64,000 nucleotides of DNA from a virus (Duplodnaviria; Caudoviricetes), in the IMG/VR virus record IMGVR_UViG_3300008255_000137, positions 3,502 through 67,501 of that record. One strand, given 5' to 3'. How positions within the stretch are numbered: the stretch's first letter is position 1; the number at the start of each line of letters is the position of its first letter. The position numbers and the translations under genes are program-made. Below the pieces are notes generated by a model that had not been told where the DNA came from, made no database searches, and was given only the letters and a program-made list of their open reading frames with translations. Below, piece by piece: positions 1-64,000 of the stretch.

Positions 1-531
1 CTTCTTTTCTTTTTCACAAATATCTTTTAAAAACTTAAACATCTCCCTTGTGGATAAAGAAGAAACATAAAAAGTCGAGCATCGGTTTTTTATAGTGGCA
101 ATCAGCTTTTCCGGTTCAGTGGTACAAAGAATAAATCTCACATGCTTAGGAGTGTCTTCCAGAAACTTCAGCAGGGCGTGCTGGGCATCCGACGTTAATT
201 TTGCAGCCTCATCAAGTAGAAAGATTCTGCTCTGTCCTCTCATAGGAGCCAAAGACATCTGATGTCCAATTTCCCTTATGGTATCAATCCCTCTCACATT
301 TGCCACATTCAACTCAACAAAATCCTGATCAGAGCAGTCAAATCTTTTCTTGAGTATTCTTGCCAAAGTGGTTTTTCCGCAACCACTCGGACCGCAAAAC
401 AAAAAAGAATGAGGGATTCCCTTTTCTCGATCAGTGACCGATTTCAAAGATTGAAGCATAGAAGAATTTCCTACTACTTCATCAAATCTTTTAGGACGAT
501 ACTTCAGATGAAGGGGAAGCTTATCACTCAT
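1..531 (-). CDS. dnaX: DNA polymerase III gamma/tau-like clamp-loader AAA+ subunit (3' end outside window; missing from ORF track)
   Basis: Hand translation: MSDKLPLHLKYRPKRFDEVVGN...GPSGCGKTT (Walker A)...RIFLLDEAAKLTSDAQHALLKFLEDTPKHVRFILCTT. This is the typical DnaX N-terminal motif series. Confidence 0.9.
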   Translation of the reverse strand, partial: MSDKLPLHLKYRPKRFDEVVGNSSMLQSLKSVTDREKGIPHSFLFCGPSGCGKTTLARILKKRFDCSDQDFVELNVANVRGIDTIREIGHQMSLAPMRGQSRIFLLDEAAKLTSDAQHALLKFLEDTPKHVRFILCTTEPEKLIATIKNRCSTFYVSSLSTREMFKFLKDICEKEKK

Positions 532-546
532 TGTTATTTTCCTTTC

Positions 547-3500
547 TCAAACCTTAATTTCCTTTTTCTCATACCAACTACCATTAATCGGGGTGACTTC
601 AAACTCCGCCTCCAAAGGAACAATAATCCAGTCAAATACTTTACGTATTTTCCTCTCCATAATATATTTGACCGAAGGAAGAATTTCTTTCTCCTCATCT
701 GGACATAGATCAAATACAATAGAGTCATGAATCTGACCCATGATTTTACTCTTCCAGTTCTTTCTTCGAAACAGACTATAGATTTCTATCAATGACCACA
801 ACAAACAATGAAAAGCGGTCCCTTGAATTGGATAATTAGTGACATCCTTTCTGGACATATATCCCTGAAAACGAAATCCTAAAAAGGTTTCTATAAAACC
901 CTTCTTCTGATATTCTTTGTTTATTTTGTCCTTCCATTTTTGATACTGCTTAAATCTGATATTCCAAAAAATATTCTCTGCTTTTTTACAATGAGTTTCA
1001 AATTGAAAATAATTTTCCAGTCCCACACTTTTCAGATGATCCTTTACTTTCTCTCCAGAATTGGTTTCCAAGTTCAGGCAGTTCTTCCATAGAGATTCAG
1101 CACAACTTTTATACCAGTCTCCATAGAACTGAGGAAACACCCAGTTATTTTTTGCATAGAATCGAATCGGCTTACTAATTTCCTTCTGTGGAAGTTTCCA
1201 AATATCCATGGCAGTGTCTCTATGCATATCCGATGAAGGATCAGTCACATACTTTATCAGATTCTCGTCCTGATTATAACAGGCTGCAATTCTCACTTCC
1301 AATGAACTATAATCCACTTCGCATATCCGATTTCCCGAACTGGGAATAATTCCCCTTCTGGTTATTTTTTTTGCCTGTTCATCCCTCACAGGAATATTCT
1401 GAAAGTTGAAACGAGAAGAGGAATTATGAACACATATCTCATTTGCTATAAAATTATGATACTTCTCTATCTCAATATCGTAGACATCTACCTCTTTATT
1501 TGTCCACTCTATTTTCGATATGCAATGATTTCCCACTTTAAAACTTCCGAATTGATTTGCCCATCTTCTTTGAAAGGGAATCTGAAAATATTTATATAAT
1601 TTTTCGAGTTTATAATAATTATGGCCAAGCTCCCTTTGTGCTTTTGATATCCCTAACTTAGACAACTTGATAAATCTATTTTTTGAGATATACTTTCCTT
1701 TTGAATCAAATCTTATCTTTATCAAGTCAACCTGAATATTATACAATTGTAAATACGTTCTAAAAGTAGAAAAACCAATTCCTCCTGCAGATATCTTTCC
1801 TCTACTTTTAAACAACAATCTCAGTATTTCAAGCTTTGATAATTTCAAACAACGAGGGTGATCAAAACCTCTCCTTATCAAATTTTTATACTTTCCCTCT
1901 CTCCATCCTTTTTTGACCGCTTCAATATTTTTTCTTCTTATCTCTTGATCATCCAAACGACAATGAATTCGAGCGTGATCCCCTGCGGTCATTTTTTGAA
2001 GATTACTTAATTCATGATTTAAATGATTTCCGTCTTTATGGTGAACTATCTCTCCTTCAGAAAGTCTTTCCATCAAACTCTCATAAACAAAATGATGCTC
2101 CATTACCCTCGAATTATTTTTTCCCGTATGTCCCGTAAAATATAAAGAGTCTCCCTGACGAACACCAGATAAAACGGAGATTTTTGGACTATATTTACTC
2201 TGTTTCTTTGTTCTAAAATCCCCCGTAAGATACTGGGCCTCTACATATTCTCCAGACACCAATCTTATTTTATGTTCCGGGGTGACATCAATATATTTTC
2301 CTTTTTTCTTCTTTCCATGAAAATAAATTCTTATTACTTCTCTCCTTCCCGTCTTTCCTGCCCATATAACCTTTTGAATACTTGGATTCAAATCATCATC
2401 AAAGCAATAAACATGATCTCCTTTCCTAACTTTCTCAATTGGAACCCCTTCTGGATATTTAACAAAATCTCTCAACACTAATATTTTTGTTCCTTTAGCT
2501 ACACAAGATCGATATGTCTTCACAGTATGAAGATCAAAAAAAGGATGAATCTTTCCATCAATTACTTCTCTCAAAAACTGAGCCAGATATGTTCCTTTTA
2601 TTTTATCAATCTTTCGCATCTCCAATAACTTCTTCACAAAAGGAATGTCCATTCCATATAAGGCTTCTTTGTCAACCGAATCCATTCCTTTTCCTGTTGA
2701 CTTTTTGGACTCCATTTTCATCACGGAAAATAATAACTCTCTCAAGTCTTTGTCAGAACGGATATTCAAATCTCTTTTTGTCTTCTTTTTAAACTTTTCA
2801 GACTCCTCCCCTTCACAAAGTTCCTTTTCCAACAACTTCAATTTTCTTCCAAGCTTTTTATTCTGAGCAAGATAATAAGGATGATCTATTGAAATGCCTC
2901 CACTCTGAATTTGAGATAAACAAAGAAGTCCTTTATGGAAAAAAGAATAGGCTTTTCCAAGTCCTTTTTTTCTTTCAAATAACTTTGTCTGATCTTCTTC
3001 ATAGAGTTTATAAGCAAGTAAAGCATCCTTGGAACAATACAATAAAAGATCCGATAGAGGAACCTGATCCAGTGAATTTCTTCCTTCAACTGTTGAAGCA
3101 GAAATGTATCTCTGGACAGAAGAGTCATAAGGATAAATTCCATACTTGATATAGGCTTGAAATTTGAGTCCCGAAAACTTATCCCGGTTATCCTCTATAT
3201 GGGCACCATTCATGGTGCACCACTTCCATCCCTTCACCTCATCAATGCCAAAAAATTTCCGACTCCATATATCTTCAAACTTGAGATTATGGGCCACTTT
3301 TTCAATTTTCTCATCCAGTAAAATTCTTTTCCACAAACGACCAATTTCCTGAGTTTGAGAAGTATTCCAGTGAGGATACTGATAGGGAAAAGCAAAGGAA
3401 GAACCAGACTCCGACACTCCAATAGTCCATATCTTTTGATCCTTTCCAAAGGGCTTCAAATTACTGGTCTCATAGTCAAAAGCAATCAAAGTTTTTCTTT

Positions 3501-4206
3501 CAATAATTCTATGAAGTCGGTCACAAACAGAATCAAAATCTTTGTCCACAGCAATCAATTTATCCAGATTCAAAATGGAAGGATGTTCTTTCTTTGTCTG
3601 GATATTTAAAAGGGCCTTCTTAATATCTCTTTCAAAAACAGAAGATAAATTTTCATCATGCTGATTTCTTAAAAGATAAGAAGGATGATACATCGGAAAG
3701 ATCCAGGCATTACTACCCAAATCGGGAATACAAAGACCCCTCCAACGATTTATAGAAAGATTGGTGAAATATCCTTGATAAAAAGATTCTATGGCTGCTC
3801 CTCCAAGAAGCCAAATGCACTTCGGTTTCGTTTCTTTTATAGTCTCTTCCACTTTGAATCTACAACATTTTAATTCTTTTCTGGTGGGTTTTCTGTTTTT
3901 TGGGGGCCTGCAATTCAAGGAGTTCACTTTCCAAAAGTCTCGATCTAAATCCAGATCATACTTTTTCAGTCTGTCCCTTAATAATTGGCCCGCTTCTCCA
4001 ATCAACTGAGTAGGCTCTTTATATCCAAGTTTCTTCCAATCTTCATCCTCCGATTTTCCAGGAGCCTCGCTTACAATAAGTATTCCCTTTCTTCCTTCTC
4101 CAGTATAACTCATTTTCGGAGATTTACATTTTTTATAAAGACCACATACCTCACAATTATTTTTTGTTTTAATTTCTTCTGCTTCTTTTTGAAAGAATCC
4201 TTCCAT
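547..4206 (-). CDS. polA: Family A DNA polymerase with N-terminal family-4 uracil-DNA-glycosylase-like domain, 3'-5' exonuclease and an intein
   Basis: UDG4 motifs EAPGxxED, NCRPPxNR, YHPSYLLR. Exonuclease motifs AFDYET, AHNLKFE, YCSKDA. Polymerase motifs EVDYSSLEVRIAA, VTNYPIQGTA, QIHDSIVF. Confidence 0.95.
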   Translation of the reverse strand: MEGFFQKEAEEIKTKNNCEVCGLYKKCKSPKMSYTGEGRKGILIVSEAPGKSEDEDWKKLGYKEPTQLIGEAGQLLRDRLKKYDLDLDRDFWKVNSLNCRPPKNRKPTRKELKCCRFKVEETIKETKPKCIWLLGGAAIESFYQGYFTNLSINRWRGLCIPDLGSNAWIFPMYHPSYLLRNQHDENLSSVFERDIKKALLNIQTKKEHPSILNLDKLIAVDKDFDSVCDRLHRIIERKTLIAFDYETSNLKPFGKDQKIWTIGVSESGSSFAFPYQYPHWNTSQTQEIGRLWKRILLDEKIEKVAHNLKFEDIWSRKFFGIDEVKGWKWCTMNGAHIEDNRDKFSGLKFQAYIKYGIYPYDSSVQRYISASTVEGRNSLDQVPLSDLLLYCSKDALLAYKLYEEDQTKLFERKKGLGKAYSFFHKGLLCLSQIQSGGISIDHPYYLAQNKKLGRKLKLLEKELCEGEESEKFKKKTKRDLNIRSDKDLRELLFSVMKMESKKSTGKGMDSVDKEALYGMDIPFVKKLLEMRKIDKIKGTYLAQFLREVIDGKIHPFFDLHTVKTYRSCVAKGTKILVLRDFVKYPEGVPIEKVRKGDHVYCFDDDLNPSIQKVIWAGKTGRREVIRIYFHGKKKKGKYIDVTPEHKIRLVSGEYVEAQYLTGDFRTKKQSKYSPKISVLSGVRQGDSLYFTGHTGKNNSRVMEHHFVYESLMERLSEGEIVHHKDGNHLNHELSNLQKMTAGDHARIHCRLDDQEIRRKNIEAVKKGWREGKYKNLIRRGFDHPRCLKLSKLEILRLLFKSRGKISAGGIGFSTFRTYLQLYNIQVDLIKIRFDSKGKYISKNRFIKLSKLGISKAQRELGHNYYKLEKLYKYFQIPFQRRWANQFGSFKVGNHCISKIEWTNKEVDVYDIEIEKYHNFIANEICVHNSSSRFNFQNIPVRDEQAKKITRRGIIPSSGNRICEVDYSSLEVRIAACYNQDENLIKYVTDPSSDMHRDTAMDIWKLPQKEISKPIRFYAKNNWVFPQFYGDWYKSCAESLWKNCLNLETNSGEKVKDHLKSVGLENYFQFETHCKKAENIFWNIRFKQYQKWKDKINKEYQKKGFIETFLGFRFQGYMSRKDVTNYPIQGTAFHCLLWSLIEIYSLFRRKNWKSKIMGQIHDSIVFDLCPDEEKEILPSVKYIMERKIRKVFDWIIVPLEAEFEVTPINGSWYEKKEIKV
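1423..2505 (-). mobile_element. Intein (361 aa, PolA residues 568-928) with embedded HNH endonuclease
   Basis: Starts CVAKGT, ends ICVHN, followed by Ser+1. Removing it restores KTYRS|SSSRFNFQNIP (the PolA TGRLSSxxPNxQNIP region). Internal HHKDGNHLNHELSNL...HARIH is an HNH motif. Confidence 0.93.
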
Positions 4207-4236
4207 CAGAAATCATCTCCGCAAAGGTTCACTCTG

Positions 4237-5232
4237 TTATTTCTTTTTTCTTATTTCATAAAACTTCTCCCCCTTAGTACTATCTCTCCCAAATCCGCCC
4301 GATGGAGAATACTTTCCAAAAAAAACCCTTTTCAGGCGATATTTATCTTGAAAATTTTCTTTCAAGACATCCGATAATGGATAGACCCTATCTCCTAAAT
4401 TTATAACGAAAACCCCTTCTTGTTTTAAAGAAATCATTGTCTTTTCCACCAAAGGAATAAAAAATCCATTGATCCACTTTTCAAAAGACGGGTATCTATT
4501 TAAAGAATTGGTCTCCTCATCAGAATATACTTCTGTATCATAATAAGGCGGGGAAGTTAAAGCAAAATCATAAAAATTACTTTTTAAACGGGAATCTTCA
4601 AAGGGAAGCTTCCATATCTTTGCCGAAAATTCAGGATTCATTCCCTTTATAAAATCATACAATTTCAATAGTCCCTTGTATGTTTGAGTAGAAGGTTCAA
4701 ACGCTTCATATGTACTTCCCACAACGGAAGCCCCTATCATTCTTCCCCCCCACCCTCCACAAGGATCAAGAATTTTTCTCGTAGAATCCAACCCATAAAA
4801 CTTATAAATATCCCTTGCTAAATAAGGCGGGAATTCCTGAATGAAACCAACTCCCTGTACTCCAGCTTCTATATAAGTTAATAGCCCTCTTCTATTTTCG
4901 ATTCCTTTAAACAGGGCAACTCTTGCCATCCCGGAAACTACTCTCTTATCTTTTAAACCCTCAAATATAGAAATTCCCTTTGTACTATTTATACTTGAAG
5001 TGGATAATCGATGCGGATTAAAAAGAAGACTTGTTCTTATTCCTACATCCTGTCCATTCATCAACTTCCCATATTCTATACATTCATAAAACCTATTTGT
5101 AATAAAAGAAACAAACTCCTCCAAAGTAGCATCTTTCAAAACAGACCATAGTAATTCTGTAAGCTGGTCCCTGCTTATTGACTGATGAGAAACATCAAAG
5201 AACAATCCTTTTATTTTCCTTTTTGTAATCAT
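4237..5232 (-). CDS. DNA amino-methyltransferase (N6-A or N4-C)
   Basis: SAM-binding motif LDPCGGWGG followed by catalytic motif LTSPPYY. Confidence 0.85.
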   Translation of the reverse strand: MITKRKIKGLFFDVSHQSISRDQLTELLWSVLKDATLEEFVSFITNRFYECIEYGKLMNGQDVGIRTSLLFNPHRLSTSSINSTKGISIFEGLKDKRVVSGMARVALFKGIENRRGLLTYIEAGVQGVGFIQEFPPYLARDIYKFYGLDSTRKILDPCGGWGGRMIGASVVGSTYEAFEPSTQTYKGLLKLYDFIKGMNPEFSAKIWKLPFEDSRLKSNFYDFALTSPPYYDTEVYSDEETNSLNRYPSFEKWINGFFIPLVEKTMISLKQEGVFVINLGDRVYPLSDVLKENFQDKYRLKRVFFGKYSPSGGFGRDSTKGEKFYEIRKKK

Positions 5233-6302
5233 TTATCCTCGTCCACTTCTTTGTTAAAGAATAGCAAAACATGTTGAAAATTATCTGATACAAATAATCC
5301 CCGCCCTTCTCCACAAATCATAATGGTAGAATGATTCAAAATCTGAGAAAAAAACTTTGGATTTATATTAAAAAAGAAAGACTCCCCCTTGTATTTAAAG
5401 TCGATCTTTTTCTCTATCCATCCGGTTTCTTTCTTTCCTTTACATTTTATTCCCTCACTAGAAATAAGGACTTTTATAAATTGATCCGACTCAAAATCTC
5501 CTTCTGTGAAGAAAGAAACATCTTCAACGGCTTTCTTCAATTCCTTGGGCAATCGCAATTTTCTTCCCTCAACTTCCATAAACTTACTCACATCCGAAAA
5601 TTCATCCAGGGACCTTCTGCAACAGAAAACCAGTTTGTCCTTTTTAAAGTAAATCCAGGACTTGTCCAGACAATAATCAGTGAAACCAAACTTCAGTATT
5701 CCGGGAATAAATCTTCCGGGAATCAGAAAACTTTCACTGAATTTCTTTTCCACCTGATATCTACTGATACGGAAATTGTCTGTTCCTGATACAAAATTTC
5801 CATCGCATAAAACACACGACATCCATCCATGTAGAGCATGAGGAGATATGGAAAAGGAACAGAGATCAATGGCTTCATCAAAGTTTTTCGGAAGAGAATC
5901 CCATTTAATTTTCTCCATCTGAAAAGAAGGAGATTCATTGATGAAAAGACAAGAAACCGATTCCAATATGGATTCTGTATTGAATGTGGCCAGGGAAGCT
6001 CGGGTCTTATCAGTTCGAACCTTCAATTTATCTTTAGAAAAAACCAGATCAAACTCTTTGTCATCAATGTTAGAAACCACATTAAGAAGTTCCTTGGCAG
6101 GAACTGAACATTGAAAATCAGTTTCAAATGGAGAAAAAACAGCAATCTGATCATTGTAAGTAATCACATGGGTCCCGGAAAAAGTGAACAGATTCGATCC
6201 CTCTACCAGTCCCTTGTCCGAAAGACCCAAAGCACAATCCGACAAAATCTTCAGTAATTTTTCCTTTTCTACTTTCATAAATTTATTCCTTTCTGTATCC
6301 AA
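5229..6302 (-). CDS. dnaN: Beta sliding clamp-like protein
   Basis: 357 aa with a beta-clamp-like pattern (ITYNDQI, SVPAKELLNVV, SGTDNFRI, FNINPKFF); lies near PolA and the DnaX-like gene. Confidence 0.75.
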   Translation of the reverse strand: MDTERNKFMKVEKEKLLKILSDCALGLSDKGLVEGSNLFTFSGTHVITYNDQIAVFSPFETDFQCSVPAKELLNVVSNIDDKEFDLVFSKDKLKVRTDKTRASLATFNTESILESVSCLFINESPSFQMEKIKWDSLPKNFDEAIDLCSFSISPHALHGWMSCVLCDGNFVSGTDNFRISRYQVEKKFSESFLIPGRFIPGILKFGFTDYCLDKSWIYFKKDKLVFCCRRSLDEFSDVSKFMEVEGRKLRLPKELKKAVEDVSFFTEGDFESDQFIKVLISSEGIKCKGKKETGWIEKKIDFKYKGESFFFNINPKFFSQILNHSTIMICGEGRGLFVSDNFQHVLLFFNKEVDEDK

Positions 6303-7065
6303 AAATAGAATCTATCCTAACAGGATTCAGCTTTTTTTTATAAAAAGCCAACCCTTCATTTCCTAAATCTCCCCCATCATTGACCAACTTATTCTTATCA
6401 AAAACAAATTCTACATTCTCATAAAACAAAAGCCGCAAATACTCATTTAAAAAAGAAGTTCCATCATCTAAACAAAAACGAAAATAAATGTATTTCCAGT
6501 TTTCTTCTGCTACATTTATTCCTATCAACTTTCCATTCGTAAACAAACCCCAACGAAAATCAGAGAAAAATAAATAGTCAATCATCACCTCCGAGTCATA
6601 AATCTCTTTCTCCTTTTCTGACCAACCAAGAATCAAATTTTCTATTTCTTCTTCCCTTTCTCCTTCTTTCAATAAACGATAATCAAAATTTCCTTCAAAT
6701 CTTCTTCTGTACTTTTTGGAATTTTTTCTAAAAACTTGCCATTTGTTTCCAGACAAATCTTTAAAATTTTTCGAATCATAAATATACTGATAATCTAAAA
6801 ATATAGAATTTCCCAGACAATTTTTCTGATTGGGAAATCCGCAAAATACATTTTGATTCAAATCAAAAGAGTCTTTTCTTATATCAAAAGGACAAAAAAA
6901 CCACTCATTCAAATTAACATCTTCTTTGTATCCTAACAAAGTATCTTCCTGAACAAAAACCAATCTCTTATACTTCACATATGGATCAGTCATCCAAAAA
7001 TTTGGATTGTCCCTTTTTTTTATCTGATTCCAATAAATCTCTTCTTCCTTTTCTTTTGGCTCCAT
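6283..7065 (-). CDS. GNAT-fold protein, DUF2156 / aminoacyl-transferase-like
   Basis: C-terminal LFTNGKLIGIN...LVNDGGDLGNEGLAFYKKKLNP resembles the DUF2156 motif INREEDLGxxGLRxAK. Confidence 0.6.
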   Translation of the reverse strand: MEPKEKEEEIYWNQIKKRDNPNFWMTDPYVKYKRLVFVQEDTLLGYKEDVNLNEWFFCPFDIRKDSFDLNQNVFCGFPNQKNCLGNSIFLDYQYIYDSKNFKDLSGNKWQVFRKNSKKYRRRFEGNFDYRLLKEGEREEEIENLILGWSEKEKEIYDSEVMIDYLFFSDFRWGLFTNGKLIGINVAEENWKYIYFRFCLDDGTSFLNEYLRLLFYENVEFVFDKNKLVNDGGDLGNEGLAFYKKKLNPVRIDSIFGYRKE

Positions 7066-7136
7066 CAGACTTCCCTTTTATTCTGTCAATCAATTGTTTG
7101 CTGATTCCTCCCGATTTTCGACTCTTACCTCCCATT

Positions 7137-7838
7137 TTATTCTCCCCCCAACTCATCATATTTACATTTTGAGATTATTACAATCATTTTCATCTTTCCA
7201 CTTCGACTTTCCACCCAAACATAACCTGATTTTGTAAAATAAAAGTCAAAGCTTTCTACAAAAACAAACAAAGACAAAAAGTCTGCAGTTCTCAATCCTA
7301 TAGGAGAAAAATCACTAAGATTTCCTTCAGAGAAAAGCCCTAAATTATCTGAAGATCTTTTAGTTATTTTTATGACATTTCCAGAATATACATCCCTTTG
7401 AATTATTCTTAGTTTTTTATTCTTACAACTAAATTCAATATGACTCAAATCATTCTCCAAAAAAGAAAGAAAAAGATTTTCTATCACAGAATGATTTTCC
7501 TTCTTTAACTCAAAAGAGCCAAACAACTTCTGAACTTGATGAAAATCCAGATTTGGAACTTTACAATATTTTTTTCTCTCATAGTCCTTTTGTCTTTTTA
7601 CAAAACAAACGGAGTCCTTTTCTATCTCTATATGATTGCTATCATAATCATTAGAATAGAAGCTTATCGGTTGATCAAAATTATGTTGAGACAAACTAAA
7701 TTTAAAAAACAAGGTTTTGTCCTGATTCAGAATAAATATTTCCTTTCCATAGGCATAAATAGTACTCTTCAAATTTCCTTTTTGAAAAAGAGCCACAGAG
7801 TGAGAAAAAATATTTTCCACTTGATAACTTATTTTCAT
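7137..7838 (-). CDS. Hypothetical protein, possibly a PCNA/gp45-like two-domain clamp fold
   Basis: 233 aa with a beta-rich pattern loosely matching PCNA; recognised by eye only. Confidence 0.3.
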   Translation of the reverse strand: MKISYQVENIFSHSVALFQKGNLKSTIYAYGKEIFILNQDKTLFFKFSLSQHNFDQPISFYSNDYDSNHIEIEKDSVCFVKRQKDYERKKYCKVPNLDFHQVQKLFGSFELKKENHSVIENLFLSFLENDLSHIEFSCKNKKLRIIQRDVYSGNVIKITKRSSDNLGLFSEGNLSDFSPIGLRTADFLSLFVFVESFDFYFTKSGYVWVESRSGKMKMIVIISKCKYDELGGE

Positions 7839-7892
7839 TTTAATTTCCCTCCTCCTTTCTTAAATAAAAAGAGATTCTACCATCTTTTCTCG

Positions 7893-9260
7893 TTAATCTT
7901 CTTTTGAAGAATAATTCCAGACAATCCCATTCTTATCCCATCCAACTGATTCAATTCCAGAAGCCCATCCACAAGAGTAAGCTTCATTTCCTTCAAAATT
8001 CCATAACTCTTGAACCTCCCTCTCCAAAGATTCAGTAAGAAATCCTCCTTTACTATTCACCCATTCCCAAAAATCTTTCCATCCAACAGGTTTTTTTGCT
8101 TCCTTTATAAAACGAGCACAGTAAACAGTACATCCAAAATTGTACTGAGATTTTCCAAACCAATCTTCCACCTCGCAACAGATAGCTTGGTCATTTGAAG
8201 GAACATTCCCCATATCAAAAGTAGAACAGCTGAATCCTCTTTTTCGAAACATCTCCATAAATTTTCCTAATAACAAAGATCCTAATGGTTGAGAATCACA
8301 TCCAGCCAAAAAAATTCTCTCCCAATCAAATCCTTCATTGTAAAATGCCTGTCTTATTCCCGGACTATTAGCAGAGTAACTATATGTGTCAAAAGTAATA
8401 TTTTTCAATCCAATTGATTCCAAATCCTCCATGTATTTTTCAGTCTTATCTTTATCATCATTTATAAAAACCATAAAGGGCTCTATTCTTGCAACCACTC
8501 TTATTCCCTCTTGAATCAAATTTCTCATTGACTTCAATCGTCTTTCATAGGAAGGAGCTGCCGGTTCTATTTTTTTCAACAGATCATTATCAGAAGAAAT
8601 TAATGTAATATGTACTGCGGTCTTTCCCTTGTTGTCTTTAAGAACTTTTAAATAGTCATCATAACCAAGAATATCACTTTTAGTGTTTATCATCAAAGGA
8701 TATTCATTTTCCGACAAGTATTTTAAAAGATCCAAACTTATTCCTTTTTTCTTTTCTTTTAAAAGAAAATCTTCAAAACGAATTCCAAATCTCAAAGGCA
8801 TTTCCATACAAATTGCTTTTGAGATTCCAGAAAATGAATGAGGATCTTTTCCTCTAAAATTCATATATTTGTCCATCTGTTTTTTATACTTATCAGGATC
8901 ACAATGTCTCAATCCCCTTGTTTTTGAATTATCAAAAAAGGAAGTGTACAAAGAGGCCCTAAAGGAATTTGCAAAACAGTACAGACAATTGTAGGGACAA
9001 ACCAAACCGTCCCATACATCTATATTCAGTGGCATTGGACAAGCAGAAGCTCTACAAGATATTTCAATAAAGGAATTTATTTCTTCTAAATTCAAAAGTC
9101 TTTCCTGCTTCACATACTTCTTTTCAATTAAATTAAATTCCTCATATCCCGATTTTCTTCCTTTTTCTTTTACATATTTAACTTTGTCCCTCTGATTCAA
9201 AAGAGGAACCGTCCTTGGTATTATCTTTGCCACGTAACTTCTTAATTCATAATAATCCAT
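7893..9260 (-). CDS. Radical SAM protein, spore photoproduct lyase (SPL)/COG1533-like
   Basis: CPYNCLYC (CX3CX2C); INTKSD, IEPAAPSYERRL and ARIEPF are SPL-like segments. Confidence 0.85.
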   Translation of the reverse strand: MDYYELRSYVAKIIPRTVPLLNQRDKVKYVKEKGRKSGYEEFNLIEKKYVKQERLLNLEEINSFIEISCRASACPMPLNIDVWDGLVCPYNCLYCFANSFRASLYTSFFDNSKTRGLRHCDPDKYKKQMDKYMNFRGKDPHSFSGISKAICMEMPLRFGIRFEDFLLKEKKKGISLDLLKYLSENEYPLMINTKSDILGYDDYLKVLKDNKGKTAVHITLISSDNDLLKKIEPAAPSYERRLKSMRNLIQEGIRVVARIEPFMVFINDDKDKTEKYMEDLESIGLKNITFDTYSYSANSPGIRQAFYNEGFDWERIFLAGCDSQPLGSLLLGKFMEMFRKRGFSCSTFDMGNVPSNDQAICCEVEDWFGKSQYNFGCTVYCARFIKEAKKPVGWKDFWEWVNSKGGFLTESLEREVQELWNFEGNEAYSCGWASGIESVGWDKNGIVWNYSSKED

Positions 9261-9303
9261 ACAAAATCCTATTTATTTAATTTAATAAATTTTTGAATTA
9301 TAT

Positions 9304-10383
9304 TTACAATACATCATTAAAAGTGTAAAATTTAGTCTCTTGTCCTTTTATTATTTTTTCAGCCAGATTCTTGTCACCAAATCCCTGAAAAGACTCTTGG
9401 AGTATTTTCCTCCAATCTTTTTCTCCATTTTGTAATCTCTTTTTCCAATGATGAGTATTGAAGGTGGAGGGAGCCAAAACATTTATTCCACAACAAGTAT
9501 TGGCTTTTTCCTTCCATTTCCATCCCGTATTAACAAAATCTGGACAACCTAAAATCATATTTTCTTTCTCCGATATTTGAAGAAGTCTCTTCAAAATTTT
9601 TTTCCATTTCGAGTCCTGATTATAATACCATATTTTTTCTATGTCCACTCCTATTTTATGAAGATTTTTAGCTACAAGATCATTAAAATGAAGATTGTAC
9701 ACATTATAACTTTTCACTCCACAATCTTTAATTCTTAACAAAGTCTCTCGAAAATCACTATAGTCATGAAATCCTGGAATGAAAGGTTCCCCATTCACCC
9801 CTACAGAAAATCCTCTCTTCAAAAGTTGTTTTATTATATAAAATCGTTTCTCAATCGAAGTAGTTCTTTTTCTTTCAAACAATTCCCAATCTCTTTCCAA
9901 TCCAGGAGACACTACAGGAAGAAAAACAAACAACCGCTTTTTATCATCGAAAAATAAATCCATATCTCTCATAAGATTATGAAGAAAACGAGTTTGAATA
10001 ACAAAAGACCACTCCAGCTTTATCAAAATCTTTACTATCTGTCTTGTTATTTTATAATGTCTCTCCGCTTCTTGATAAGGATCTGATCGACTTCCCAATC
10101 TTATTGTTATTTTATTTTTCAAAGCCCATGCTTTATAAGATTTGGGATTTGTATTTTTAACTGATGATCTCAACTTTTTCTCTATGGAAAGAGGATCTGC
10201 CGGACGCAGATCCTCCCCCCATGTTCGATTAAGTCTTCTAAATCCGCAATGATAGCAATAAGTAAGACAATTGAAATAACTATCTATGGAAAGAGGAAGA
10301 GGACAATACAAACAATCTCCCCGAAGACCTATTGAAGATTTATAGATTTTGTTTTTATTTGAAATGATAGTTTCCTTTTTCAT
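9304..10383 (-). CDS. Second SPL-like radical SAM protein (paralog of the neighbouring gene)
   Basis: CLTYCYHC; LGSRSDPYQEAERHYKITR, GEPFIPG. Shares the CPxPLxID motif upstream of the cysteine cluster with 7893..9260. Confidence 0.85.
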   Translation of the reverse strand: MKKETIISNKNKIYKSSIGLRGDCLYCPLPLSIDSYFNCLTYCYHCGFRRLNRTWGEDLRPADPLSIEKKLRSSVKNTNPKSYKAWALKNKITIRLGSRSDPYQEAERHYKITRQIVKILIKLEWSFVIQTRFLHNLMRDMDLFFDDKKRLFVFLPVVSPGLERDWELFERKRTTSIEKRFYIIKQLLKRGFSVGVNGEPFIPGFHDYSDFRETLLRIKDCGVKSYNVYNLHFNDLVAKNLHKIGVDIEKIWYYNQDSKWKKILKRLLQISEKENMILGCPDFVNTGWKWKEKANTCCGINVLAPSTFNTHHWKKRLQNGEKDWRKILQESFQGFGDKNLAEKIIKGQETKFYTFNDVL

Positions 10384-11473
10384 CTATTTCTACGAAATCA
10401 ATAAGGACCATAACTCTTTCGACTCTTCCTACATTCAATGCTGCCCATTTAGAAACATCTTTAGTGGCCCTTCCTCCTCCTTCCCGGAAAATATTTTCGG
10501 CTTTCTCAACGGATTGCTTTTTATTCTTTGACTTCAAAATGGCTTGAGTACATGCATCAATCCAAGAAATTCTTTTTTCGGACTCTTTTTTCTCCTTTTT
10601 TGGTCCTTTCTCTTTCTTAATTTTCTTCGTTTCCTTTTCCTTTTTTTCAACCGACTTCTTTTCCTTTACAACTTCCTCTTTTTCTTCAACCTCCTCTTCT
10701 TCTGCCCCAATTTCTTCAGTTTCTTCCTCTTCAGTTTCTTCTGCTTCTTCCTCTTCTGCTTCAGAACTCAAAGCATTGTAAACCTCAATGACCTCCTCCG
10801 GAAGCTCCTCCTCATGATCATCCACCACCGCTTCCACTGAACTCAAAAAAGTCTCATAAACATCTTCTTTTTTCTTTCCCACAATTTTGATTTTATCTTC
10901 AACAAATTCCAGTTCATTGAAGGCCTTTACCGCTTTTTTCAGATCACCAAATTTTACTTTCTCAGCCATTTTCTTCTTCCTTTCTTCTCGTTGATTTTTT
11001 AAAACTTCTTTTACGCTCACCGGGCGACCATTAAGAACACTCACCCTTTCTGAATTTCCCCATAAATTATTGGAGGGTTTGTTACCTATTTTCAAACCAA
11101 AACCGAAGCCTCTTAGGGGTTTCAAATTTTCAGATGACAAAATAATATTGTAAATATGCTCCAACAAAGACTCTCTTCCATCAAATCTTCTTTTTAAAAA
11201 CCTCCTTTCCGCTTTTGTAATAAATCTGGAGAAGCCTGATTTGACGGATTTATTACAAAAATACTTTCTTTCCTGACTGAACTGACAAACAATCTTGGTA
11301 CACTCATAATAAAATTCTTTCAGTGATTTAAAAGACCAGTAAACCAGGTTCATTTCCAAACCTAATAAAAACAACTCAGACAGATAAAGTTCTGGACATT
11401 CTTTTGTTACATTAAGCTCACCTCCATTCACCAATATTCGAGGGAAATCCTCCACTAAAATCGTCCTTCTCAT
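10355..11473 (-). CDS. Hypothetical protein with Glu-rich then Lys-rich low-complexity region
   Basis: 372-aa ORF with EEEEAEETEEEE tract. A plausible internal start at MAEKVK suggests two fused units. Confidence 0.6.
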   Translation of the reverse strand: MRRTILVEDFPRILVNGGELNVTKECPELYLSELFLLGLEMNLVYWSFKSLKEFYYECTKIVCQFSQERKYFCNKSVKSGFSRFITKAERRFLKRRFDGRESLLEHIYNIILSSENLKPLRGFGFGLKIGNKPSNNLWGNSERVSVLNGRPVSVKEVLKNQREERKKKMAEKVKFGDLKKAVKAFNELEFVEDKIKIVGKKKEDVYETFLSSVEAVVDDHEEELPEEVIEVYNALSSEAEEEEAEETEEEETEEIGAEEEEVEEKEEVVKEKKSVEKKEKETKKIKKEKGPKKEKKESEKRISWIDACTQAILKSKNKKQSVEKAENIFREGGGRATKDVSKWAALNVGRVERVMVLIDFVEIDEKGNYHFK

Positions 11474-11502
11474 TTATATTATAATCGACTTTTCAGATTT
11501 TT

Positions 11503-11715
11503 TCATAATTTTTCCACCTTTTCCAGAAATAAAAAACCATGACCAGAAAGTCCTTTAGTTTTCCGAACCTCCTGATTCAGTTGACCCAAATCAGCCAACA
11601 AAAACTTTCTTTTAGCCAGTCTTTCCGACTTGGCCTGAATAAACATCTGGTGCTTCCAAGTAATTACAAATAACTTTCTTTTTTCCATAGATTTTAAATT
11701 TCCACTTTGTTCCAA
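11503..11715 (-). CDS. Hypothetical protein
   Basis: 70-aa ORF packed between neighbours. Confidence 0.5.
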   Translation of the reverse strand: MEQSGNLKSMEKRKLFVITWKHQMFIQAKSERLAKRKFLLADLGQLNQEVRKTKGLSGHGFLFLEKVEKL

Positions 11716-12494
11716 ACCTCAAAACTCAATAACTCCTCTGCTGTAAAAAATCTTCCGGTAAAAGTCGTTGCTCGATCATCAATGGTTAAAAACGCAGCAG
11801 GTTTATGAATAGGAAATCGAATTTGATCCAGTTCTACTTTAGTCATTCCATACTTCAAAAGCCACTCCTTCATTACCTGAACCCCTATGGCACTTCTATT
11901 TCTAGACGAAAAAATACAAACCTGAAATTTTTCAGATTTAATCAGTTCTTTCAGCCAGTCAATGGAAGTCTCAGAATGAGAATAGATTGGTAGACTATAT
12001 TTTTCTACTGATACAGGAGCATCAGAAATTACATCTATTCCCTTCCATCCGGATTTATAACTATGAATCACCCCATCAAAATCAATGCAAAGTATAGGCA
12101 AGGTCATATCTTCTTTTTCCTCTTCCTGTTCCAGTATCTTTTGAAGTCGAGCCAAAGCATTCCAAGCAGCATGGGCCGCATGAAGAAGATTCGATCCAGG
12201 ATCATACTCCTCCCCTCTGGCTTCATCCATTAAATGACGATACATCGCATCTGTATAGCGATTTATCGGATCAGGAACGTGTGCCCAACTTCCCGGAGAA
12301 TACTCCTTTGCCCCATAAGTTCCCACCTCCCCAACAGCATACAATGCCCTGGCAAATCCATTCAGAACCAAACCCAGTCTATTCTTTCCGAAATCCATTT
12401 TTGCTCCCAGTTCTTTCTTTGATTTTCCAAAAGGATCTTTCTCTTCCATTAATGTTCTTCCTCTTTTTTTAATTGAATCTTTTCCTTTAGCCAA
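11694..12494 (-). CDS. dATP/dGTP diphosphohydrolase-like (DUF5664) domain fused to a HAD-family phosphatase
   Basis: N-terminal KMDFGK..VGTYGAKEY..RYTDAMYRHL..LLHAAHAAWNAL; C-terminal CIDFDGVIHSY (HAD motif I) and TIDDRA. Confidence 0.8.
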   Translation of the reverse strand: MAKGKDSIKKRGRTLMEEKDPFGKSKKELGAKMDFGKNRLGLVLNGFARALYAVGEVGTYGAKEYSPGSWAHVPDPINRYTDAMYRHLMDEARGEEYDPGSNLLHAAHAAWNALARLQKILEQEEEKEDMTLPILCIDFDGVIHSYKSGWKGIDVISDAPVSVEKYSLPIYSHSETSIDWLKELIKSEKFQVCIFSSRNRSAIGVQVMKEWLLKYGMTKVELDQIRFPIHKPAAFLTIDDRATTFTGRFFTAEELLSFEVWNKVEI

Positions 12495-12688
12495 TCCTTT
12501 TCCTCAATTTGTTCCTCACACTCCCCAACACAATAGGGACAAGATTCTCTCGTAGAATCAAACTCACATTTATGAATTAAACATTTGCAAATTCTTTCTT
12601 CTCTCAAAACAATCCAGAAATGACTTTTGTCTTCAAGCTTTTCCTGATTTATCCGAGTATAAATTGAATGCAACAAAGGTTCTTTCAT
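12449..12688 (-). CDS. Small Cys-containing hypothetical protein
   Basis: CxxHxC...CPYC; coupled to queE. Confidence 0.5.
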   Translation of the reverse strand: MKEPLLHSIYTRINQEKLEDKSHFWIVLREERICKCLIHKCEFDSTRESCPYCVGECEEQIEEKDWLKEKIQLKKEEEH

Positions 12689-13422
12689 TAATGTTCCTCC
12701 ACCTTTCCTTTCTTTTTAAAGTAAATTTCAGGCCAGATATACTTATGAATCTGTAAATTAAATACGGCAAAAACATTATCTCTCAACATCCAGTTGGCAA
12801 GAACGCTCGGCCCTCCCCTTCCTCCCCTTCCCCTTTTCAGTGGAATCATCGGAGAAAAAGCCACATTGCAATGTTCGAAATCATCATATTCTTCCATGAC
12901 TTTCAAAGCAAATTGATAGTCCTCCTTGCTCGCGACCACAAACTTCACCCAATCACAAGGACGAAGTTTTCCAAAATTATCTTTGTCCATTTTCCGATGA
13001 GCGCCCGAACTCGGAAGTTTGTAATCCACCACCCAACAATCAGGAGCAACATCTTTCTGCATCGGTATAGGCAAGGAACCATTCGTCTCGACTGAAACCC
13101 TCTTTCCTTCCCGTTTTAACTTCACAATCAATTCCAATAAACCGTCCTTTTGAAATAAGGGCTCCCCACCAGTGATTGTAGCCTTATTGAAAAAGGGATA
13201 ACTATTGTCAACATATCTTAAAAGACTGTTGACCAGCATTCGCTTTCCTTGTCGCTTTCGATGAGCATAAAGCGTATCACAATAAGAGCAAGGAGGATTC
13301 ATATTGCATCCGGCAAAACGAATGAATAAGGTAGGTGCTCCTTGATAGAAACAGTTTACCTCGCCATCAAAACTTCGAAAAGTAGAGTATATCCAAAATA
13401 ACATATCTCTCTCCTTTCTCAA
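12688..13422 (-). CDS. queE: 7-carboxy-7-deazaguanine synthase-like radical SAM protein
   Basis: FDGE...GAPTLFIRFAGCNMNPPCSYCDT, TITGGEPL, VETNGS, DYKLPSSG, KFVV, LQIHKYIW. Confidence 0.88.
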   Translation of the reverse strand: MRKERDMLFWIYSTFRSFDGEVNCFYQGAPTLFIRFAGCNMNPPCSYCDTLYAHRKRQGKRMLVNSLLRYVDNSYPFFNKATITGGEPLFQKDGLLELIVKLKREGKRVSVETNGSLPIPMQKDVAPDCWVVDYKLPSSGAHRKMDKDNFGKLRPCDWVKFVVASKEDYQFALKVMEEYDDFEHCNVAFSPMIPLKRGRGGRGGPSVLANWMLRDNVFAVFNLQIHKYIWPEIYFKKKGKVEEH

Positions 13423-14984
13423 ATATCTTTTTCTTTTCTTCGACTACTTTTGAAATCTGAAAAACTCCAACTCCATTCTGAATCCAATAAAGGATGCCCT
13501 ACTTCCAATTGTTGAAAAACCAAAACCTGTTTCTCCTGATTAAAAAACTTATGCCGATGAGCCACCAGTCCCAGTCGACAAATTCCTTTGATTTTCTCCT
13601 GAGGGGTCTGGTTTATTCCTATCATCACATCTACATGGGCAATCTTCCGAATATCTTCTGCCGTGTCCACTTCGCTCAAATTCTTTTTACTGATAGAAGA
13701 TCGATTGGATTGACTGGCAGTAAAGACAACGCAATGTTTTATTGCGGCCAACTTTTTAAGATTTTTCCAGATGTCATCAATCACTCCTCTCTCAGAAAGT
13801 CCTCGGGAACTCGGAGAAAGAATATCGGCATAATCCACCACAATCACATCTGGAACGACCCCCTCCATATACTCCAAATTGTCAAGCTCCCTTTCAAGAT
13901 CATCCACTGATGCCGTGAAAGCCGGATAACTGACCAACCTCATTTTCCGTTTGAAAACTTTGGTGAAACGAGAAATTTTCTCCTCAATCAATTTCTTACT
14001 TTTACTCACATCAAATTCATCCGATTGAATCCACCAAACAGAGGGCTTAAAATACTTCTCATTTCTACAAACTGCACAGACCGTATGAGATACTCCAGAA
14101 TCAAAAGAATCCAGAACATCTCCATCTTTAGTCAGAATATTACTGTCACTGATCCTATTTTTTCTTTTACAGGAACCATCTTGATTTTCAAGACAATCCA
14201 GAATTGGGAAAAGAATCCGATTTTTATGAGAGGGAATTCCAGCAATCCTCCGATAGATTCTTTCCTCCATCATCTCTAAACTCATCTCCAATGAAACAAA
14301 TAAAACCTTCAGTCCGGAAAACAAAGCCTGAATAGCAATCTCCTGAAGCCAATAGCTCTTGCCGCGCTTCATGGGACCCATGAAAGAAACAAACCAGGTT
14401 CTCTCCAAGTCTCCTATCAACTCCCCAGCTCGGCCAGGAAGAGACAAAAGAGATTCCTTTTCCCTGCTCAAAACTTCTTTAACTCTTTTCGGATCTAAAG
14501 GGTCCACCCAGTTACCCACAATGTTAGAAATTTTTCCATAATTGACTACTTGATTTTCTGCAATATCCACTTTTCCACTGGCAATCAGTCCTAATCCTCT
14601 TTCAAACAACAGATACAAGGATTGTTTCCTAAAGTATTCCTGAGCCTGATCCAGCACATATTGATAGTTGAAAGAACCTTGTTGTTCATACTCCTCAGAT
14701 ATCCGAGAAAGAAAAGAAGCCACAATGTCCTTGTTTTCTTCTCCCAGTTCCTCTTTCTCAGAATTAAAAATATCCTGAATCTGCTTTCCCGGAGCATGAT
14801 GGTATCTCTCATAATAATCCAGAACCCAAGATAAAACCGTTCGAACATACTCGGACTGAATATACTCGGGCTTGTACATTCGGTAAACTTCCCGACAAAA
14901 TTCTGTAGAAACTATTCCCGCAGTGGCTATCTTTTTTTCGACATCCCCCTTGAATACCTTTCTTCCGGCCAGTCGTAAGGACAT
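13419..14984 (-). CDS. dnaB: DnaB-like replicative helicase
   Basis: Walker A GPMKRGKS, VSLEM, VIVVDYADIL, TASQSNR; internal Cys-rich insert. Confidence 0.9.
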   Translation of the reverse strand: MSLRLAGRKVFKGDVEKKIATAGIVSTEFCREVYRMYKPEYIQSEYVRTVLSWVLDYYERYHHAPGKQIQDIFNSEKEELGEENKDIVASFLSRISEEYEQQGSFNYQYVLDQAQEYFRKQSLYLLFERGLGLIASGKVDIAENQVVNYGKISNIVGNWVDPLDPKRVKEVLSREKESLLSLPGRAGELIGDLERTWFVSFMGPMKRGKSYWLQEIAIQALFSGLKVLFVSLEMSLEMMEERIYRRIAGIPSHKNRILFPILDCLENQDGSCKRKNRISDSNILTKDGDVLDSFDSGVSHTVCAVCRNEKYFKPSVWWIQSDEFDVSKSKKLIEEKISRFTKVFKRKMRLVSYPAFTASVDDLERELDNLEYMEGVVPDVIVVDYADILSPSSRGLSERGVIDDIWKNLKKLAAIKHCVVFTASQSNRSSISKKNLSEVDTAEDIRKIAHVDVMIGINQTPQEKIKGICRLGLVAHRHKFFNQEKQVLVFQQLEVGHPLLDSEWSWSFSDFKSSRRKEKDI

Positions 14985-15011
14985 TCATTTTCCTCCCAAT
15001 CCGATCAATCA

Positions 15012-16451
15012 TCATTTCCAAGTATCCGACTCATAAATATTAAATCTTGGTAAAGGGGCTCTCTCCTCAAACTCAATCTCCTCCAGTATGATTCCAATCT
15101 TTTTCAGATGGAGGGGAACCCTTGCTTCATAAGTCTTTTCAGAACAGAACCATCCGGCAGTCACAATTCTCCATTGGCCCTTTACATCTTCCCCAACGGC
15201 ATCAAAAACATACTCAACAAGAGTTTCCGGTCGGGTTCGATCTATCGTGATCATCTTTGAGGAATAATCTTTTAAAAATTTTTCAAATCGAATAACTCCT
15301 TTCCTGAGTTTGTTTTCTTCGTCTACCGAAATTTTTGATATTCGCTTTTTCTTTTTGTAAAGATTTCGGAAAGTCCTTAAAACCGTTGGATTGTTAATCT
15401 CAACCCAGTCCCCATATTTATTTTTCAGATCCTCATACTCTTTTCCCACACACTCCTTGAACCATGAATCAAATCCCACATTCACTTTTTTTACCTTCAT
15501 CATTCGAATCAAGTGAGGAGTGAACTTGAAAAAATCTACAATGGAAACTACATATCCCAACTCACTCTGTCCAGATCGGGCATGAACCCAACAATCCTCA
15601 TCGGTAAGAAGTCGATGATAATTGTCCATGGATTTTTTGATTTTGTCTGCGGAATATCTGGAAAGGGCTTTTTGGATAAGCTTTCTGGCTTGATGATAAG
15701 TTTTGGTGGATCGTCTATGTTTGTGCAATGGGGAACCTAAACTTCCCCAATAATCGAAAATAAGATCAACCTCATCTTGAAAGGATTTAAGTCGATCTTT
15801 CATAAGATGGGATTTGTTTTTTTCAGGGGATATTTTTTGAGGGGAGGATAAAACTTTTTTTCTTAATTTAATTTTGATTTTCTTATTCGAAAAGTTTGAT
15901 TCTTTACTGCGATTGAACTTTTCGCCAGAAAAGTTCATCTCTTCAGATAAAAGATTGTTAAATAATTTATTATTTAATAAGATTTTAGATGAAGAGATAT
16001 TATTTATTTTATTATTATATAGAAAATTGTTCTTAATTGACTGACTATGTAACCCATTGTTATTTATAATTTTCTTCTGTTTTCTGAATACAACCGAGGA
16101 GAGTTTGGGAAAGTTAATTCTATAATGATTTCGAGCAGGTATACCTCTTTTCTCCACTTCCAGGATTTTATCTTCGACCAACTTCTGAACTATCTGTGTT
16201 TGCTTATTGTATTTCAGGTGGGTGACTGACTTAATCTGCTGTTTATTTATTGAGAAGAATCCCCGAAAATCAATCCAGTTTCTTCTTCGGTATTCATACC
16301 AACAGGTGGACATGAAGGAGATCCATAAAGCAATATCTACTCCATAATGATCCATGACGGATTGGTTGAGACATATGGAAGGAGAAGTAAAATAATCAAC
16401 TATTTTTACTTCAGAGGAACAATAATTAAAATTAAAAGGGAGTTTACTCAT
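15012..16451 (-). CDS. Putative replication initiator / replisome organiser (N-terminal HTH-like domain)
   Basis: N-terminus resembles phage initiators (FFSINKQQIKSVTHL..QTQIVQKLVEDKILEVEKRGIPARNHYRINF), followed by a low-complexity linker; lies between primase and DnaB. Confidence 0.6.
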   Translation of the reverse strand: MSKLPFNFNYCSSEVKIVDYFTSPSICLNQSVMDHYGVDIALWISFMSTCWYEYRRRNWIDFRGFFSINKQQIKSVTHLKYNKQTQIVQKLVEDKILEVEKRGIPARNHYRINFPKLSSVVFRKQKKIINNNGLHSQSIKNNFLYNNKINNISSSKILLNNKLFNNLLSEEMNFSGEKFNRSKESNFSNKKIKIKLRKKVLSSPQKISPEKNKSHLMKDRLKSFQDEVDLIFDYWGSLGSPLHKHRRSTKTYHQARKLIQKALSRYSADKIKKSMDNYHRLLTDEDCWVHARSGQSELGYVVSIVDFFKFTPHLIRMMKVKKVNVGFDSWFKECVGKEYEDLKNKYGDWVEINNPTVLRTFRNLYKKKKRISKISVDEENKLRKGVIRFEKFLKDYSSKMITIDRTRPETLVEYVFDAVGEDVKGQWRIVTAGWFCSEKTYEARVPLHLKKIGIILEEIEFEERAPLPRFNIYESDTWK

Positions 16452-16615
16452 CTTCCCAAGCTCCTTAATTGGAATGGGGATTTTTATTTATCTCTCCCAA
16501 GCTCATTTTTCCCCAGCTTCCTATTTGTGAACGGAAAAACAGAAGGGAAAGGGAAGAAGTTTTCGATGAAGGAGCTTGGGAGAGCCGCATCAAAGAACTT
16601 CTTCCCATCCTTCCC
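16452..16615 (-). promoter_or_regulatory. Structured 5' leader with an anti-Shine-Dalgarno loop (putative translational switch)
   Basis: Stem 16596-16606/16551-16561 encloses the loop CUCUCCCAAGCUCC, which is complementary to GAGCUUGGGAGAG (16492-16504) and to GGAGCUUGGGAAG abutting the ATG (16452-16464). Confidence 0.65.
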
Positions 16616-16668
16616 ACTCATAGAATAATATCTTTCATAACAAAAAATCAATAAATATCTTTAATTTA

Positions 16669-17706
16669 TTATAGACCTATAGAACTTCTTAATTTTATTA
16701 CTTCTTTTCTCTTTAAATCCGCAGGATCACCCTTAGAAATAAGGACTAATTCTACACGATCAAATAATGGCGAAATTCTTTTAGCCAGCTTTTCCCATTC
16801 GGCAATCGCATCATAATCCGGAAAAAGAAAAACTTCTTTGATATTTCTTTTCAACAACAGATTGATTTGTTCTTTGGTGACTTTGGTTCCCAAAGAAGCC
16901 CCACAGCCCTCTCCGATTCTCCAGCAGTCAAAAATCCCTTCCACCAAGATTATTTTTTCTTTGACTGAATCAATGTTGTAAATAAGATGTTTGGCCGGAA
17001 GAACAGAAAGTTCCTCTGGATGATTTTTATAGGGCTGAATTGCTTTTCCAGTAATGTCCCTTCCAACAAAAGTCATTATTCGATGATTTAAAAAAACAGG
17101 AATTACTATTCTGAATTTATAAAAACCGAAATTAGTTCCGGCTCTCAATTTATATTTCAGAATGGTTTTATGAGGATCAAACTTTCTTTTTTTCAGATAA
17201 TGGAGATGAGATTTAGGGAATTCTGAAACTACCCCTTTGGGCCACTCTATTTTCCCTTGAAAAACCGCTCTATCTTCGTTTTTAGCAGGGTTTTTTCTGA
17301 AAGAGGATATCTGATATGGGTCTGAATAAATATCCCTTTTAAACGCCTTTAAAACGAGTCGAGCCTGATACTCACTACAAGATTCAATCTCCCGAATCAA
17401 TCGGACAATCGAGCCTTTGGTTCCACAGATCCAACAGGAAATCATTTTACTGGTCAGATTGATTCCCAGATGATTTGAGTGATCCTGACAGAAAGGACAT
17501 TGGATATTGATCCATCCCCGGGTCACATTCTTTCCAGAATCAAAGTATTCTATGTTCCGATCTTGAAGATAGGCAATGGGATCAAACCATTCCAGATCTA
17601 ACTCTGAAGAGGGCTCAGAAATCATAGACCAACCCGGGGGAGGAGGACCCCACAAATCTATGATTTTGCGGGTCTGAGCCCTCTCCACAATCAAATCTAC
17701 AACCAA
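16669..17706 (-). CDS. dnaG: DNA primase (zinc finger + TOPRIM)
   Basis: CPFCQDHSNH..CWICG; ILVEGIFD; FPDYD. Confidence 0.9.
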   Translation of the reverse strand: MVVDLIVERAQTRKIIDLWGPPPPGWSMISEPSSELDLEWFDPIAYLQDRNIEYFDSGKNVTRGWINIQCPFCQDHSNHLGINLTSKMISCWICGTKGSIVRLIREIESCSEYQARLVLKAFKRDIYSDPYQISSFRKNPAKNEDRAVFQGKIEWPKGVVSEFPKSHLHYLKKRKFDPHKTILKYKLRAGTNFGFYKFRIVIPVFLNHRIMTFVGRDITGKAIQPYKNHPEELSVLPAKHLIYNIDSVKEKIILVEGIFDCWRIGEGCGASLGTKVTKEQINLLLKRNIKEVFLFPDYDAIAEWEKLAKRISPLFDRVELVLISKGDPADLKRKEVIKLRSSIGL

Positions 17707-19046
17707 TTTTGCTTGACATAAATACTCAATCGAATAATGGCATGCTGAGAAAGATACTTGTAAGGATCTAAAAAATCCACAATCTCCACTTTACTTTTGG
17801 TTTTTGTTTTTCGGGAACCCCTTCCAATGACCTGAAGAGTGGCTATTTCCGATTTACCGGAGGAAGCATTGATGACGCAATCCAAAGAAGGAACATCCAC
17901 CCCCTCCTTCCAAACGGCGGTACAGATAACCATCTTTATTTTCTTCTTGATCAGGGCCTTTCGGACTTGCTCCCGGACATTTCCTTCTGTACTTCCTTGA
18001 ATAAAAAGATGCTCCATCTGGAAAATCTCTTTTCCCATTTCCTGTAAAATCTCTCCATGCTCAATCTCCTTGACCAGAACCAACACACTTTTCCCTTCTC
18101 GAATTCTTGAAGCGCATAAAGAAAGAATCAGTCGATTGCGAACTCTATTTTCAACAATTCCTTTCTGGTAGATATCAGAGTATCTTTTCAACTCAGATAT
18201 CTGACTCATTGGAGATACGGAAACCAGAGTAATAAAGGGCTTTGCCGTAAAGCCCTCCCGAATTCCATCTTCCGATTTGAACTCACCTATTATCGGTCCT
18301 AAGCAGCCCTCAATAGTCATTCGGGCTTCTTCTTTTTCAGGAAGAGTGGCGGTGAATCCAATCCTTATCGGAGATTCATTCTGAAGCATAAACTTAAAAT
18401 ATTGAGTATCCGTTCCTGACAGATGATGAACTTCATCAATTATAGTAATATCAAATTGCTTTTTTAGGGGAATGGACACCATGGATTTAATAGAAGCCAC
18501 TACAATTCTGGAAGAAACGTCTTTCTTTCCTTCCCCAACAAAACCAACATCTTTAAATTTAAACTTTATAAGTTCATCATAGGTTTGTTTTAAAATAGAA
18601 AGAGAATGACACAAAAAAAGAATTCTCCGCTTGGGAAACATGGACATGATTCCCATAGCAATGACCGTCTTTCCTGATCCGGTTGGGGAAACGATCACCC
18701 CTCTTTGTTTTGCTGTGGCCTTCTGAATCAAATCTATTTGATAAGGACGAAAAGCAATTCCAGAAATTTCCGGATGATCCTTTTCGGGAAGATCATATTT
18801 TTCTTCTGGCTCTATTTCAATAAACAGATTTTGGTTTTTACAATGCTGAATCACTCGGGGCAAAAAACCACACAAAAAAAGGCCCCGTTTTCTGTCCATG
18901 AAGTAGGAGATGGATTCCTTTGTTTCTCCCCCACCCCACCGGTTTCGTTTGAACCAGTAGGATTTATAACGGAGAGAATCTTTCATCAAAGGAATGTCTT
19001 CCTTCCTCACCTGACAGAAAACGGGGCTTAGATATTTAATCTTCAA
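17697..19046 (-). CDS. SF2 DEAH-box helicase (UvsW-like)
   Basis: SPTGSGKT, IDEVHH, GFTAT, EGVDVPSL, QVIGRGSR. Confidence 0.9.
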   Translation of the reverse strand: MKIKYLSPVFCQVRKEDIPLMKDSLRYKSYWFKRNRWGGGETKESISYFMDRKRGLFLCGFLPRVIQHCKNQNLFIEIEPEEKYDLPEKDHPEISGIAFRPYQIDLIQKATAKQRGVIVSPTGSGKTVIAMGIMSMFPKRRILFLCHSLSILKQTYDELIKFKFKDVGFVGEGKKDVSSRIVVASIKSMVSIPLKKQFDITIIDEVHHLSGTDTQYFKFMLQNESPIRIGFTATLPEKEEARMTIEGCLGPIIGEFKSEDGIREGFTAKPFITLVSVSPMSQISELKRYSDIYQKGIVENRVRNRLILSLCASRIREGKSVLVLVKEIEHGEILQEMGKEIFQMEHLFIQGSTEGNVREQVRKALIKKKIKMVICTAVWKEGVDVPSLDCVINASSGKSEIATLQVIGRGSRKTKTKSKVEIVDFLDPYKYLSQHAIIRLSIYVKQNWL

Positions 19047-19434
19047 GATTGTTCCTCACGAAAGTTTTTAATTCTTCGATCACCCTCTTGGTTTTTCTTT
19101 CCGGCACAGTTCGATGAAAAAACCATTCACTGATGAACAGTGCCAAACTTCGAATAGTAATGTTTTTGGTTTTGGGGGTCATCATTTCCAGCATTTCCAT
19201 AGGAGCATTTACAATAATGGAAATGACTTCTCGGGCCTCTTGGGACAGCTTCCCAAACTCTTCTTTTTTGATCGTCTCTTTTTCAGGATTGATCGATCTT
19301 TGCCGAATTAAGTTGTAGTATTCAGAATCCACAACGCGATCCTCCTCCTCAATTCCTTCCAATAAATCAAAGGAAACATAGGAGGAAGCCTTCGCAACAT
19401 TGACCGCATTTAGAAAATCCCACGAAGTGTACAT
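19036..19434 (-). CDS. Hypothetical protein
   Basis: 132-aa ORF coupled to the helicase gene. Confidence 0.6.
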   Translation of the reverse strand: MYTSWDFLNAVNVAKASSYVSFDLLEGIEEEDRVVDSEYYNLIRQRSINPEKETIKKEEFGKLSQEAREVISIIVNAPMEMLEMMTPKTKNITIRSLALFISEWFFHRTVPERKTKRVIEELKTFVRNNLED

Positions 19435-19468
19435 AAACCCTCCTCTTTAATTTAATTGGCAAAGAATA

Positions 19469-19945
19469 CTACTCTAAATGGTTGCCAAACTCAAGGTCCC
19501 AACGATTCCAACAGTGCTTCTTTGTATCAAAGTATTCGCATTGAGAGAAAGATCCAATTCCAATACATTCTTTCCACTTAGGCTTTCGTTCATAGTCTAC
19601 ATTTTGATACCACCAAGCAGGACAGGTGAATCGACGATTTTCAGTGCCCGGAGGGAACTTTCCTTCTTGAATCCAATCCTCCATGGGAAGTCCTCCAAAA
19701 TCCTTCAAATGATATTTGCCATTTCCTTTTCCAATGATAATTCCAGGGTTTGCCTCATATACCCATTCCACACCCCTTCTTGACTTTCTTTTAATAAAAT
19801 TCTCATATACATGACGAAAGTGATGGCATCCGGTACCCTTACAGGAATTACAAACTACTGCTGCTCCATCACGTTCGGCCATTCCTACATATAGCCCCGT
19901 TCCACCACAACTCTTGCACTTTTCATCAAATTCGATTGCTTCCAT
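19469..19945 (-). CDS. Protein with a DnaJ-type CxxCxGxG zinc finger
   Basis: CKSCGGTG...CNSCKGTG; GGAGG RBS. Confidence 0.7.
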   Translation of the reverse strand: MEAIEFDEKCKSCGGTGLYVGMAERDGAAVVCNSCKGTGCHHFRHVYENFIKRKSRRGVEWVYEANPGIIIGKGNGKYHLKDFGGLPMEDWIQEGKFPPGTENRRFTCPAWWYQNVDYERKPKWKECIGIGSFSQCEYFDTKKHCWNRWDLEFGNHLE

Positions 19946-19963
19946 GCTGACCTCCTCTCTTTT

Positions 19964-19992
19964 ATTATAATAAAGTTTTTATTTTTTTTCAA
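19964..19992 (-). promoter_or_regulatory. Sigma70-like promoter upstream of the replication operon
   Basis: Minus strand: TTGAAA (19992-19987), 17-bp spacer, TATAAT (19969-19964), then RBS and ATG at 19945. Confidence 0.75.
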
Positions 19993-20566
19993 TTTTTCTT
20001 TTTAGACGGTTGATATGGGCATCTTTTTTCTGCCCCGATCCCATAGGATCAAATACCCCAATGACATGATTCTTTTTGGAATCAGGGGTCAAGGTCCAGA
20101 TGATTGAAATTCTTCTTCGCTTTGGCAGATAAAACAAATGCTTGGTGATCTCCCGTCTGGCATGACGGGCATCTTTGATGGTATCAAACTTGGTGAGAAG
20201 TTCTTCCACCAGGTCTTCAATCAACACTCCTTCATGAATTCGTCGATCCATTACTGCCTTTCGGGAACCCATTCGATGACCAAAAACCGAACCCCCTTCC
20301 AGACCCAATTCTTTGTTTTTTCTTCGAGCTGCTGGGGATACCGTATAATCATCTGTCACTCCATAGATGTGAAACATAATGTCCTTGATCCATTCCTCCT
20401 TCGTGGAAAAAGGACTGATGACCGCCGTCTTAATTTTATTTTCCTTGATAAACCGGTGTAGTTCCGGTTTATCCATCTTCTCCAACATTCGGAGAAGATC
20501 CTTTCTACTCAATGTTCCTCCTACCTCAGGGACTGGAACAACTTCTCTTTTACTTCTCTTAGGCAC
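19979..20566 (-). CDS. Hypothetical basic protein
   Basis: 195-aa ORF. Confidence 0.55.
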   Translation of the reverse strand: MPKRSKREVVPVPEVGGTLSRKDLLRMLEKMDKPELHRFIKENKIKTAVISPFSTKEEWIKDIMFHIYGVTDDYTVSPAARRKNKELGLEGGSVFGHRMGSRKAVMDRRIHEGVLIEDLVEELLTKFDTIKDARHARREITKHLFYLPKRRRISIIWTLTPDSKKNHVIGVFDPMGSGQKKDAHINRLKRKIEKK

Positions 20567-20721
20567 TCCTTGACCTCCTTCTTTTCTTCTGGGGTTATCA
20601 TCGGAAATGCCGCCAGAATCTCATCCTCAATATATGGAGAATTGAGAATGGTTCGATAGATTCTTTTGGCTGCCTCTCTTGGTTGAACTTCTTCATCATC
20701 AATGGTCGGATCAATTATCAT
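20521..20721 (-). CDS. Hypothetical protein
   Basis: 66-aa ORF with AGGAG RBS. Confidence 0.55.
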   Translation of the reverse strand: MIIDPTIDDEEVQPREAAKRIYRTILNSPYIEDEILAAFPMITPEEKKEVKECLREVKEKLFQSLR

Positions 20722-20981
20722 TTCACTTCTCCTTTTCTTTCCCTACTTTCCCGCATTAGTTCCCTACATGTCTGAGTCCATAGATGGGGTTCTTTTGATT
20801 TCTTCTTTTCCTGAGCAACAAAGTCATTTGTGATTTCAAATACTTTTTGCATGATTGCCTCATCACCCCATCCTAAGGATAAATAAGTATTTTGTTAATT
20901 CTTCTACTTTATCGAAAATCAGTTTTCTTATTTCCCATCGTTTTTCTTCTGCTCTCTTTTTTCTTTCTGACCTTGATACCT

Positions 20982-21125
20982 TCATTTCTCCTCCTTTTCT
21001 TCAAAAAGGTATTCAAAAATGGAATTTATTACAAAGTAAAGAACAATCAAAATTCCAATCACGCCTGCTATCAAACACCAGGACAAAAAGGAATCTCGAA
21101 TACAAATATGAAGAAAATTATTCAT
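20982..21125 (-). CDS. Small single-pass membrane protein (47 aa; not in ORF track)
   Basis: MNNFLHICIRDSFLSWCLIAGVIGILIVLYFVINSIFEYLFEEKEEK; ATGA overlaps at both ends. Confidence 0.55.
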   Translation of the reverse strand: MNNFLHICIRDSFLSWCLIAGVIGILIVLYFVINSIFEYLFEEKEEK

Positions 21126-21397
21126 TTTTCCATCTCCTTTTTCAACCATCGATCATAACAAGCCTTCTCACATAATCCATGAGAAGTATGAATCTGGTCA
21201 GGTTCCTCGGATGAATTCTCCTCCACAATTAAATCCGGTTTGGTTTTCTTCCGCCATCCAAAAGGAATTCCTTTTTTGATATATCCCTCTGGAATGGGTT
21301 CGAAATAAATTTTACCTGCAGCGGAAAAGCTACTTCTTCTGGCTATCCGATTTGCTTCCTTCCGATAATCTCTTTCTGTCATTAGCATAGTTTTCAT
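21122..21397 (-). CDS. Hypothetical early protein (start reassigned to MKTMLM)
   Basis: GGAGGAGG RBS before the ATG at 21397; the longer called start lies inside a hairpin. Confidence 0.6.
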   Translation of the reverse strand: MKTMLMTERDYRKEANRIARRSSFSAAGKIYFEPIPEGYIKKGIPFGWRKKTKPDLIVEENSSEEPDQIHTSHGLCEKACYDRWLKKEMEK

Positions 21398-21424
21398 TTT
21401 TCCTCCTCCTTTTTTAGTTGTTTG

Positions 21425-21477
21425 TTGATACCCACTAATGCCCATATCATTTAGATATAGGCATTGGTTGATATCAA
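21425..21477 (-). promoter_or_regulatory. Intergenic RNA hairpin (near-copy of the 27386-27440 element)
   Basis: UUGAUAUC-AACC-AAUGCCUAUAUC / GAUAUGGGCAUU-AGUG-GGUAUCAA; stem differences from the other copy are G-U wobbles on the minus strand. Confidence 0.7.
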
Positions 21478-21680
21478 GCTTCTACAATTCTTCCACCTCT
21501 CGCTACATTCTTGTTTCTCCAGAAAGGATGTTCTCGTTTTTCTGTTTTTCTTTCTCCACCAAGACTTTGCTCAATCAAATCAAGAATTTCATCAGCAGAA
21601 GCATGATCCTTTTCTGCTATCTCCGATGTCTTGATCACAATTTGACCGTCTTCCAATATCTCAAATTCCATTGTCGTCAT
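21474..21680 (-). CDS. DUF2997-like small protein
   Basis: MEFEILEDGQIVIKT..HASADEILDLIEQSLG; size and context (next to AAA and DUF1257-like genes). Confidence 0.55.
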   Translation of the reverse strand: MTTMEFEILEDGQIVIKTSEIAEKDHASADEILDLIEQSLGGERKTEKREHPFWRNKNVARGGRIVEA

Positions 21681-21696
21681 TTTTTATTCTCCTCTC

Positions 21697-21903
21697 TTAC
21701 ACATCCAGTCCAACAATCTGAGTAACCAAGGTCCTATTTTTGCATCTTTGAATAAAGGGTCTCCTTGCAAAAAATCTTCCAGGACCTTCATAATGTTCCA
21801 CTATTCCTAAGTTCTCCAACTCATCTTCAGTGGGTTCCCCTTTGAAGACAAGCCATCGCATTCCAGACTCTCCAAAGTTTTTATATCCTTCTTTAATAAG
21901 CAT
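21697..21903 (-). CDS. Hypothetical protein
   Basis: 68-aa ORF with RBS. Confidence 0.55.
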   Translation of the reverse strand: MLIKEGYKNFGESGMRWLVFKGEPTEDELENLGIVEHYEGPGRFFARRPFIQRCKNRTLVTQIVGLDV

Positions 21904-21913
21904 TTTTCCCTCC

Positions 21914-22234
21914 TTAATATCGAGTCATTTTATATTTACCCAATTCTGTCATCTTAAATGCCCACTTTTTCTTTTTGGCAATCTCTTTCAGAACTGCCTC
22001 TGAATATTTTCTTTTGATGGAATTTAAATCTTGAAAAGCTTGAAAAGCTTCTGTCTTATTGGAAGTTTTAATAATCACTCCCCCACCTGCCAGATCAAAT
22101 TCAAAAGGACCTGCAAGAATTCGATCTTCCTGATCCCTGTAATGATATCCTTCCTGTTTTAATGCTTCCAACAGACGATCTTTGTTTTTGATCGTCCACT
22201 TCAGACTGATTGTGTTTACTTCATAGCAAGGCAT
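21914..22234 (-). CDS. DUF1257-like protein
   Basis: IKNKDRLLEALKQEGY..DLNSIKRKYSEAVLKEIAKKKKW; context. Confidence 0.5.
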   Translation of the reverse strand: MPCYEVNTISLKWTIKNKDRLLEALKQEGYHYRDQEDRILAGPFEFDLAGGGVIIKTSNKTEAFQAFQDLNSIKRKYSEAVLKEIAKKKKWAFKMTELGKYKMTRY

Positions 22235-22251
22235 CTTGTCCTCCTTTCATT

Positions 22252-22425
22252 TCAATTCATTGATTTTTTATGTTCCCCATAATATCCAAATGACCAAAAT
22301 TTACTCAATTCCGCATCTCTTGTTATGGGAAGAATTAGAAATAACAAGGGAAGAGAATCTAAATAAATGATAAAACCCACTCCCCATAAGTTTCCTGGCC
22401 CTTCCAGTAATTCCGTCTTAAGCAT
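22252..22425 (-). CDS. Small hydrophobic protein (57 aa; not in ORF track)
   Basis: MLKTELLEGPGNLWGVGFIIYLDSLPLLFLILP...; AGGAG RBS. Confidence 0.45.
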   Translation of the reverse strand: MLKTELLEGPGNLWGVGFIIYLDSLPLLFLILPITRDAELSKFWSFGYYGEHKKSMN

Positions 22426-22439
22426 ATTTTTCTCCTTTC

Positions 22440-22496
22440 TTTAAATGTTCAAATCTGCCCTTGATCTCCTCATCAAGAGCAGGATCAACATTTAAA
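22440..22496 (-). promoter_or_regulatory. Intergenic RNA hairpin
   Basis: Outer stem UUUAAAUGUU/AACAUUUAAA; inner stem CUGCUCUUGAU/AUCAAGGGCAG with one U-G pair. Confidence 0.65.
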
Positions 22497-23481
22497 GATC
22501 GAACGATCGAGCCATTTTGATTTCAGGAAGGGCCTTCAATTCTTCAATTATCTTTCCCAATTTCTTCCCGACTTGATCCCGAAACTTCTCATTTTCTTTC
22601 AGAACTTCAGGGGATGCTTTTTCCATGGTAGACCGGACTTCGTCAATCACTTTAGTCAGATCCTTCCTCCACACGAAGTCCGACCAAAGCTCATCGAACT
22701 TTTGTAGCCAATTGTTCATGGCATCAACTGTCCGCTTGTTGATTTTATCCTCCCCGCACTGTTCCTGAAGAGAAGTAATTTTATTGAGAAAGGTTTCCCT
22801 GACCATCTGCATCGTCATGGCCTTCATTTCGTTGATCTGAGCCTTGGCCTTCTCAATTTCCTCCTTCATCATTTCCGGAGAAAAGACTTTTCCATTCAGA
22901 TCCGGAAGGGACAACTGCCGCCAGGTCCAGGCGAAATGGAATTTGTTTTGAAGGGAGTATTGATCTGGATAGGCATTTCGCTTGACTGCTTCCTCATAGA
23001 GTTTGGGATGACTCTCTTTGAACTGATCCACAATCCCACCTTTCTCAAAAAGCTTCCCACTGAAGGACTGAACCTTCTCATAAAAGACTTTCTGCTGTCC
23101 TTTGAAATACTCATTGAGTCGAATGATGTGAACCTTTTTTACAAAGTACAAACCCCTTACCGGAAAATCAATAGACCAGGATCTCATTTCCCGTTTGGTT
23201 TGATTTCGAATGTCATCAATCTCATTCAAAAGTTCCTCGTCCTGAATGATCTTGTTTCGGGAAGAGATTAACTTTTTTTCTTCTGGACTGAACTCATCCT
23301 TGACCAGACTTGAATCAAACGCCGTGGATGCGGACCAAACCCCAATACTCAGATTCAACAAGCATCCATCTTTGTAGATTTCATTGATGTCTTTGATTTC
23401 CGGTTCCTGTGCTTCGGCAATTTGTTTTTCAGTAATTGCCCCCGCGCCTTTGACTTTCTTCTCCACTTTTTTCTTACTCAT
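22492..23481 (-). CDS. DUF3150-like protein
   Basis: GCLLNLSIGVW..REMRSWSIDFPVRGLYFV..YPDQYSLQNKFHFAW; helical C-terminus; next to the AAA ATPase. Confidence 0.6.
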   Translation of the reverse strand: MSKKKVEKKVKGAGAITEKQIAEAQEPEIKDINEIYKDGCLLNLSIGVWSASTAFDSSLVKDEFSPEEKKLISSRNKIIQDEELLNEIDDIRNQTKREMRSWSIDFPVRGLYFVKKVHIIRLNEYFKGQQKVFYEKVQSFSGKLFEKGGIVDQFKESHPKLYEEAVKRNAYPDQYSLQNKFHFAWTWRQLSLPDLNGKVFSPEMMKEEIEKAKAQINEMKAMTMQMVRETFLNKITSLQEQCGEDKINKRTVDAMNNWLQKFDELWSDFVWRKDLTKVIDEVRSTMEKASPEVLKENEKFRDQVGKKLGKIIEELKALPEIKMARSFDL

Positions 23482-23510
23482 TTTTTCTGTCCTCCTTTTG
23501 GGTTATAGGC

Positions 23511-23563
23511 TTCAATGGCCCCCAAAGGGGATGATCAATTTCATCCCCTTTAAGAACACTGAA
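23511..23563 (-). promoter_or_regulatory. Intergenic RNA hairpin
   Basis: Perfect 11-bp inner stem AAAGGGGAUGA/UCAUCCCCUUU; outer stem UUCAGUG/CAUUGAA with a G-U pair. Confidence 0.7.
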
Positions 23564-23565
23564 AC

Positions 23566-23829
23566 TTACTTTCTGAATTCAGATTTTACTACTGCCCAAA
23601 CCTGATAGGCAGAAACTTTTGATTTTCTGTTTCTTCCTCCTCCTCCCAATTTAAAAGCAAAACCTTTTCGGCACCTGGCCTCTCCAAACCTTCGACCGGA
23701 ATACTCATCTCCAGATCGGACGACTTCAAATGCTTCGCGAGGCAGATTTAGTTGCTTCATGGCACTTTGCAACCAACTCTCTCGGTCCTTAGTCCATCCA
23801 CCAGGAACATTTTCAAATAGTTTTTCCAT
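23566..23829 (-). CDS. Hypothetical protein
   Basis: 87-aa ORF with RBS. Confidence 0.6.
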   Translation of the reverse strand: MEKLFENVPGGWTKDRESWLQSAMKQLNLPREAFEVVRSGDEYSGRRFGEARCRKGFAFKLGGGGRNRKSKVSAYQVWAVVKSEFRK

Positions 23830-23848
23830 TTTTTTCTTCTCCTTTTTT

Positions 23849-25327
23849 TTAATCTAATGACCGACTTTTCTTTTTCTTTCCGCCATTGATCGGGGTGGAA
23901 GCTGGAATACATCGGGTTTCTGCCCATTCTCGAAGTTGCTTAATTTCCCGATCCATCGTTTTACTAATTGGGATGATGAATCTTTCGACTTCATCCAGAT
24001 TCTTGTTCATCAGTTTTGCAATCCGACAGCAAGCCTTGATCTCTGCTCCAGACCATCCCTTCATGGAAGAGGGCCTTCCAAAAACCCCATAAGTGGCTTG
24101 ATAATGAAGCAGAATCTCTTCTTGTTCTTCTTCATTGGGAAGGTCAATAAAGAACGGGGCAGTGTCCCACCGCTCTGCCCGAACCCACTCAGGCGGTAGG
24201 GAAGAAATGTTATTGCAAGTGGCAATAACATAAACTCCCTTGGGCCGATCATCTGAAAGAAATTTCAGAAACTGGGCCATCGCTCTTTGGGTGACTTCCG
24301 AACCAATGCTAACATCTTCATTTCCCGCCTTTCCACCGACTCCAGAAAGTGCCTTTTCAATCTCATCAATGAAGAGAATACAAGGAGCATTGGCTCTCAC
24401 TACATCAATAAATCGCTTCACCTGTTTTTCAGTCTCCCCGACATACTTGCCAAACATCTCTGCCATTTCCGCCTTGAGCATCAACAAACCAAGTTCCTTT
24501 GAAAGACAGGTGGCAAAATGAGTTTTTCCAGTTCCCGGAGGACCCAAAAGCATCAGACCCAAAGCTTCCGGATTCTTGGCAGTGGCCAGAACAAATGCTT
24601 TCACATTGTCCAGACCCTTCAAAGAATCAAATCCTCTCTCCCCTTCATAAACCTGCAATCCGGCCGTTGATTCAATGTTCTTGGCCCGAATTCTGGAAAC
24701 ATCCGTGGCCTCAATTTTCCCTTTACCCTGAATAATTGAATGGGCAAAAGCATTTTGAACTTCTCGGGTGGTCATTCCTCTGGCCGATTTTATAATGGCT
24801 TCTTTTTCCTCATTTGAAGGATTGACAAATCCCTTCTTGTCCTTGACCGACTCCAGAATATAATCAAGGACCTTTTCAATTTCATTTTCATCAGGAAGAT
24901 CAAATTCCACAGTCATAAAATCCCTTTGAAGAACCTCCGGTATTGCAGAATCAAAAGGACTGTCTGAAAGAATGACCAGCACTTTTCTTTTCTCCGCTGT
25001 AGGAAATACTTCCAGACGATTTTGAAGATAAGTCAGAAATAATTTATTACTGTTTTTAAACTCATCTACCAAGAACCAATTCAAATTTTTGGCAATAAAA
25101 ATTGTTCTCGGTTCGGAATTTTCTACTTCCTCCATCAAGAACTTCTCAGGATCAGGACTTTCTTCAAAGTCCCATAATTTTAACTTGTAAGGATTCTGTT
25201 CAAAGGTTTTTTCTTCCTTCACGGCCCTTCTGATTTTTTCAACCGTGGATTCCATTTCCATCGTGCGGATATAAAAAAAACTATATCCCGCACGAACTCC
25301 TGTGATCAACTTCTCCTCAGGTTTCAT
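23849..25327 (-). CDS. AAA+ ATPase, Ycf46-like
   Basis: Degenerate N-terminal AAA domain; GPPGTGKT, ILFIDEIEKAL, ATCN, RAERWD. Confidence 0.85.
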   Translation of the reverse strand: MKPEEKLITGVRAGYSFFYIRTMEMESTVEKIRRAVKEEKTFEQNPYKLKLWDFEESPDPEKFLMEEVENSEPRTIFIAKNLNWFLVDEFKNSNKLFLTYLQNRLEVFPTAEKRKVLVILSDSPFDSAIPEVLQRDFMTVEFDLPDENEIEKVLDYILESVKDKKGFVNPSNEEKEAIIKSARGMTTREVQNAFAHSIIQGKGKIEATDVSRIRAKNIESTAGLQVYEGERGFDSLKGLDNVKAFVLATAKNPEALGLMLLGPPGTGKTHFATCLSKELGLLMLKAEMAEMFGKYVGETEKQVKRFIDVVRANAPCILFIDEIEKALSGVGGKAGNEDVSIGSEVTQRAMAQFLKFLSDDRPKGVYVIATCNNISSLPPEWVRAERWDTAPFFIDLPNEEEQEEILLHYQATYGVFGRPSSMKGWSGAEIKACCRIAKLMNKNLDEVERFIIPISKTMDREIKQLREWAETRCIPASTPINGGKKKKSRSLD

Positions 25328-25351
25328 TTTTCCTCCTCCTTTTTTGGGTTA

Positions 25352-25406
25352 AATTAAACTCTCAATGAAGCCCATCATCTCTGATGAGCTTGATCAAAGT
25401 TTAATT
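25352..25406 (-). promoter_or_regulatory. Intergenic RNA hairpin with GNRA tetraloop
   Basis: AAGCUCAUCA-GAGA-UGAUGGGCUU (one U-G pair); outer stem AAUUAAACU/AGUUUAAUU. Confidence 0.7.
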
Positions 25407-27359
25407 CAGTTCTTTGTCATTGATTTCCGTCCATACTTCAGGAATTTGTCTTTTATATTTACAACATAAAATCTTCCCCAAAGCCGCCTGTGACGGAGTT
25501 AAATTAGAAGCATTTGCCAAAGAATGACCTATTCGGGCATCCAATTTATTATATCCTTGTCCATCCAGATTTCTTGCACCATCACATACCCCAGCAATCA
25601 CTTTTAATCCCTGATGAATCAATTCAATTTTCTCAGGGTTTAAATTTTTTCCTTCTTCCTGAATTTTCTTTTTAGACACATTTGCAGTCACCGACTCTAC
25701 GGTTGGGATAACTGGATCAGAAATAATCGGCTCTTTGTCTAATGCAGAATCGATTACTGCTTGTTTTTCTACCAGTGTATGAGCCATGGTCACATCCAAT
25801 GACCCATCCAATACCAAGTGCTGAATCAAAACACTATTAGATTGACCTATACGATGGACCCGGTCTTCGGCCTGACTAATATTTCCCGGAACCCAATCCA
25901 ACTCAGCGAACACTACATGGGAAGCAGCAGTTAATGTTATGCCTACACCAGCCGCTTTAATTGATCCGATAAAAACGCAGCAGGTTGGATCATTCTGAAA
26001 ATTATCTACTGCCTTTTGCCGATCCTCCATCGAGGTTTCCCCGGTCAGTACCGAATGACCGATTTCTTTTTCCTTTAGAGAATTAGATAAGGCAGAAACA
26101 ACATCATGATGATGAGCAAATATTACGACCTTTTCTTCTGATTCTAAAGATTCCATTAAATGATCAATGACAGCCGGAATCTTAGCCAAAGCCACTGCAT
26201 GTCTCATTTTACTAATTTCTGTAAATGCAATTCTGGTTCCCTCCCTCAAGTTTTCAATCGCTTTGGAATACTCTTCATCACTCAATGTCTTTGCCAACTC
26301 AACGTCTGCTTTGAGTTGAGACATTTTTTCTTCTTGTCTTTTCCACGCCTCCTGCTCTTGAGCAACAACTACTGCTGCTCCGTTTGCCGGAAGTTCCAAC
26401 ACTTGTCTTCTCTTTGCAGGAAGCTCTGTCAAAACGTCTTTTTTTAAACGACGAACCATAATTGTTGATCGCAGTTTCTCTTGCAATTCTGTCAAATTGG
26501 AGGCTCCGGAAACATCCCATCCGTATCGAGTTTGTTTTCCATTACAATAACGAGTCACATAATATTTCCAAGATTTCCAATTTCCGGTTGAATTCAGAAT
26601 CGGCCACATTTCAATCGGCCGGTTGACTATTGGAGTACCAGTCAGATACAATTTTCTCTCAGCAGGAATTGGAGACAATACTTTGTTTGGATCAGCATTC
26701 CATTTTCCTAAAACCTCAGCTGTACGCTGGGTTTTGGTGTTTTTCAAATAATGAGATTCATCACAAATCAGAAGATCCCATTTTCTCTGTCGCAAAGCTT
26801 CCCGATGTTTTTTAAGTAAATCATAATTGAGAATAACCACATCCGATTGAGGAAACCCATTACTATTCGCAATCTCGATACTCATTTTTCTAACAAACCA
26901 TTTACTACACTCTCGCATCCAATTAATTTTGAGTGATGCAGGGCAAATGATCAAAACAGATTTAATTGTTTCATCATTATTAATAATACCAATCGCCTGA
27001 ATAGTTTTTCCCAGGCCCATTTCGTCAGCAATCAAAACGGTTTGTCTGTTCTGGGCATATACAATTCCTGCCTTCTGAAATGGGAGATATGATAATCCAT
27101 CAGGAGCAGGAATCATTACGTCTGCGCTCGTGGCCTTGCTGGCCTCGATTGCATCCTTTTTCATTTGAAGAATATTATCGATTATTAAAATAACATTTGG
27201 TGGGGCATACTGCCTCAGTAAATTTGCTTTTTTTGCATCGTCCGTCCACCAAATTTTTTGAGCCGGATTCCATCGAAAACCGGCGGTTTTTGGAATTGTC
27301 CGCTCATCATAGGTAGAGCGGGCGACAAATGATTTTTCGCCGAGTAGCTCAAGTTTCAT
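25401..27359 (-). CDS. SNF2-family (HARP/SMARCAL1-like) helicase
   Basis: IADEMGLGKT, CDESH, LTGTP, QAEDRVHRIGQ. Confidence 0.92.
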   Translation of the reverse strand: MKLELLGEKSFVARSTYDERTIPKTAGFRWNPAQKIWWTDDAKKANLLRQYAPPNVILIIDNILQMKKDAIEASKATSADVMIPAPDGLSYLPFQKAGIVYAQNRQTVLIADEMGLGKTIQAIGIINNDETIKSVLIICPASLKINWMRECSKWFVRKMSIEIANSNGFPQSDVVILNYDLLKKHREALRQRKWDLLICDESHYLKNTKTQRTAEVLGKWNADPNKVLSPIPAERKLYLTGTPIVNRPIEMWPILNSTGNWKSWKYYVTRYCNGKQTRYGWDVSGASNLTELQEKLRSTIMVRRLKKDVLTELPAKRRQVLELPANGAAVVVAQEQEAWKRQEEKMSQLKADVELAKTLSDEEYSKAIENLREGTRIAFTEISKMRHAVALAKIPAVIDHLMESLESEEKVVIFAHHHDVVSALSNSLKEKEIGHSVLTGETSMEDRQKAVDNFQNDPTCCVFIGSIKAAGVGITLTAASHVVFAELDWVPGNISQAEDRVHRIGQSNSVLIQHLVLDGSLDVTMAHTLVEKQAVIDSALDKEPIISDPVIPTVESVTANVSKKKIQEEGKNLNPEKIELIHQGLKVIAGVCDGARNLDGQGYNKLDARIGHSLANASNLTPSQAALGKILCCKYKRQIPEVWTEINDKELN

Positions 27360-27385
27360 TTTCTTTCTCCTTTTTTAGTTGTTTG

Positions 27386-27440
27386 TTGATATCCATTAAT
27401 GCCTATATCCTTATTAGATATAGGCATTGGTTGATATCAA
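27386..27440 (-). promoter_or_regulatory. Intergenic RNA hairpin
   Basis: 8-bp outer and 12-bp inner perfect stems around an internal loop; followed by AAAAAAGGAG RBS. Confidence 0.7.
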
Positions 27441-27448
27441 GCTTCTAT

Positions 27449-27661
27449 TTAGTAATCCTCTTTTCCATATTGTCCCGCCCCTCTGCCACCATCAACTGGG
27501 TCCATCGGTCCCATTGTCGGTTTGCGCGAGATCCATGCGTCTAAGGTAAGATACTCATTCCCATTATCGTCATACCCCTCGCAATATAAAAAAGCTAATT
27601 CCTCCTCTTGCAATCTGGCCATTGTGATCCCTTTGGATTCCGCGTATTCTTTTTTTGTCAT
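27449..27661 (-). CDS. Hypothetical early protein (start reassigned to MTKKEY)
   Basis: AAGGAGAAGG RBS before the ATG at 27661. Confidence 0.55.
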   Translation of the reverse strand: MTKKEYAESKGITMARLQEEELAFLYCEGYDDNGNEYLTLDAWISRKPTMGPMDPVDGGRGAGQYGKEDY

Positions 27662-28524
27662 TTTCCTTCTCCTTTTTTGAGTTGATTGAAAATTCAATTC
27701 AAACCACAAAATGGTTTCAACTGAAATCTCAATCTCAGAAAATGGGTTTACAAAATCCATTGGCAGTTTCGCCACATCGTCAAACCACTCCGGGCCACCA
27801 TCTCATGTGGGAGTGACTGTCCTGTATTTCGGCCCGGTTCTCATCCCTCGTGAATCCCTGATCTAATTATTCAGATCCAAGGGCACTTAATCGATCCACC
27901 TCCAGGTTCTCCAGGCCCGGAGTTGCTTTTTTTAATTTGCGGATCTTTGGGAGGCCGATACCCTGGTATTTCCAGGATCACTTTTGAAAAATTATTTTTA
28001 AGAGGTTTTTTGGGCTTCACTCGCTCCGGCCCTTTTGCCCTGCCGGTCTTAAATCTAATTTTTAAAAGATCTGACTTCTATATATATTACAATGATCAAT
28101 TGGTAAAACCCGGAAAACTTGAATTATTCATTATAATAAGGGATTTTTTCATTTCGGAAAATCAAGGGAACAAAAAGTCTAATAAATTCAATGAATTATA
28201 AATTGAAAAAAAAGTTGAAAAAAGATGCTTGTTTTTTCATAGATTTTCAAGGTTTTCTTTGATTTTTAAAACAGAAGGAAGGAAAAATCCAATGAATTTA
28301 ATGAGTTAGACTATTATAAAAAATTTTAAAATTTTATTTTTTGAAAATTGAAAAAACAGGGGAAATGATCCCGGGAAATAGCCTAACCTATTGAAATCAT
28401 TAGAACCAAGAAGAAACTCCTTTTAAATGCTTTAAAATCGATTTTAAGGGACTTTTGTTGAAAACCTATATCAGATTATACCAAAGAAAAGATCGCTCGT
28501 CCTGAATGATTTTAGAGCGGTTTT
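27662..28524. other. Longest apparently non-coding region (GC-richer left half, very AT-rich right half); candidate control region, origin or terminus
   Basis: No credible ORF; lies at the boundary between late and early genes. Confidence 0.45.
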
Positions 28525-28815
28525 TCACCATTTTCGAACCGTCCCATAATGCCGAAACCACTCCTCCAGGACCAGTCGTTTCCGGCGCTTTGTTTTGACC
28601 ACCAGAACATACACCAGATTATCCTCATCAATCAATAATCGCTGAAACCCCCTGACCCCACAACGATGTATTTCTACGGTCCCATCATGAGTCAATTTCG
28701 AGGCCTGTTTCAAAAACTCAGCGGTTATTTGTTCGGTGGTAGTACTTCTCCTGAAAAGCTTTCGGATGAGTTGTTTGAGGATTCCAATTTTGTTTTTGAT
28801 AAACTCTCGAACCAT
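28525..28815 (-). CDS. Hypothetical protein
   Basis: 96-aa ORF overlapping the exonuclease 3' end. Confidence 0.45.
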   Translation of the reverse strand: MVREFIKNKIGILKQLIRKLFRRSTTTEQITAEFLKQASKLTHDGTVEIHRCGVRGFQRLLIDEDNLVYVLVVKTKRRKRLVLEEWFRHYGTVRKW

Positions 28816-29423
28816 GATAAGGGCCTTTCCATTTTTACTTTTTTTCCGTCTCTATTTCTAATCCAACCAAACTTCAAAACATGGTCAAGTAGATTCTTTG
28901 TAATTCTTACATCTTGTAAATTGTAGGAGAGTAAATCATCATATCGTTTCTGTTGATATAATCTTGGTGCTTCTGATCCTTTTCCATTTTTACCTATTCC
29001 TAAAGTCCTTTTGCAAATATCATTTAAGCGAAACCCTCCCGGAGATATTTTTTTTCGGGCTTCATAGTCCTCTTTTATATTATAATATCCTTTCATACAA
29101 TTTATAAATAAATCATATTCTGTCCAAAACAAAGATCCATGCTGTATGGTCAATCCATATCGGTTTCTTGTTTTTAATATAGATCGAGTTCTTCCCAATA
29201 CTACGCAACTATCAAAAGTAATTCCATTGAAGGAAATGACCTTAGATCGATTCAAAAGAGTCTTCAATTGCTTTAATCCGGATTGATGAAGAAAAAAAGA
29301 ATAATCATCTTTCTTGTAACTGTAAACTACCGCTGATCCGAACCACTCATCATTGACTTTCTTCCAGTCTTCTTTTCCTTTTATCTCCTGACAAAGTTCT
29401 ACGTCATATACCAAGACATCCAT
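28725..29423 (-). CDS. DEDD 3'-5' exonuclease (RNase_H_2/YprB-like)
   Basis: VYDVE, SFNGITFD, RLNDICKRTLG, YNLQDV. Confidence 0.85.
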   Translation of the reverse strand: MDVLVYDVELCQEIKGKEDWKKVNDEWFGSAVVYSYKKDDYSFFLHQSGLKQLKTLLNRSKVISFNGITFDSCVVLGRTRSILKTRNRYGLTIQHGSLFWTEYDLFINCMKGYYNIKEDYEARKKISPGGFRLNDICKRTLGIGKNGKGSEAPRLYQQKRYDDLLSYNLQDVRITKNLLDHVLKFGWIRNRDGKKVKMERPLSWFESLSKTKLESSNNSSESFSGEVLPPNK

Positions 29424-29707
29424 CAGTTTTCTTTCTTTTCTTTTGACTGAGAATTTCTAAAAAGAACAATCTCTTTTAAACCTTTTAAAATCTCAATGGG
29501 AGTAAACCAAACTCCACAGTTCATACAACCAAAAGCATAAGTTTTCAAATTTAAAATAAAGTCATCTCCTGCTTTTCCTTCTGATCCGCAAAGAGGGCAT
29601 TTCAATCTTTGGCCCTTTTCTTTGATGGTTTCTTTGAGAACTTCTTCTAATTCTGTGGATTCCATGATCGATCCTTTCTTGTTAAGAGTTTTCTCTGTCC
29701 CAATCAT
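29423..29707 (-). CDS. Zinc-ribbon protein
   Basis: CPLCG...CMNCG. Confidence 0.6.
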   Translation of the reverse strand: MIGTEKTLNKKGSIMESTELEEVLKETIKEKGQRLKCPLCGSEGKAGDDFILNLKTYAFGCMNCGVWFTPIEILKGLKEIVLFRNSQSKEKKEN

Positions 29708-30419
29708 TAAACTTAATTCGCAAATCTTCCCAGCTTTTAGTCACCTTATGAAGATTCATACCCTTATTTTTAGCTATCGCCTCCCAGGTCTCCATATTAT
29801 ACTGCTCATAAAAACAATCACCACAAATCCACTTGGACAAATATCCTTTTAAATTTGAAACTGAAAAAGGCTTCCCATTAATCTGGACTAAGTAAAACTC
29901 CTTTCCACACTCGGGACAGACAGACACTCCTTTTTCCGGAGCAATTCCTTTTTTCATTCTCTCCTTAAACTCTGCACTTTTCTCCCTTAAAATTGCTCCA
30001 GGTTTTCCAGCAACCCCCATCTTTAATCTTAGTCTAACCACACCGGCAATCTTCACAATTTTATTGACATCCAATCCACTTCTATCACAGACTTTTTCAA
30101 TAGGATCTTTTTCATATTTTTCATACAAACAATTTCCACAAACCCAAAGACAAGTATATCCATAAACATTACTTTTCCCTTTGGATTCCTTTATTGGAAG
30201 TAAATAAAGGGGTCCATTGCATTTAGGACAATCCAGATAAAAATCATACATCTCTAACAATCTATCTTTTTCTCCAAGCTTTCTTATTTCTAAATACTTC
30301 TTAAAATCTTCCACAGGAATACTCTTATCAAACAATGAATCTACCAATCTGTTTATTTTATCAAGCAAAGAATAAGAGCAAGTTTTAAAATACGAATCTA
30401 ATTGATTATAGGATCTCAT
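29682..30419 (-). CDS. Protein with two homologous zinc-ribbon repeats
   Basis: CPKCNGPLYL..WVCGNCLYEKY and CPECGKEFYL..WICGDCFYEQY. Confidence 0.65.
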   Translation of the reverse strand: MRSYNQLDSYFKTCSYSLLDKINRLVDSLFDKSIPVEDFKKYLEIRKLGEKDRLLEMYDFYLDCPKCNGPLYLLPIKESKGKSNVYGYTCLWVCGNCLYEKYEKDPIEKVCDRSGLDVNKIVKIAGVVRLRLKMGVAGKPGAILREKSAEFKERMKKGIAPEKGVSVCPECGKEFYLVQINGKPFSVSNLKGYLSKWICGDCFYEQYNMETWEAIAKNKGMNLHKVTKSWEDLRIKFNDWDRENS

Positions 30420-30432
30420 CCTTTTCTCCTTT

Positions 30433-33015
30433 CTATACTGAACTACTTGAGGATGATGAGTTGCAAGAAGAACTGCTTGAACTTATGGATGAGGATGAAC
30501 TGGAAGAAATGCTACTATTAGATGAACTTGATGAGGAAGAGCTGTTGGAGGAGGAGCTTGAACTCGACCGACTGAACGAAGAAAAACTGGATCTACTTGA
30601 GGAGGATATTGAGGAGGAGGAGGAGGATGAAGATGAGGACGAACTTCTTGAACTGCTGCTGCTACTGGAAGAAATGCTCGATGAGGAACTACTCGATAGG
30701 GAGGACATATAAATTTCAAGTTGCAGTCGAGATATGGGAAGAAACTGACTTGGTTGTCCCGCTATGTACTCATTAGGATAATTAGCTTTTTCAGTTTCCA
30801 TTAAAAGTTTCACTTTTTCTTCCAATAAAGCATTTCTTTCTGCATTAAAAGGATTAAAAGTATTTGGTATTCCATCCTCATTATAATAACAGGAAGCATA
30901 TACCACCCACTCTATTTCGCAGTCATTTAAAGTCAAATCAGCTTTTACATGGTATTCTATCCCAAAATCATCATAACTGGACCCAAGCATTGCGTTTGTT
31001 GTCATCAAATCCGAAACAAAAAAATGAGATTGTGAATCACTCCAGTCCTTCTTATAACCGGTTCTGTGAATATATCTTCTTTCAAAAACATAAATTTGTG
31101 TCGCGCTTCTATCTCCTTTCAAATATCCTCGGACATGATGAGATTGTAGAGCCTCTACTTCATAGTAGTTATAGGGAGCATCAACTGGTTGATAATAACC
31201 ACCCAATCCCTGACCTGGATAAACAAAGTCTGCTAAATATTTGGATGTATAATCAGCTTCACTTCTTAAATAAAAATGATCTACTTCATCTATAGGAAGA
31301 ACATCATCTAAACAGTAAAATAACCTGCTGCCACAAATGTAAAGAGCATACCCATCTGCTTCTATATTGTGAGCGCACTCCCAGGAAGTCCCATAAGCAG
31401 AATAACCATACTCTTCTCCATCATCCAATGCACCACATATAGTATCTCCTGAATCATTATCTGGTCCTGTAATAATGGGCCCGGTTGATCCTATAGAATA
31501 ATCCACTCTTAAATAATCTTCTAAATTCGGACCTATTGGACCTTTCAGGGTATAAGTCTCATCTATAAAAGCATCCTCACCAGTAGCAGTGTATTTATTT
31601 ATAGTATTGTATACTGCCGAACCATAGTATTTACAACATCTTTTCGTAAGACAATGAAAGGCCCCCCCATTATTTGACCATTCCCCTTCTCCTGACATAA
31701 GAAAGGGTCGTTCCTCATCTGTTCCAGTAGTGGTTTCTTGCAAACGATAAGACAATGATTGAGGTGGCCACAAGTAGGTCCATCCATAAGATTGTCGGTA
31801 AAATCCTTGATTATAAAATAAGTGTGGATGATGACTGAGAGAGTATGCTGTCCATCTTCGTTCTCGTATGGATGCCTGATAACTTCCAAGGTATGGAGAA
31901 GTGGGTGATCCATAGCATTCTGCATACATCGGGGAAGGACACTCCAAGCCTTCTGGGCAAGAAATCCCCCCATAACAATTATCAAAAAAGAAAAACACAG
32001 TAGAAATTGAACTCTTTGTATAACCATACTGAGTACACCCGGAGGCATGTGGCGCATACAAAGAATCAAAATCATATTCTCCGCGGTAAGTATAGTTTTT
32101 AGGAATAGCATAAAGGGTATTTAGGAGATAAGAGTAGGCCTCAGTTTCATAAGTATAATCCCCCGGTTGATCATTGTGACCATAAGAACCGGCAAACTCT
32201 ATTAGATCCTTAAAATTAGCCTCATTATAAAGAGCATATCCCTCCGTTACACTTGGAACAGAACAAACTGGAGCTCCTAATCCATATTGAGATATCAATT
32301 GAAGGGTCGAAAGATAATTTCCAAGATCCGCATATAAAACTGGCCAATCGGAGGGTCCGATTGAGTTTCCATAATCATCGTAAACTCCTCGTGGATAACT
32401 CAAATCCGCGGTGTTCACTATAAAACAATAATTCAGTGTCTTTACTAAAAGCATTTCAGGAGGACAAAATCTTGGATTATCCCAGAAACCAATTACTGTA
32501 GGATGAGACAGCGTATTGTTTTTAAATCGAACTACTACTTCATCATTAACTTCAAAAGCCTGAGAATTACATCCGGGATACTCTACATTACAAACCATTT
32601 CTGTATAGGAACCTTCGAGTTCAACATTTACAGTCATGGTTCTTTCCCCATCAATAGAAAGAACTATTCCTCTTCTATGAACAGGGCACTCTTCCTGCCA
32701 TCGCGGATTTCTATCGGATGAAAACATAAAACCAACGGCAAGGTTTCCTTTAGCATCATCTTCCCACATTTGCTCTGCGGAATGCCATCTACTTTTAGGC
32801 GGATCATCATTTTCTCTTAAACGAAGATTTCCATAATGAATGGCTTCATGAGGAGGAAGATTATTTATATCGACTAATTCAACTTTCTCATCTACAGCAA
32901 GTTCCTGCCACGTAGTGTTCTGGGCATTCCAGGTTAAATCATTATCATAACCAGGAACCAAAACCCTGTATGAATTATTGTCTGGATCAGCCCATTTTAC
33001 GATTGCATAACTCAT
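30433..33015 (-). CDS. Tail-tip / receptor-binding-type protein with C-terminal poly-Ser tail
   Basis: Last gene of the tail block; OB-like N-terminal segment (GIVLSIDG..FEVNDEVVVRF); Tyr/Gly-rich body; about 90 Ser-rich residues at the C-terminus. Confidence 0.65.
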   Translation of the reverse strand: MSYAIVKWADPDNNSYRVLVPGYDNDLTWNAQNTTWQELAVDEKVELVDINNLPPHEAIHYGNLRLRENDDPPKSRWHSAEQMWEDDAKGNLAVGFMFSSDRNPRWQEECPVHRRGIVLSIDGERTMTVNVELEGSYTEMVCNVEYPGCNSQAFEVNDEVVVRFKNNTLSHPTVIGFWDNPRFCPPEMLLVKTLNYCFIVNTADLSYPRGVYDDYGNSIGPSDWPVLYADLGNYLSTLQLISQYGLGAPVCSVPSVTEGYALYNEANFKDLIEFAGSYGHNDQPGDYTYETEAYSYLLNTLYAIPKNYTYRGEYDFDSLYAPHASGCTQYGYTKSSISTVFFFFDNCYGGISCPEGLECPSPMYAECYGSPTSPYLGSYQASIRERRWTAYSLSHHPHLFYNQGFYRQSYGWTYLWPPQSLSYRLQETTTGTDEERPFLMSGEGEWSNNGGAFHCLTKRCCKYYGSAVYNTINKYTATGEDAFIDETYTLKGPIGPNLEDYLRVDYSIGSTGPIITGPDNDSGDTICGALDDGEEYGYSAYGTSWECAHNIEADGYALYICGSRLFYCLDDVLPIDEVDHFYLRSEADYTSKYLADFVYPGQGLGGYYQPVDAPYNYYEVEALQSHHVRGYLKGDRSATQIYVFERRYIHRTGYKKDWSDSQSHFFVSDLMTTNAMLGSSYDDFGIEYHVKADLTLNDCEIEWVVYASCYYNEDGIPNTFNPFNAERNALLEEKVKLLMETEKANYPNEYIAGQPSQFLPISRLQLEIYMSSLSSSSSSSISSSSSSSSRSSSSSSSSSSSSISSSSRSSFSSFSRSSSSSSSNSSSSSSSSNSSISSSSSSSISSSSSSCNSSSSSSSV
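30436..30705 (-). repeat. Poly-serine coding tract (~90 aa)
   Basis: Mixed TCN and AGY codons. Confidence 0.95.
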
Positions 33016-33018
33016 GAA

Positions 33019-35232
33019 TTAAGGCCCACTGCCTGAGTAAGAACTTGATGAGGAACTTCCTGAAGAAGAAGAACTACTACTTAAGGAAAAACTTGAAGAA
33101 CTTCTGCTACTGGAAGAACTACTTCGTGAACTTGAGGAGGAAGATCTGCTGCTGGAACTCAAACTGCTTATATTTTCACATCCGTCATTCACTGTAAAAT
33201 TATCAAAGTTGACTGAATAAGTTACCGATCCAGAGTAAACGACTCCGGCAACCCTTATTTCTACAGTTAAATTTTCTAAAGAAAAATCTCCAGTAACTGT
33301 TAATCCAGCAGTATTTCCATCCCACTCCCATTGTTCAGATGTTGGATTCCAATAATAAACGGTTATGGAAGCCCCATTACTGGAACGAACCAATCTCAAT
33401 TTTCCAGAGGTGTGAGTTGTGTTTACTGAATCCCCCCCTTCCAATCCACAATAATAAATATGGGAAGATACATAAGGAACGTATTCCATACCAACATAAG
33501 CTTCCAAAGCACCAAAATTAGTAACTCCTAAATAAAACTGCAATCCTCCATTACCCGCAGATTGAACATCAGAAAAATCAATTTGAATATCAAAACCAGC
33601 GCCCGCAAGAAAAACATAATCGCTATAAACGAAGGATTCCTCATTTGTGGAATCTACATAGTAAGCCCTTAATTTATTATTGTATATAGAAAACATTTCT
33701 ACGGGGTCATCTAAATACCACCTCCAAGATAATGGGGCACCATCCCCTTCTGTGAATTGATCATTTGCCTCACAAGCTGCTCCAGAAGAATAACTACTGC
33801 TGGAGGAACTTGAAGAAACACTTATACTCGAACTGCTACTGGATGAGAAGCTTAATGAACTACTGGATGAAGAACTACTCAAACTGGAAGAACTTTGACT
33901 GCTGGAACTGGAGGAGGAAGAACTTATCGAAAAAATACTGCTACTGGAAGAACTTGAACTTGATATTGAACTGCTACTTGAAGAGGATATACAAGAAGAA
34001 CTGCTGGAACTATTGCTTAAGGAGGATGATGATGAAGAACTTAAAGACAAACTGCTGGAACTGGACGAATAGCTTGAAGAGGATGAGCTATTGGAGGAAG
34101 AACTACTGCTGGAAGATATACTGGAGGACGAGGAGGAGGATGAACTACTGGAAAGCGAACTGCTGGAACTGGAAGAACTTGAACTCGATCCCTCATCAAA
34201 AAATCCACTTATATTTGTTTCATAAGTTTGTCCATATTTAAAGGAATGAACTATTTCTTCTGGACGAACTCCTCCTCTCACTGTTCCCGATTGTGCCGAA
34301 TCCTCCACAGTCATTTGAGTATTTATATTTATGTCTGTATTCAGTTGAATGGATAAGTCCACCATATTTGTATATCGTTCCCCATGCCAAAGGATTGCAT
34401 TTGCAAGGAGGGTGGCTTGAGATAAGGAAGTTATCAATCCAGAAGAAATGATTCTTTTATTCAAACCATAGACACTTATCATGGCGGCGGAAGCATCCAC
34501 GGAAATTGAATAATCGGTGGTTGCCCCAACCACAATAGCGCGGGTGATAATTTTATTTAACTCTTGATATCGACTTAATGTTCCAATATCATCTTGATCA
34601 AGATCTAAATCATTAACCCCCTCCGACCAAAAAGAAGTGTCCTCTATTGTCAATACTCCAGCGGCGGTTATGTAGGCATCTATGTTTGGACCTAAAACCT
34701 TGAGAATATCAAGAACGCCCGCCAAAGCATTGCTGTATGCTATAGTATTGTTTGAAAGAGTAATTGAATCGGTGTAGGTTAAACTATAACTCAAGCCTGC
34801 TTGACCACACCAGTATTCAATTAATCCCTGTGAATCTCCTGAGTAGGTTGTGGAAGAGTATGTACCATTTATTCTCTGAAGAAGATAGGCAAGATTATAT
34901 CCCTCCACTCGAATTACTTCAGTTTGACCAAACAAATAAGTTTCGGATACCTTAAAGGGAATTCCTGTATAAATCAGAGTGTAAGAGTAAGAATCTCCCG
35001 TACGTGTTCCGATGTAAATCTTTATTCTTTTTCTTACATCAGGAGAAATCAAATTCAAGTATGAAGCGGTCCGGGCATTCCACAAGGATGCCTTAGCAAT
35101 AGAAATTGAAAACTTGGATAATGGAGTATCTCTTCTTAATGAAATTCTAAATTGATAGCATGGAGTGAGAGTATAGACATTGGAGCTTTCATCAATGAAT
35201 TCAACCTTAGCAACCGGAATAGTGTATGACAA
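33019..35232 (-). CDS. Tail hub (Tal-like) protein with a ConA-like beta-sandwich domain flanked by two poly-Ser tracts
   Basis: Follows TMP and Dit-like genes; hub-like N-terminus of about 345 aa; LRLVRS..ITVYYW..FDNF lectin-like segment. Confidence 0.65.
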   Translation of the reverse strand: MSYTIPVAKVEFIDESSNVYTLTPCYQFRISLRRDTPLSKFSISIAKASLWNARTASYLNLISPDVRKRIKIYIGTRTGDSYSYTLIYTGIPFKVSETYLFGQTEVIRVEGYNLAYLLQRINGTYSSTTYSGDSQGLIEYWCGQAGLSYSLTYTDSITLSNNTIAYSNALAGVLDILKVLGPNIDAYITAAGVLTIEDTSFWSEGVNDLDLDQDDIGTLSRYQELNKIITRAIVVGATTDYSISVDASAAMISVYGLNKRIISSGLITSLSQATLLANAILWHGERYTNMVDLSIQLNTDININTQMTVEDSAQSGTVRGGVRPEEIVHSFKYGQTYETNISGFFDEGSSSSSSSSSSSLSSSSSSSSSSSISSSSSSSSNSSSSSSYSSSSSSLSLSSSSSSSLSNSSSSSSCISSSSSSSISSSSSSSSSIFSISSSSSSSSSQSSSSLSSSSSSSSLSFSSSSSSSISVSSSSSSSSYSSGAACEANDQFTEGDGAPLSWRWYLDDPVEMFSIYNNKLRAYYVDSTNEESFVYSDYVFLAGAGFDIQIDFSDVQSAGNGGLQFYLGVTNFGALEAYVGMEYVPYVSSHIYYCGLEGGDSVNTTHTSGKLRLVRSSNGASITVYYWNPTSEQWEWDGNTAGLTVTGDFSLENLTVEIRVAGVVYSGSVTYSVNFDNFTVNDGCENISSLSSSSRSSSSSSRSSSSSSRSSSSFSLSSSSSSSGSSSSSSYSGSGP
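33028..33168 (-). repeat. Poly-serine coding tract (~45 aa)
   Basis: Seen in translation. Confidence 0.9.
33784..34188 (-). repeat. Poly-serine coding tract (135 aa)
   Basis: Seen in translation; mixed Ser codons. Confidence 0.95.
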
Positions 35233-35247
35233 TTCTAAATCTCCAAT

Positions 35248-35649
35248 TTAGGAGGTTTGATAAGCAGTGTATTTATCGACCACATGAAGATTTATGGTGG
35301 TTATGTATTTTCCTCCGGAATAAATTCCGGTTACACTTTCAATTGCTACTTTCCATAGAGTTATATGATATCCGAAAAGGAATTCATAAGAATTATCTTC
35401 TTGCATTCCTTTCAAGGTTTCATAATCTGTTTTACTCAACATCACATTATCAATTCTGATCGTTCGGAGTTCTTCGGATATTCCCCAATCGGTTACCAGG
35501 GTGGTTCCGGATAATGAGGTGAGTTTGGTTATTAATCTGGACACATCCGGACGATAGCTTGCTTCATCAATCTCCATCAACACCCAGTTTCCTGCGGATC
35601 GAACTTCTTCACTGACGATTGAGCCTTTCATATTTATACTCCAAAGCAA
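35248..35649 (-). CDS. Distal-tail (Dit)-like protein
   Basis: Directly after TMP; small and beta-rich. Confidence 0.5.
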   Translation of the reverse strand: MLWSINMKGSIVSEEVRSAGNWVLMEIDEASYRPDVSRLITKLTSLSGTTLVTDWGISEELRTIRIDNVMLSKTDYETLKGMQEDNSYEFLFGYHITLWKVAIESVTGIYSGGKYITTINLHVVDKYTAYQTS

Positions 35650-38183
35650 GAGAAGGATTCTGTTTGTGCTCGAACAAAGATTTCCTCAAGTAATGAATTC
35701 AATAGACCCTCCAGCCATCCTTGAGTGTCTCCTTCCATAGTCACTTTCACTACTAAGCCTTCTTCTGATATTTTCTTTGCCTGAAGAAGAGCTAAATCTG
35801 TTTGTGCCCGAATCATTTCAGTTTGTACTTTAGTAAATTCATTCTGAATTTCAATTTGGGATTCTATGATATCTTTTATATCCCAGTATTTGGAGAATCC
35901 TCCAGAGGTATCTACTCCAGCGAGTATTGCAGTTAAGTCACCCACATTTTCAGTAACTGCCTTGAATGAAGCAGCGGTGGTCTCTGCCAGTACTTGTAAT
36001 CTTTTAGTTCCGGCTTCTATTTCGGCAATTCTTATCTTTGCTGTCCACTCCAACTTTGCTTTTCCCATTTCATGGGTATACTTCAATTTATTTTCAACTA
36101 TTTTTAAATCATGCTCAAACTGTTTCTTTTCAAGAGACAACTCATGCTTTTCTAACTTAGACATTTTCTTTTTTGTTTTATCAACTTCTTTCCCCGCTTC
36201 TCGCATTCCGGCAGAATATTTAAGGGTTCCATCAGCGAGTTTTTCCACATTTATTCCCGTATCATTTAAAGCTATGGACATGCTTAATACTTCTTCATCA
36301 ATTCCCTCAAAGGCATTTCCCATGAAAGCGGAAGCCCCGGAAACTTCCTGAACTGCCTGACTCATATCAGACAACTTGTCTCTGACTGTTCCATAGTAAT
36401 CAGAGTATCTTTTGGCTTCTTCAGCAGAAAGTTTTGTTTCTTCTGATAAAGCTTTGTGTGCGGGGACAAGTTGATTTGCAATTACTTCTGATGTATCGTA
36501 TATAGTTTTAAATACTTTTTCTGTCCACATTTGAGGAACTTCCGAACTAAACGCCCTTGAAATATCCTGATTGGTTCTATCCGCCCAGTAACCAATCCTT
36601 CCTTCCAGATCTTGAATTTGCTTATCAAAATTTCCTATCCAATCAGGAAGAAGATTAAATCCCTCATAAAGGAGTTTAAGTCCTTGTAAAGCAGTATACA
36701 TGAAACTGGAGAATACTGAATCAGCAGTAGATAATCCTCTAATTAATATCTCCCACAGAATCACTAAAGCATCTCTTACAATCACTATAGTCAAGGATAA
36801 TCCGGAGAAAGCTGCATTGAATACTATCAACCAATTTTGTAATTCTTCTCTTTCGTCTGCTCCAGAAACCAACATTTCTATCCATGCCAAACCCCATTTT
36901 CCAACTAATTCTAAATTCTTTGCTAAAAACTCAGATATATTAACCAGCCAATCATAAAATCCTTCTGCATCCCCAAACATTCTAACAAATGCTTCTTCGG
37001 AGGCCTCTTTCAAATTTCTAAAGGCTTCTACAAGAGGACCTCCAATCAGTCCTTCTGATTCCTCCAATTTAGTCAAAGCAGTAATCAGTCCACGAATACC
37101 AGTATTTTCGTCGATTCCCACTAATGAAATTATTTCTGGTAAAAGATCTTCTCCTATTATCTTTTTAAAAACATCCAAAGAACCAGATACTTGTCTCTGC
37201 ACTACATCCCATGTCTTTAATTTTTCAGCCATGGCATCATAGGCCGCAGTAGTTCCTGTCACACTATTTCGATATTTAGTAAAATTCTCTGTTCCTAAAT
37301 TCAAAATGGGAGCAAGAGCCTGAGCACGCACCCCAAACAAATCAACAGCATCTTTTGCAGTTAAAGTCTTTCCTTCAAATAAACCAATAAATTTTGTAAA
37401 GTCCGAAAGACTTTCCTGGACCTGTTTATATGTCAATCCTAATTTTATAAGAACATCTTCTCCGTCTCCTGTTTCCTGATATAACTGAGCAAACATCATC
37501 CGAAGAGAAGTACCCGTCTGAGAGGCTTCCAATCCTCTATCTTTTAACATAGCCAATACTGTGACTACATCCTCCAAAGAGGTGCCAGCTAAAGAGGCAG
37601 CAGGGGCGGCATACTTCAAAGCTTCTATCATATCTCCTACATCCGCTGCGGATTTAAAACTGGATGCCGCAAACAAATTTATTACCCTATCAATTTCTTC
37701 AATTCCCAAACCGAAGGCATTAAGGGTTGTTATGGTTCCTTCGAGAACATTCTGAAGATCTTCCCCAGTCGCTATATGAAGAGTCATGGCCGCATCTGAA
37801 ACGGCTTTTAACTGCTCTTCAGAAGAATAACCAAACTGGGCGATCAACTGAAGGGCTTCTCCAGCAGCCTTTCCCGTTATTGGAAATCGAATAGTCAAAT
37901 CATTTAATACATCATCAATCTGACCAGCAGTAGCCCCAAATTCTCCCGCAACTGCTCTCACATTATAAATTGCATCATGAAAATCAGCGGCGGAGGCTAC
38001 AAAGGTTTTCCCTATATCAAAAGTCAAGTCTGCCAGCTTAACTGATAATGCTACTATTGCTGCTTCAGTAGCAGTCAATACCCCAAGAGCCATTCCCCAA
38101 TGTCCACTAAAGGAAGACATTACTCCACTAAACCGATCAACAGCAGATATAATTACATTTACTTCTTTTTGTATTGCCATCAC
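35634..38183 (-). CDS. Tail tape measure protein (TP901-like core)
   Basis: 849 aa, Ala/Leu helical; ALQLIAQFG, FAASSFKSAADV..ALKYAAPAA, GLEASQTGTSLR. Confidence 0.92.
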   Translation of the reverse strand: MMAIQKEVNVIISAVDRFSGVMSSFSGHWGMALGVLTATEAAIVALSVKLADLTFDIGKTFVASAADFHDAIYNVRAVAGEFGATAGQIDDVLNDLTIRFPITGKAAGEALQLIAQFGYSSEEQLKAVSDAAMTLHIATGEDLQNVLEGTITTLNAFGLGIEEIDRVINLFAASSFKSAADVGDMIEALKYAAPAASLAGTSLEDVVTVLAMLKDRGLEASQTGTSLRMMFAQLYQETGDGEDVLIKLGLTYKQVQESLSDFTKFIGLFEGKTLTAKDAVDLFGVRAQALAPILNLGTENFTKYRNSVTGTTAAYDAMAEKLKTWDVVQRQVSGSLDVFKKIIGEDLLPEIISLVGIDENTGIRGLITALTKLEESEGLIGGPLVEAFRNLKEASEEAFVRMFGDAEGFYDWLVNISEFLAKNLELVGKWGLAWIEMLVSGADEREELQNWLIVFNAAFSGLSLTIVIVRDALVILWEILIRGLSTADSVFSSFMYTALQGLKLLYEGFNLLPDWIGNFDKQIQDLEGRIGYWADRTNQDISRAFSSEVPQMWTEKVFKTIYDTSEVIANQLVPAHKALSEETKLSAEEAKRYSDYYGTVRDKLSDMSQAVQEVSGASAFMGNAFEGIDEEVLSMSIALNDTGINVEKLADGTLKYSAGMREAGKEVDKTKKKMSKLEKHELSLEKKQFEHDLKIVENKLKYTHEMGKAKLEWTAKIRIAEIEAGTKRLQVLAETTAASFKAVTENVGDLTAILAGVDTSGGFSKYWDIKDIIESQIEIQNEFTKVQTEMIRAQTDLALLQAKKISEEGLVVKVTMEGDTQGWLEGLLNSLLEEIFVRAQTESFSCFGV

Positions 38184-38626
38184 TCCTCCTTGTATGGGAG
38201 GGCTGTCAACTCAACTATTTCAGCCACCACTTTATTTATCACTCCAGGAGCTACTTCGGATATTCTGACTACTTCCTCCATGGTGAATGCGGGTTCCAGA
38301 ACACATCTTTGAAAAAGAGTCAATTCAAAAACGACCACTTCAGATATTTCAGGATTAACATACAAGTGGGCAAGTTGGGAGATCTCTTCAAACAAGTATC
38401 CCCTTTTCATTTTCATGATGAGAGATTGCATGAATAAATAGGGCTGTTTCTTTAATTCATTTGCTCGTAAGTGATCTTCAAGAGAAGCCCCTCTAATCTT
38501 GATCAAGCATTCCTCTTCCGGGAGTCCCACTAAACCGGCAAGTTCCGGCACGTGAATATATTTTTCTTTTCTAAAAGAATCAATTTTCTGAATGAGTAGA
38601 TTTTTATCAACTATTTTCTCTTCCAT
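38180..38626 (-). CDS. Second tail assembly chaperone-like protein (paralog of 38868..39323)
   Basis: MEEKIVDK..VPELAGLVGL versus MEEIIVTK..VPELNEMMGL. Confidence 0.6.
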   Translation of the reverse strand: MEEKIVDKNLLIQKIDSFRKEKYIHVPELAGLVGLPEEECLIKIRGASLEDHLRANELKKQPYLFMQSLIMKMKRGYLFEEISQLAHLYVNPEISEVVVFELTLFQRCVLEPAFTMEEVVRISEVAPGVINKVVAEIVELTALPYKEE

Positions 38627-38871
38627 GACTCCATCTTTCTCTTTTGTTCTGATTTCGCCTGAATTATCTTGTCCTTCAACTCCCCCAAAGAATAAAGCTC
38701 ATACTCAATATCATATCGAATAGCCGATTGAAGCATTCCATAGACCATCCAGTACTGTATCTCATCAAGAGTTAAACAATCTCCAAAATAATCTGGCAAA
38801 ATTTCATAAACAAACCTTCCTTTGTCCACACATAAAGAAAATACTGAAAACAACAAAGGATCATTTATCAT
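38611..38871 (-). CDS. Tail chaperone gpT-like segment (-1 frame)
   Basis: Open in the -1 frame from the A-run at 38881-38889. Confidence 0.6.
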   Translation of the reverse strand: MINDPLLFSVFSLCVDKGRFVYEILPDYFGDCLTLDEIQYWMVYGMLQSAIRYDIEYELYSLGELKDKIIQAKSEQKRKMESWKRK

Positions 38872-39323
38872 TCTTGAGAATTTTTTTTTAAGTCTGCTCC
38901 CTTCTCCGTCAAATAGATGATTCTCTCCACCAATCGATTTATCACCATCGGAAATTTATCACATAGAAAAATAACGTCTGATCTTTTTAATTGTGGGTTT
39001 TTAACTCCATTCAACACAATCTCAATTCGATAAAGAACCTCTGGGGACTTTTCTTTCCAAGCTTTCTTTACTTCCTCCTCAACTTCTTCTTTCTTTACAG
39101 AGGCGGCCAGAATTCCTTCCACCAAGTTTTTCACTCGGTCATTTATTTCTGCTCTTGCAGATAAATAAGTAGATAAGGACAACTGCTGTACTTCAAAAAC
39201 AGCCACTTGATCATTAACCAGTCCCATCATTTCATTTAATTCGGGCACTCGAACTTTTTCTGTTCTCTCTGCGTACTCACCTCTTTTATCAAAAGAGGTT
39301 TTAGTTACAATGATTTCTTCCAT
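38868..39323 (-). CDS. Tail assembly chaperone (gpG-like)
   Basis: Between tail tube and TMP; slippery 3' end. Confidence 0.75.
   Translation of the reverse strand: MEEIIVTKTSFDKRGEYAERTEKVRVPELNEMMGLVNDQVAVFEVQQLSLSTYLSARAEINDRVKNLVEGILAASVKKEEVEEEVKKAWKEKSPEVLYRIEIVLNGVKNPQLKRSDVIFLCDKFPMVINRLVERIIYLTEKGADLKKNSQE
38881..38892 (-). promoter_or_regulatory. Putative -1 ribosomal frameshift slippery site
   Basis: C TTA AAA AAA AAT near the chaperone stop; the -1 frame reads KKKFSR directly into the next ORF. Confidence 0.65.
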
Positions 39324-39343
39324 AAAGTTTTCTTTCTTTAATA

Positions 39344-39364
39344 GCGGGGGAATTTCACCCCCGC
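39344..39364. terminator. GC-rich hairpin after the major tail gene (terminator or attenuator-like)
   Basis: GCGGGGG-7nt-CCCCCGC; the U-tract is weak on the minus strand and better on the plus strand. Confidence 0.5.
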
Positions 39365-39373
39365 CATTTTGTT

Positions 39374-40414
39374 TTAAGAGGTTTTATCGTACAACTCACC
39401 GCTTCCATCAACAGTGACAGCGGCATCCATATTTCCTTCCACTGGCACAGTTCGATTTACTTTGATAATCCCTCGTCCCACCCAGTGGGCGGTCTCATCT
39501 CTGTCCGGATACAGTTTCACCCACCTCTTGGTGTTTTTGATCAAAGTCAAAATGTCATTGACCTTTGTCCAAAATGCAGATCCAGACATTGACCAACTCG
39601 GAGTAGACAAAGCCTTTTCCTCATAGGTATCCCCATAGGCTTTGGAGTTGATAGTTGCAATATCATCCGTAAAACCAAAATCCTTTGTCTCAGAAAGCTC
39701 CTCAAAGGAGGCTGAATAATAGGATGCATAGACATTTCGTGCATTGGTTCCTGCAGCGGCATCCCCAGGTTCCGCGTGAATCAAAGGAAGTGCGGAAGCA
39801 AACTCCACCAGACCGCAATTCTCGGTTTCATTATGATAGTGAAGTTTATAGGAAGGAATGATGGTCCTTTCTTTCGTTTCATTGTCAATTTCAGAAGTCA
39901 GAACCGTGTCCTCTCCTGAGGCACTCCCTGTATAATAGGTCATGTTGATATAACCGATCAAAACCTCATCAATGGGAAGATAAGGCTGGCCTCCGGCTGC
40001 TCCTCTGCTTCCTCCCGCTGATCCCTCAATTCCCTCTGTTTTGTTGATATTACCATCTGCATCCACAGTTAAAGCAATAACCAGAACATTGCCACTCACC
40101 ATGGGTCTCACCAACCCAGTCACCGTGGTTGCAATCACAGAAACTTCTTCTCCCTTGATGTAAACTTCTCCTGCACTTACATCAACGGAGTTATTGGCAG
40201 ATCCGGCAGTAATGGTGAAACCACTAATCACCCCATCCAATCGGATATCCGGCTGAAGATTATCTTGATCGGACACATACTGCGCCCCTGCCAGTTTATA
40301 TTTTTTACGCACATCAGCAGCCGGACTGGACACAGAACTAATGGCCGCCATTGCATAAAAAGTGGTTCCTACTTCAACTTCCACTTTTGCATCTTTACCT
40401 GTTTTTCTTGCCAT
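39374..40414 (-). CDS. Major tail tube protein with a large inserted domain
   Basis: MARKTGKDAKVEV N-terminus and a tube-like C-terminal ~110 aa (WSMSGSAFW..WVGRGII..AVTVDGSGEL). Confidence 0.8.
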   Translation of the reverse strand: MARKTGKDAKVEVEVGTTFYAMAAISSVSSPAADVRKKYKLAGAQYVSDQDNLQPDIRLDGVISGFTITAGSANNSVDVSAGEVYIKGEEVSVIATTVTGLVRPMVSGNVLVIALTVDADGNINKTEGIEGSAGGSRGAAGGQPYLPIDEVLIGYINMTYYTGSASGEDTVLTSEIDNETKERTIIPSYKLHYHNETENCGLVEFASALPLIHAEPGDAAAGTNARNVYASYYSASFEELSETKDFGFTDDIATINSKAYGDTYEEKALSTPSWSMSGSAFWTKVNDILTLIKNTKRWVKLYPDRDETAHWVGRGIIKVNRTVPVEGNMDAAVTVDGSGELYDKTS

Positions 40415-40429
40415 TTTAAAATAGCCTCC

Positions 40430-41254
40430 TTATTCCAACATCACTTCTTCTCGAATGGTTAGATCCAGAATTCTGTACCTAACTGGAAATAAATTGTTAA
40501 ATGGTTCTACTGGTCCCAGCTTGATTGACACAATTTTCTTTCCTCTTGTCTCTGTAGGACTATCAAATCCTAAGAGTTCTGAACAGTCGTTACTGGCTCC
40601 TGCTGTCACGACCACAGATGAAGTCGGACCTTCCGTTTCCGACTTGATTGTGAATTTCCTTGTACTTGAAGAAAACTCACAGGTAGCTTGCCCATAACCA
40701 TCATCGTCATGGGCAGACAAGGCTCTCAAAGCCGTCTGTATATTAGAAGCTATTTGGGCTCCTGTAAGAGAACTGGAGCCGCAATCAATAGCATTCCATC
40801 CTGTTCTTTCTTTTCCATCTATTTTGACTGACAAATATCTTTCCGAAGCAGACAAAATAAATGTTGATAGAGAATTAGCTTGAGAAACTGATTGTCCTTG
40901 AGTATCATATCCCAAAGTTAAATCTGACAGAATTGCGATACGAATATCATCTATAAAATCCAGGGTGCCTTTATCCGTTCCACTGCCAACAATAGAGCCC
41001 TCTACTCCTGCTTTCATCAAAACCAACCGGGCATATACTTTTATATTGTAAATGAACTCAGCATATCTTCCAGAAGGTCCTGTAGATTCATTCTCAATGG
41101 ACTCAATTCCGGGCTCCAAAATTAAAACATACTTCTCTGCTGGAATTGGATCTTTAAATCCAATGAGAAAATTGGCTGATTTTACATAGGATATCAAAGT
41201 TGAGTCTGCTTTTAACTGAGTTTCTAATGCCTGTAAAACTGTTTTAAATGACAT
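40430..41254 (-). CDS. Tail terminator-like protein with an inserted domain
   Basis: Just before the tail tube gene; LQALETQLKAD..FIDDIRIAI; insert AQIASNIQTAL..FTIKSETEG..ELLGF. Confidence 0.6.
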   Translation of the reverse strand: MSFKTVLQALETQLKADSTLISYVKSANFLIGFKDPIPAEKYVLILEPGIESIENESTGPSGRYAEFIYNIKVYARLVLMKAGVEGSIVGSGTDKGTLDFIDDIRIAILSDLTLGYDTQGQSVSQANSLSTFILSASERYLSVKIDGKERTGWNAIDCGSSSLTGAQIASNIQTALRALSAHDDDGYGQATCEFSSSTRKFTIKSETEGPTSSVVVTAGASNDCSELLGFDSPTETRGKKIVSIKLGPVEPFNNLFPVRYRILDLTIREEVMLE

Positions 41255-41266
41255 TTTCTTTCCTTA

Positions 41267-41836
41267 TCATAATAGACTTTGTTCAATATTACTTTCAAGA
41301 AGCTTTCCAAAAACTTCTTCTATTTTACTGGCATCTTTTTCATTTATTCCTAAATGAGGTCTTGCAGGGACATCCAAATAAAAGACTTTATCTTTTCCAC
41401 CAGTGGTAGAATTCAATACCAAAGTAGACTCTCCCCCATAAAAATGTAACTGGGCGCGCTCTTCTGATTCCTTATCATAGAATATTACTGCTCTTTTCAG
41501 TACAGATTGAACTTCATGAACAAGAGAATTTTTCATTTTCTTCTTTGAAGTTTTTGCCAACTTGTACTTACCTGCATAAGGACCACCTTTGATCTTTTCA
41601 GAAATCGGTCCGGTAAGAACTGTGTCTTGTCCCTTAATTTCTGTCCACATTTCAGAGTTGGGGGTCCAGGGCGTTTCATCAGGAGATACCTGCTCCTGAT
41701 ATCTTCTCTTGGTCTCGATTAAAACAATTTGCACGGCATCATTCAAGGCCCGATCATAGTAAGCATCTGATCTTGCACTCATCTTAGCCAAGCCAGATTG
41801 AATTGCATTGAATTCTGAAAAGTTTATTTTTATCAT
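41267..41836 (-). CDS. Virion morphogenesis / tail completion protein (Mu gpG / P2 gpS-like)
   Basis: RYQEQVSPDETPWTP..AQLHFYGG..VPARPHLGI. Confidence 0.8.
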   Translation of the reverse strand: MIKINFSEFNAIQSGLAKMSARSDAYYDRALNDAVQIVLIETKRRYQEQVSPDETPWTPNSEMWTEIKGQDTVLTGPISEKIKGGPYAGKYKLAKTSKKKMKNSLVHEVQSVLKRAVIFYDKESEERAQLHFYGGESTLVLNSTTGGKDKVFYLDVPARPHLGINEKDASKIEEVFGKLLESNIEQSLL

Positions 41837-42546
41837 CCTCTTATTATCGATCCTTCTCTTTGCCGAAAATAACTGGCAGAGTAAACTCGAATTGTAAATC
41901 GATCATACTGAACAAAATCAATTGCTCCATCATTTATAGTAAAATAAATTGGATACTCTTCATAATTTCTGGAAGACAATACCAATCCATAGTCTGCAAC
42001 TCCTTGACTGCTCCACTCCTTTTCAGGATAGGCTTCATCCACTTCTACATTGGGCAAAGAACCTGTTATACCTCCTCTTACAGAAAATTGACTGGAGTTT
42101 AGAGCAGTCAAAGTCCACACTTCTGTTTTAGTAAATAAATTATTTACTGAGATTCCTGATACAGTTCCATTCCCTGTATTTTGAGAATTGGCAGAAGCTG
42201 CTTCATAGGAGGCATCGAACCGAAGATTCTGAAGAGCTTCCATAGCCCTTTCTTTATACTTCTCAGTCCAGTCGGAAATACTGGAATTCTCTGTAGCAAA
42301 AGTTCCCGTCATCAAATCCGAAATAACCAGATCAATTTCAACTTGCTTTAGAGCAGAAATGTGAGTAGCAGGGATAAGAGTCCTTCCTCTAAGAAATCGA
42401 TCATTAATAAAATTGTAGGCTCTTTCTCTTGCAGAATCCTTTCTGGAAGTTTTTGAGGATTTACTTAACGAAGAATCCAAAAGATCATCCACGGACTTTC
42501 CATTATCTAACACAAGATCGGTATTTGTACAATAAGTAGTTCCCAT
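41833..42546 (-). CDS. Head-tail adaptor (Mu gp36-like) with a C-terminal extra domain
   Basis: YCTNTDL..AYNFINDRFLRG..KERAMEALQNL; extension GNGT..FTINDGAIDFVQYDRFTI. Confidence 0.7.
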   Translation of the reverse strand: MGTTYCTNTDLVLDNGKSVDDLLDSSLSKSSKTSRKDSARERAYNFINDRFLRGRTLIPATHISALKQVEIDLVISDLMTGTFATENSSISDWTEKYKERAMEALQNLRFDASYEAASANSQNTGNGTVSGISVNNLFTKTEVWTLTALNSSQFSVRGGITGSLPNVEVDEAYPEKEWSSQGVADYGLVLSSRNYEEYPIYFTINDGAIDFVQYDRFTIRVYSASYFRQREGSIIRG

Positions 42547-42547
42547 C

Positions 42548-42709
42548 TTATTCTCCAGATATTTGTTTTCTTGAAATAGTTTCTAAGTATTTATTCCATT
42601 TTTCTTCATTTTGTCTCGCTTCCTCGTCTCCATATAGTAAATCTTTTACTCTTGCAAAAGAGATCGCCCACTCAATAATTTTGATCATCTCGGCTTTATC
42701 GATTTCCAT
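42548..42709 (-). CDS. Small hypothetical protein (53 aa; not in ORF track)
   Basis: MEIDKAEMIKIIEWAISFARVKDLL...; GGAGG RBS. Confidence 0.45.
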   Translation of the reverse strand: MEIDKAEMIKIIEWAISFARVKDLLYGDEEARQNEEKWNKYLETISRKQISGE

Positions 42710-42710
42710 C

Positions 42711-44147
42711 TTACCTCCTTACATAAAGAACGCAATCAGGACTAATGCCATTCGGTCTGGCCATAGATGGATTCCCATTGAATTGCTTGGTTTCGTTTCC
42801 GCCATCTCCGGTTCGGCAATCCATCCAACTGAGGGTATACTCCCCCTCGAATTTATAGTTGACTCCCATAGAACCGGTTAACGATGTCCAGAGCAACCAG
42901 GAATCGGCCAGAGGATTTTTCATGATGTATTCAGTAGCTCCGGCTTTGAGCGGGTCCATGTTCACCATTTGTCGATAATCCGGGATGCTGTTGATAAAGT
43001 TGGCTTGGACCCTCAGATATTTAAAATCCAGATCCTCCATCCCCGCTTCGTTGCCCCATCGACCACGCAGATAAACCATGACATCCGCACCAGCCATTGC
43101 GCAGGCCCAGTTTTTTCGCATCATGGTTCCGCCCACTCCGTAGGCTTCAAGTGGATTGTTGGGCTCCGTGGATTCACCGAGCATGATGGAGTAGCGGCCC
43201 CTTGCCTCAAGCATGGCGTTGACCATAGCGGTATGCAGCGTATTTCTATCCGCATCGATTAACTGCACGCAGAACTCCTTAATGTAAGGATCGTTCCCGA
43301 AATCAAAAGAAATTCCAGAATGTTGATGAATCGCAATTCTGTGGCGGCCCTGGTCATAGGTATGCAACCGCTTGGCAATCTCACTTGCTCTGGCTCTGTT
43401 CATGGCCTCTGAGTATTCTTCTTCCACACACCAGATAAGGCGTGGGATATGCCCAAGCAAGTCAACCAACTGATGAATGTACTGATCCTCTGCCGCCGTT
43501 ACCGTGTCATGGCTCCCGAAAGGCTGGGATGAATCGTCATAGAGAAACAGATAGGCCCAGATACCGTGGGTGTTCATTTTCTCGCAAAAGGCTTTAATGT
43601 CCGCCGCTCTGCTCGGAGATAACCCTTGATTCGGATCGCCGTTCTTAAACGGGTTCCCTTCAGGCGTATCGCCTCCATGAGCACAGGAGACAATCAGGTA
43701 AATGCAATTTCCGCCATGGTTGATGATCTGGTTAAGAATCTGTTGCCGGTCAGCCCGGTAGAACAGATTTTCAGGATCTCCCCAACCGCATAGATACTCT
43801 CTTGTTGCTGGTGGAGGCGGTGGAGGAGGCTGAGGTGGTGCAATCTCCGGGCAAGCCTGTCGGCCCTCTGCAAAGCCCCAGTCCCTGAAGTGCTGAAATG
43901 GATTGTCTTTATAAAGCTCCGATCCTGCAACATCGGGATAGGCTGTCAGATATTTGTCGGAGCAGAATGTCGCCTCATCCGGGAACGGAAGAACTTCCCG
44001 TTTTTCCCATATGCCATAGGTTACATAATGCTCCCAAGCCCAATCATTCGGCAAGGAGTTGGCCGCAATATGCTGTGCTACATCCGGGTATTTTGTCAGA
44101 TACCACTGGACGTTAAATTGCTTTGGTATCGGTGGTAGATAAGCCAT
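42711..44147 (-). CDS. Glycoside hydrolase-like TIM-barrel protein with two N-terminal YLxxYPDVA repeats and a Pro linker
   Basis: WYLTKYPDVA..EHYVTYG and KYLTAYPDVA..QHFRDWG; PPQPPPPPPP; LIWCVEEEYSE (GH-A-like acid/base position); C-terminal beta domain. Confidence 0.6.
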   Translation of the reverse strand: MAYLPPIPKQFNVQWYLTKYPDVAQHIAANSLPNDWAWEHYVTYGIWEKREVLPFPDEATFCSDKYLTAYPDVAGSELYKDNPFQHFRDWGFAEGRQACPEIAPPQPPPPPPPATREYLCGWGDPENLFYRADRQQILNQIINHGGNCIYLIVSCAHGGDTPEGNPFKNGDPNQGLSPSRAADIKAFCEKMNTHGIWAYLFLYDDSSQPFGSHDTVTAAEDQYIHQLVDLLGHIPRLIWCVEEEYSEAMNRARASEIAKRLHTYDQGRHRIAIHQHSGISFDFGNDPYIKEFCVQLIDADRNTLHTAMVNAMLEARGRYSIMLGESTEPNNPLEAYGVGGTMMRKNWACAMAGADVMVYLRGRWGNEAGMEDLDFKYLRVQANFINSIPDYRQMVNMDPLKAGATEYIMKNPLADSWLLWTSLTGSMGVNYKFEGEYTLSWMDCRTGDGGNETKQFNGNPSMARPNGISPDCVLYVRR

Positions 44148-44329
44148 TTAATCCTCCTTTTTAAATGCCCCTCACCAGGACTTCTAAACTTCTACACCAA
44201 TCCCGGATTTCGCGCAGCCTCTGCCCTGCGCTCGTACCCTGCCGAGGGTGAAAATCCATCCGGGCACTGATAGCGTCGGCAGATACTATCAGGGGTGATC
44301 GGCTATGCCTGTTTCTCAGGGGCACAGTT

Positions 44330-44977
44330 TTACTCCTCCGCATAAATCCTGTAATCAATTCTCAGGTTCCCGGAAAGATCCGGTATATTCATTGCCTGTC
44401 GGTCTCCTGCCGGAAAATCCAGCGCACGATAAAAGGATTGATAAACGACTCCAATCTGGTCGTCTTTGTTCCGAAGAAGCTCGTCAGCCACTTTGCCCAG
44501 AACAAACTTACCGATGGCAATAGAAAGAGTGACCGTCGGATTCACCGCAAAGCTGGCAAGTTTTGCGATGTTCAGCAGGAAGGTATCAAACTCCGGGTCG
44601 TTGATATAAGACGATATGACATTTCCCATCTCTCTTACACCGGCATCGCTTTCTACGAGGATCATCTGCCAGTTGAACGAGTCGATCTTCTTGCGTGTCG
44701 TCCAGAGCGAATAGCCACTGTCACCAAAGATCATCTCATGGCCGTTTTTAATGTGATCCACCTGCATCAAAGTCTTTGCAGATAAGATATCACTGGCAGC
44801 AGCCCTAAGAAGACCGAGTTTGGCCTTGTCGTCGTTCTCGTTGAAATAAGCATCCAGCACCGGCAAGGGGTCGTCTTCAGAGGTTACAAACGACAGCAGC
44901 TTTACTTCTCCACTGCCGAACAACTCCCGGTTGTCGATGATCTTGATCCGCTTGATTCGCAATGTCAGGAAGGACAT
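44330..44977 (-). CDS. Hypothetical protein (C2-like N-terminus)
   Basis: 215-aa ORF with GGAGG RBS; higher GC than flanks. Confidence 0.6.
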   Translation of the reverse strand: MSFLTLRIKRIKIIDNRELFGSGEVKLLSFVTSEDDPLPVLDAYFNENDDKAKLGLLRAAASDILSAKTLMQVDHIKNGHEMIFGDSGYSLWTTRKKIDSFNWQMILVESDAGVREMGNVISSYINDPEFDTFLLNIAKLASFAVNPTVTLSIAIGKFVLGKVADELLRNKDDQIGVVYQSFYRALDFPAGDRQAMNIPDLSGNLRIDYRIYAEE

Positions 44978-44986
44978 AAGACCTCC

Positions 44987-45286
44987 TTACGGGGTGTAAT
45001 CCAAAAATTTGTCCAGCTCGACAATCAACCATTCTGGGGCTTTCATTATAAGCATTTTCCGGCCCCAATGAGCATAATTCCATTCCATGGCCACCATAGC
45101 CTCACTCGCATCGGCATCGCTCATGTTGGCGAGATCATCCAGTGCCGGAATAGCATAAGGCTCCCATGTATCTGGCATTATTTGTAGAATGTATCCTTTG
45201 AAGAACGGATAAAGAGTTTTAAACAGTTGAAATACTTGAACATCCCCCATGCCAAGAACTTTTTCTTTAAGTGGATTTCTTTCCAT
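44987..45286 (-). CDS. Hypothetical protein
   Basis: 99-aa ORF with RBS. Confidence 0.55.
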   Translation of the reverse strand: MERNPLKEKVLGMGDVQVFQLFKTLYPFFKGYILQIMPDTWEPYAIPALDDLANMSDADASEAMVAMEWNYAHWGRKMLIMKAPEWLIVELDKFLDYTP

Positions 45287-45301
45287 TGCCCTACTCCTTT
45301 T

Positions 45302-45514
45302 TTAGATTATTTTTAACCACACCAAAATCCCGTAAATACCTACGAGGATCAAGGCTCCTGCACTCATGATTATTTTGCCGATTCTATTTCTCATTCGGCC
45401 GCGACATGTAAACCATTTCAGCGCACCCGTATCCTTTGCCATTATCCATATATAAATGTCTCCCCTCATGGCCTTTAGGTTTATTGCATATAGCAACCAC
45501 TGCGCCATCACCAC
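45302..45514 (-). CDS. Small membrane protein
   Basis: C-terminal hydrophobic helix. Confidence 0.45.
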   Translation of the reverse strand: MVMAQWLLYAINLKAMRGDIYIWIMAKDTGALKWFTCRGRMRNRIGKIIMSAGALILVGIYGILVWLKII

Positions 45515-45531
45515 CGATACGGAGTTCTGAG

Positions 45532-45777
45532 TTACAGAGATTTTTGTCTAATTGTACCACTTGTCCAATCATCACAAATTCCATACCGTTGAACTTCTCT
45601 ATTATCTATAAGAGCTTTGTACGTTTGAGCATAATGCTTTTCTCTGGACGCCCTGTCTGTCTTTACTGGTCGTTTTTTCATGGGATATTTTTGTGTACAA
45701 AATAAGGAATCATCATCATTATAAAGAAACTTGCAGTTATGGCATCCGTTTTTGTTTCTGTAGTTTTTCATAAGCAA
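45532..45777 (-). CDS. Small Cys-rich hypothetical protein
   Basis: CHNCKF..C..C. Confidence 0.55.
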   Translation of the reverse strand: MLMKNYRNKNGCHNCKFLYNDDDSLFCTQKYPMKKRPVKTDRASREKHYAQTYKALIDNREVQRYGICDDWTSGTIRQKSL

Positions 45778-45980
45778 TCCTCTGCTTCTTTCAATTCAAA
45801 CAATGCACAACTGAAATCTTCCAGTGCGTAAAATACGCCTATGTGCCCATCGTCAGTTAAACACGTAACCCAGGCCGTTTCGCCGTTATCACTATATGGG
45901 TCGTTGACTATCTTTTTACATAGACCACCCACAGTAGATATGCTGCCTTTATACCAGTATTTACACTCTTTACAGGTCAT
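45768..45980 (-). CDS. Small Cys-rich hypothetical protein
   Basis: MTCKECKYW..C..FSCALF. Confidence 0.6.
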   Translation of the reverse strand: MTCKECKYWYKGSISTVGGLCKKIVNDPYSDNGETAWVTCLTDDGHIGVFYALEDFSCALFELKEAEDCL

Positions 45981-46147
45981 ATTTTCCTCAGTTCATTAAA
46001 AAACCAACGCCATTGCCTTGCTTTTGCAAATTCTCTAAAGTCATGTTCAGTTTTATCTTCTAAGGTTGCCCGTACCATGCGGACTTCCTCTTTTGAGATA
46101 AGCAGATTTTTAACCTTCTTAATTTTAGGTTTTTTCCACAAGTTCAT
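45977..46147 (-). CDS. Small protein (56 aa) ending in the same WFFxELRKI as the upstream gene (not in ORF track)
   Basis: MNLWKKPKI...RQWRWFFNELRKI; ATGA overlaps at both ends. Confidence 0.55.
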   Translation of the reverse strand: MNLWKKPKIKKVKNLLISKEEVRMVRATLEDKTEHDFREFAKARQWRWFFNELRKI

Positions 46148-47040
46148 ATTTTCCTCAATTCATCAAAGAACCAATCCGTTGCCGGTCCCCGCATGGGATA
46201 GTCCACATGCGGATTCGGGATTTTATTGCCGAAAAACTCGTGGGAGTAAAGCCAGAAGTGGCCGTACTTTTCGAGATTCAGCTTGATATAACGGATTAGA
46301 TTTTGCTCCGTTTTAAGATATTCGCACCAGATGCCTGGACTCACTTTCGGGGAAACTTCCGCTTTTTTCCAACTTCGCTCCCACTTCCACCACTCCCAAC
46401 AATCAATACCTTTTTTGTATGTTTCTTCCGTAAAGTGGTGCAAGTCTCCGGGGAACTGCCGCATCGTCCAGCCGTATGAATACGGCATCTGTCCATGAAT
46501 AGGAATACCGGCTTGAACCAGATATTCCAGGATCAAATAGGCATGGACTTTCCAGAGGTCTTCCAGACCATAGTTCCGGCACTGGACACACCAGCACCGC
46601 TCGGTAGGCAGCTTGCCCTTATAAAATGGGACGATTTCCGATTTATATTGCGGAGGTGTAAGATGCTCCAAATCCCAGATCAACCCGTCCAGATGATGCT
46701 CCTGGTAAAAATCAACGGCAGGAGTCACGCGGGAACTGATGTAAGCACTGGAAGTTGGACATGGAGTTTTTCTTAGATAGCGGCCATCTTGAGTTTGCCA
46801 CTGCTGCGTATCGGGAACGGTGTAGTAGATTGGGTCTCGAACCCATAAGGGCACCAGAAAGATTTTACAGGACGCTTTGTACCGAGAAATAGTTTGAACG
46901 ACGATCTCCTTGGTATCGTAATATCCAGAGCTTTTTCCCCACGGCAGATCATGAGCGCACACCAACAGCGTGTCGATGCCGGAGTCGACCAGCTTGTCGA
47001 GAAACTCAAAGTTCGGCCAGAGGATGTAGGCTGCTTTCAT
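46144..47040 (-). CDS. Glycoside hydrolase-like TIM-barrel protein (start reassigned to MKAAYIL)
   Basis: TAATG coupling and GGAG RBS; LDGLIWDLEH. Confidence 0.5.
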   Translation of the reverse strand: MKAAYILWPNFEFLDKLVDSGIDTLLVCAHDLPWGKSSGYYDTKEIVVQTISRYKASCKIFLVPLWVRDPIYYTVPDTQQWQTQDGRYLRKTPCPTSSAYISSRVTPAVDFYQEHHLDGLIWDLEHLTPPQYKSEIVPFYKGKLPTERCWCVQCRNYGLEDLWKVHAYLILEYLVQAGIPIHGQMPYSYGWTMRQFPGDLHHFTEETYKKGIDCWEWWKWERSWKKAEVSPKVSPGIWCEYLKTEQNLIRYIKLNLEKYGHFWLYSHEFFGNKIPNPHVDYPMRGPATDWFFDELRKI

Positions 47041-47351
47041 TACTCCTCCGTTATGGTCATTTGAACATCTTTTTCCCACTTATTATTCAAGCTGGTTAAA
47101 GCCTTGAACGTTATCTTGTAAGGGGAGCTTGCTTCTGAGCCTGCCTGAACCCTTATCTGAAGAGCACTTCCACTGACTGCTTTTGATCCTGATCCAAGAA
47201 CAGTGCTTGAAGCATCCGCTCCATCTACATCGGCAGCAGTCACTTCACAACTGGCCAGAACCAAAGTTTCATCTGTCTCCATGTTATTTTCAAAGTTGGC
47301 TGAAATAATCATGGACTCATAACTTTGTTTGGTAAAATTCTCAAGAGCCAT
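47040..47351 (-). CDS. Small virion adaptor-like protein following the fibre-like gene
   Basis: FTKQSYE..ISANF..QIRVQAG..YKITFKALT..WEKD; short beta-sandwich pattern typical of proteins downstream of phage fibres. Confidence 0.5.
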   Translation of the reverse strand: MALENFTKQSYESMIISANFENNMETDETLVLASCEVTAADVDGADASSTVLGSGSKAVSGSALQIRVQAGSEASSPYKITFKALTSLNNKWEKDVQMTITEE

Positions 47352-47362
47352 TTTCTCTTCCT

Positions 47363-50152
47363 TTAAGAATCATATAGTTCGGTTGTTACTTCTGATCGGT
47401 AGAATTCTTTTGTTACTTCTGATCGGTAGAATTCTTTTGTTACTTCTGATCGGTAGAATTCATAATTCACGGGAGCAAATGAGACTGAACTAATAGAATA
47501 AGAACTACTGCTGCTTGACAAACTGCTCTTTGAGGAACTTGAACTGCTTGAGAATGAGCTACTGGAAGAACTGATACTTAAAGAATTACTGCTACTGGAG
47601 GAGATGCTGTTAGAAGAAGAACTTGAACTGGAAGAAATTGAGATGGAAGAAGAACTACTGGAACTACTTGAAATTGAACTACTGCTGGAACTTGAAAGGG
47701 AACTGGAGGATGAACTTGATGAACTTTTACAACTACTTGAGGAACTGGATATTGAACTTGATGAAGAACTGCTTAAACTAAAGGAACTGGAGGAAGAAGA
47801 ACTACTGGACGATAGAGAAAAACTACTGGAACTGCTGTGGGAAGAAGAGTTTGAGGATGAGGAGGATGAAGAATATGAGCTTGAACTTGATGAAGAACTG
47901 GTGGAACTACTGGAGGAGGAACTGGAGGAGGAACTGGAATAGCTTGAAGAAGAAATTGAACTACTCGAACTTGAACTGCTTAACGAACTACTTGATGATG
48001 AACTTAAACTACTTGAAGAGGATGAGGATGAAAAACTTATCGATTCAGAAAAGGAACTGAATGAAGAACTGGAGCTTGATTTACTACTTGACGAAGAAGA
48101 TACCGAAAAAACCGAACTGGAAGAGGAGGAGGATAAAGACAAACAACTGGAACTACTACTTGAAGAACTTGATCGACTTGAGGATGAGCTACTACTTTTT
48201 GAACTCGAACTACTTGAAATAGAACTTGAAGAAGAGAAAGATATACTACTGGAAGAGGAGGAACTGCTGCTAAAAGAGGATGAAGATGAAGAAGATTTAC
48301 TACTACTTGAACTGGATGAAGATTGAGAACTTGATGAGGAACTACTTGAAAAAGAAGAGCTTGAACTTGAAGAAGAACTTGAAGAACTTTTACAGGATGA
48401 GGAAGAGGAGGAGCTTTTACTTGATGAGGAGCTACTGCTTCTTGAGCTTGAAGAAGAAGATAAACTACTACTTGAAGAAGAAGATAAACTACTACTTGAG
48501 GATGAAGAAATACTACTGGATGATGATATGGATGAACTACTTGAGGATGATATGCTACTCGATGAAGAGCTTGATGAAGAACTGGATGACCGAGAACTGG
48601 AACTTGAGCTACTTAAACTTGAAGAACTTGAACTTGATTGAGAAGACGAGCTTGAACTTGATCTACAAGAGCTTGAGGAACTACTCTTTGAGCTTGATGA
48701 ACTGCTTGATAAACTACTACTTGAATGAGAACTGGAACTGGAAGAAGAAAGAGAACTTGATGAACTGCTACTTAGAGACGATGAGGATACAGATGAAGAA
48801 GAAGAGCTTGATACTGAACTACTTGAAGACGAACTATAACTTGAGGACGAGCTTGAAAGCGAACTTGAACTGGATGAGGATAGACTTGAACTTGATGAAG
48901 ATGAGCTTGAGTTAGATGAAGATGAGGAAGAGCTTATCGAGCTTGAAGATGAACTACTGCTGCTGGAAGAAACACTCGATGATGAGGAAGATAAACTTGA
49001 AGAACTACTACTTGAACTTGACGATTGGCTTGATGAGGATGATGAACTGGAAGATATACTATTGCTACTACTGGAAGATATTGAACTGCTACTGCTTGAA
49101 CTGTAACTTGAAGAACTGGAAGAAATACTTGATGATGAAATGGAACTACTACTTGAACTTGATATAGAGCTTGAAGACAAGGACGAAGACGACCTGGAAC
49201 TTGAGCTACTACTCGAATTTGAACTGGATGAAGAAGAGGATTTTGAGCTTGAGGACGAAGACGAGGATATGCTGCTACTTGAGGAACTTGACTGAGAAGA
49301 ACTCGAAGATGAGGAAAATGAAGAGCTTGATGATGAAGAACTAATACTACTGGAAGAAGAGGACGAAAGTGAACTCGACGATCGACTACTTGAAGAACTT
49401 GAAGACTGACTACTCGAACTTGAAGAGGAAAGAGAAGAACTGGAACTGCTTATAGAACTTGAAGACGAGCTACTTTGAGAACTCGATGAAGACGACCGGC
49501 TCGATGACGATGAACTTAAACTCGAAGAACTTGAATTTGAAGAACTACTCGCCGCCTCATTCAAATCCAGGTTCTGGATGAAGCTGTTGTTGGTTACGGC
49601 CCATTCTACATTTGCAGACTGAATTGCATAAAGCAAATCGTAATCGTTCTGCTCTCCGACACTACTGTCGATAGATAAGGTTTCCTGTAGCGTCCCGGTG
49701 TGGCTTCCGGTTCGGATTTCGGCGGTAAGCTGTCCGGTGCTGTTTACTCCGGCATCATCGTCCCTCGGCATGGTAATGAAATACAACACGTCAGCAGACG
49801 ATCCAAACGACTCGATATCACCAATTTCCACTCCGGCTTCTAAAATACCAAGAAAAAGGCCCTCGCTGTACTGAAAAATAACTCCGTCACTGCTCGGATT
49901 TTCGTACTGACCCATATAATCATCCGGGCCGCCATTCATCAGCGTCAGAAAATTAAAAAAACCGTTTACTACGCCATACTGCACCTCAAATTGAAGATTG
50001 AAATCTCCACCAAAATAACCGGAACCGAAGTCATAGTAGGTATAAGCATCCTCATCATTGCCAAGGTCCGTCGCCGTGACCCTAGTCATGGTCTTGGCAA
50101 TATGACTGTTCGGGTCAACCTCGGTATATGTTGTGAAGTCCTGGTAGGCCAT
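47363..50152 (-). CDS. Giant poly-serine protein: ~200-aa globular (ConA-like) head, ~690-aa poly-Ser tract, 3x EFYRSEVT C-terminal repeat
   Basis: One continuous 929-aa ORF, coupled to the upstream gene. Confidence 0.85.
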   Translation of the reverse strand: MAYQDFTTYTEVDPNSHIAKTMTRVTATDLGNDEDAYTYYDFGSGYFGGDFNLQFEVQYGVVNGFFNFLTLMNGGPDDYMGQYENPSSDGVIFQYSEGLFLGILEAGVEIGDIESFGSSADVLYFITMPRDDDAGVNSTGQLTAEIRTGSHTGTLQETLSIDSSVGEQNDYDLLYAIQSANVEWAVTNNSFIQNLDLNEAASSSSNSSSSSLSSSSSSRSSSSSSQSSSSSSSISSSSSSLSSSSSSSQSSSSSSSRSSSSLSSSSSSSISSSSSSSSFSSSSSSSQSSSSSSSISSSSSSSSKSSSSSSSNSSSSSSSRSSSSLSSSSISSSSSSSISSSSISSSSSSYSSSSSSSISSSSSNSISSSSSSSSSQSSSSSSSSSSLSSSSSSVSSSSSSSSSSSISSSSSSSNSSSSSSSSSLSSSSSSSLSSSSSSYSSSSSSSVSSSSSSSVSSSSLSSSSSSSLSSSSSSSHSSSSLSSSSSSSKSSSSSSCRSSSSSSSQSSSSSSSLSSSSSSSRSSSSSSSSSSSSISSSSSSSISSSSSISSSSSSSLSSSSSSSLSSSSSSRSSSSSSSKSSSSSSSCKSSSSSSSSSSSSFSSSSSSSSQSSSSSSSSKSSSSSSSFSSSSSSSSSISFSSSSSISSSSSSKSSSSSSSRSSSSSSSSSCLSLSSSSSSSVFSVSSSSSSKSSSSSSFSSFSESISFSSSSSSSSLSSSSSSSLSSSSSSSSISSSSYSSSSSSSSSSSSTSSSSSSSSYSSSSSSSNSSSHSSSSSFSLSSSSSSSSSSFSLSSSSSSSISSSSSSCKSSSSSSSSSLSSSSSSSISSSSSSSSSISISSSSSSSSNSISSSSSNSLSISSSSSSFSSSSSSSKSSLSSSSSSYSISSVSFAPVNYEFYRSEVTKEFYRSEVTKEFYRSEVTTELYDS
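47384..47461. repeat. 27-bp tandem repeat x3 (encodes EFYRSEVTK)
   Basis: tgttacttctgatcggtagaattcttt at 47384, 47411 and 47438 (third copy partial). Confidence 0.95.
47480..49549 (-). repeat. Poly-serine coding tract (~690 aa, residues 202-891)
   Basis: Ser runs broken by single I/L/R/K/N/Q/Y/F/C/V residues; both AGY and TCN codons used. Confidence 0.97.
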
Positions 50153-50518
50153 TTAGATATTATCCAAATCCGGCTCCCAGGCCGTTGAAGTAAAGAACTG
50201 CTTGCGCTGAACGCCTATCTGCTCGGACACTTTCTGATTCATCGGTCGCCATCTTTTTAAAATAAAGTCCGCTTGTTCGGCCTCGGTCAGTCGTGGTTTG
50301 TAAGGATACAGTGCCTTGAGCTTTGCCGGAATCTTAATGGCTTCGGACGAGAAAACCTTGGGAGCTTGTTCGGGTGCGTAGCCATTATCATACTGATCCC
50401 GAGTCAGTCCAAACTTCCGCCAATCCCGAAACAAGTTGTGTAGAAGCCTCAGCTTTTCTTGCATCCGATAAAGATACTCTGTTCGTTCTCTTGGTGTGTT
50501 GCAATCTGCTGGATACAT
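50153..50518 (-). CDS. Hypothetical protein
   Basis: 121-aa ORF coupled on both sides. Confidence 0.6.
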   Translation of the reverse strand: MYPADCNTPRERTEYLYRMQEKLRLLHNLFRDWRKFGLTRDQYDNGYAPEQAPKVFSSEAIKIPAKLKALYPYKPRLTEAEQADFILKRWRPMNQKVSEQIGVQRKQFFTSTAWEPDLDNI

Positions 50519-50522
50519 CTAT

Positions 50523-50831
50523 CTACCCTCCATACTCATAGTGATTGCCGTCGTTGTGTCGACCTCCCCATTTCATCCCCTGCTTTTCCCACCACTCCCC
50601 AAGGCATCGGTGACTCTCGGTGTCGGTGAGATATTCCCCGGTCTTCCGGTCGTAGAGATTCAAATCGATTGCCAACCCCTCGTGGTGCTTGCTCTGTAGG
50701 CTTCCATAGGGGCACCGCTGATCCCGGAAGACATCTCCTATCGAAATATCAAAACCAAGCTCGAAGGCCATGTCGACCAGCCTTGGAACCATCCGGCTGA
50801 AGGCTATTCTTTTTTCTTTGAGCGTTGCCAT
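50523..50831 (-). CDS. Endolysin, peptidase M15C-like
   Basis: SKHHEGLAIDLN..KWGGRHNDGNHYE (Zn ligands H, D, H). Confidence 0.85.
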   Translation of the reverse strand: MATLKEKRIAFSRMVPRLVDMAFELGFDISIGDVFRDQRCPYGSLQSKHHEGLAIDLNLYDRKTGEYLTDTESHRCLGEWWEKQGMKWGGRHNDGNHYEYGG

Positions 50832-51007
50832 GAGTGCCTTTCAATTTTGTCCAAAATCTCGTCCGTGCAGTCGATGACATTGATCTCGTCTATGTGCGGG
50901 CACCGGAGCTTGATCTCCCAGTAAAGGTCGCTTCGTCCCCGCTTCGGCAGCTTTTCGATCCTCTTTCCGCAGTGGGGACATATCTTAGCTTCCTCCGGTC
51001 CGGTCAT
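50804..51007 (-). CDS. Hypothetical protein
   Basis: CPHCG motif; overlaps neighbours. Confidence 0.4.
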   Translation of the reverse strand: MTGPEEAKICPHCGKRIEKLPKRGRSDLYWEIKLRCPHIDEINVIDCTDEILDKIERHSWQRSKKKE

Positions 51008-51287
51008 TGGACCGTCTCAACTGCTTCTTTATCTCAACGATGCTTTCCTTCATTTGCCGGACCTCCACATTCTGCGTCTCAACCTTTGCGCTCAACGCTC
51101 CGATCTGGTCGGACAATTTGCTCTGGGTCGCCAGAATGTTGCTCCCAAAGAAAAGCAGCACAGCCCCCAATCCTCCGAGGACCAGCGAGAACGTGAGCCA
51201 GGGGACCCGCTTCCGCATGTCTGCCCAGATAATGTCCAGCTTCCTATCAACGGGATCACAGGGGACCTTGCATTCTCCATCAACCAT
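50985..51287 (-). CDS. Single-TM coiled-coil protein (holin/antiholin-like)
   Basis: TM segment WLTFSLVLGGLGAVLLFFG then coiled coil; just upstream of the endolysin. Confidence 0.55.
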   Translation of the reverse strand: MVDGECKVPCDPVDRKLDIIWADMRKRVPWLTFSLVLGGLGAVLLFFGSNILATQSKLSDQIGALSAKVETQNVEVRQMKESIVEIKKQLRRSNDRTGGS

Positions 51288-52224
51288 TTTTATTCTCCTT
51301 TATCCACCACCTTTCTTTGAGTATATTTTCATCTTTTGTTTCTTCATACTCCTTTAATATTTTGTATTCGGAAGACATAAATCTTTCATCCAAATACTCA
51401 GTTTCAGGCGGTGCTTTTCTATACCTGTAGGAATAACCCAACTCACCATGAATATGCCTGAATCCTACTATATCAAACCAAGTTCCTCCTTTAACATGAA
51501 GTTGAGTATTAAATGGATTCTTTTCCGGATAAGCAATTTTCACTTTGCAACTTTCTGCCGCAAAGGCCATTCTCCCTTCACAATTTCCCATCTCCATACA
51601 GGTTCTTTCATAATTCTCAAATGGAACAAAATTCTCTTCAAAGTGTTTCATCATCTTCAACAATGCTTCTCTTTTAACCAGCATTCCTGTAGTATTTAAA
51701 ACGGGTCTGCCTCCATTCACTTCATACCCGACTGGAAGAAGATCAGCATCCCCAAGAAGATCAAACAACCGATCAAAATTTTCCGGCTTCTCAAGAATGC
51801 AATCTCCATTTGCACAATAGATGTATTCAAACCCACTTACCACAGCAATTCCAAACTTCAACAACCAGAAATAAGGATAAAGCACCCCTCCCCATGTCTG
51901 ATGATGAGGCATTACAAAAGTATCTACTTTATCCATTACGTCTCTGGGCGGCATCACATCATTGAAGGTCACTTGAGGTCTTTGTGGATCGAAATAATTG
52001 TCATAAGCAAGAACTACCCAGTATCCGGTTCTTGAGTGGGTTTCTATAGAGGCTTTTAAGAAGGCTCGATTTCCCGGGTGAGAAGTTAAAAGAATGCCTG
52101 TATTCTTTAAGGCTCTTTTCGCCCACTCATCGCATTCCATGTATCTTCTCAGCAGTTCTCGAAAATCATTTTTGTCCTGCTCAGAATATCTTGGATCATC
52201 CAGATCGCTTCTTCTAAAGCCCAT
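51280..52224 (-). CDS. Putative GT-A glycosyltransferase-like protein (NGDC motif)
   Basis: ILLTSHPG..VLAYDN..IYCANGDCILEK; paralog of the next gene. Confidence 0.55.
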   Translation of the reverse strand: MGFRRSDLDDPRYSEQDKNDFRELLRRYMECDEWAKRALKNTGILLTSHPGNRAFLKASIETHSRTGYWVVLAYDNYFDPQRPQVTFNDVMPPRDVMDKVDTFVMPHHQTWGGVLYPYFWLLKFGIAVVSGFEYIYCANGDCILEKPENFDRLFDLLGDADLLPVGYEVNGGRPVLNTTGMLVKREALLKMMKHFEENFVPFENYERTCMEMGNCEGRMAFAAESCKVKIAYPEKNPFNTQLHVKGGTWFDIVGFRHIHGELGYSYRYRKAPPETEYLDERFMSSEYKILKEYEETKDENILKERWWIKENKNG

Positions 52225-53251
52225 TTTTCTCTCTTTCTACAAATTCATTGTATCTCTCAAGTGGGTAATAGAATCTATCCCACCAACTATCCTCTGACTG
52301 ATCCCACAGTTGATAAATGTATCTTCTGTCTCCTGTTTCATAATATTTTTTCAAGGGGTCCTGTCCGCCAGTGGAAAGATATTTTGAGTATCTCATATCA
52401 AAGAACTTTCTTTCTACAGGCTCCCTTCTTTCAATGGCGGCGGTCAAGTACTCTGCTGAAAGATTTCTATATCCCACCAATTTCTTCCAAGTACTATTTT
52501 GATTGTATCTTGAATAGTGATCCACACTATTTATATCGGGCTCCATGGGCTGCTCCGGAGCCACAGTTTCCTTTAAATCTAAAACTCTAATGGCCTCATC
52601 CAAAATAATTTCAGGACTATGAAAAGACATCACGGATACGTTATAAAAATTGCAAAAGTATTCCACTATTTTAAAAAGGGCTTCTGCCTTAAAAAGAATG
52701 GCACAGGTGTGAATAGTATTCCTCTCTCTGGAAACGGACATCAAATCCCCATCTCCGAGTACATCAATTAAATCTTGTATTCCTTCCGATTTCTCCCAAA
52801 TACAATCTCCATTTACAGTAAAGATGTATTCCAGATTAGAAAAACTGGATAACGCTCCAGCCGCATAAATTATATCAAAAAACCAACCTACCCTTTTTTC
52901 ATTGTCATAGGTAGGGTGCTTAAACACCCATGAATGAGGAAGAAGAAAAACATCTGGAGTCGGAAAAATATCTTTCAACTCCGTATTTTTTATATTCCAG
53001 TATTTAAGAGGATTATCATAAGCACAAATCACAAAGGCCCCCGATAATCGATAATTAGTTAAGGTTGCTTTTAAGAAAGGAAGATGTCCATGCCAGGAAG
53101 TCACAATGATTGCAACTTTCTTCTCAAAAGGAACACAATTATAATTCAAACTCAAATCCCCCCAATTTGGTCTCAAATCAAATCTGCTCGCATTAGGAGT
53201 ATGATTGAATGGAAGAATACCACTTATTTTCTTTTCTTCTTCGGAGATCAT
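52214..53251 (-). CDS. Putative GT-A glycosyltransferase-like protein (NGDC motif)
   Basis: IIVTSWHGH..ICAYDN..IFTVNGDCIWEK. Confidence 0.55.
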   Translation of the reverse strand: MISEEEKKISGILPFNHTPNASRFDLRPNWGDLSLNYNCVPFEKKVAIIVTSWHGHLPFLKATLTNYRLSGAFVICAYDNPLKYWNIKNTELKDIFPTPDVFLLPHSWVFKHPTYDNEKRVGWFFDIIYAAGALSSFSNLEYIFTVNGDCIWEKSEGIQDLIDVLGDGDLMSVSRERNTIHTCAILFKAEALFKIVEYFCNFYNVSVMSFHSPEIILDEAIRVLDLKETVAPEQPMEPDINSVDHYSRYNQNSTWKKLVGYRNLSAEYLTAAIERREPVERKFFDMRYSKYLSTGGQDPLKKYYETGDRRYIYQLWDQSEDSWWDRFYYPLERYNEFVEREKNGL

Positions 53252-53553
53252 TTCTTAACCTTCTGAATTAAAGTATCATAATTTTTCTTTGCTTCCTCCA
53301 ATTGTACTTCCAGTTTCCTGTATTCTTCTTTATCATCTAAATTGAGCCATTTAGAACAATCCCTGTCTCCATTTCTATCTTCAAGTTGCCACATTCTTTG
53401 ATATACCTGAGCAATTGAATCAGAAAGAATCTTCATATCAAGTCTCATCTCAATATGCTTAACCTCCTCAGCCTTAGCAAAGTAGTTTATTGCCCCAACT
53501 ATTGAACCAGCCAAAGCTATAACTAAAATAACGAACTGAAGTTTTTCTTTCAT
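53248..53553 (-). CDS. N-terminal TM plus coiled-coil protein
   Basis: LQFVILVIALAGSIVGAINYF. Confidence 0.5.
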   Translation of the reverse strand: MKEKLQFVILVIALAGSIVGAINYFAKAEEVKHIEMRLDMKILSDSIAQVYQRMWQLEDRNGDRDCSKWLNLDDKEEYRKLEVQLEEAKKNYDTLIQKVKK

Positions 53554-53605
53554 TTAAAATTTCCCATCAAAATATTTTCTGATAGTGAATGAAGATTTAA
53601 CTTCT

Positions 53606-54241
53606 TCATGACTTATACCCTGGTTGATCCAACAACTTCTTTCTTATCATTGTTAATCCCACATTCCATGCCGAGTGTGGAAAAGTAAAAACATTCCATA
53701 AGTCTTCTCTTCCTTCTAAAAACTTTCTCAAACGATAAACATCTCCACATCGACTCGGTCCTAAATACTCATCATTCAGTGGCATTGTGTCATGAAGAAA
53801 AATATAACCACCAGGAACAGTCAATTCAAAAGCATTATCAAAATCCCTTTTCACTTGAAGAAATTCATGTTCACCATCAATAAAAGTCAAAGCAATAGGA
53901 GTGAATTTTATATTCTTGAAAAAATTATCGGATGAATTACAAATAATTACTGCATCATCATTAAAATATCCTCCTACTGTTTTACAATTCTCAATAACAC
54001 TTCTCTGGATATCACAATGATATACTTTTCGATGATATTTTTTAGCAAGCCAGGAAAGATAAATTGAGGTTTCACAGACTCCAACTTCAATAATATCTCC
54101 CTTAATATAATGAAGAACAAAGTCAGAAAGCATTCCGAATAATCCCCATCTCTCCCATTTGATGTTCTCAGAATATGGAAAGGACTTCCAAGAAGAAGGA
54201 TTTACATAATCCATCAATTCTCTTGATCCGGGGTGCTCCAC
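53606..54241 (-). CDS. Class I SAM O-methyltransferase (Methyltransf_24/TylF-like)
   Basis: IIEVGVCE, FIDGEH, IFLHD. Confidence 0.85.
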   Translation of the reverse strand: MEHPGSRELMDYVNPSSWKSFPYSENIKWERWGLFGMLSDFVLHYIKGDIIEVGVCETSIYLSWLAKKYHRKVYHCDIQRSVIENCKTVGGYFNDDAVIICNSSDNFFKNIKFTPIALTFIDGEHEFLQVKRDFDNAFELTVPGGYIFLHDTMPLNDEYLGPSRCGDVYRLRKFLEGREDLWNVFTFPHSAWNVGLTMIRKKLLDQPGYKS

Positions 54242-54242
54242 T

Positions 54243-54830
54243 TTATTCTCCTTTCTTTATTAAAACCGTCAATGAAGGAAAATTATAGTAGGTTCCATAT
54301 TGATAAAATCGATTCACTATTACATTGGTCTCAATCGCTTTTTTGATGGAAGACTTGTTGTACTTTTTCATCCACTCAATATTGTCTCTTTCTTCTGACC
54401 CACCTTCAAATAAAATCAATCCTGACATTCTTAAAATAGGATGCCACTTATCAATCATAAAATTAAAAATATCTCCCGTGTTGCTTAAGTCTGCATGAAG
54501 TTGACATATACTTTTCTTCTCATAATCTTCATGAACTTTAAAGGCGTCTGCTTTTTTTAAAGAAACATACTTCAGCAGTCCTTTGCTATTTAAAATATCC
54601 TTTACCTTTTCTTCATTCCCATGGTTGTGCGGATAATCCTCCCACAGATCATAACAACAAAGATGGCCACGATGAGAATGAAAAATATGATTGCGCTCAA
54701 GGCCCAAAGCTGTCCAAAATGCTGAATATCCATCCAGTACTCCTAACTCCACGCAAGAGTGGGGCTTAAAAGAAACCACCGTGTTTCTAAAAATAGGCCC
54801 ATAATTATTTTGTAAATAAGAGGATCTCAA
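54243..54830 (-). CDS. Class I SAM methyltransferase
   Basis: CVELGVLDGYS, LHADLSN. Confidence 0.75.
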   Translation of the reverse strand: MRSSYLQNNYGPIFRNTVVSFKPHSCVELGVLDGYSAFWTALGLERNHIFHSHRGHLCCYDLWEDYPHNHGNEEKVKDILNSKGLLKYVSLKKADAFKVHEDYEKKSICQLHADLSNTGDIFNFMIDKWHPILRMSGLILFEGGSEERDNIEWMKKYNKSSIKKAIETNVIVNRFYQYGTYYNFPSLTVLIKKGE

Positions 54831-55348
54831 ATCTCTTTTCCATTCTCTATCTTGAAACAGTCCTTCAAGTTTAAATTCAAGTTTCTATAGAAAACTATCT
54901 TTTCTCCAAAGGCCAATTTTAGCTTTTCTTGATAATCAAAAGAATCGACTGCTGCAATATGATCCCAATCTTTAACAAGCAAAGCCAGAACTACATCAGT
55001 TCCTCTTCCTACATTTGAAATATAAATGGAATCATAAAGCTCTGATTTGGCCTCTATTTCTTGCATTCGCTCAATTCTTTTCTTCGATTCTTCAATAATT
55101 TTATCAATAGAAAAATTTACATTTCCTATCAGTCTTCTTGGAATTGGATTATTTCTGTAAGCATCAAATCCTATATACCAGCATTTGAGTATTTCCAGAT
55201 CCCGATAATCTGTGCACCAAAAGTTCTTTCCAGAACCCTTACAGATTTGATTCTCTAAAGGAAAAACTGGATAGTAATTGATACTCTTGATAGTGTTTGC
55301 TACAAAAGAATTTTTTATCAAAAGTATTTCCCACTCTTTAAAATTCAC
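54827..55348 (-). CDS. Hypothetical protein in the glycan cluster
   Basis: 173-aa ORF coupled on both sides; VGRGTD..AVD is weakly Rossmann-like. Confidence 0.5.
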   Translation of the reverse strand: MNFKEWEILLIKNSFVANTIKSINYYPVFPLENQICKGSGKNFWCTDYRDLEILKCWYIGFDAYRNNPIPRRLIGNVNFSIDKIIEESKKRIERMQEIEAKSELYDSIYISNVGRGTDVVLALLVKDWDHIAAVDSFDYQEKLKLAFGEKIVFYRNLNLNLKDCFKIENGKEI

Positions 55349-56445
55349 TACCAGCCTTCCTTAATTGAATTTACAATATACTCTCTATCTTCTTTTGTTA
55401 ACCACCAGCCTACGGGAATACAAATCATACTTTTTACTATTCTATCAGTCATAGGAAGGCTTCTTTCAAATTCCCTTACGCAAGAGTGTTTATCATTTCT
55501 TTCATGAACCCTTGACACCATTATTCCTTTCTCTCCCATCTTTCGGGCAAATCCTGTCCGATCCTCCACAAAAAGAGTGTAAAGCCAATAAGAGGATTTT
55601 CTATTATCCCTCCTTTGGGTCAATCGTATTCCAGGAACAGATCTTAATTCTCTGTTATAAAATTCAGCATTGCTTCTGGCTATTTCAATATTTCTGTCCA
55701 CTTCTTCCATGTTCTTCAAACCAATTGTGGCACAAACATCATTCATGTGATACTTGTACCCATACTGATAAATATCTTCCTCACAGCGCATATCTTTTCT
55801 CGGACCTTCCCGATCAATTCCATACCATCGAAGAAGTTTTCCTTCATCATAAACTTTTCTTTCTTTGCAAAATAAAGCTCCACCATCCACTGAATTCAAA
55901 TTTTTTATCGCCTGAAAACTGAACATACAAAAATCTGAATACTTGCAATCTCCGATAATAGAATTCCGGTAAGTAGAACCATAAGCATGGGCGGCATCCT
56001 CGATTATAACGACACCTCTTTCCTTACAAATTGAGTGAATTTTCTCCATATCGCAAGGATATCCGCCCCAGTGCATTACTATCACTGCCTTTGTTCTTCC
56101 ACAAATATTCTGCTCAATCTCATAAGGACTTATATTCAAATCTTCTTCTATATCTGTCCAAACTATTTTTGCTCCTTGGTAAAGAACCGGCCAGTTGGTA
56201 GCAGTACAGGTTAATGGAGTACAAAGTACCTCATCCCCCGGCCCTACTCCAGCCAATCTCAATGCAAGATGAATTCCATGAGTCCCGGCAGACAAAGAAA
56301 GACAATATGGATTTTTAACTTTGTCAGATAAAGCCCCTTCAAACTCTATCACCTTTTCTCCCTGGCCAATCCATCCTGAATGAAGAACAGATAAAAGATC
56401 CTTATCCACATTCTTACTCATAAAGACTTTAAACAATGGAATCAT
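55348..56445 (-). CDS. DegT/DnrJ/EryC1/StrS PLP-dependent sugar aminotransferase
   Basis: SGWIGQG, SAGTHGIHLAL, IEDAAHA, FSFQAIKNL, DGG. Confidence 0.93.
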   Translation of the reverse strand: MIPLFKVFMSKNVDKDLLSVLHSGWIGQGEKVIEFEGALSDKVKNPYCLSLSAGTHGIHLALRLAGVGPGDEVLCTPLTCTATNWPVLYQGAKIVWTDIEEDLNISPYEIEQNICGRTKAVIVMHWGGYPCDMEKIHSICKERGVVIIEDAAHAYGSTYRNSIIGDCKYSDFCMFSFQAIKNLNSVDGGALFCKERKVYDEGKLLRWYGIDREGPRKDMRCEEDIYQYGYKYHMNDVCATIGLKNMEEVDRNIEIARSNAEFYNRELRSVPGIRLTQRRDNRKSSYWLYTLFVEDRTGFARKMGEKGIMVSRVHERNDKHSCVREFERSLPMTDRIVKSMICIPVGWWLTKEDREYIVNSIKEGW

Positions 56446-57074
56446 TTCAACCTCCTTAAATATCCGGAAGGGTTAAATGTCATTCCAAGTCTTTCCCTAT
56501 AAGGGTCAACTTCAAAACTATCATTCACAAAAAGAAAATCTTGAACGGCTTCATAAGGACCTTTATCATACTCCCATTCAACGGGATGCCCACTTACATG
56601 AGTGTCTTCCACAATCAAATAATTTCCCTGGGAAACATATTGACTATAAATTTCCAATTCTCTCACTACATGATTATAAGAATGAAAGGAATCTAAAATG
56701 ACCATGGTACTAAAATTTTTACAGTATTTCTCAACTTCACTTACTACATCAAAGTCAATACTTGATCCAATTATTTGAATAATAGAATCCCACCATGGAA
56801 ACCACATGGAAGAAAAGTCCACCTTCTTCTCTTTATCAATTGTGACAACTCTTCCTTGATTATCAAACAACTTTAAGATGGAAGCATAAAACAGAGCGGA
56901 ACCTCCCTGACCGGTTCCAGTCTCAATAATTACATCGGGCTCTGTTTCCCAAATTATCTCCTGAATTATCATGGCATCATTCGGGAGTTTCCACATCGGA
57001 ACACCCATCCAGGTTATGGTTTCCCACAAACGACTCTTCTCAAAATAATTGTGGTATTCATCCGATATTTTCAT
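56442..57074 (-). CDS. CmcI-family (rhamnosyl O-methyltransferase-like) protein
   Basis: WMGVPMWKLPND..IIETGTGQGGSALF..ILDSFH..LIVED. Confidence 0.88.
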   Translation of the reverse strand: MKISDEYHNYFEKSRLWETITWMGVPMWKLPNDAMIIQEIIWETEPDVIIETGTGQGGSALFYASILKLFDNQGRVVTIDKEKKVDFSSMWFPWWDSIIQIIGSSIDFDVVSEVEKYCKNFSTMVILDSFHSYNHVVRELEIYSQYVSQGNYLIVEDTHVSGHPVEWEYDKGPYEAVQDFLFVNDSFEVDPYRERLGMTFNPSGYLRRLK

Positions 57075-59959
57075 GATAGAATTTCCTCAATCCATTTATC
57101 GGGTGAATACTCCCTTCTTGCGTGCTCTTTTGCGCTCTCCCCCATTCGAGCCCTTAACTCTGGATTTTGTAATTCTTCCAAAGCAAAGATATAATCTTTT
57201 ACTGAATTACAAAGAAAACCTGAAGAAGGAATCACTCTGTCTTTTGCGCCTGAATGATTGTCTGCCACCACCGGAAGACCCACCGACTGCGCCTCCATGA
57301 TGACTTTGGGACCTTGATCTTCGTATCCTTCGGGAAGACAATACCAGAAACAATTTCCCAAGGACAGAAACTCATCTACTGAGGGATCATTTCTCTTATG
57401 ACAAACAACTTTAAATCGCTCCACAAACTCATTGGATAGAAAAGTTGGGGAAGGCATCAATCTCAAGGAGGCTTCATCTTCTATGCTATCAAATACCTCC
57501 TGAAGAATTTCATTGAAGTTCTTTGGATACTTAGAATCTCCTTGACTGCTGTGTCTCACAATTTTAAGGTTTCCAGAATAATCAACTTTCCTATCAAAGA
57601 ACTTGGAAAGATCCATTGGGGGAGCCATAGAACGGGTCTTTGCTAAAGGAATTCTCTCCTTCAAAGTATTCTCCAAGGAGGAGTTGAGAAATAAATATTT
57701 GTCCCAATCTCTTGTCCACTTGGCTTTATCTGTTCCAATGCCCCCCATTCTAAAATTCACTACCATCACTTTTCTGGTGGCTTTCAATTCAGAAAAGACT
57801 TCTTCTATCTCTGGTTTAGTGAACTCCCATACCCAATCATTCACATACAAAACCAAAAGATCGGTTTCCTCTTTTATTTTTTTCAAGTCATTCAGGAATA
57901 TAGTATTACTATTCCCTTTGTTTCTGAAGGTTCCACAAGGAGCCTGTTTTGGAGAAATGTATTCTGTATTCCATCCTCTTTTATCAAACTCATTCAATAA
58001 CCAAGTGACTGATCCTTCCGCTCCACCTTCTCCTCTTCCATTAAATACTATCCTGACTCTGTTTGAATTAGGGGCTTTAACTGGAGGGGTGCAAGCACCG
58101 ACTTCTGTCTTTCTTTTCCAGAAGGCGGTTCGGTGCCCTCCCTGAGAAATCTTTTCATAACTTTCTTTTAAATGCTTTTCTGCCCACTGTAATTCTGTGG
58201 GACGGCCGGCATCATGGATCAAAACTCTATCAAAATTCTTTGCTATGATGAAGGAGGGCTCCCGATTTTTTCCTCCACCAGGACCATCAACAAAAACCAG
58301 GTCTGCCTTTTCAGGAATAAATATCTTCTTTCCATCCCACAAACGAATATCTAAGGAAGGATTCATTTTCTTAAATCGATCAATATCTTCCTGTCGAGTT
58401 TCATAAGGAACAACTTTCACCCCAAATGAATCAAATAGCAAAGTAGAAAGGCCCACACCGAATTCACAGATTGATTTAACTTCCTCATTTTTGATTATCT
58501 GTTTAATGTATTCCCAGTCTTTATCAGTAATGGATGATCCTCCCCAGTCCATACCAAAGGGCCTCTCGGGTTCTTTTTCTTGAACAAATACCTTCGGCGG
58601 AGTCTTTACTACATTAATTAATTTGGATCGTCCAGAGGATTTATCAAATTCAATGGACAATCTTCCTCCATTATAGTATTTTAAGATTGCCTGAACTACA
58701 TCCTCAGAAGAAATGATGTCCGCACAAAGAGGAACTTTTTGACCGGATTCATCCAAAGTAATTCCGTTAGGACATCCATTGATATCACACTTCCAACAGG
58801 CGGTTGGGGCATCTTGATTTGTGATTGTGCAAGGCAAGCAGCCATCAGTCGCCAAGTATTGCTGTCCAGGATATCTGGTAAACCACACGGGCTCTCTTGC
58901 TCCACTTATTACCACGCATGGTTTATTAAATACGGCTGCAAGATGCATCTGGAAGGAAACAAGTCCGGCAGATCCTTCGCAGTAATTAAACAGATTCAAC
59001 AAATCCCTAAATCCAGTATTTCTGTCTTCTGTCTTTCCGATAAAATCAATCACATTCCTTCCTGAAAGTTTTGGGTGCTTATGTCCTCTTGATCCTATCT
59101 GGACGAACTTTATTTGAGGCAGCTTTTCAACTACCTCTTTCCATTTCCCGAATTCAAAAGTCTTTGCTGTCCAGTCCCCTTTTTCGCCTGCGGTAATCAA
59201 CCAATACGGGGGCTCAATAATTGGAGGACGATTGTATTCTTCTTCGGTCATATAAAGATCCCCACGGATGGGACCTTGCTCAATTTTTATTCCAAGAATG
59301 TTCTCTATTGAAATTCTAAAAGCATTGGCAAAATGATTATCTGATCTGTTGGAAGCATTGGTTGCTTTTCCAGGGCCAATATACAATTTAACCGCTCCGT
59401 CTTTCTCAATGGCTTCCTTTACTGCCCTTCTATTGTATTCCACCATCTCTGAATCAGAGGGTTTTCTTTCTTCCTTTTTAAACGACAGAGGGTCAATAAT
59501 GTCTGTCCAAGTTTCTCTATCGATGTTTGGATTAAAATCCCACATGTGAGAAACGGTGGATTGAACCTGAACTTTTATATTCGGAAATTGTCTTTTAAAA
59601 TCCCGAATAGCGCAGGTGAACATTATAATGTCCCCGATTGCCTGTCGATTATGAAAGACAATTCTCTTTGGTAAAAGAACTTCCTTTTCTTCTTTTTCTT
59701 CATTTACAAAACTGGCTCCAGCCTCATGATAAATCTTTTCAAGAATTTCCTCCCTGACTTCTCTGTTTGACGGAAAAAGAATTGAAGTATGGGCATGATC
59801 CTGTTTTCCACAGCGTACTGCTACAATAGAATCATGGTATTCCAGCCCCTCCAAATTCGGATCTTTCTCAAGAATAGAGATGTTTTCCCCCATGTGAAAA
59901 CGTAAATTCTTAACTTTCTCTTTCATCAGTCTCATGACTTTTTGATTCATCATTTCCAA
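57071..59959 (-). CDS. Multidomain GT9 (heptosyltransferase-like) + methyltransferase + GT4 glycosyltransferase
   Basis: AIGDIIM..KTFEFGKW..MHLAAVFNKP; CEFGVGLST..VFVDG; GGAE..EDQGPKVIMEAQSVGLPVV. Confidence 0.85.
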   Translation of the reverse strand: MEMMNQKVMRLMKEKVKNLRFHMGENISILEKDPNLEGLEYHDSIVAVRCGKQDHAHTSILFPSNREVREEILEKIYHEAGASFVNEEKEEKEVLLPKRIVFHNRQAIGDIIMFTCAIRDFKRQFPNIKVQVQSTVSHMWDFNPNIDRETWTDIIDPLSFKKEERKPSDSEMVEYNRRAVKEAIEKDGAVKLYIGPGKATNASNRSDNHFANAFRISIENILGIKIEQGPIRGDLYMTEEEYNRPPIIEPPYWLITAGEKGDWTAKTFEFGKWKEVVEKLPQIKFVQIGSRGHKHPKLSGRNVIDFIGKTEDRNTGFRDLLNLFNYCEGSAGLVSFQMHLAAVFNKPCVVISGAREPVWFTRYPGQQYLATDGCLPCTITNQDAPTACWKCDINGCPNGITLDESGQKVPLCADIISSEDVVQAILKYYNGGRLSIEFDKSSGRSKLINVVKTPPKVFVQEKEPERPFGMDWGGSSITDKDWEYIKQIIKNEEVKSICEFGVGLSTLLFDSFGVKVVPYETRQEDIDRFKKMNPSLDIRLWDGKKIFIPEKADLVFVDGPGGGKNREPSFIIAKNFDRVLIHDAGRPTELQWAEKHLKESYEKISQGGHRTAFWKRKTEVGACTPPVKAPNSNRVRIVFNGRGEGGAEGSVTWLLNEFDKRGWNTEYISPKQAPCGTFRNKGNSNTIFLNDLKKIKEETDLLVLYVNDWVWEFTKPEIEEVFSELKATRKVMVVNFRMGGIGTDKAKWTRDWDKYLFLNSSLENTLKERIPLAKTRSMAPPMDLSKFFDRKVDYSGNLKIVRHSSQGDSKYPKNFNEILQEVFDSIEDEASLRLMPSPTFLSNEFVERFKVVCHKRNDPSVDEFLSLGNCFWYCLPEGYEDQGPKVIMEAQSVGLPVVADNHSGAKDRVIPSSGFLCNSVKDYIFALEELQNPELRARMGESAKEHARREYSPDKWIEEILS

Positions 59960-61201
59960 TCAACCTTTCTCCAATCTCCACAGACACCTGGGGGATCGGT
60001 CTTCAGTTTGTCCAAGATAAGTAGATTTGCAATCCAGGGATTCAATCCCCTTCAGCATTTCCTTCACATGACCAGTTTCAAACTCTTCCGGAGCATTATG
60101 ACTTTCTATATAGCACCTCCTCCATTTGATGTTTTTAAGAATAACAAACATATTCCCATAAATATGCTTGTAAATAGAAAGAGCAAATACCACATCAATC
60201 TCTTTATGACAAAAGTAATTCCTGATCTCTGAAATCAAAGAAGTTACCCTGTTCAAATTTCTTTGAATAAAGTTAATCGGAAGTTTATTGTAATGGGCCA
60301 AATCTCTTGCACAATCAATGTAGTCTTTTTCGTTGTCTATTCCAAGAAGTTTGCTTGCTCCTCTCCTTCTTGCTTCCACGAGAATTGAACCAAGATTGCA
60401 TCCTAAATCAAGAATGGACAGACCAGTCATATTTCTTTCCACATCCATTTTTTCATATCGATACAAGGTGTCCCTTGATCCAGACTTATACTTTCCATCA
60501 ATAAAGTAAGTCTGATAATTTGCCCTTCTCTGCTTATGAGGAAACTGTGTCAGATTAAAAATTCTATTTTCCAGTTCCTCCTTATTTAATAAAGGAATTT
60601 CTGTATCAGAAAGAGAATGAGGGAGACTCCATTTAGGCATATCCCATATTGTTCTTCGGACATCTACCAAATATCCATTCACAATATTCCCAGGTTTGAA
60701 GTAATCATTGTATGCTCCAATGGTCATCTCAATTTTAGACTCATTCAGAAATTTATCAAAAGATTGTTTATTAAAATCTCCCTTTGAAGAAAGTTTTCTT
60801 GCCGAAACCATTTCATAACCATACTTTCCAATAACATCACAGTGCTCAGTTCCATAAGGAAAATATGAAGTAAATTTTCTTATATAAATCATATCCCCTA
60901 TCGGTGGAGACAGATTCCTTTCTGAAAGTAATTTCATCATTTTGTATTCAAGAAGAATTGATCGAAGAGATTCTTTTTCAAATCCTTCCGAGTTCTGATT
61001 AAAACTTCCTTTAATAATTTCTTCCTGATTTCTCCCTTTTTCCCAATCTCTGTAGGATTCAATTTTTCCATGATGACTCCAGAGTATCTTTATTCCTATT
61101 TCTGGAATCCACACCGAGTGCTTCCCAATTAAGCAGGAATAAGAAAGTCCATCAATACGAATTTCATTCTCAGAAAGGAAAGCGGTATCAAATACTTTCA
61201 T
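59960..61201 (-). CDS. Kinase-like + class I methyltransferase fusion (start reassigned to MKVFD)
   Basis: ATGA overlap at 61198-61201; GIKIL..LLEYKMM..DYFKPGNIVNGYLVD; LDLGCNLG..LLGID. Confidence 0.7.
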   Translation of the reverse strand: MKVFDTAFLSENEIRIDGLSYSCLIGKHSVWIPEIGIKILWSHHGKIESYRDWEKGRNQEEIIKGSFNQNSEGFEKESLRSILLEYKMMKLLSERNLSPPIGDMIYIRKFTSYFPYGTEHCDVIGKYGYEMVSARKLSSKGDFNKQSFDKFLNESKIEMTIGAYNDYFKPGNIVNGYLVDVRRTIWDMPKWSLPHSLSDTEIPLLNKEELENRIFNLTQFPHKQRRANYQTYFIDGKYKSGSRDTLYRYEKMDVERNMTGLSILDLGCNLGSILVEARRRGASKLLGIDNEKDYIDCARDLAHYNKLPINFIQRNLNRVTSLISEIRNYFCHKEIDVVFALSIYKHIYGNMFVILKNIKWRRCYIESHNAPEEFETGHVKEMLKGIESLDCKSTYLGQTEDRSPRCLWRLEKG

Positions 61202-62178
61202 TGTAAAAGCCTTTCTACACTCAATTCCATTTTGGCGTCTTTTCCAGACCATATATCAATTGCATACTGAACTCTTCTTTGAGTGCTGTGATACTTTTGT
61301 CCAAACCAGAAGGCTTTCTGACGAATACATTTTCCCATATCTGGATTATCAATGGAGTAAAATTTATAGAGTTCTTGAAAATGCTCAAAGGACTGATAGC
61401 CCAAGTAGTGATCCCCATCCTTAAAAAAGTAATCCATGTTTGGATGTTTGTTATGAAAATACAAAGCTCCCGCACCCGTATATTGAAACGGACGCACATC
61501 ATTATAAAGATGAATGGACTCCCCCATCTGAAAGCCAATTATTGCCTTAGAGGAGGAAGATACTTCAGCGGTCAAAAATCTGGAATTCCCATAAACTGGA
61601 TCGGGATAAACTCTTACATTGTATTTTGTCTTTAACTTCTCGACAAATTGGGATCGCTCATAATGATAGGGATCTTCCGGGTTCTTTGAAATTCCTCCAG
61701 TAAACACCACATCCCCCTCAAACTCTTTCATCTCTTCCGAGATATCCGACTGATACAAACAGGGGTATGGCCAATGATAGCAAGGAACTTTCCACCATTT
61801 CTCAGACCATTTTTTTCCTTCCCCATTATTTATCAAGACTGCATCCACAATATCATTTATGGGTTGAGGATATCGGGGCTCTGTTCGGGCATCCCCCATG
61901 TGGTAGAAAATAAAGGTTCCCAATTTCTTTCGGCACCATCTCAGAAGATCAAATACTTCTTCTCGATTATGGGGTTTTCTATTAAAAATACAATGAGCAA
62001 AAATTATGTGGGGCTTGAAAAAATCAATCTGCTCCCTCACACTAAGAAGAGGTTGGGATAACAAAGAAACCGGACGGAACCAGGCTCCACAACGAATAGC
62101 CCCTTCCAAAACACCGTATGTAAAATAACTGTAATATCCGGTGTAATCTCCCAGTCCCACAATTCGAGTCTGTTTCAT
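61198..62178 (-). CDS. GT-B glycosyltransferase (CgeB/Glyco_trans_1_2-like)
   Basis: VVFTGG..RSQFVEKL..NDVRPFQYTGAG..KYHSTQRRV. Confidence 0.8.
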   Translation of the reverse strand: MKQTRIVGLGDYTGYYSYFTYGVLEGAIRCGAWFRPVSLLSQPLLSVREQIDFFKPHIIFAHCIFNRKPHNREEVFDLLRWCRKKLGTFIFYHMGDARTEPRYPQPINDIVDAVLINNGEGKKWSEKWWKVPCYHWPYPCLYQSDISEEMKEFEGDVVFTGGISKNPEDPYHYERSQFVEKLKTKYNVRVYPDPVYGNSRFLTAEVSSSSKAIIGFQMGESIHLYNDVRPFQYTGAGALYFHNKHPNMDYFFKDGDHYLGYQSFEHFQELYKFYSIDNPDMGKCIRQKAFWFGQKYHSTQRRVQYAIDIWSGKDAKMELSVERLLQ

Positions 62179-62708
62179 TTTAGAATCATTACTCCCATTC
62201 CATTATACTGGTCTTTCAAGAATGACTCCAAAGAAACCTCTTTCACCTCACTTTCAGAAGTGTGTTTTTTCATTGAATAGTAAGATTTATTTTCATAATT
62301 TTTTATCAAATCAATTACTTCTTCCGGTTTATAGTGCCAGGGTGCCGTATGAACTTTTCCATTGGGGGTGGTGAATACTATTCCTTTACAACTTACGCTA
62401 ATCATATTTTGAATAAAAACTTTGGGATCATAATTGACATGCTCAATCACATCAAAAGCAGTTACATAATCCCAACTCTTTCCTTTTTTAAAATCAACCA
62501 AATCTCTTGAGTCAACAATAAAATCCACTTGCTTCATCAAGGCTCGATTAGCATCAGAAGTAAAAACCTGATTATTTCCTAAAGATAGTCTTTCCTTTGA
62601 GAGTCCTCTTCCCGAGCCTATATCCAAAATCGAACTCCCTTTAATAAATTCTCCAAAAAACTCCTGCCACGCGAATTGAAGGTCTGCTGGGGCTTCTTTT
62701 GAATACAT
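62175..62708 (-). CDS. Class I SAM methyltransferase
   Basis: ILDIGSGRG, VTAFDVIEHV, FTTPN. Confidence 0.88.
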   Translation of the reverse strand: MYSKEAPADLQFAWQEFFGEFIKGSSILDIGSGRGLSKERLSLGNNQVFTSDANRALMKQVDFIVDSRDLVDFKKGKSWDYVTAFDVIEHVNYDPKVFIQNMISVSCKGIVFTTPNGKVHTAPWHYKPEEVIDLIKNYENKSYYSMKKHTSESEVKEVSLESFLKDQYNGMGVMILK

Positions 62709-63391
62709 TAAAATTTTCTCTCCCCTTCTCTCACAGAATTCTGAAAGCCAAGATGTTTCACATAAGCATGAGTTCCTATTCTCCCTAAAAAGTAAGACCC
62801 TACATTTAATATCATCCAGTCTGCTGAAGGCATCTTTTTTCCTCTTTTAACAAGAGGATTTATAAACCAAACAGGATTCAAATTTCTTGGAGGAGTTCTC
62901 CAGAACTTCATTATAAAATTTCTTCTCCATAAAGCTGGGGTGAATGCCCAGTGTGGATTTGTAGTCAGACATACTCCTGATTTTTCCACTTCTTTCTTTT
63001 TCCATCCATGACGTTCTGAGGCAATCTCTCTCTTATGAAAAGCAATTTGATTTACATCCGAATTTTCCTCCATTATTTTAACCATCAGATCCAAATCAAT
63101 TTCCTTGATGACTTCCCAGTCATCCTCAATATTAAAAACATAATCAGTGGCCGTTCTTCTCAATAGAAAATCAATGGAGGGACCTTGATTTATTGGAGGA
63201 TTGTGCATGAATACTTCATCAAAATTCTCTTTGGCTATCCGAATGCATTCCTTGGAAGCCTCTTTATTTAAAACATCCTCATGAAACAAAACTCGAAGTC
63301 TTCCACTATACTTCACAAACTTCTTAAAGGGCTCAAGCGAAGCCTGTAACAGATCAGGGCGAGAAGCAGAAGTGCGAATTACATCAATCAT
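62708..63391 (-). CDS. GT2-like (GT-A) glycosyltransferase
   Basis: VIRTSASRPDLL..FNIEDDW (DxD-like). Confidence 0.8.
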   Translation of the reverse strand: MIDVIRTSASRPDLLQASLEPFKKFVKYSGRLRVLFHEDVLNKEASKECIRIAKENFDEVFMHNPPINQGPSIDFLLRRTATDYVFNIEDDWEVIKEIDLDLMVKIMEENSDVNQIAFHKREIASERHGWKKKEVEKSGVCLTTNPHWAFTPALWRRNFIMKFWRTPPRNLNPVWFINPLVKRGKKMPSADWMILNVGSYFLGRIGTHAYVKHLGFQNSVREGERKF

Positions 63392-64000
63392 TTTAATTCC
63401 TCTAAATTATAATCCGGATTTCTCTGCCCCTTACCCTTTCCAATATTATCAACATACCAACCTTCTCCAACAGGGCCAAAGTAATAGGTCCCTAAATTCT
63501 TCTTGACCCAATCTGCGGACTTTCTTTCCGGGGCATCCTTCTGAAGAATACTGTTAATATGCCAATGATGATTGTGATCAGTAAAACAAACCCATCTTTC
63601 TTTAATCCAAGAAATCCTCCATACTGAGGGAAGGTATCTCCAGTGAGCAGAAACAGTCAACTTATAACCATTTCTTTCCTCTTCCACTTCTTCCTTTTTC
63701 CAGTATTCCAAATCAAATCCATTGGATCTTTTACCCAAAGTAATTTGATTGATATCTAAATTATTATCCATCACATAAAAGATTTCATTCAGATCCAATT
63801 TCTCAATCAGGGAGTGGTCATCCACCCAGTAAATAAAATAATCTCCTCTTGCTCTTTTCAGACTTTTGGTAATTGAATAACCCTGACCATTAGCGGGCTC
63901 GGCAATAAGAACATCAATCAATCCGGATTCATCAAATATTTTCAAACACTCAAGGGATTTCTTCTTTTGTAAAACGGCCTCATGAAAAATCCAAAATATC
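63388..64000 (-). CDS. GT2-like glycosyltransferase, 5'-truncated by the window edge (paralog of 62708..63391)
   Basis: Frame stays open to the edge (IFWIFHEAVLQKKKSLECL, aligning with LFHEDVLNKEASKECI); YWVDDH. Confidence 0.8.
   Translation of the reverse strand, partial: IFWIFHEAVLQKKKSLECLKIFDESGLIDVLIAEPANGQGYSITKSLKRARGDYFIYWVDDHSLIEKLDLNEIFYVMDNNLDINQITLGKRSNGFDLEYWKKEEVEEERNGYKLTVSAHWRYLPSVWRISWIKERWVCFTDHNHHWHINSILQKDAPERKSADWVKKNLGTYYFGPVGEGWYVDNIGKGKGQRNPDYNLEELK

What the first reader, a model, noticed from the sequence alone, without database searches (positions are those of the whole stretch)
4237..13422. Candidate undescribed DNA base-modification pathway: paired SPL-like radical SAMs, GNAT/aminoacyl-transferase-like protein, methyltransferase, QueE and a dNTP pyrophosphohydrolase-HAD fusion
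Seen: these genes are interleaved with PolA and the clamp genes in one replication operon. Established: QueE makes the 7-deazaguanine precursor used by dpd phages. DUF5664-type enzymes deplete canonical purine dNTPs in some modified-base phages. Radical SAM and amino-acid-transfer enzymes build hypermodified thymidines in phages such as M6 and ViI. Inference: two non-identical SPL-like paralogs next to a DUF2156-like GNAT match no characterised pathway I know, and may together install a new base.
Basis: partly seen in the sequence, partly recalled or inferred. Interest (0 to 1): 0.75.

Follow-up and report, generated by a model that had tools for sequence, protein, structure and literature searches.

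The report
Replisome-linked radical-SAM DNA hypermodification module
An uncultured groundwater phage carries, inside its DNA-replication operon, a four-gene set (two radical-SAM enzymes, a sliding-clamp-like protein, an aminoacyl-tRNA-transferase-like protein) that is conserved across a large phage clade, is partly related to the phage M6 thymidine-hypermodification enzymes, and lacks every known upstream enzyme of that pathway.

Summary
They are not one pathway.

- **Conserved core.** In 85 related loci, only four genes travel together, in fixed order between DnaB and the clamp/PolA genes. These are rSAM P6, rSAM P5, P4 and P3.
- **P4** folds as a PCNA/gp45-type two-domain clamp.
- **P3** folds as a DUF2156/MprF/FemX-type tandem GNAT.
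- **Add-ons.** QueE, the pyrophosphohydrolase-HAD fusion and the methyltransferase occur in 0, 0 and 4 of those loci. They are shared only with the closest relative.
- **Link to a known pathway.** About half of the relatives carry, next to P6, a PLP enzyme 47% identical to phage M6 gp52, the Cα-GlyT decarboxylase. P6 is the closest match to M6 gp53, the radical-SAM isomerase.
- **Missing upstream steps.** 5-hmdU DNA kinase and amino-acid:DNA transferase are absent from 22 of 22 genomes. Thymidylate-synthase-type hydroxymethylase is absent from 9 of 10 complete genomes.

Best reading: a post-replicative DNA base hypermodification module with new upstream chemistry, possibly clamp-tethered. The product and target base are unknown. 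The window itself lacks the decarboxylase.

The parts
9304..10383 (-). P6. [quoted passage not shown]
   Evidence: PA0069/Rv2578c-like at 56 bits. Family A4 against M6 gp53: hhalign 96.8% with E 2.8e-10, hmmsearch E 6.5e-7, blastp 24% with E 7e-7. Found in 69 of 86 loci.
7893..9260 (-). P5. Radical SAM (CPYNCLYC), core gene 2. Paralog of P6 with extra conserved cysteines (C74, C120, C361/C362). It is the most conserved protein of the block.
   Evidence: Pfam PF04055 at E 1.8e-11. 556 homologs, the top 120 at 58-75% identity. Alignment A1 has 67% mean column identity. Paralogy with P6 is shown. Some homologs carry inteins.
7137..7838 (-). P4. Two-domain sliding-clamp-fold protein (PCNA/gp45/beta-clamp-like), core gene 3.
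   Evidence: AF2 pLDDT 91.1. Foldseek matches PCNA at probability 1.0. In VIA, the top 38 hits are all clamps, with Z 10-15.3. A three-copy model scored ipSAE 0.63 against a best control of 0.02. Found in 78 of 86 loci.
6283..7065 (-). P3. Tandem-GNAT protein of the DUF2156/MprF-C/FemX fold (aminoacyl-tRNA-dependent transferase fold), core gene 4.
   Evidence: AF2 pLDDT 94.5. Foldseek: 2hqy at E 2.4e-11 and TM 0.69, followed by aa-PG synthases, FemX, Sbb17 and ATE1. The family profile against 2hqy gives E 2e-4. Present in 22 of 22 genomes.
10355..11473 (-). P7. The C-terminal half belongs to the acidic 'c1' family that precedes P6 in most relatives. The N-terminal ~167 aa is specific to this lineage. 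Function unknown.
   Evidence: The A5 profile hits the L086 ortholog at E 1.4e-17 and the window. c1 is in 62 of 86 loci. No Pfam, PDB or Atlas lead.
5229..6302 (-). P2. DnaN-type three-domain sliding clamp. The true start is probably the ATG at 6278.
   Evidence: phrog_947 at E 4.6e-34 and TIGR00663 at E 6e-12. Found in 66 of 85 loci.
4237..5232 (-). P1. Orphan DNA amino-methyltransferase (DPCGGWGG ... SPPY). Lineage-variable add-on.
   Evidence: PF01555 at 21 bits and phrog_498. Motifs seen. Found in 4 of 85 loci.
11694..12494 (-). P8. dNTP pyrophosphohydrolase (PF18909) fused to a HAD phosphatase (DFDGV). The start is probably at 12449. Add-on cassette.
   Evidence: PF18909 at E 2.6e-23. 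71% identical in L086. Found in 0 of 85 other loci. Elsewhere the two domains occur as separate genes.
12688..13422 (-). P10. QueE-like radical SAM (7-carboxy-7-deazaguanine synthase family). Add-on cassette.
   Evidence: TIGR03963 at 144 bits (cut-off 260), TIGR04349 at 142 bits, phrog_2076 at E 1e-31. 53% identical in L086, where it sits next to a genuine QueD.
12449..12688 (-). P9. 79-aa Cys-rich ORF between QueE and P8. Unknown. L086 carries a DUF5662 gene at this position instead.
11503..11715 (-). 70-aa ORF conserved with L086 (77% identity). Unknown.
547..4206 (-). PolA. It has an N-terminal family-4 UDG domain, a 3'-5' exonuclease, and an intein/HNH insert at about 1425-2391.
   Evidence: The L086 ortholog lacks the insert.
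1..531 (-). Clamp-loader AAA+ subunit (5' part; runs off the window).
   Evidence: PF13177 at E 3.9e-25.
13419..14984 (-). DnaB-like replicative helicase. It marks the upstream border of the block.
   Evidence: Found in 67 of 85 loci.

Best explanation
The finding contains two separable things.

**1. A conserved four-gene core, P6-P5-P4-P3 (6283-10383), preceded by the acidic protein P7.** I read it as a post-replicative DNA base hypermodification module built into the replisome operon of a large clade of uncultured tailed phages.

By homology:
- P6 is the counterpart of M6 gp53, the SPL-like radical-SAM enzyme that rearranges an amino acid attached to thymine in DNA.
- About half of the relatives add a gp52-type PLP decarboxylase next to it. 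Others add a SAM-methyltransferase-like protein or an aldo-keto reductase as tailoring enzymes.

Inferred:
- The clade lacks the hydroxymethylase, the 5-hmdU DNA kinase and the amino-acid:DNA transferase that start all known thymidine hypermodifications. P5, P3 and P4 therefore supply the upstream steps.
- P5 activates the base by hydrogen abstraction, most plausibly at the thymine C5-methyl. This is the allylic radical that SPL chemistry handles.
- P3 brings in or extends an amino acid, probably from aminoacyl-tRNA.
- P4 forms a PCNA-like ring that keeps the enzymes on newly made DNA.
- The window has no decarboxylase, so its product would keep the carboxylate, as an amino-acid-type adduct.

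**2. A lineage-specific cassette, QueE - P9 - P8 (plus QueD and DUF5662 in relative L086), and the methyltransferase P1.** These are independent add-ons.
- QueE and QueD point to 7-carboxy-7-deazaguanine synthesis.
- P8 points to destruction of a canonical dNTP.
- The rest of a deazaguanine-to-DNA route is not on this contig.
For: **Co-occurrence and synteny.**
- tblastn of window proteins against 85 related loci found P5 in 85, P4 in 81, P6 in 76 and P3 in 72.
- The order is always DnaB-...-P6-...-P5-P4-P3-clamp-PolA.
- Profile-based architecture over 86 loci is c1-P6-[MT-like]-[PLP]-P5-P4-P3.
- P3 is in 22 of 22 genomes.
- A distant lineage, L095, keeps P6-P5-x-x-P3.

**Conservation.** Median identity is 58% for P5, against 39% for PolA and 31% for DnaB.

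**Link to M6.**
- The PLP family A6 against M6 gp52 gives hmmsearch E 2.8e-90, and blastp 46.8% over 284 aa with E 6e-80, with hits in 49 loci.
- P6 against gp53 is given.
- The functions of gp52 and gp53 were shown experimentally in PMC8989533.

**Variable tailoring genes** are inserted next to P6: PLP in 44 loci, MT-like in 19, AKR in about 10, DUF362 in 4.

**Folds.** P4 is a clamp. Its three-copy model scored ipSAE 0.63, best of 3 controls 0.02. That mark was reached by 20 of 30 solved one-chain pairs and 1 of 23 single chains. Runs agree in at least 80% of contacts, and partner pLDDT is at least 79. This pass may reflect likeness to solved PCNA rings. P3 has the aa-tRNA-transferase fold.

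**Not true SPL.** There is no SPL model among the NCBIfam hits and no SPL chain in the PDB profile searches.

**Known upstream enzymes absent.**
- PF18748 is in 0 of 22 genomes and PF18724 in 0 of 22, while M6 as positive control rings.
- PF00303 is in 3 of 21 genomes, and in 1 of 10 complete ones.

**Separateness of the add-ons** is shown.
Against: - No chemistry is shown. The target base, the amino acid, tRNA dependence, and even DNA rather than nucleotide as the substrate are all inferred.
- The window itself lacks the gp52-type gene, so its strongest tie to hypermodification is by way of relatives.
- The similarity of P6 to gp53 is remote (24% identity, radical-SAM core only). I ran no matched control against true SPL by the same profile-profile method.
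- P4 has invariant polar residues (H132, E134, Q146, D185, C224, Y226), which is unusual for a clamp. The ring-closing third interface was not among the confident contacts.
- A strictly conserved, replisome-embedded module that is more conserved than the polymerase is atypical for anti-restriction modification islands. This would also fit a repair or replication role.
- Absence of hydroxymethylase, kinase and transferase rests on HMM searches. Very divergent analogs could be missed.
- The TET/JBP search had no positive control.
Confidence: 0.55

Rival explanations
1. Replication-coupled DNA repair. P5 and P6 are SPL-like radical-SAM lyases that reverse a DNA lesion (a photoproduct-type or other radical-reparable crosslink) on the phage genome. 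They would be tethered by the P4 clamp, with P3 as an accessory.
For: - P5 and P6 fall in the COG1533 'DNA repair photolyase' superfamily.
- They sit in the replisome operon beside a PolA that carries an apparently intact family-4 UDG domain.
- The module is universal and highly conserved in the clade, as housekeeping functions are.
- SplB-type genes are SOS-regulated in some bacteria (PMC8565304).
Against: - The gp52-type PLP decarboxylase, the SAM-MT-like protein and the AKR genes inserted between the two radical SAMs have no role in lesion reversal.
- An aa-tRNA-transferase fold has no repair precedent.
- There is no match to true SPL models or structures.
- The holders are aquifer and groundwater metagenomes, where I assume UV photoproducts are unlikely.
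Confidence: 0.15
2. Nucleotide-level or small-molecule biosynthesis. The radical SAMs, P3 and the tailoring enzymes make a modified dNTP, cofactor or nucleoside-like metabolite before polymerisation. P4 is simply a second processivity factor for the replisome.
For: - Fem/DUF2156-type enzymes act on small molecules in natural-product pathways, for example the Sbb17 and MprF hits.
- The window lineage adds dNTP-pool enzymes (P8) and QueE next to the module.
- Two clamp-fold proteins plus one clamp loader could all be replisome parts.
Against: - M6 gp52 and gp53, the only characterised relatives, act on DNA-embedded substrates (PMC8989533).
- P4 is always placed between P5 and P3, not beside the clamp loader.
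- No nucleotide kinase or glycosyltransferase is conserved in the block.
Confidence: 0.12
3. All seven genes (two radical SAMs, GNAT, MTase, QueE, pyrophosphohydrolase-HAD) cooperate in one pathway that installs one new base, for example an amino-acid-decorated 7-deazapurine.
For: - All are contiguous and co-directional in this window.
- The closest relative, L086, also has QueD/QueE/P8 immediately upstream of the core.
- P8-type enzymes remove canonical purine dNTPs in Z-genome phages, according to the Pfam PF18909 description.
Against: - QueE and P8 are absent from 85 of 85 other loci that carry the core, and P1 is in only 4.
- Relatives of P8 in other phages have no QueE nearby.
- The contig has no QueC, QueD, FolE, DpdA, DUF6610 or PurZ.
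- Every phage known to carry 7-deazaguanine DNA encodes a DpdA (PMC10516641).
Confidence: 0.08

Closest known systems
Pseudomonas phage M6 5-NedU pathway (gp51 ADDT, gp52 PLP decarboxylase, gp53 radical-SAM isomerase, gp54 5-hmdU DNA kinase; PMC8989533)
   Same: It has an SPL-like radical SAM related to P6 and, in about half of the clade, an adjacent PLP enzyme 47% identical to gp52. Variable tailoring enzymes surround a core. The genes lie near the replication genes.
   Different: - There is no 5-hmdU DNA kinase, no amino-acid:DNA transferase and generally no hydroxymethylase.
- There is a second radical-SAM paralog, a clamp-fold protein and an aa-tRNA-transferase-fold protein instead.
- The module is universal and syntenic in the replisome operon.
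- The window itself has no gp52 homolog.
Spore photoproduct lyase (SplB) and the COG1533 families PA0069 / Rv2578c / 'radical SAM mobile pair'
   Same: Same radical-SAM superfamily and CxxxCxxC placement. The substrate is expected to be DNA-directed. Paired paralogs recall the 'mobile pair' families.
   Different: Scores are far below every family cut-off (35-56 bits against 360-430). There is no hit to SPL structures. P5 and P6 have their own conserved CPxPL and C-terminal CC motifs.
DUF2156 / MprF C-terminal aminoacyl-PG synthase / FemX / Sbb17 aminoacyl-tRNA-dependent transferases
   Same: P3 shares the tandem-GNAT fold (TM 0.57-0.69). It has many conserved basic residues.
   Different: At 260 aa it is smaller, and it falls below the Pfam threshold. 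It has no membrane domain. Its context is a phage replisome. Donor and acceptor are unknown.
Sliding clamps (PCNA, T4 gp45, beta clamp, 9-1-1)
   Same: P4 has the two-domain clamp fold (Z up to 15.3) and a predicted head-to-tail strand-strand interface.
   Different: It coexists with a canonical DnaN-type clamp in the same operon. It carries invariant polar and Cys residues. It is encoded between a radical SAM and a GNAT-like gene.
Phage 7-deazaguanine (Dpd) systems, including the CDG-only phiST/CP220 type with DpdA3 and a MazG/dUTPase neighbour (PMC10516641)
   Same: It has a QueE-like gene (plus a true QueD in L086) next to a dNTP pyrophosphohydrolase and the polymerase genes.
   Different: No DpdA of any detectable type, and no FolE, QueC or DpdL, is on the 67.5-kb contig. 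The contig is rated only 49% complete.

Membership tests
M6-type thymidine hypermodification pathway | 5-hmdU DNA kinase (PF18748 / PF18723) | tested here: not met
   Present in 0 of 22 genomes, including the window's own contig and 10 genomes that are at least 90% complete. M6 as positive control rings at E 1.1e-19.
M6-type thymidine hypermodification pathway | Amino acid:DNA transferase (aGPT-Pplase / ADDT, PF18724) | tested here: not met
   Present in 0 of 22 genomes. M6 as positive control rings at E 2.3e-48.
M6-type thymidine hypermodification pathway | dUMP hydroxymethylase (thymidylate synthase family, PF00303) to supply 5-hmdU | tested here: not met
   Absent from G000. Present in 3 of 21 relatives and only 1 of 10 complete genomes.
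M6-type thymidine hypermodification pathway | gp53-type SPL-like radical-SAM isomerase | tested here: met
   P6 family against M6 gp53: hhalign 96.8% with E 2.8e-10, hmmsearch E 6.5e-7. The homology is remote, and the function was not tested.
M6-type thymidine hypermodification pathway | gp52-type PLP-dependent decarboxylase | tested here: not met
   Not in G000. Present next to P6 in 44 of 86 related loci at up to 47% identity to gp52.
Spore photoproduct lyase (SplB) | Sequence membership in the SPL family or similarity to solved SPL | tested here: not met
   No SPL model appears among the NCBIfam hits at E <= 0.01. No SPL chain appears in the PDB profile searches at E <= 1 (P5 family) or E <= 5 (P6 family). 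Only superfamily-level likeness is seen.
Spore photoproduct lyase (SplB) | Catalytic H-donor Cys and Tyr relay at SPL positions | not tested
Radical SAM superfamily | CxxxCxxC cluster motif and PF04055 match | tested here: met
   P5 has CPYNCLYC and PF04055 at 45 bits. P6 has CLTYCYHC. Both motifs are invariant in the families.
DUF2156 / aa-tRNA-dependent aminoacyl transferases | Tandem GNAT fold | tested here: met
   Model pLDDT 94.5. 2hqy at E 2.4e-11 and TM 0.69. MprF, FemX and Sbb17 hits at probability 1.0.
DUF2156 / aa-tRNA-dependent aminoacyl transferases | Pfam PF09924 gathering score | tested here: not met
   15.5 bits against a cut-off of 27.5. The family profile against 2hqy gives E 2e-4.
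DUF2156 / aa-tRNA-dependent aminoacyl transferases | Use of aminoacyl-tRNA as donor | not testable with these tools
   The window has no phage tRNA. A biochemical assay is needed.
Sliding clamp (PCNA/gp45 type) | Two-domain clamp fold | tested here: met
   In VIA the top 38 hits are all clamps, Z 10-15.3, rmsd 3.2-5.2 A over 198-219 residues. Foldseek gives probability 1.0.
Sliding clamp (PCNA/gp45 type) | Closed head-to-tail trimeric ring | tested here: inconclusive
   The three-copy model scored ipSAE 0.63 against a best control of 0.02. Two head-to-tail interfaces (residues 80-92 with 151-161) are confident. The third is not listed.
Phage 7-deazaguanine DNA modification (Dpd) | DpdA/TGT-family transglycosylase (the signature protein) | tested here: inconclusive
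   PF01702 and PF20314 are absent from G000. However, DpdA3 is reported as detectable only by HHpred (PMC10516641), and the contig is rated 49% complete.
Phage 7-deazaguanine DNA modification (Dpd) | FolE, QueD, QueE, QueC precursor genes | tested here: not met
   Only a QueE-like gene is present, below the equivalog cut-offs. FolE, QueD and QueC are absent from G000. A true QueD (CxxxHGH) is present in L086.
dATP/dGTP diphosphohydrolase (PF18909) | Pfam gathering score | tested here: met
   82.3 bits against a cut-off of 27. Substrate specificity was not tested.
Z-genome (PurZ) system | PurZ (adenylosuccinate synthetase family) | tested here: not met
   PF00709 is absent from G000.

The most novel reading that the evidence does not exclude
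The core is an oxygen-independent route to hypermodified DNA that does not pass through 5-hmdU. A radical-SAM enzyme (P5) directly activates a canonical base in duplex DNA, namely the thymine methyl C-H. An aminoacyl-tRNA-dependent transferase (P3) supplies the amino acid. A gp53-like isomerase (P6) finishes the adduct. All of them ride on a dedicated PCNA-like ring (P4) loaded behind the replication fork. This would be the first tRNA-dependent and the first clamp-coupled DNA base modification.
Probability: 0.15. Interest if true: 0.92.

Novelty: new variant of a known kind. Interest (0 to 1): 0.72.

Why it matters
All thymidine hypermodifications described in the papers read here (PMC8989533, PMC11472151, PMC13458397) start from 5-hmdU, a DNA kinase and an amino-acid:DNA transferase.

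This phage clade is very large and environmentally widespread:
- More than 550 90%-identity clusters of P5.
- 114 IMG/VR contigs.
- Complete genomes of 65-97 kb.

The clade keeps homologs of the downstream M6 enzymes. It replaces every upstream step with a second radical SAM, a clamp-fold protein and an aa-tRNA-transferase-fold protein, all hard-wired into the replisome operon.

If the reading holds, three things follow:
- A new entry point to DNA hypermodification that works without oxygen.
- A new use of aminoacyl-tRNA.
- A way to couple base modification to replication.

It would also mean that DNA from these phages in anoxic metagenomes may be chemically non-canonical. That matters for sequencing bias and for restriction and defence biology.

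No member is in the searched phage-genome collection. The clade would be missed by surveys anchored on the 5-hmdU kinase.

Tried and rejected
- **DNA and protein searches of 50,697 phage records.** There was no nucleotide match. P3 had none. P5 and P6 hit only one 5.5-kb fecal fragment at 24-25% identity. No cultured relative exists in that collection.
- **Single-sequence scan of viral contigs with P5.** This found nothing. The alignment-based scan was needed.
- **PDB sequence-profile searches.** P5, P4, P6 and c1 gave nothing usable.
- **Species-genome scan.** It returned only 5 MAG contigs assigned to unrelated phyla. I read these as phage contigs put in the wrong bins, so there is no host call.
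- **Sequencing runs.** The holders are aquifer and groundwater metagenomes kept only as contigs. No RNA holder is listed.
- **tRNA and Rfam scans of the window.** Both were empty.
- **Fused forms of P3.** The search for longer fused forms found none, which is weak evidence.
- **Atlas searches.** P4 gave only unnamed viral clusters, with a 10% gp45 hint. The P7 N-terminus gave nothing.
- **Candidate DpdA3.** phmmer of ACP17 neighbours of QueE against all ORFs found nothing. This is uninformative, because which ACP17 gene is DpdA was not established.
- **TET/JBP search.** The result was 0 of 22 genomes, but without a positive control.
- **P8 relatives.** The pyrophosphohydrolase and HAD domains occur as separate genes, and none has QueE nearby.
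- **Uracil-DNA precursor idea.** I rejected it. The UDG domain fused to PolA keeps family-4 motifs (SEAPG, HPSYLLR), which I take from memory of that family.
- **Promoter and terminator scan.** Counts were at the shuffle expectation.

Full report
**Source and layout**

The window is 64 kb of a 67.5-kb IMG/VR viral contig that CheckV rates 49% complete. The best holders among public runs are aquifer and groundwater metagenomes.

All genes of interest lie on the minus strand with overlaps or short gaps. A consensus scan shows no terminator or promoter signal beyond the shuffle expectation.

Reading downstream on the minus strand, from coordinate 14984 down to 1, the order is:
- DnaB-like helicase (13419-14984)
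- QueE-like (12688-13422)
- a 79-aa Cys-rich ORF (12449-12688)
- PF18909 pyrophosphohydrolase fused to a HAD domain (11694-12494)
- a 70-aa ORF (11503-11715)
- P7 (10355-11473)
- radical SAM P6 (9304-10383)
- radical SAM P5 (7893-9260)
- P4 (7137-7838)
- P3 (6283-7065)
- DnaN-like clamp (5229-6302)
- amino-methyltransferase P1 (4237-5232)
- PolA with an N-terminal family-4 UDG domain and an intein/HNH insert (547-4206)
- clamp loader (1-531)

These calls rest.

**Which genes belong together**

P5 has more than 550 metagenomic homologs, and the top 120 are 58-75% identical. A profile scan of IMG/VR found 114 contigs, of which 80 were fetched. I ran tblastn of every window protein against the 85 loci held at that point.

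| Protein | Loci with a match (of 85) |
|---|---|
| P5 | 85 |
| P4 | 81 |
| P6 | 76 |
| P3 | 72 |
| DnaB | 67 |
| clamp | 66 |
| PolA | 64 |
| P1 | 4 |
| QueE | 0 |
| P8 | 0 |
| P7 | 0 |
| P9 | 0 |

- The order DnaB ... P6 ... P5-P4-P3 ... clamp ... PolA is invariant.
- With family profiles, the architecture over 86 non-redundant loci is c1-P6-[MT-like]-[PLP]-P5-P4-P3. P7's C-terminal half turns out to be the 'c1' family that tblastn missed.
- P3 is in 22 of 22 genomes that carry P5, ten of them at least 90% complete and 65-97 kb long, some with terminal repeats.
- A distant lineage, L095, still has P6-P5-x-x-P3.
- P5 is more conserved (median 58%) than PolA (39%) or DnaB (31%). Some P5 homologs carry inteins.

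**The add-ons**

- Only the closest relative, L086 (P5 75% identical), shares QueE (53%), P8 (71%), the 70-aa ORF and P7.
- In L086 the cassette is DnaB-QueD-QueE-DUF5662-P8. Its QueD has the CxxxHGH motif of true QueD.
- The window contig has no QueD, QueC, FolE, TGT/DpdA, DUF6610 or PurZ.
- Every phage known to carry 7-deazaguanine DNA encodes a DpdA. The DpdA3 type is reported to be visible only to HHpred (PMC10516641). A deazaguanine route therefore cannot be excluded on a half genome, but it is not shown.
- Relatives of P8 elsewhere carry the pyrophosphohydrolase and HAD domains as separate genes, and none has QueE nearby.

**What the core proteins are**

- **P5 and P6** are paralogs. hhalign gives 98.3% with E 2e-14. 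They share CPxPL, CxxxCxxC and a C-terminal CC motif.
  - They match only the uncharacterised PA0069, Rv2578c and 'mobile pair' families of the SPL-like superfamily, far below cut-off.
  - They do not match SPL models or SPL structures.
- **P4** modelled at pLDDT 91.
  - It matches only sliding clamps, with Z up to 15.3, followed by a sharp drop after 38 clamp entries.
  - Three copies gave ipSAE 0.63, against a best of 0.02 among 3 controls. That mark was reached by 20 of 30 solved one-chain pairs and 1 of 23 single chains. Runs agree in at least 80% of contacts, and partner pLDDT is at least 79.
  - The contact is a head-to-tail strand pairing of residues 80-92 with 151-161. The ring-closing interface is not among the confident contacts, and the pass may reflect memory of PCNA rings.
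  - The family has invariant H132, E134, Q146, D185, C224 and Y226. This is odd for a clamp and remains unexplained.
- **P3** modelled at pLDDT 94.5.
  - Its best matches are DUF2156 (2hqy, E 2.4e-11), aminoacyl-PG synthases, FemX, Sbb17 and ATE1. All of these are aminoacyl-tRNA-dependent transferases.

**The link to a known pathway**

I took a census of non-core ORFs between DnaB and PolA.
- A PLP (PALP) enzyme was in 37 of 77 loci by clustering, and in 44 of 86 with the profile. It is always next to P6.
- The census also found an unknown 240-aa family with SAM-methyltransferase-like motifs, an aldo-keto reductase, DUF362 and N6/N4 methylases.
- The PLP profile hits the ORF just upstream of gp53 in Pseudomonas phage M6 at E 2.8e-90. 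blastp gives 46.8% over 284 aa with E 6e-80. That ORF is gp52, shown experimentally to decarboxylate C-alpha-GlyT to 5-NedU in DNA.
- gp53 is the SPL-like radical-SAM isomerase that makes C-alpha-GlyT (PMC8989533). P6 is the closer paralog to gp53. For P6, hhalign gives 96.8% with E 2.8e-10 and hmmsearch gives E 6.5e-7. For P5, hhalign gives 69% and hmmsearch gives E 4e-3.
- The adjacent pair of radical SAM and PLP enzyme is therefore shared with a proven DNA hypermodification cluster.

**What is missing**

- The M6 upstream enzymes are absent. PF18748 (5-hmdU DNA kinase) and PF18724 (amino acid:DNA transferase) are in 0 of 22 genomes, and both ring in M6 as positive control.
- The thymidylate-synthase family is in 3 of 21 genomes, 1 of 10 complete ones, and not in the window contig.
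- TET/JBP was not found, but that search had no positive control.
- The window itself has no gp52 homolog. It belongs to the 19 of 69 loci in which P6 and P5 are directly adjacent.

**Interpretation**

*Shown:*
- The gene content and the conserved tetrad.
- The folds of P4 and P3.
- The paralogy of P5 and P6.
- The homology of the relatives' PLP gene to gp52, and the remote homology of P6 to gp53.
- The absence of the known upstream enzymes.
- The non-co-occurrence of QueE, P8 and P1 with the core.

*Inferred:*
- The tetrad modifies a base in DNA after replication.
- P5 provides the base-activating radical step that replaces the 5-hmdU, kinase and transferase route.
- P3 delivers or extends an amino acid from aminoacyl-tRNA.
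- P4 tethers the enzymes to DNA.
- The window's product keeps its carboxylate.

*Confidence:*
- About 0.55 that the core is a DNA hypermodification module.
- About 0.15 for the specific direct-activation, tRNA-dependent, clamp-coupled mechanism.

**Novelty**

Full-text searches found no description of this gene set. The published metagenome survey of thymidine hypermodification was anchored on the 5-hmdU kinase, which this clade lacks. I rate it a new variant of a known kind.

Noticed in passing
window 547-4206 (intein about 1425-2391): PolA is a fusion of a family-4 UDG-like domain (SEAPG and HPSYLLR motifs present), a 3'-5' exonuclease and the polymerase. It is interrupted by an intein with an HNH endonuclease. 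The 843-aa ortholog in L086 lacks the insert.
   Followed up: partly
window 53606-63945: A long co-directional sugar-modification cluster: two Methyltransf_24 proteins, a DegT/DnrJ/EryC1 aminotransferase, a CmcI-type O-methyltransferase, a 962-aa protein with a GT1 domain, further methyltransferases, and GT1- and GT2-like proteins. It could glycosylate virion proteins, host surface glycans or DNA. It is not linked to the core by synteny.
   Followed up: no
P5 homologs P0014, P0123, P0126, P0149, P0150; loci L067, L080, L082, L083: Several P5 homologs are 590-851 aa with two matched stretches, or are split into two P5 hits. P0014 carries Hint and intein Pfam domains. Inteins usually sit in essential replication-type proteins.
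   Followed up: partly
G007:C1:44266-45024 and G001:C1:37314-38078 (P3 homologs): Each has one in-frame TGA inside an otherwise full-length P3 match. This could be a sequencing error or a sign that some clade members use a code with TGA read as a residue.
   Followed up: no
window 7137-7838 (P4 family, alignment A2): A clamp-fold protein with invariant H132, E134, Q146, D185, C224 and Y226 and near-invariant C91. These residues suggest a ligand or catalytic site that ordinary clamps do not have.
   Followed up: partly
window 10355-11473 and alignment A5: The acidic 'c1' family has a conserved N-terminal helix, an E/D/K-rich low-complexity middle and a conserved C-terminal R...GG.N motif. It precedes P6 in 62 of 86 loci. 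In the window and L086 it is fused to an extra 167-aa N-terminal domain with no detectable relatives.
   Followed up: partly
window 15012-16451: A 479-aa protein between primase and DnaB has no family match. It is 59% identical in L086 and found in only 1 of 85 other loci.
   Followed up: no
L013, L044, L056, L058: In these relatives the P6 position is occupied by a radical SAM that scores better with the P5 profile than with the P6 profile. The upstream paralog has therefore been replaced or has diverged strongly in some lineages.
   Followed up: no
L086:19539-19964 and L086:18169-19365: The closest relative encodes a NADAR-domain protein and a gp32-like SSB downstream of the clamp loader. 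The corresponding region lies beyond the window's start.
   Followed up: no

Follow-up and report, generated by a model that had tools for sequence, protein, structure and literature searches.

A candidate RNA control device in the leader of a phage replication-initiator-like gene: one hairpin loop complementary to the ribosome-binding site and to a decoy copy of it

Introduction

Replication initiators are rate-limiting proteins, and plasmids control them through leader RNAs; to our knowledge, far fewer cases of leader-RNA control of initiators have been described for DNA phages. The locus considered here raises the question of whether the gap in front of a phage initiator-like gene is such a leader and, if it is, how it would act on the gene that follows. 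The gap lies in a 64-kb stretch of DNA (hereafter, the window) from an IMG/VR virus record of 67.5 kb that is estimated to be about 49% complete. A preliminary description of the window had proposed that a hairpin loop in this gap can pair with either the ribosome-binding site (RBS) of the gene or a second, decoy copy of that site, and that mutually exclusive pairings control synthesis of the initiator. The pairings are evaluated here within the window, in related loci and against the alternative explanations that the same sequences invite.

Results

Genomic setting and start of the initiator-like gene

Nearly all genes of the window lie on the minus strand, and the initiator-like gene is flanked by genes for a primase and a DnaB-like helicase. 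The features of this region are as follows.

17697-19046, ResIII helicase gene of the replication module
16669-17706, primase gene of the replication module
217 nt, gap between the primase gene and the initiator-like gene, with the hairpin, the decoy and the RBS read on the minus strand
15012-16451, minus strand, initiator-like gene (479 aa), the candidate regulated gene
15937-15998, palindrome inside the initiator-like gene
13419-14984, DnaB-like helicase gene of the replication module

The start codon of the initiator-like gene is likely AUG 16451, as judged from an N-terminal extension with a KIVD..P motif that is conserved among homologues; the start chosen by the gene caller falls 32 codons downstream of it. 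Open reading frames with TTG starts cross the leader in all three loci compared below ('MIF..', 55, 47, and 31 aa). They were rejected as genes because they are not preceded by a Shine-Dalgarno (SD) sequence, are unequal in length and resemble one another only where they run through the conserved promoter and pyrimidine-arm DNA. For annotation, we advise that AUG 16451 be taken as the start and that the 217-nt gap be treated as a structured leader, not as a spacer or a site of spurious small ORFs.

The initiator-like protein and a candidate origin

The preliminary label of the gene as replication-initiator-like is backed by both sequence and predicted structure. The 479-aa protein matches PHROG 9773, 'replication initiation O-like' (E 5e-5), while Pfam gave no family at E up to 1, RepA_N included, and a sequence search of the PDB gave no match. 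An AlphaFold model built with 37 homologues (mean pLDDT 79.7, above 90 over residues 30-120) predicts a winged-helix N-terminal domain, a disordered Asn-rich linker (134-224) and a helical C-terminal domain. Foldseek places the N-terminal domain closest to 4pql, 4pt7 and 5kbj, all RepA_N-type plasmid initiators (E 2.4e-3 to 7e-3, probability 1.00, target TM about 0.6 (0.61)). The three-part build is that of pSK41 Rep, which makes 'initiator-like' a fair label. In all three loci the linker-coding part of the gene carries an AT-rich palindrome of about 60 bp, unrelated in sequence to the leader motif, that is the probable replication origin.

The leader hairpin and its apical loop

The elements of the leader, all on the minus strand and listed in the order in which they would be transcribed, are the following.

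16646..16651, minus strand, -35-like hexamer TTGATT, candidate leader promoter, read directly
16622..16627, minus strand, -10-like hexamer TATTCT, candidate, 18 nt after TTGATT
16542..16619, minus strand, leader hairpin of 27 bp (3+6+11+7) with 4 G-U pairs, about -33 kcal/mol
16569..16587, minus strand, apical loop of 19 nt, CGGCUCUCCCAAGCUCCUU, the candidate anti-SD element
16535..16539, minus strand, run of five U residues, terminator-like tail (UGUUUUUCC), 2 nt after the hairpin
16465..16506, minus strand, possible upstream ORF of 13 codons, MSLGEINKNPHSN, read directly
16492..16504, minus strand, decoy GAGCUUGGGAGAG, 13/13 complementary to loop bases 16584-16572
16454..16466, minus strand, RBS copy AAGGAGCUUGGGA, SD and spacer of the initiator gene, with 13 Watson-Crick pairs

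The stem of 11 bp plus 7 bp with one G-U pair and the 19-nt loop reported initially are present on the minus strand. The span of the hairpin, 16619-16542, was taken from the minimum-energy and centroid structures of RNAfold, which add 6+3 outer pairs. The perfect 11-bp stem is an inverted repeat in which GGGAAGAAGUU (16606-16596) pairs with AACUUCUUCCC (16561-16551); it is separated by a single bulged base, C16595, from the 7-bp stem, in which UUUGAUG (16594-16588) pairs with CAUCGAA (16568-16562) and which holds the G-U pair. Two overlapping segments of the loop carry the complementarities, bases 16581-16569 to the RBS and bases 16584-16572 to the decoy.

Folding z-scores of the whole leader are weak (-1.9 in the window, -2.7 and -0.7 in the related loci L002 and L004), which we attribute to purine and pyrimidine tracts that fold well when shuffled too, and the specific pairings were therefore tested in place of the overall fold. 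The energy of the hairpin did not discriminate between the sense and antisense strands, and Rfam gave no credible match for the leader of the window or for the leaders of five relatives.

Pairing of the loop with the ribosome-binding site

The RBS segment AAGGAGCUUGGGA (16466-16454) forms 13 contiguous Watson-Crick pairs with loop segment UCCCAAGCUCCUU (16581-16569), in a helix that covers the SD and ends 2 nt ahead of AUG 16451. Contiguous pairing over the SD had been noted at the outset, where the count was given as 11 and not 13. Shuffling the upstream sequence 2000 times never yielded 13 Watson-Crick pairs to the RBS window, and none of 3000 shuffles of the loop reached the energy of the observed loop-RBS duplex (-25.2 kcal/mol). 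When the loop was compared with the 62 gene starts of the window, its own gene was the best partner at -25.2, followed by a runner-up at -17.7 (mean -9.3, sd 4.2). From the opposite direction, a scan of sliding 20-mers returned the apical loop as the best upstream partner of the RBS window, and the initiator-like gene ranked second among 61 genes in complementarity between an RBS and the sequence within 260 nt upstream of it.

The decoy and a small upstream ORF

The 13/13 complementarity between loop and decoy given in the preliminary description was confirmed, with 16504-16492 pairing with 16584-16572, and these two segments, in inverted orientation, are the only exact copies of the match in the 64 kb. 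The region holding the decoy pairs with the loop at -26.6 kcal/mol, an energy matched by 0/3000 loop shuffles. It is identical to the RBS region at 21/25 positions in the window, with AUA replacing AUG, and every one of the three loci has a decoy that reproduces the entire initiation region in degenerate form, tracks the RBS of that locus and lies between the loop and the RBS. Statistical support for decoy pairing is weaker in the relatives, where 235/3000 shuffles in L002 (p about 0.08) and 16/3000 in L004 (p 0.005) did as well and where the L004 helix contains an internal C-A mismatch. Read as antisense RNA, the loop-decoy helices are marginally more stable than as sense RNA, so that the argument for the decoy as an RNA element comes from its position and co-variation only.

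The possible upstream ORF has its AUG overlapping the decoy, with GGGGA 5 nt before it, and its UAA abuts the GGAG of the initiator RBS. This ORF is not conserved: L002 has unrelated short ORFs at its decoy that end well upstream of the L002 RBS, and L004 has only an in-frame GUG.

Conservation by compensatory change

The family of the initiator-like protein comprises 1819 protein representatives at E up to 0.001. In the databases searched, close relatives are few, and only two independent ones carry a leader: P0002 (59% identity; loci L002 and L003, identical over 351 nt around the leader) and P0003 (44% identity; locus L004). A 2.9-kb region around the locus had no BLAST match in 50,697 phage records, and it was found in neither the viral contigs nor the GTDB genomes searched; metagenome contigs yielded only two distant loci.

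The leaders of the three lineages are about 61% alike in a gapped alignment, and L002 and L004 share with the window the TTGATT element and a hairpin whose arms are of the GGGAAAGG/CCUUUCCC type and whose apical loop is large; a U-rich tail follows, and then come two copies of a loop-complementary motif, the second of which lies over the SD. The motifs are UGACUGGAGUCC (loop), GACUCCAGU (decoy) and GGACUCUAGUCA (RBS) in L002, and UUGGACUCCUUGA (loop), UCAAGGAAUCC (decoy) and UCAAGGAGUUCAG (RBS) in L004. Thus the order of hairpin loop, decoy and RBS is the same in the three loci and the letters differ.

Both pairings of the loop exist, as first described, and the expectation that they would be conserved in related phages was borne out, since both are kept in the two independent relatives despite differing sequence. 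Each of the three loci has 12-13 loop-RBS pairs (-25.2, -21.9 and -18.7 kcal/mol in the window, L002 and L004, respectively, with 0/3000 loop shuffles as good in each), and in all three nothing upstream pairs better with the RBS window than the apical loop. When columns are anchored on the GGA of the SD, offsets +3 to +10 vary among loci while the pairing is kept, and six pairing columns have changed on both sides, in a set of three independent loci that is too small for a formal covariation test. The pairing is also specific to each lineage: loop-RBS combinations across loci give -6.8 to -14.5 against the cognate values above, and loop-decoy combinations give -8.0 to -14.5 against cognate values of -27.5, -16.3 and -15.7. 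What the sequences themselves show is that the complementarities exist, that they exceed chance and that compensatory changes have preserved them; the comparison of the three loci favours a conserved RNA-RNA interaction.

The loop-RBS match is absent from the structured leaders of the more distant homologues L009, L012, L013 and L014, which confines the design to one small clade; other distant homologues have no leader at all (L005-L008, L010 and L011).

A promoter-like element ahead of the hairpin

The promoter-like element proposed initially, TTGATT-18-TATTCT, is present; it is weak, with 8/12 matches to the sigma-70 consensus, and falls below the threshold of our scan. TTGATT is invariant across the alignment of the three leaders, and AT-rich hexamers occur at a similar distance in the relatives (in L002, TTGATT, 17 nt, TATTTT). 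TTGATT is not repeated at intergenic sites elsewhere in the window. A recurring phage promoter of the form TTGATT..GAAAGA was considered and rejected, as the remaining matches fall inside genes.

A proposed mechanism

Together, these features are probably those of a leader RNA device that limits the amount of initiator protein. On balance, and with slightly better than even confidence, we read the 5' leader of the initiator mRNA as controlling its own translation through masking of the RBS by the loop, with the decoy in competition. A stable hairpin near the 5' end would display an anti-SD element in its 19-nt loop. Since the 12-13 pairs between loop and RBS cover the SD, this pairing is read as the off state: it would occupy the SD together with the spacer as far as the start codon, block the 30S subunit and switch synthesis of the initiator off, while placement of the loop on the decoy would leave the real RBS free and the initiator on. 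The decoy would be transcribed before the RBS and is for that reason likeliest to hold the loop on young transcripts, so that some initiator may be made before later loop-RBS pairing silences the message. We infer transcription of this RNA as a leader, repression by the pairing, action of loop and RBS within the same molecule and a timing role for the decoy. This kinetic reading was chosen because it fits most observations, as in the maturation gene of MS2 and the hok mRNA.

Energy estimates are consistent with pseudoknot formation. In all three loci, pseudoknotted states lie 8-20 kcal/mol below the nested minimum-energy fold by a crude estimate in which the RNA is folded with both segments single-stranded and the duplex energy is added, with no penalty for the pseudoknot or for passing a 12-13-bp helix through a loop of 17-20 nt. 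By the same estimate, the favoured state is not conserved, being the decoy state in the window (-77.5 vs -69.0) and the RBS state in L002 and L004. Nested alternatives in which the hairpin melts were 2.5-8 kcal/mol worse than the minimum-energy fold and were rejected in favour of pairing by the loop. Because of their G-U pairs, the loop-RBS helices formed in L002 and in L004 are about 4 kcal/mol better as sense than as antisense RNA.

A stronger form of the timing role, in which the decoy holds the loop on the nascent, DNA-tethered message and the RBS is silenced after release, would make the leader a co-transcriptional timer; we consider this form rather doubtful.

Alternative explanations

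Alternatively, termination at the U tract, or cleavage of the long stem in the manner of RNase III, might free the hairpin as a small RNA that acts on other initiator messages. The level of such an RNA would rise with the number of phage genomes and shut the RBS of read-through messages, giving negative feedback, while the decoy would neutralise the loop carried by each read-through message. A candidate promoter immediately before the hairpin and a U run after it suit this explanation, as do the U-tail scores of L002 (4.84) and the window (2.71, borderline), the occurrence of long hairpin and U-tract leaders before the gene in L012 and L013 as well, and the precedents of IsrK, the P4 CI RNA and the P1/P7 c4 RNA (PMC4825925, PMC5320573). 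Against it, the U tract of L004 is poorly placed (0.93) within an outer helix; both the stem and the loop greatly exceed the usual size for an intrinsic terminator, and because the loop is longer than 8 nt a simple terminator scan misses the hairpin; neither Rfam C4 nor another family is matched; and intramolecular pairing should beat intermolecular pairing unless the decoy truly blocks it. We hold a released small RNA to be unlikely, with some chance of being right. An unseen antisense RNA could also be the real regulator, binding the decoy or the hairpin and so setting whether the loop is available to the RBS, with the decoy serving as a 'pre-emptor', and RepA_N, pT181 and IncI replicons all use leader-directed antisense RNA (PMC5703833, PMC4705826). 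The search for such an RNA, which the preliminary description had called for, turned up opposite-strand promoter-like sites within the opening codons of the gene, both in the window (+16366-16393, 10/12; +16405-16432, 9/12) and in L004 (276 to 247), the last accompanied by an antisense-oriented terminator-like hairpin at 66 to 51, just beyond the main hairpin. The promoter-like matches are, however, at or near chance level in AT-rich DNA and have no counterpart at the equivalent position in L002, the main hairpin read on the antisense strand of the window is not followed by a U tract, and no feature of an antisense gene is conserved across the three loci. An antisense regulator is accordingly improbable in our estimation.

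The remaining explanations dispense with RNA pairing as the functional element, and we judge both unlikely. Initiators often bind repeats near their own genes, and the three motif copies could be DNA sites for a protein, used in autorepression or as origin iterons, with RNA complementarity as a by-product. Binding sites can change together with their protein, all differences between the copies are transitions, and reading the sense strand gives the loop-decoy match no advantage over the antisense strand. A DNA model nevertheless does not predict that an inverted copy should fall exactly in the apical loop and a direct copy over the SD in 3/3 loci. Spacing between copies is not conserved either (40, 95 and 54 nt); a search for the motif gave only near-matches at chance level, with neither additional copies nor iteron arrays in the gene or close to it; the likely origin is the palindrome inside the gene, of unrelated sequence; and the N-terminal DNA-binding domain is well conserved among loci whose motifs are quite different. 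It is also conceivable that the leader regulates nothing, the hairpin being a terminator of the helicase-primase operon or a 5'-end stabiliser and the matches being leftovers of a duplication of the RBS region. The decoy clearly duplicates the initiation region, and the purine- and pyrimidine-rich stem arms inflate predicted structure, in keeping with the z-scores of the window and L004; neutral leftovers would decay independently, yet three lineages keep 12-13 lineage-specific pairs. The chance we give to neutral duplication is slim, and that given to DNA sites slightly slimmer.

Discussion

Comparison with plasmid replicons

The preliminary description had likened the leader to those of IncI/IncB plasmids, and the likeness holds in one respect. 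In the IncI-alpha, IncB and IncL/M replicons (ColIb-P9 repZ-repY-Inc; pMU720), as in the window, a stem-loop some 100 nt ahead of the initiator gene offers a loop that can pair with the initiation region in a pseudoknot. In IncI-alpha and IncB plasmids, a 4-base loop pairing (GGCG/CGCC) just upstream of a weak SD activates rep, whose GUG start is masked by a local hairpin; a leader peptide is required, and the loop is also the target of a competing antisense Inc RNA (PMC4705826). The analogy fails on coverage of the SD and on the leader peptide. Here, 12-13 pairs lie over a strong SD (in the window, AAGGAG with AUG), so that repression is expected, and a second cis target is present in the form of the decoy. 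A short upstream ORF ends at the RBS in those plasmids and in the window alike, but the ORF of the window is not conserved in the relatives. The leader is not a member of the IncI/IncB-type system.

The initiator of pSK41 resembles the window protein in having a winged-helix N-terminal domain, a dispensable-looking linker and a helical C-terminal domain, and its origin lies in linker-coding DNA, with Rep synthesis controlled in the leader through sequestration of the RBS in RNA structure (PMC5703833). In pSK41, it takes an 83-nt antisense RNA to induce the hairpin that sequesters the RBS, whereas in the window the anti-SD is built into the leader; the former is a RepA_N plasmid replicon, and the latter a phage replicon whose protein has no Pfam RepA_N match. 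In RepA_N, pT181 and IncI replicons, the antisense RNA is directed against leader sequence that lies about 100 nt ahead of the start (PMC5703833, PMC4705826).

Comparison with other anti-SD systems

The closest parallels in mechanism come from RNAs in which one anti-SD sequence has two alternative partners. In the leader of the MS2 maturation gene, an upstream complementary sequence (UCS) pairs over a long distance with the SD and silences the gene (PMC4615214). An earlier, metastable hairpin briefly holds the anti-SD, so that only young RNA is translated, and the pairing is conserved through sequence change (PMC4615214). The likeness of the window to MS2 and the leviviruses is one of mechanism only: MS2 is an RNA phage, its pairing is 7 nt long and nested in a cloverleaf, its anti-SD is not in a hairpin loop, its transient partner is not a copy of an initiation region, and it has no sequence or structural homology to the window leader. 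In the hok mRNA of R1, the ucb anti-SD has two exclusive partners, the SD of mok or the SD-like tac, and the choice between them decides translatability, with metastable structures acting during transcription (PMC9841398). The hok switch differs in being driven by 3' processing and 5'-3' fold-back (fbi), overlaid by the Sok antisense RNA, in having the mimic 5' of the anti-SD, unlike the window, and in that the gene controlled encodes a toxin and not a replication protein.

A likeness in function only is seen with the c4, CI and IsrK RNAs, structured RNAs that lie upstream in the transcript they control; their loop sequences, like the loop in the window, match two repeated targets, and one of these lies over an RBS. 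The P4 CI and P1/P7 c4 RNAs are cut from the transcript that they regulate and pair through their loops with repeated targets, one over the RBS, and IsrK of Gifsy-1 exists in two forms, as a terminated small RNA and as the 5' segment of the mRNA that it targets (PMC4825925, PMC5320573). These RNAs have a three-stem fold (Rfam C4), mature through RNase P and serve in immunity by intermolecular pairing; CI leads to transcription termination and IsrK to activation of translation. Rfam C4 had no match at E up to 1 in window positions 16300-16800 and none at E up to 0.1 in L004 and the loci of more distant relatives.

Significance

Sequestration of an SD by an anti-SD element is a known principle, and what is unusual here is the display of that element in a loop together with a decoy. 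The candidate is compact and defined by its sequence, with one loop and two alternative partners placed before a RepA_N-like phage initiator. Should the timer reading be true, initiator would be made only beside its own template, whose candidate origin lies in the same gene, and the leader would provide an RNA-encoded way to confine the initiator to the DNA copy that encodes it and to limit its amount per genome. If confirmed, the leader would constitute a self-contained translational brake, and possibly a timer, that needs neither an antisense gene nor a protein.

Initiator start and the decoy

The database call for the window initiator places its start 32 codons downstream of the AUG at 16451, leaving out 16356-16451 and giving a protein of 447 aa. 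AUG 16451 is the better start, because homologues conserve the N-terminal extension (KIVD.F..P) that this call omits. At the close relative's locus L004, the decoy (the upstream copy of the ribosome-binding region) is followed 3' by a GUG at 171; this codon shares its reading frame with the GUG annotated as the start, at 222, and the frame stays open from one to the other (171-224). The annotated start of L004 could therefore have an upstream counterpart, with the decoy acting as a second site of initiation and yielding an initiator form 17 residues longer.

Leaders of more distant homologues, and a promoter-like site opposite the close-clade leader

A conserved RNA element unlike the close-clade design is common to two leaders from more distant homologues of the initiator:

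L009, 2085-2325: conserved element in the initiator leader
L014, 385-591: the same element in the initiator leader

The element comprises GGGGGAUGCC..ACGGGGAGGUUAAG, an 8-bp hairpin with a co-varying stem, and, further 3', CAAUCCC..AUAACCU..CGGAGGU; next comes a small ORF, whose stop overlaps the initiator AUG (AUGA) in L009 and which extends ~12 nt beyond that AUG in L014. Its UAACCU is able to pair with either copy of GGAGGUUA. A search of Rfam with this element returned no matches. In a further homologue, L012, the leader (427-692) contains a hairpin of 35 bp with a U tract behind it. A 32-codon ORF passes through this hairpin's 5' arm, and the SD of that ORF, AAAAGGAAGGAU, is complementary to the hairpin loop, AUCCUUCCUUUU. 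By complementarity, the anti-SD loop would recur here, with an upstream ORF as its predicted target.

On the strand opposite the leader, a promoter-like site (TTCCCA, 16 nt, (A/T)ATAAT) sits at the hairpin base in both the window and the close relative L002, directed away from the leader and into the primase gene at its 3' end:

Window, 16602-16629 (+): promoter-like site
L002, 3775-3748 (-): promoter-like site

Palindrome within the initiator gene

The initiator gene contains a near-perfect palindrome of ~60 bp in all three close loci:

Window, 15937-15998
L002, 4499-4554
L004, 774-832

Its arms of 27-30 nt are 81-89% complementary around a centre of TTTAAT..ATTAAA, and it lies in an AT-rich segment of the gene (24-26% GC in the window), where the surrounding DNA encodes the disordered Asn-rich linker of the initiator. 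This palindrome is a candidate replication origin; the origins of pSK41 Rep and lambda O likewise lie within the initiator gene.

Other regions and replication-module genes

Window 27449-28724 is GC-richer and has few good ORFs. When gene starts were scanned against upstream sequence, the top self-complementarity fell here (-26.2 and -23.8 kcal/mol), and this may be a structured non-coding region. ARAGORN found no tRNA genes in the window.

The ResIII/Helicase_C helicase gene of L002 (66-2673) is split into two calls with weak Hint_2 and Intein_splicing matches, which together suggest an intein or similar insertion; the window helicase gene (17697-19046) is uninterrupted.

Further genes of the replication modules lie at:

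Window, 12688-13422
L002, 7092-9354
L005 (a more distant homologue's locus), 1729-4004

Across this phage group, the modules hold PTPS (QueD-like), radical-SAM (QueE-like), DUF5662, dGTP_diPhyd_N, Thg1 and PAPS-reductase-like genes, and their co-occurrence suggests 7-deazaguanine-type modification of DNA or nucleotide precursors.

Follow-up and report, generated by a model that had tools for sequence, protein, structure and literature searches.

The window analysed here is a stretch of 64,000 nucleotides from a virus of the Caudoviricetes (IMG/VR record IMGVR_UViG_3300008255_000137, positions 3,502 to 67,501 of that record). It contains a gene for a serine-dominated protein of 929 residues, which lies in a late operon, with the lysis genes on one side and the neck and tail genes on the other, in agreement with an earlier note that took the product for a late protein. 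The ATG stands immediately after the stop codon of the upstream gene, and the terminal TAA is followed by a ribosome-binding site and the ATG of the next gene. The contig is 49% complete, and the head genes, with the capsid gene, lie outside it; the place of the poly-Ser gene in the morphogenetic order is therefore only partly known.

The protein consists of three parts: a 200-aa domain with a ConA-like lectin fold, a 690-aa serine tract and a 38-aa tail (Table 1). The small partner ORF upstream is 36% identical to the ORF in the same position in locus L002 and 29% identical to one in L008.

Table 1. Features of the window that are discussed in the text.
Feature	Position	Strand	Basis or remark
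Gene for the 929-aa poly-Ser protein (whole ORF)	47363..50152	(-)	open for 929 codons
N-terminal 200-aa ConA-like domain (L-type lectin/glucanase fold)	49553..50152	(-)	AF2 pLDDT 94.4; Foldseek; VIA
690-aa poly-Ser tract, S7X period	47480..49549	(-)	residues 202-891; 586 Ser (85%)
38-aa C-terminal tail	47366..47479	(-)	three perfect 27-nt repeats
121-aa partner ORF	50153..50518	(-)	conserved in other phages as the immediate upstream neighbour of ConA-family genes
103-aa protein, weak match to podophage fibre-tail adaptor Gp77	47040..47351	(-)	PF23148, E 0.006, below curated cut-off
Paralogous GT-A-fold pair (314 and 345 aa)	51280..53251	(-)	AF2, Foldseek, VIA
Conserved sugar cassette	53606..59959	(-)	Pfam; homologs in 7-13 of 22 loci, 24-64% identity
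Further glycosyltransferase-like and methyltransferase genes	59960..63945	(-)	Pfam; phage-specific
135-aa poly-Ser tract in 737-aa tail protein	33784..34188	(-)	N-terminal part of protein matches phrog_1887 (tail protein)
49-aa Ser-rich C-terminal tract of 737-aa tail protein	33022..33168	(-)	sequence
90-aa terminal poly-Ser tract of 860-aa last tail protein	30436..30705	(-)	sequence

The serine tract and its reading frame

The earlier note described some 690 near-pure serines without a stop, encoded by a mixture of AGY and TCN codons with no simple nucleotide repeat, and on all of this our results agree with it. All six serine codons are used (AGT 170, TCA 144, TCT 105, TCC 84, AGC 50 and TCG 33), giving 220 AGY against 366 TCN. 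Nucleotide and codon autocorrelation are nearly flat across the tract, its longest exact internal repeat is 29 nt, and TRF finds just short local arrays of 2-5 copies. Recent slippage as the origin of the tract is ruled out: the order of codons is random-like, with a lag-1 identity of 0.145 where about 0.15 is expected.

The residues other than serine are few and restricted. There is one Thr and one Glu, and no Pro, Gly, Ala or Asp. The scarcity of Thr, Pro, Gly and acidic residues had been recorded before, but a period at the protein level was overlooked: the non-Ser residues tend to be spaced by eight (S7X), a spacing that occurs 33 times where 5 are expected and that none of 5000 shuffles brought above 15. 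Of the 104 non-Ser codons, 47 are two substitutions away from any Ser codon. Thr, Pro, Ala and Gly make up 39% of the expected single-step replacements, and were observed at one of the 104 positions. Pro, Gly, Ala, Thr, Asp and Glu are selectively excluded. The frame is open, the codons are scrambled and the set of non-Ser residues is selected; maintenance of the tract at the protein level, as proposed in the earlier note, is therefore supported.

The chance of a 690-codon open frame at the base composition of the tract is about 4e-14, and none of 500 shuffles exceeded 217 open codons. The remaining five frames carry 10-158 stops. A JGI contig of 38 kb (L005) is identical to the window over 12.4 kb, with the tract included base for base. 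A Logan contig of 3.4 kb (L006, from SRR6053076) is identical over window positions 47432-50832 and stops only within the perfect 27-nt repeat that follows the tract. Misassembly, a concern raised earlier, is unlikely on this evidence, in that three assemblies agree, but they may share underlying reads. In the JGI and Logan gene calls this locus has three short antisense ORFs instead of the 929-aa one, and the protein collection that was searched contains no exact copy of the protein.

The protein has no signal peptide, transmembrane segment or hydrophobic N-terminal segment, and the folded domain starts at once. At the C-terminus there is no LPXTG; the protein ends in the short tail, where each of the 27-nt repeats (47383-47461) codes for a 9-aa charged and aromatic unit. 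No catalytic module was found. With the tract as protein query nothing scored among 8000 candidates, and in a search for related loci 300 aa of it matched 595 stretches, none of which tblastn confirmed because of its low-complexity filtering. The ESM Atlas gave weak leads alone, all below 0.9.

The ConA-like domain and its family

In the AF2 model the N-terminal domain is a two-sheet jelly-roll sandwich that superposes on L-type lectins or GH16. Foldseek matches include legume lectins, VIP36 and an alginate lyase. Against ConA-like jelly rolls VIA gives Z scores of 12-14.7, with 160-180 residues aligned at an rmsd of 3.0-3.5; solved lectins are 4-13% identical to it in sequence. Among the fold neighbours is the L-lectin module of SraP (4m01, Z 12.5, 173 residues aligned). 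The lectin-like head of the earlier note is thus borne out, as a statement about the fold only.

Homologs of the domain fall into 1316 representative clusters, for which Pfam and PHROGs hold no family. A sequence search of the PDB gave nothing for this family or for that of the GT-A pair, and neither the domain nor a typical family member had a tblastn match among 50,697 genomes of isolated phages. Family members are mostly stand-alone proteins of about 220 aa. They also occur in secreted bacterial surface proteins with signal peptides, and in L003 and L004 they are fused to tail-fibre-like proteins; a 188-kb relative (G001) has no member. The closest homolog, in L002, is 44% identical, lies downstream of glycosyltransferase and methyltransferase genes and of the same small ORF, and carries a 390-aa Ser/Pro repeat at the position equivalent to the poly-Ser tract. 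The homolog in L007 has a 150-aa Pro/Thr-rich tail.

Sugar genes and serine tracts, here and in other phages

A sugar gene cluster of about 13 kb lies just upstream of the poly-Ser gene on the same strand, and its last two genes are the GT-A pair. For this pair the AF2 model has a pLDDT of 91.7, Foldseek gave 429 GT-A matches and VIA Z scores of 13-14.9. The conserved cassette codes for two Methyltransf_24 proteins, a 173-aa protein, a DegT aminotransferase, a CmcI-type O-methyltransferase and a 962-aa protein with a GT1 domain at its C-terminus; the more distal genes (59960..63945) have no homologs in the 22 IMG/VR loci that contain a relative of the GT-A pair. GT1-type (GT-B) domains are thus present in the cluster, and the pair that tracks with the serine tracts has the GT-A fold. 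The enzymes lack TM-like segments, and the sole such segment of the cluster belongs to a 101-aa ORF of unknown function. No Sec-type match came from the Pfam scans, which covered about 45 of the window's 57 main ORFs.

Besides the 929-aa protein, only two proteins in the window carry serine tracts, which the earlier note overlooked, and both are tail or tail-tip proteins; no other protein of the tail region has one. Gene conversion between the three is ruled out, their longest common exact match being 15-19 nt. We found no relatives of the N-terminal part of the 737-aa tail protein in viral contigs.

Tracts that measure 30 aa or more and have a Ser content of 70% or higher occur within 10 kb of the GT-A pair relative in 14 of the 22 loci, compared to one of the 10 control loci (p 0.006 by Fisher's test, and 0.011 once near-identical loci are collapsed; the control set is small, and the loci are not phylogenetically independent). 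Most of these tracts are 0.9-5 kb downstream on the same strand, and the longest reach 892-1034 aa; the tract in our window has counterparts elsewhere, some of them longer. Two additional loci have a 29-aa tract directly after the GT-A gene. The serine-bearing proteins at the cassette loci have unrelated globular domains, while the cassette genes are conserved. In three near-identical phages, all differences in a 2235-aa protein fall inside its serine tracts and keep Ser; a 10-codon indel occurs as well. Literature searches on poly-serine in phages or virions returned nothing relevant, and the pairing of poly-Ser with glycosyltransferases was not described in what they returned. Such proteins are under-represented in the protein databases, since the JGI and Logan calls miss this gene and report antisense ORFs, and this may be why the searches met no description of them.

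Possible roles of the tract

From the sequence anatomy, the compositional selection, the two domain folds and the co-occurrence of cassette and tracts, we infer that the tract is probably an acceptor for dense O-glycosylation, forming a mucin-like stalk on a virion-associated lectin-like protein. We hold this reading with moderate confidence. The protein would be made late and carry a lectin-fold module, a serine stalk and a short repeated C-terminal peptide. The stalk and the shorter tracts on the two tail proteins would act as sugar acceptor regions, loaded in the host cytoplasm before assembly by soluble phage-encoded glycosyltransferases, for which the GT-A pair and the cassette upstream of it are the candidates. 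The sugars would be dense and O-linked, and probably methylated amino-deoxy sugars. The product would be a stiffened, hydrated and protease-resistant filament, which may either keep the lectin-like module off the particle or coat the particle. The co-occurrence of the GT-A pair and cassette with tracts gives comparative backing to the earlier proposal that such a tract would probably need glycosylation. The stalk length of up to about 240 nm put forward at the same time is a fully stretched upper bound only: as an unmodified coil the 690 residues would have their ends roughly 20-25 nm apart, and as a mucin-like brush perhaps 170 nm.

This reading is also favoured by the serine tracts on two tail proteins, by the position of the 929-aa protein next to the weak Gp77-like match, by the gene order and Ser/Pro repeat in L002, by the Ser-keeping differences in the 2235-aa protein and by the fold neighbourhood with SraP. 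Against it stand the near absence from the tract of Thr, which is usually as good an O-glycosylation site as Ser, the 8 of 22 cassette loci without a long tract inside 10 kb, and L007, whose Pro/Thr tail has no recorded glycosyltransferase nearby. It is also conceivable that the cassette has a different substrate, for instance DNA or the host envelope.

The serine-rich repeat proteins (SRRPs) of Gram-positive bacteria, such as SraP, GspB and Fap1, combine a lectin-type module with a very long Ser-rich region that forms an extended stalk and receives its O-linked glycans in the cytoplasm from soluble glycosyltransferases dedicated to it. Their hallmarks are a long signal peptide, accessory Sec components (SecA2/SecY2 and Asp proteins), LPXTG and a GT-B pair, GtfA/GtfB. 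The phage protein resembles them in its long Ser-rich region beside a lectin-fold domain, to which the L-lectin of SraP is a fold neighbour. It differs in having neither signal peptide nor LPXTG anchor, and no accessory Sec genes were found among the ORFs scanned; its repeat is S7X, whereas SRRPs have alternating Ser-X dipeptides; the enzyme pair that tracks with the tracts is of GT-A fold, unlike GtfA/GtfB; and it is carried by a phage instead of a cell wall.

In mycobacteriophages, virion glycans are described on the C-termini of capsid and tail-tube subunits (Freeman et al., 2023, Cell Host Microbe 31:1216, as cited in PMC12619734), and glycosyltransferases and methyltransferases near the structural genes are thought to decorate virion proteins (Freeman et al., 2023, as cited in PMC12619734 and PMC13313380). 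Here too, such enzymes are encoded within or beside the structural operon. However, the presumed acceptors are poly-Ser tracts of 49-690 aa on tail-tip proteins and a lectin-like protein, and the cassette is larger and common to unrelated uncultured phages.

Poly-serine linkers of 25-58 aa, established in Saccharophagus degradans, lie between the domains of secreted enzymes in the CAZymes of Cellvibrionaceae (PMC2386152; Howard et al., 2004, cited there), and like the phage tracts they are near-pure Ser runs adjoining carbohydrate-binding-type modules. The tract could accordingly be a giant version of these, an unmodified, flexible entropic tether that gives the lectin-like module reach and nothing else. 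In the 737-aa tail protein the first tract does join two modules and the internal tracts flank a ConA-like domain, and in L010 tracts connect LamG, SPRY and discoidin-like modules. However, the 860-aa tail protein has its tract at the terminus, and the 690-aa tract has no more than 38 residues after it, so these are not interdomain linkers; the 929-aa protein is also set apart from linker-bearing enzymes by the lack of a signal peptide and of a catalytic module. Tracts of 690 aa, and up to 1034 aa in relatives, are more than ten-fold beyond known linkers, are periodic, and are accompanied by the GT-A pair and cassette, which a tether leaves unexplained. We consider it unlikely.

It is also improbable that the protein, glycosylated or not, is absent from the virion and acts as a soluble or host-surface lectin-mucin, made late and released at lysis for jobs such as matrix or debris binding or as a receptor decoy. 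The gene comes straight after the lysis cassette, the ConA-like family is largely stand-alone and occurs in secreted surface proteins too, and no PHROG structural family was matched; but the protein lacks a signal peptide and a TM segment, its gene is closely packed against the Gp77-like one and stands upstream of the neck and tail genes, two tail proteins bear the same kind of tract, and the family is fused to tail-fibre-like proteins elsewhere. A different serine modification, for example phosphate, giving a phosvitin-like or teichoic-acid-like polyanion while the sugar cassette serves DNA or the host envelope, seems to us highly improbable. Acidic residues are kept out of the tract, and an earlier reading of the sequence saw putative kinase-like motifs in the methyltransferase protein at 59960-61252, in its N-terminal half; none of the 22 cassette loci, however, contains a homolog of that protein, whereas the GT-A pair and sugar genes do have homologs there. 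That the tract is a low-complexity expansion without function, or else an artefact of assembly or annotation, with the antisense Glu/Leu-rich ORFs as the real genes, is barely credible despite the gene calls and the missing database entry, given that the serine frame is open against long odds with every other frame broken, runs on from a conserved folded domain, lies on the same strand as all 57 other genes, is identical in three assemblies, has a selected composition and recurs in comparable form in unrelated phages.

The glycosylated stalk may be one instance of something wider. We suggest tentatively that poly-Ser is a portable glycosylation tag, through which a horizontally mobile cassette, consisting of the GT-A pair and enzymes for methylated amino sugars, might turn any virion protein with a serine run into a mucin-like glycoprotein in unrelated phages. 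Single tracts of 700-1000 residues would then give filaments of about 100 nm or more, tail-like in length, a virion surface structure of a kind previously undescribed in bacteriophages.

For annotation, it matters that the JGI and Logan gene calls overlook this poly-Ser gene and report antisense ORFs instead. If the tracts are glycosylated, the tails and fibres of many uncultured phages would bear a dense brush of sugars, made by a transferable enzyme set that reads a very simple tag. This would bear on how phages stick to hosts, mucus and particles and on their resistance to proteases and aggregation, and a poly-Ser tag with a small cassette would be a possible tool for phage-based glyco-engineering.

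Composition and coding of the poly-serine tract

Serine accounts for 586 of the 690 residues of the tract and is encoded by all six serine codons, with 220 AGY and 366 TCN. AGY forms 37.5% of the serine codons in the tract compared with 23% in the rest of the phage, making codon usage more even within the tract. The order of codons looks random: identical codons are adjacent at a frequency of 0.145, against roughly 0.15 expected from codon frequencies. Autocorrelation of the nucleotide sequence shows no more than slight rises, at 24 and 48 nt, and the longest exact repeat inside the tract is 29 nt. The chance of the tract frame being open is approximately 4e-14, and the other frames are all broken. 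These results bear out the description in the earlier note of a tract with mixed AGY and TCN codons, no stop, and no simple DNA repeat. The random codon order and the short maximum repeat rule out recent slippage of a DNA unit.

That description holds but missed two features. The first is a period at the protein level: non-serine residues are spaced by eight on 33 occasions, compared with an expectation of 5 and a maximum of 15 among 5000 shuffles, giving a pattern of seven serines followed by one other residue, described here as S7X. The second is the choice of non-serine residues, of which there are 104, comprising I, L, F, K, N, R, Q, V, Y, C, and H together with one T and one E. Almost half of their codons (47/104) are two substitutions away from any serine codon, and T, P, A, and G together occur once, compared with 39% expected among single-step replacements. 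The composition of the tract has therefore been selected, both for and against particular residues, and is not mutational noise. A periodic hydrophobic or basic residue, combined with the exclusion of P, G, A, T, D, and E, suggests a constraint arising from registration or recognition.

Only two other proteins in the window, both tail proteins, carry serine tracts (listed in the table). The tracts of all three proteins are of the same S7X style, and since the exact stretches that they share are at most 15–19 nt long, they are not recent copies of each other.

Coordinates and content of the poly-serine gene, its surroundings and related loci
Feature	Location	Strand	Content
Poly-Ser protein gene	window 47363-50152	-	929 residues
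Poly-Ser protein, N-terminus	residues 1-200		folded domain
Poly-Ser protein, middle	residues 202-891		Ser tract
Poly-Ser protein, C-terminus	last 38 residues		includes three perfect 27-nt repeats, window 47383-47461
Antisense ORFs over tract	window 47604-49167	+	Glu/Leu/Lys-rich
Antisense ORFs over tract, JGI contig L005	7224-8915		Glu/Leu/Lys-rich
Antisense ORFs over tract, Logan contig L006	1202-3229		Glu/Leu/Lys-rich
GT-A pair	window 51280-53251	-	314 and 345 aa
DNA polymerase fusion	window 547-4206
311-aa protein	window 46144-47079
737-aa tail protein			Ser tracts of 135 and 49 aa flanking a second lectin-like domain
860-aa last tail protein			terminal Ser tract of 90 aa
Giant-tract protein, L013	12860-16966		1034-aa Ser tract
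Giant-tract proteins, L014, L016, L017	L014 11614-18318		957-971-aa Ser tracts
Giant-tract protein, L018	4899-9728		892-aa Ser tract
Multimodular protein, L010	67-3942		1291 aa
Repeat protein, L002	676-2619		647 aa

The window covers 64 kb out of the 67.5 kb of an IMG/VR virus record, for which CheckV estimates a completeness of 49%, and its main ORFs are all on the minus strand. In coding-strand order, approximately 13 kb of glycosyltransferase, DegT aminotransferase, and CmcI-type and other methyltransferase genes come first, followed by a spanin-like gene and an M15 endolysin, a 121-aa ORF, and the poly-serine gene. Downstream are a weak match to a Gp77-like fibre-tail adaptor, genes of no known function, and finally a Neck1/tail-completion protein, tail genes, the tape measure, and two tail proteins. 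The start codon of the poly-serine gene immediately follows the stop of the 121-aa ORF, and its TAA is followed by a AGGAAGAG ribosome-binding site and the start of the next gene, implying that it is one cistron in an operon whose genes are tightly packed. Sites resembling promoters or terminators are no more frequent around the gene than in shuffled sequence. The 311-aa protein encoded two genes downstream is rich in Trp and Cys and has no match in Pfam, PHROG, or NCBIfam. Elsewhere in the window, an intein containing an HNH endonuclease interrupts a fusion of a family A DNA polymerase with a uracil-DNA-glycosylase-like domain.

Misassembly was checked against two further assemblies, both identical across the compared spans, although reads may overlap between the JGI, Logan, and window assemblies: a 38-kb JGI contig belonging to a different record has the same sequence across 12.4 kb, and so does a 3.4-kb Logan contig (SRR6053076) over window positions 47432–50832, ending only within the perfect 27-nt repeat. 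Repeat collapse is unlikely because the longest internal repeat is so short. Each 27-nt unit encodes a nine-residue charged and aromatic peptide; the perfect identity of the three copies points to very recent duplication or copy-number variation, and the break of the Logan contig at this point makes the copy number less certain than anything else in the gene. Gene callers miss the gene in both the JGI and Logan records and report short antisense ORFs instead, which explains why the exact 929-aa protein is absent from a collection of 15 billion proteins.

The N-terminal domain

The AlphaFold2 model of the N-terminal domain (pLDDT 94.4) is a ConA-like jelly roll. Its Foldseek neighbours include legume lectins, VIP36, and an alginate lyase, while VIA gave Z scores of 12–14.7 over 160–180 residues with the thrombospondin C-terminal domain, GH16 enzymes, ERGIC-53, and legume-lectin-like domains; other VIA neighbours are CBM66, the L-lectin module of SraP (a serine-rich adhesin), the carbohydrate-binding module of a phage Dit protein, and a tailspike from a cyanophage. 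The lectin-like head proposed earlier is thus supported by modeling at the level of the fold.

The domain family comprises 1316 representative clusters (E ≤ 0.001), with no sequence match in Pfam, PHROG, or PDB, and none among 50,697 isolated phage genomes. Members are mostly stand-alone proteins of 210–250 aa; some are in tandem, and others form the terminal part of large proteins that are fibre-like or secreted. A 1202-aa fibre-like protein in loci L003 and L004 begins with the domain. No poly-serine tract like the 690-residue one is present in any of the 150 best representatives. Other kinds of low-complexity tail follow the domain at that position in several homologs: approximately 390 aa of Ser-Pro-Ser-X repeats in locus L002 (44% identity), 150 aa of Pro/Thr repeats in P0067, and 45 aa of Ser/Ala/Pro repeats in P0079. 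Local gene order is kept in L002, with GT1/FkbM-methyltransferase, GT1-like, and GT2/Methyltransf_24 genes, then a 125-aa ORF (36% identity to window 50153–50518), and last the ConA-family protein, which ends in the repeat tail. A protein of approximately 40-residue Ser/Ala/Ile-rich repeats, encoded in L002 beside a Bbp16-type cement protein gene, may be a head fibre of the phage carrying this closest homolog of the domain.

Glycosyltransferases and their association with serine tracts

The last two genes of the sugar cluster are paralogs for which no family assignment was found. Relatives at 22 viral loci (30–57% identity) provided the alignment for an AlphaFold2 model of the 314-aa protein, which has a GT-A glycosyltransferase fold (pLDDT 91.7). 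Foldseek returned 429 matches at E ≤ 0.001, essentially all of them GT-A glycosyltransferases or related nucleotidyltransferases, and VIA gave Z scores of 13–14.9 (approximately 165–180 residues aligned, rmsd 2.6–3.0).

Poly-serine tracts (at least 30 aa, at least 70% Ser, within 10 kb) occur at 14 of these 22 loci, most of them 0.9–5 kb downstream on the same strand, and two further loci have a 29-aa tract directly after the gene. Ten control loci, fetched via the ConA family or a helicase, yielded one 38-aa tract (Fisher p = 0.006, or 0.011 with three near-identical loci collapsed). The tracts at five loci (L013, L014, and L016–L018) are longer than 690 residues. Other cassette genes have homologs in 7–13 of the 22 loci (24–64% identity), the recurring ones being a 962-aa GT1 protein, a CmcI-type methyltransferase, DegT, a 173-aa protein, and two Methyltransf_24 proteins. 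No homologs of the genes after the cassette in the window occur in these loci. The globular parts of the serine-bearing proteins at these loci are quite different. Conserved enzymes with variable carriers are as expected if the enzymes recognise the tract itself. In the 188-kb relative G001, a protein with LamG-like, SPRY-like, and discoidin-like modules (L010 in the table) carries three S7X-type tracts of 140, 220, and 36 aa, 6 kb upstream of the GT-A pair.

In three near-identical phages from three metagenomes (L014, L016, and L017), a 2235-aa protein differs only inside its serine tracts, by a 10-codon indel and 3–15 Ser-to-Ser codon changes, part of which may be alignment shifts, with no change in 1055 other codons. 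The small sample is consistent with tracts that turn over fast while constrained at the protein level, and suggests that they are hot spots of variation.

Proposed modification, reach, and relation to known systems

None of the enzymes in the sugar cluster has a TM-like segment, which fits with action in the cytoplasm. We propose that late in infection the soluble cassette enzymes would convert a host nucleotide-sugar into a modified, probably methylated, amino-deoxy sugar; that the GT-A pair and GT-B enzymes would add sugars to serines of the three tract proteins in the cytoplasm; and that these proteins would then assemble onto the particle, the 690-residue tract forming a hydrated bottle-brush. 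The stalk length of up to roughly 240 nm in the earlier note stands as an arithmetical upper bound (241 nm fully stretched), but at a mucin-like 0.25 nm per residue the tract would reach approximately 170 nm, and an unmodified coil would span only approximately 20–25 nm. The length of the tape measure (849 aa) points to a tail of approximately 127 nm.

The proteins with tracts of 892–1034 aa share a conserved module, made up of a run of Gly, a short basic motif, approximately 40 more Ser, and a basic C-terminal domain of approximately 70 aa; the module may be an anchor. Its conservation, set against variable N-terminal domains, gives a hint that anchoring is C-terminal and that the lectin-like heads are distal. 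The 929-aa protein does not have this module, and its own C-terminus is very short and different.

Serine-rich repeat glycoprotein adhesins combine a lectin module with a long glycosylated Ser-rich stalk, and are the nearest functional analogue. The 929-aa protein lacks their export signal and wall anchor and has another type of repeat, and is therefore not a member of that group. The nearest phage precedent is virion glycosylation in mycobacteriophages, which is reported, in work cited in PMC12619734, at the C-terminal ends of the capsid and tube subunits. Poly-serine linkers in Saccharophagus are 25–58 aa long (PMC2386152), and the largest low-complexity region in a survey of 102 phage proteomes was 115 aa (PMC6821194); our literature search found no paper describing poly-serine tracts in phage proteins. 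Overall, the earlier observation is confirmed and extended and its interpretation partly supported, and the tract is best classed as a putative variant of virion glycosylation in phages in which poly-serine would be the acceptor.
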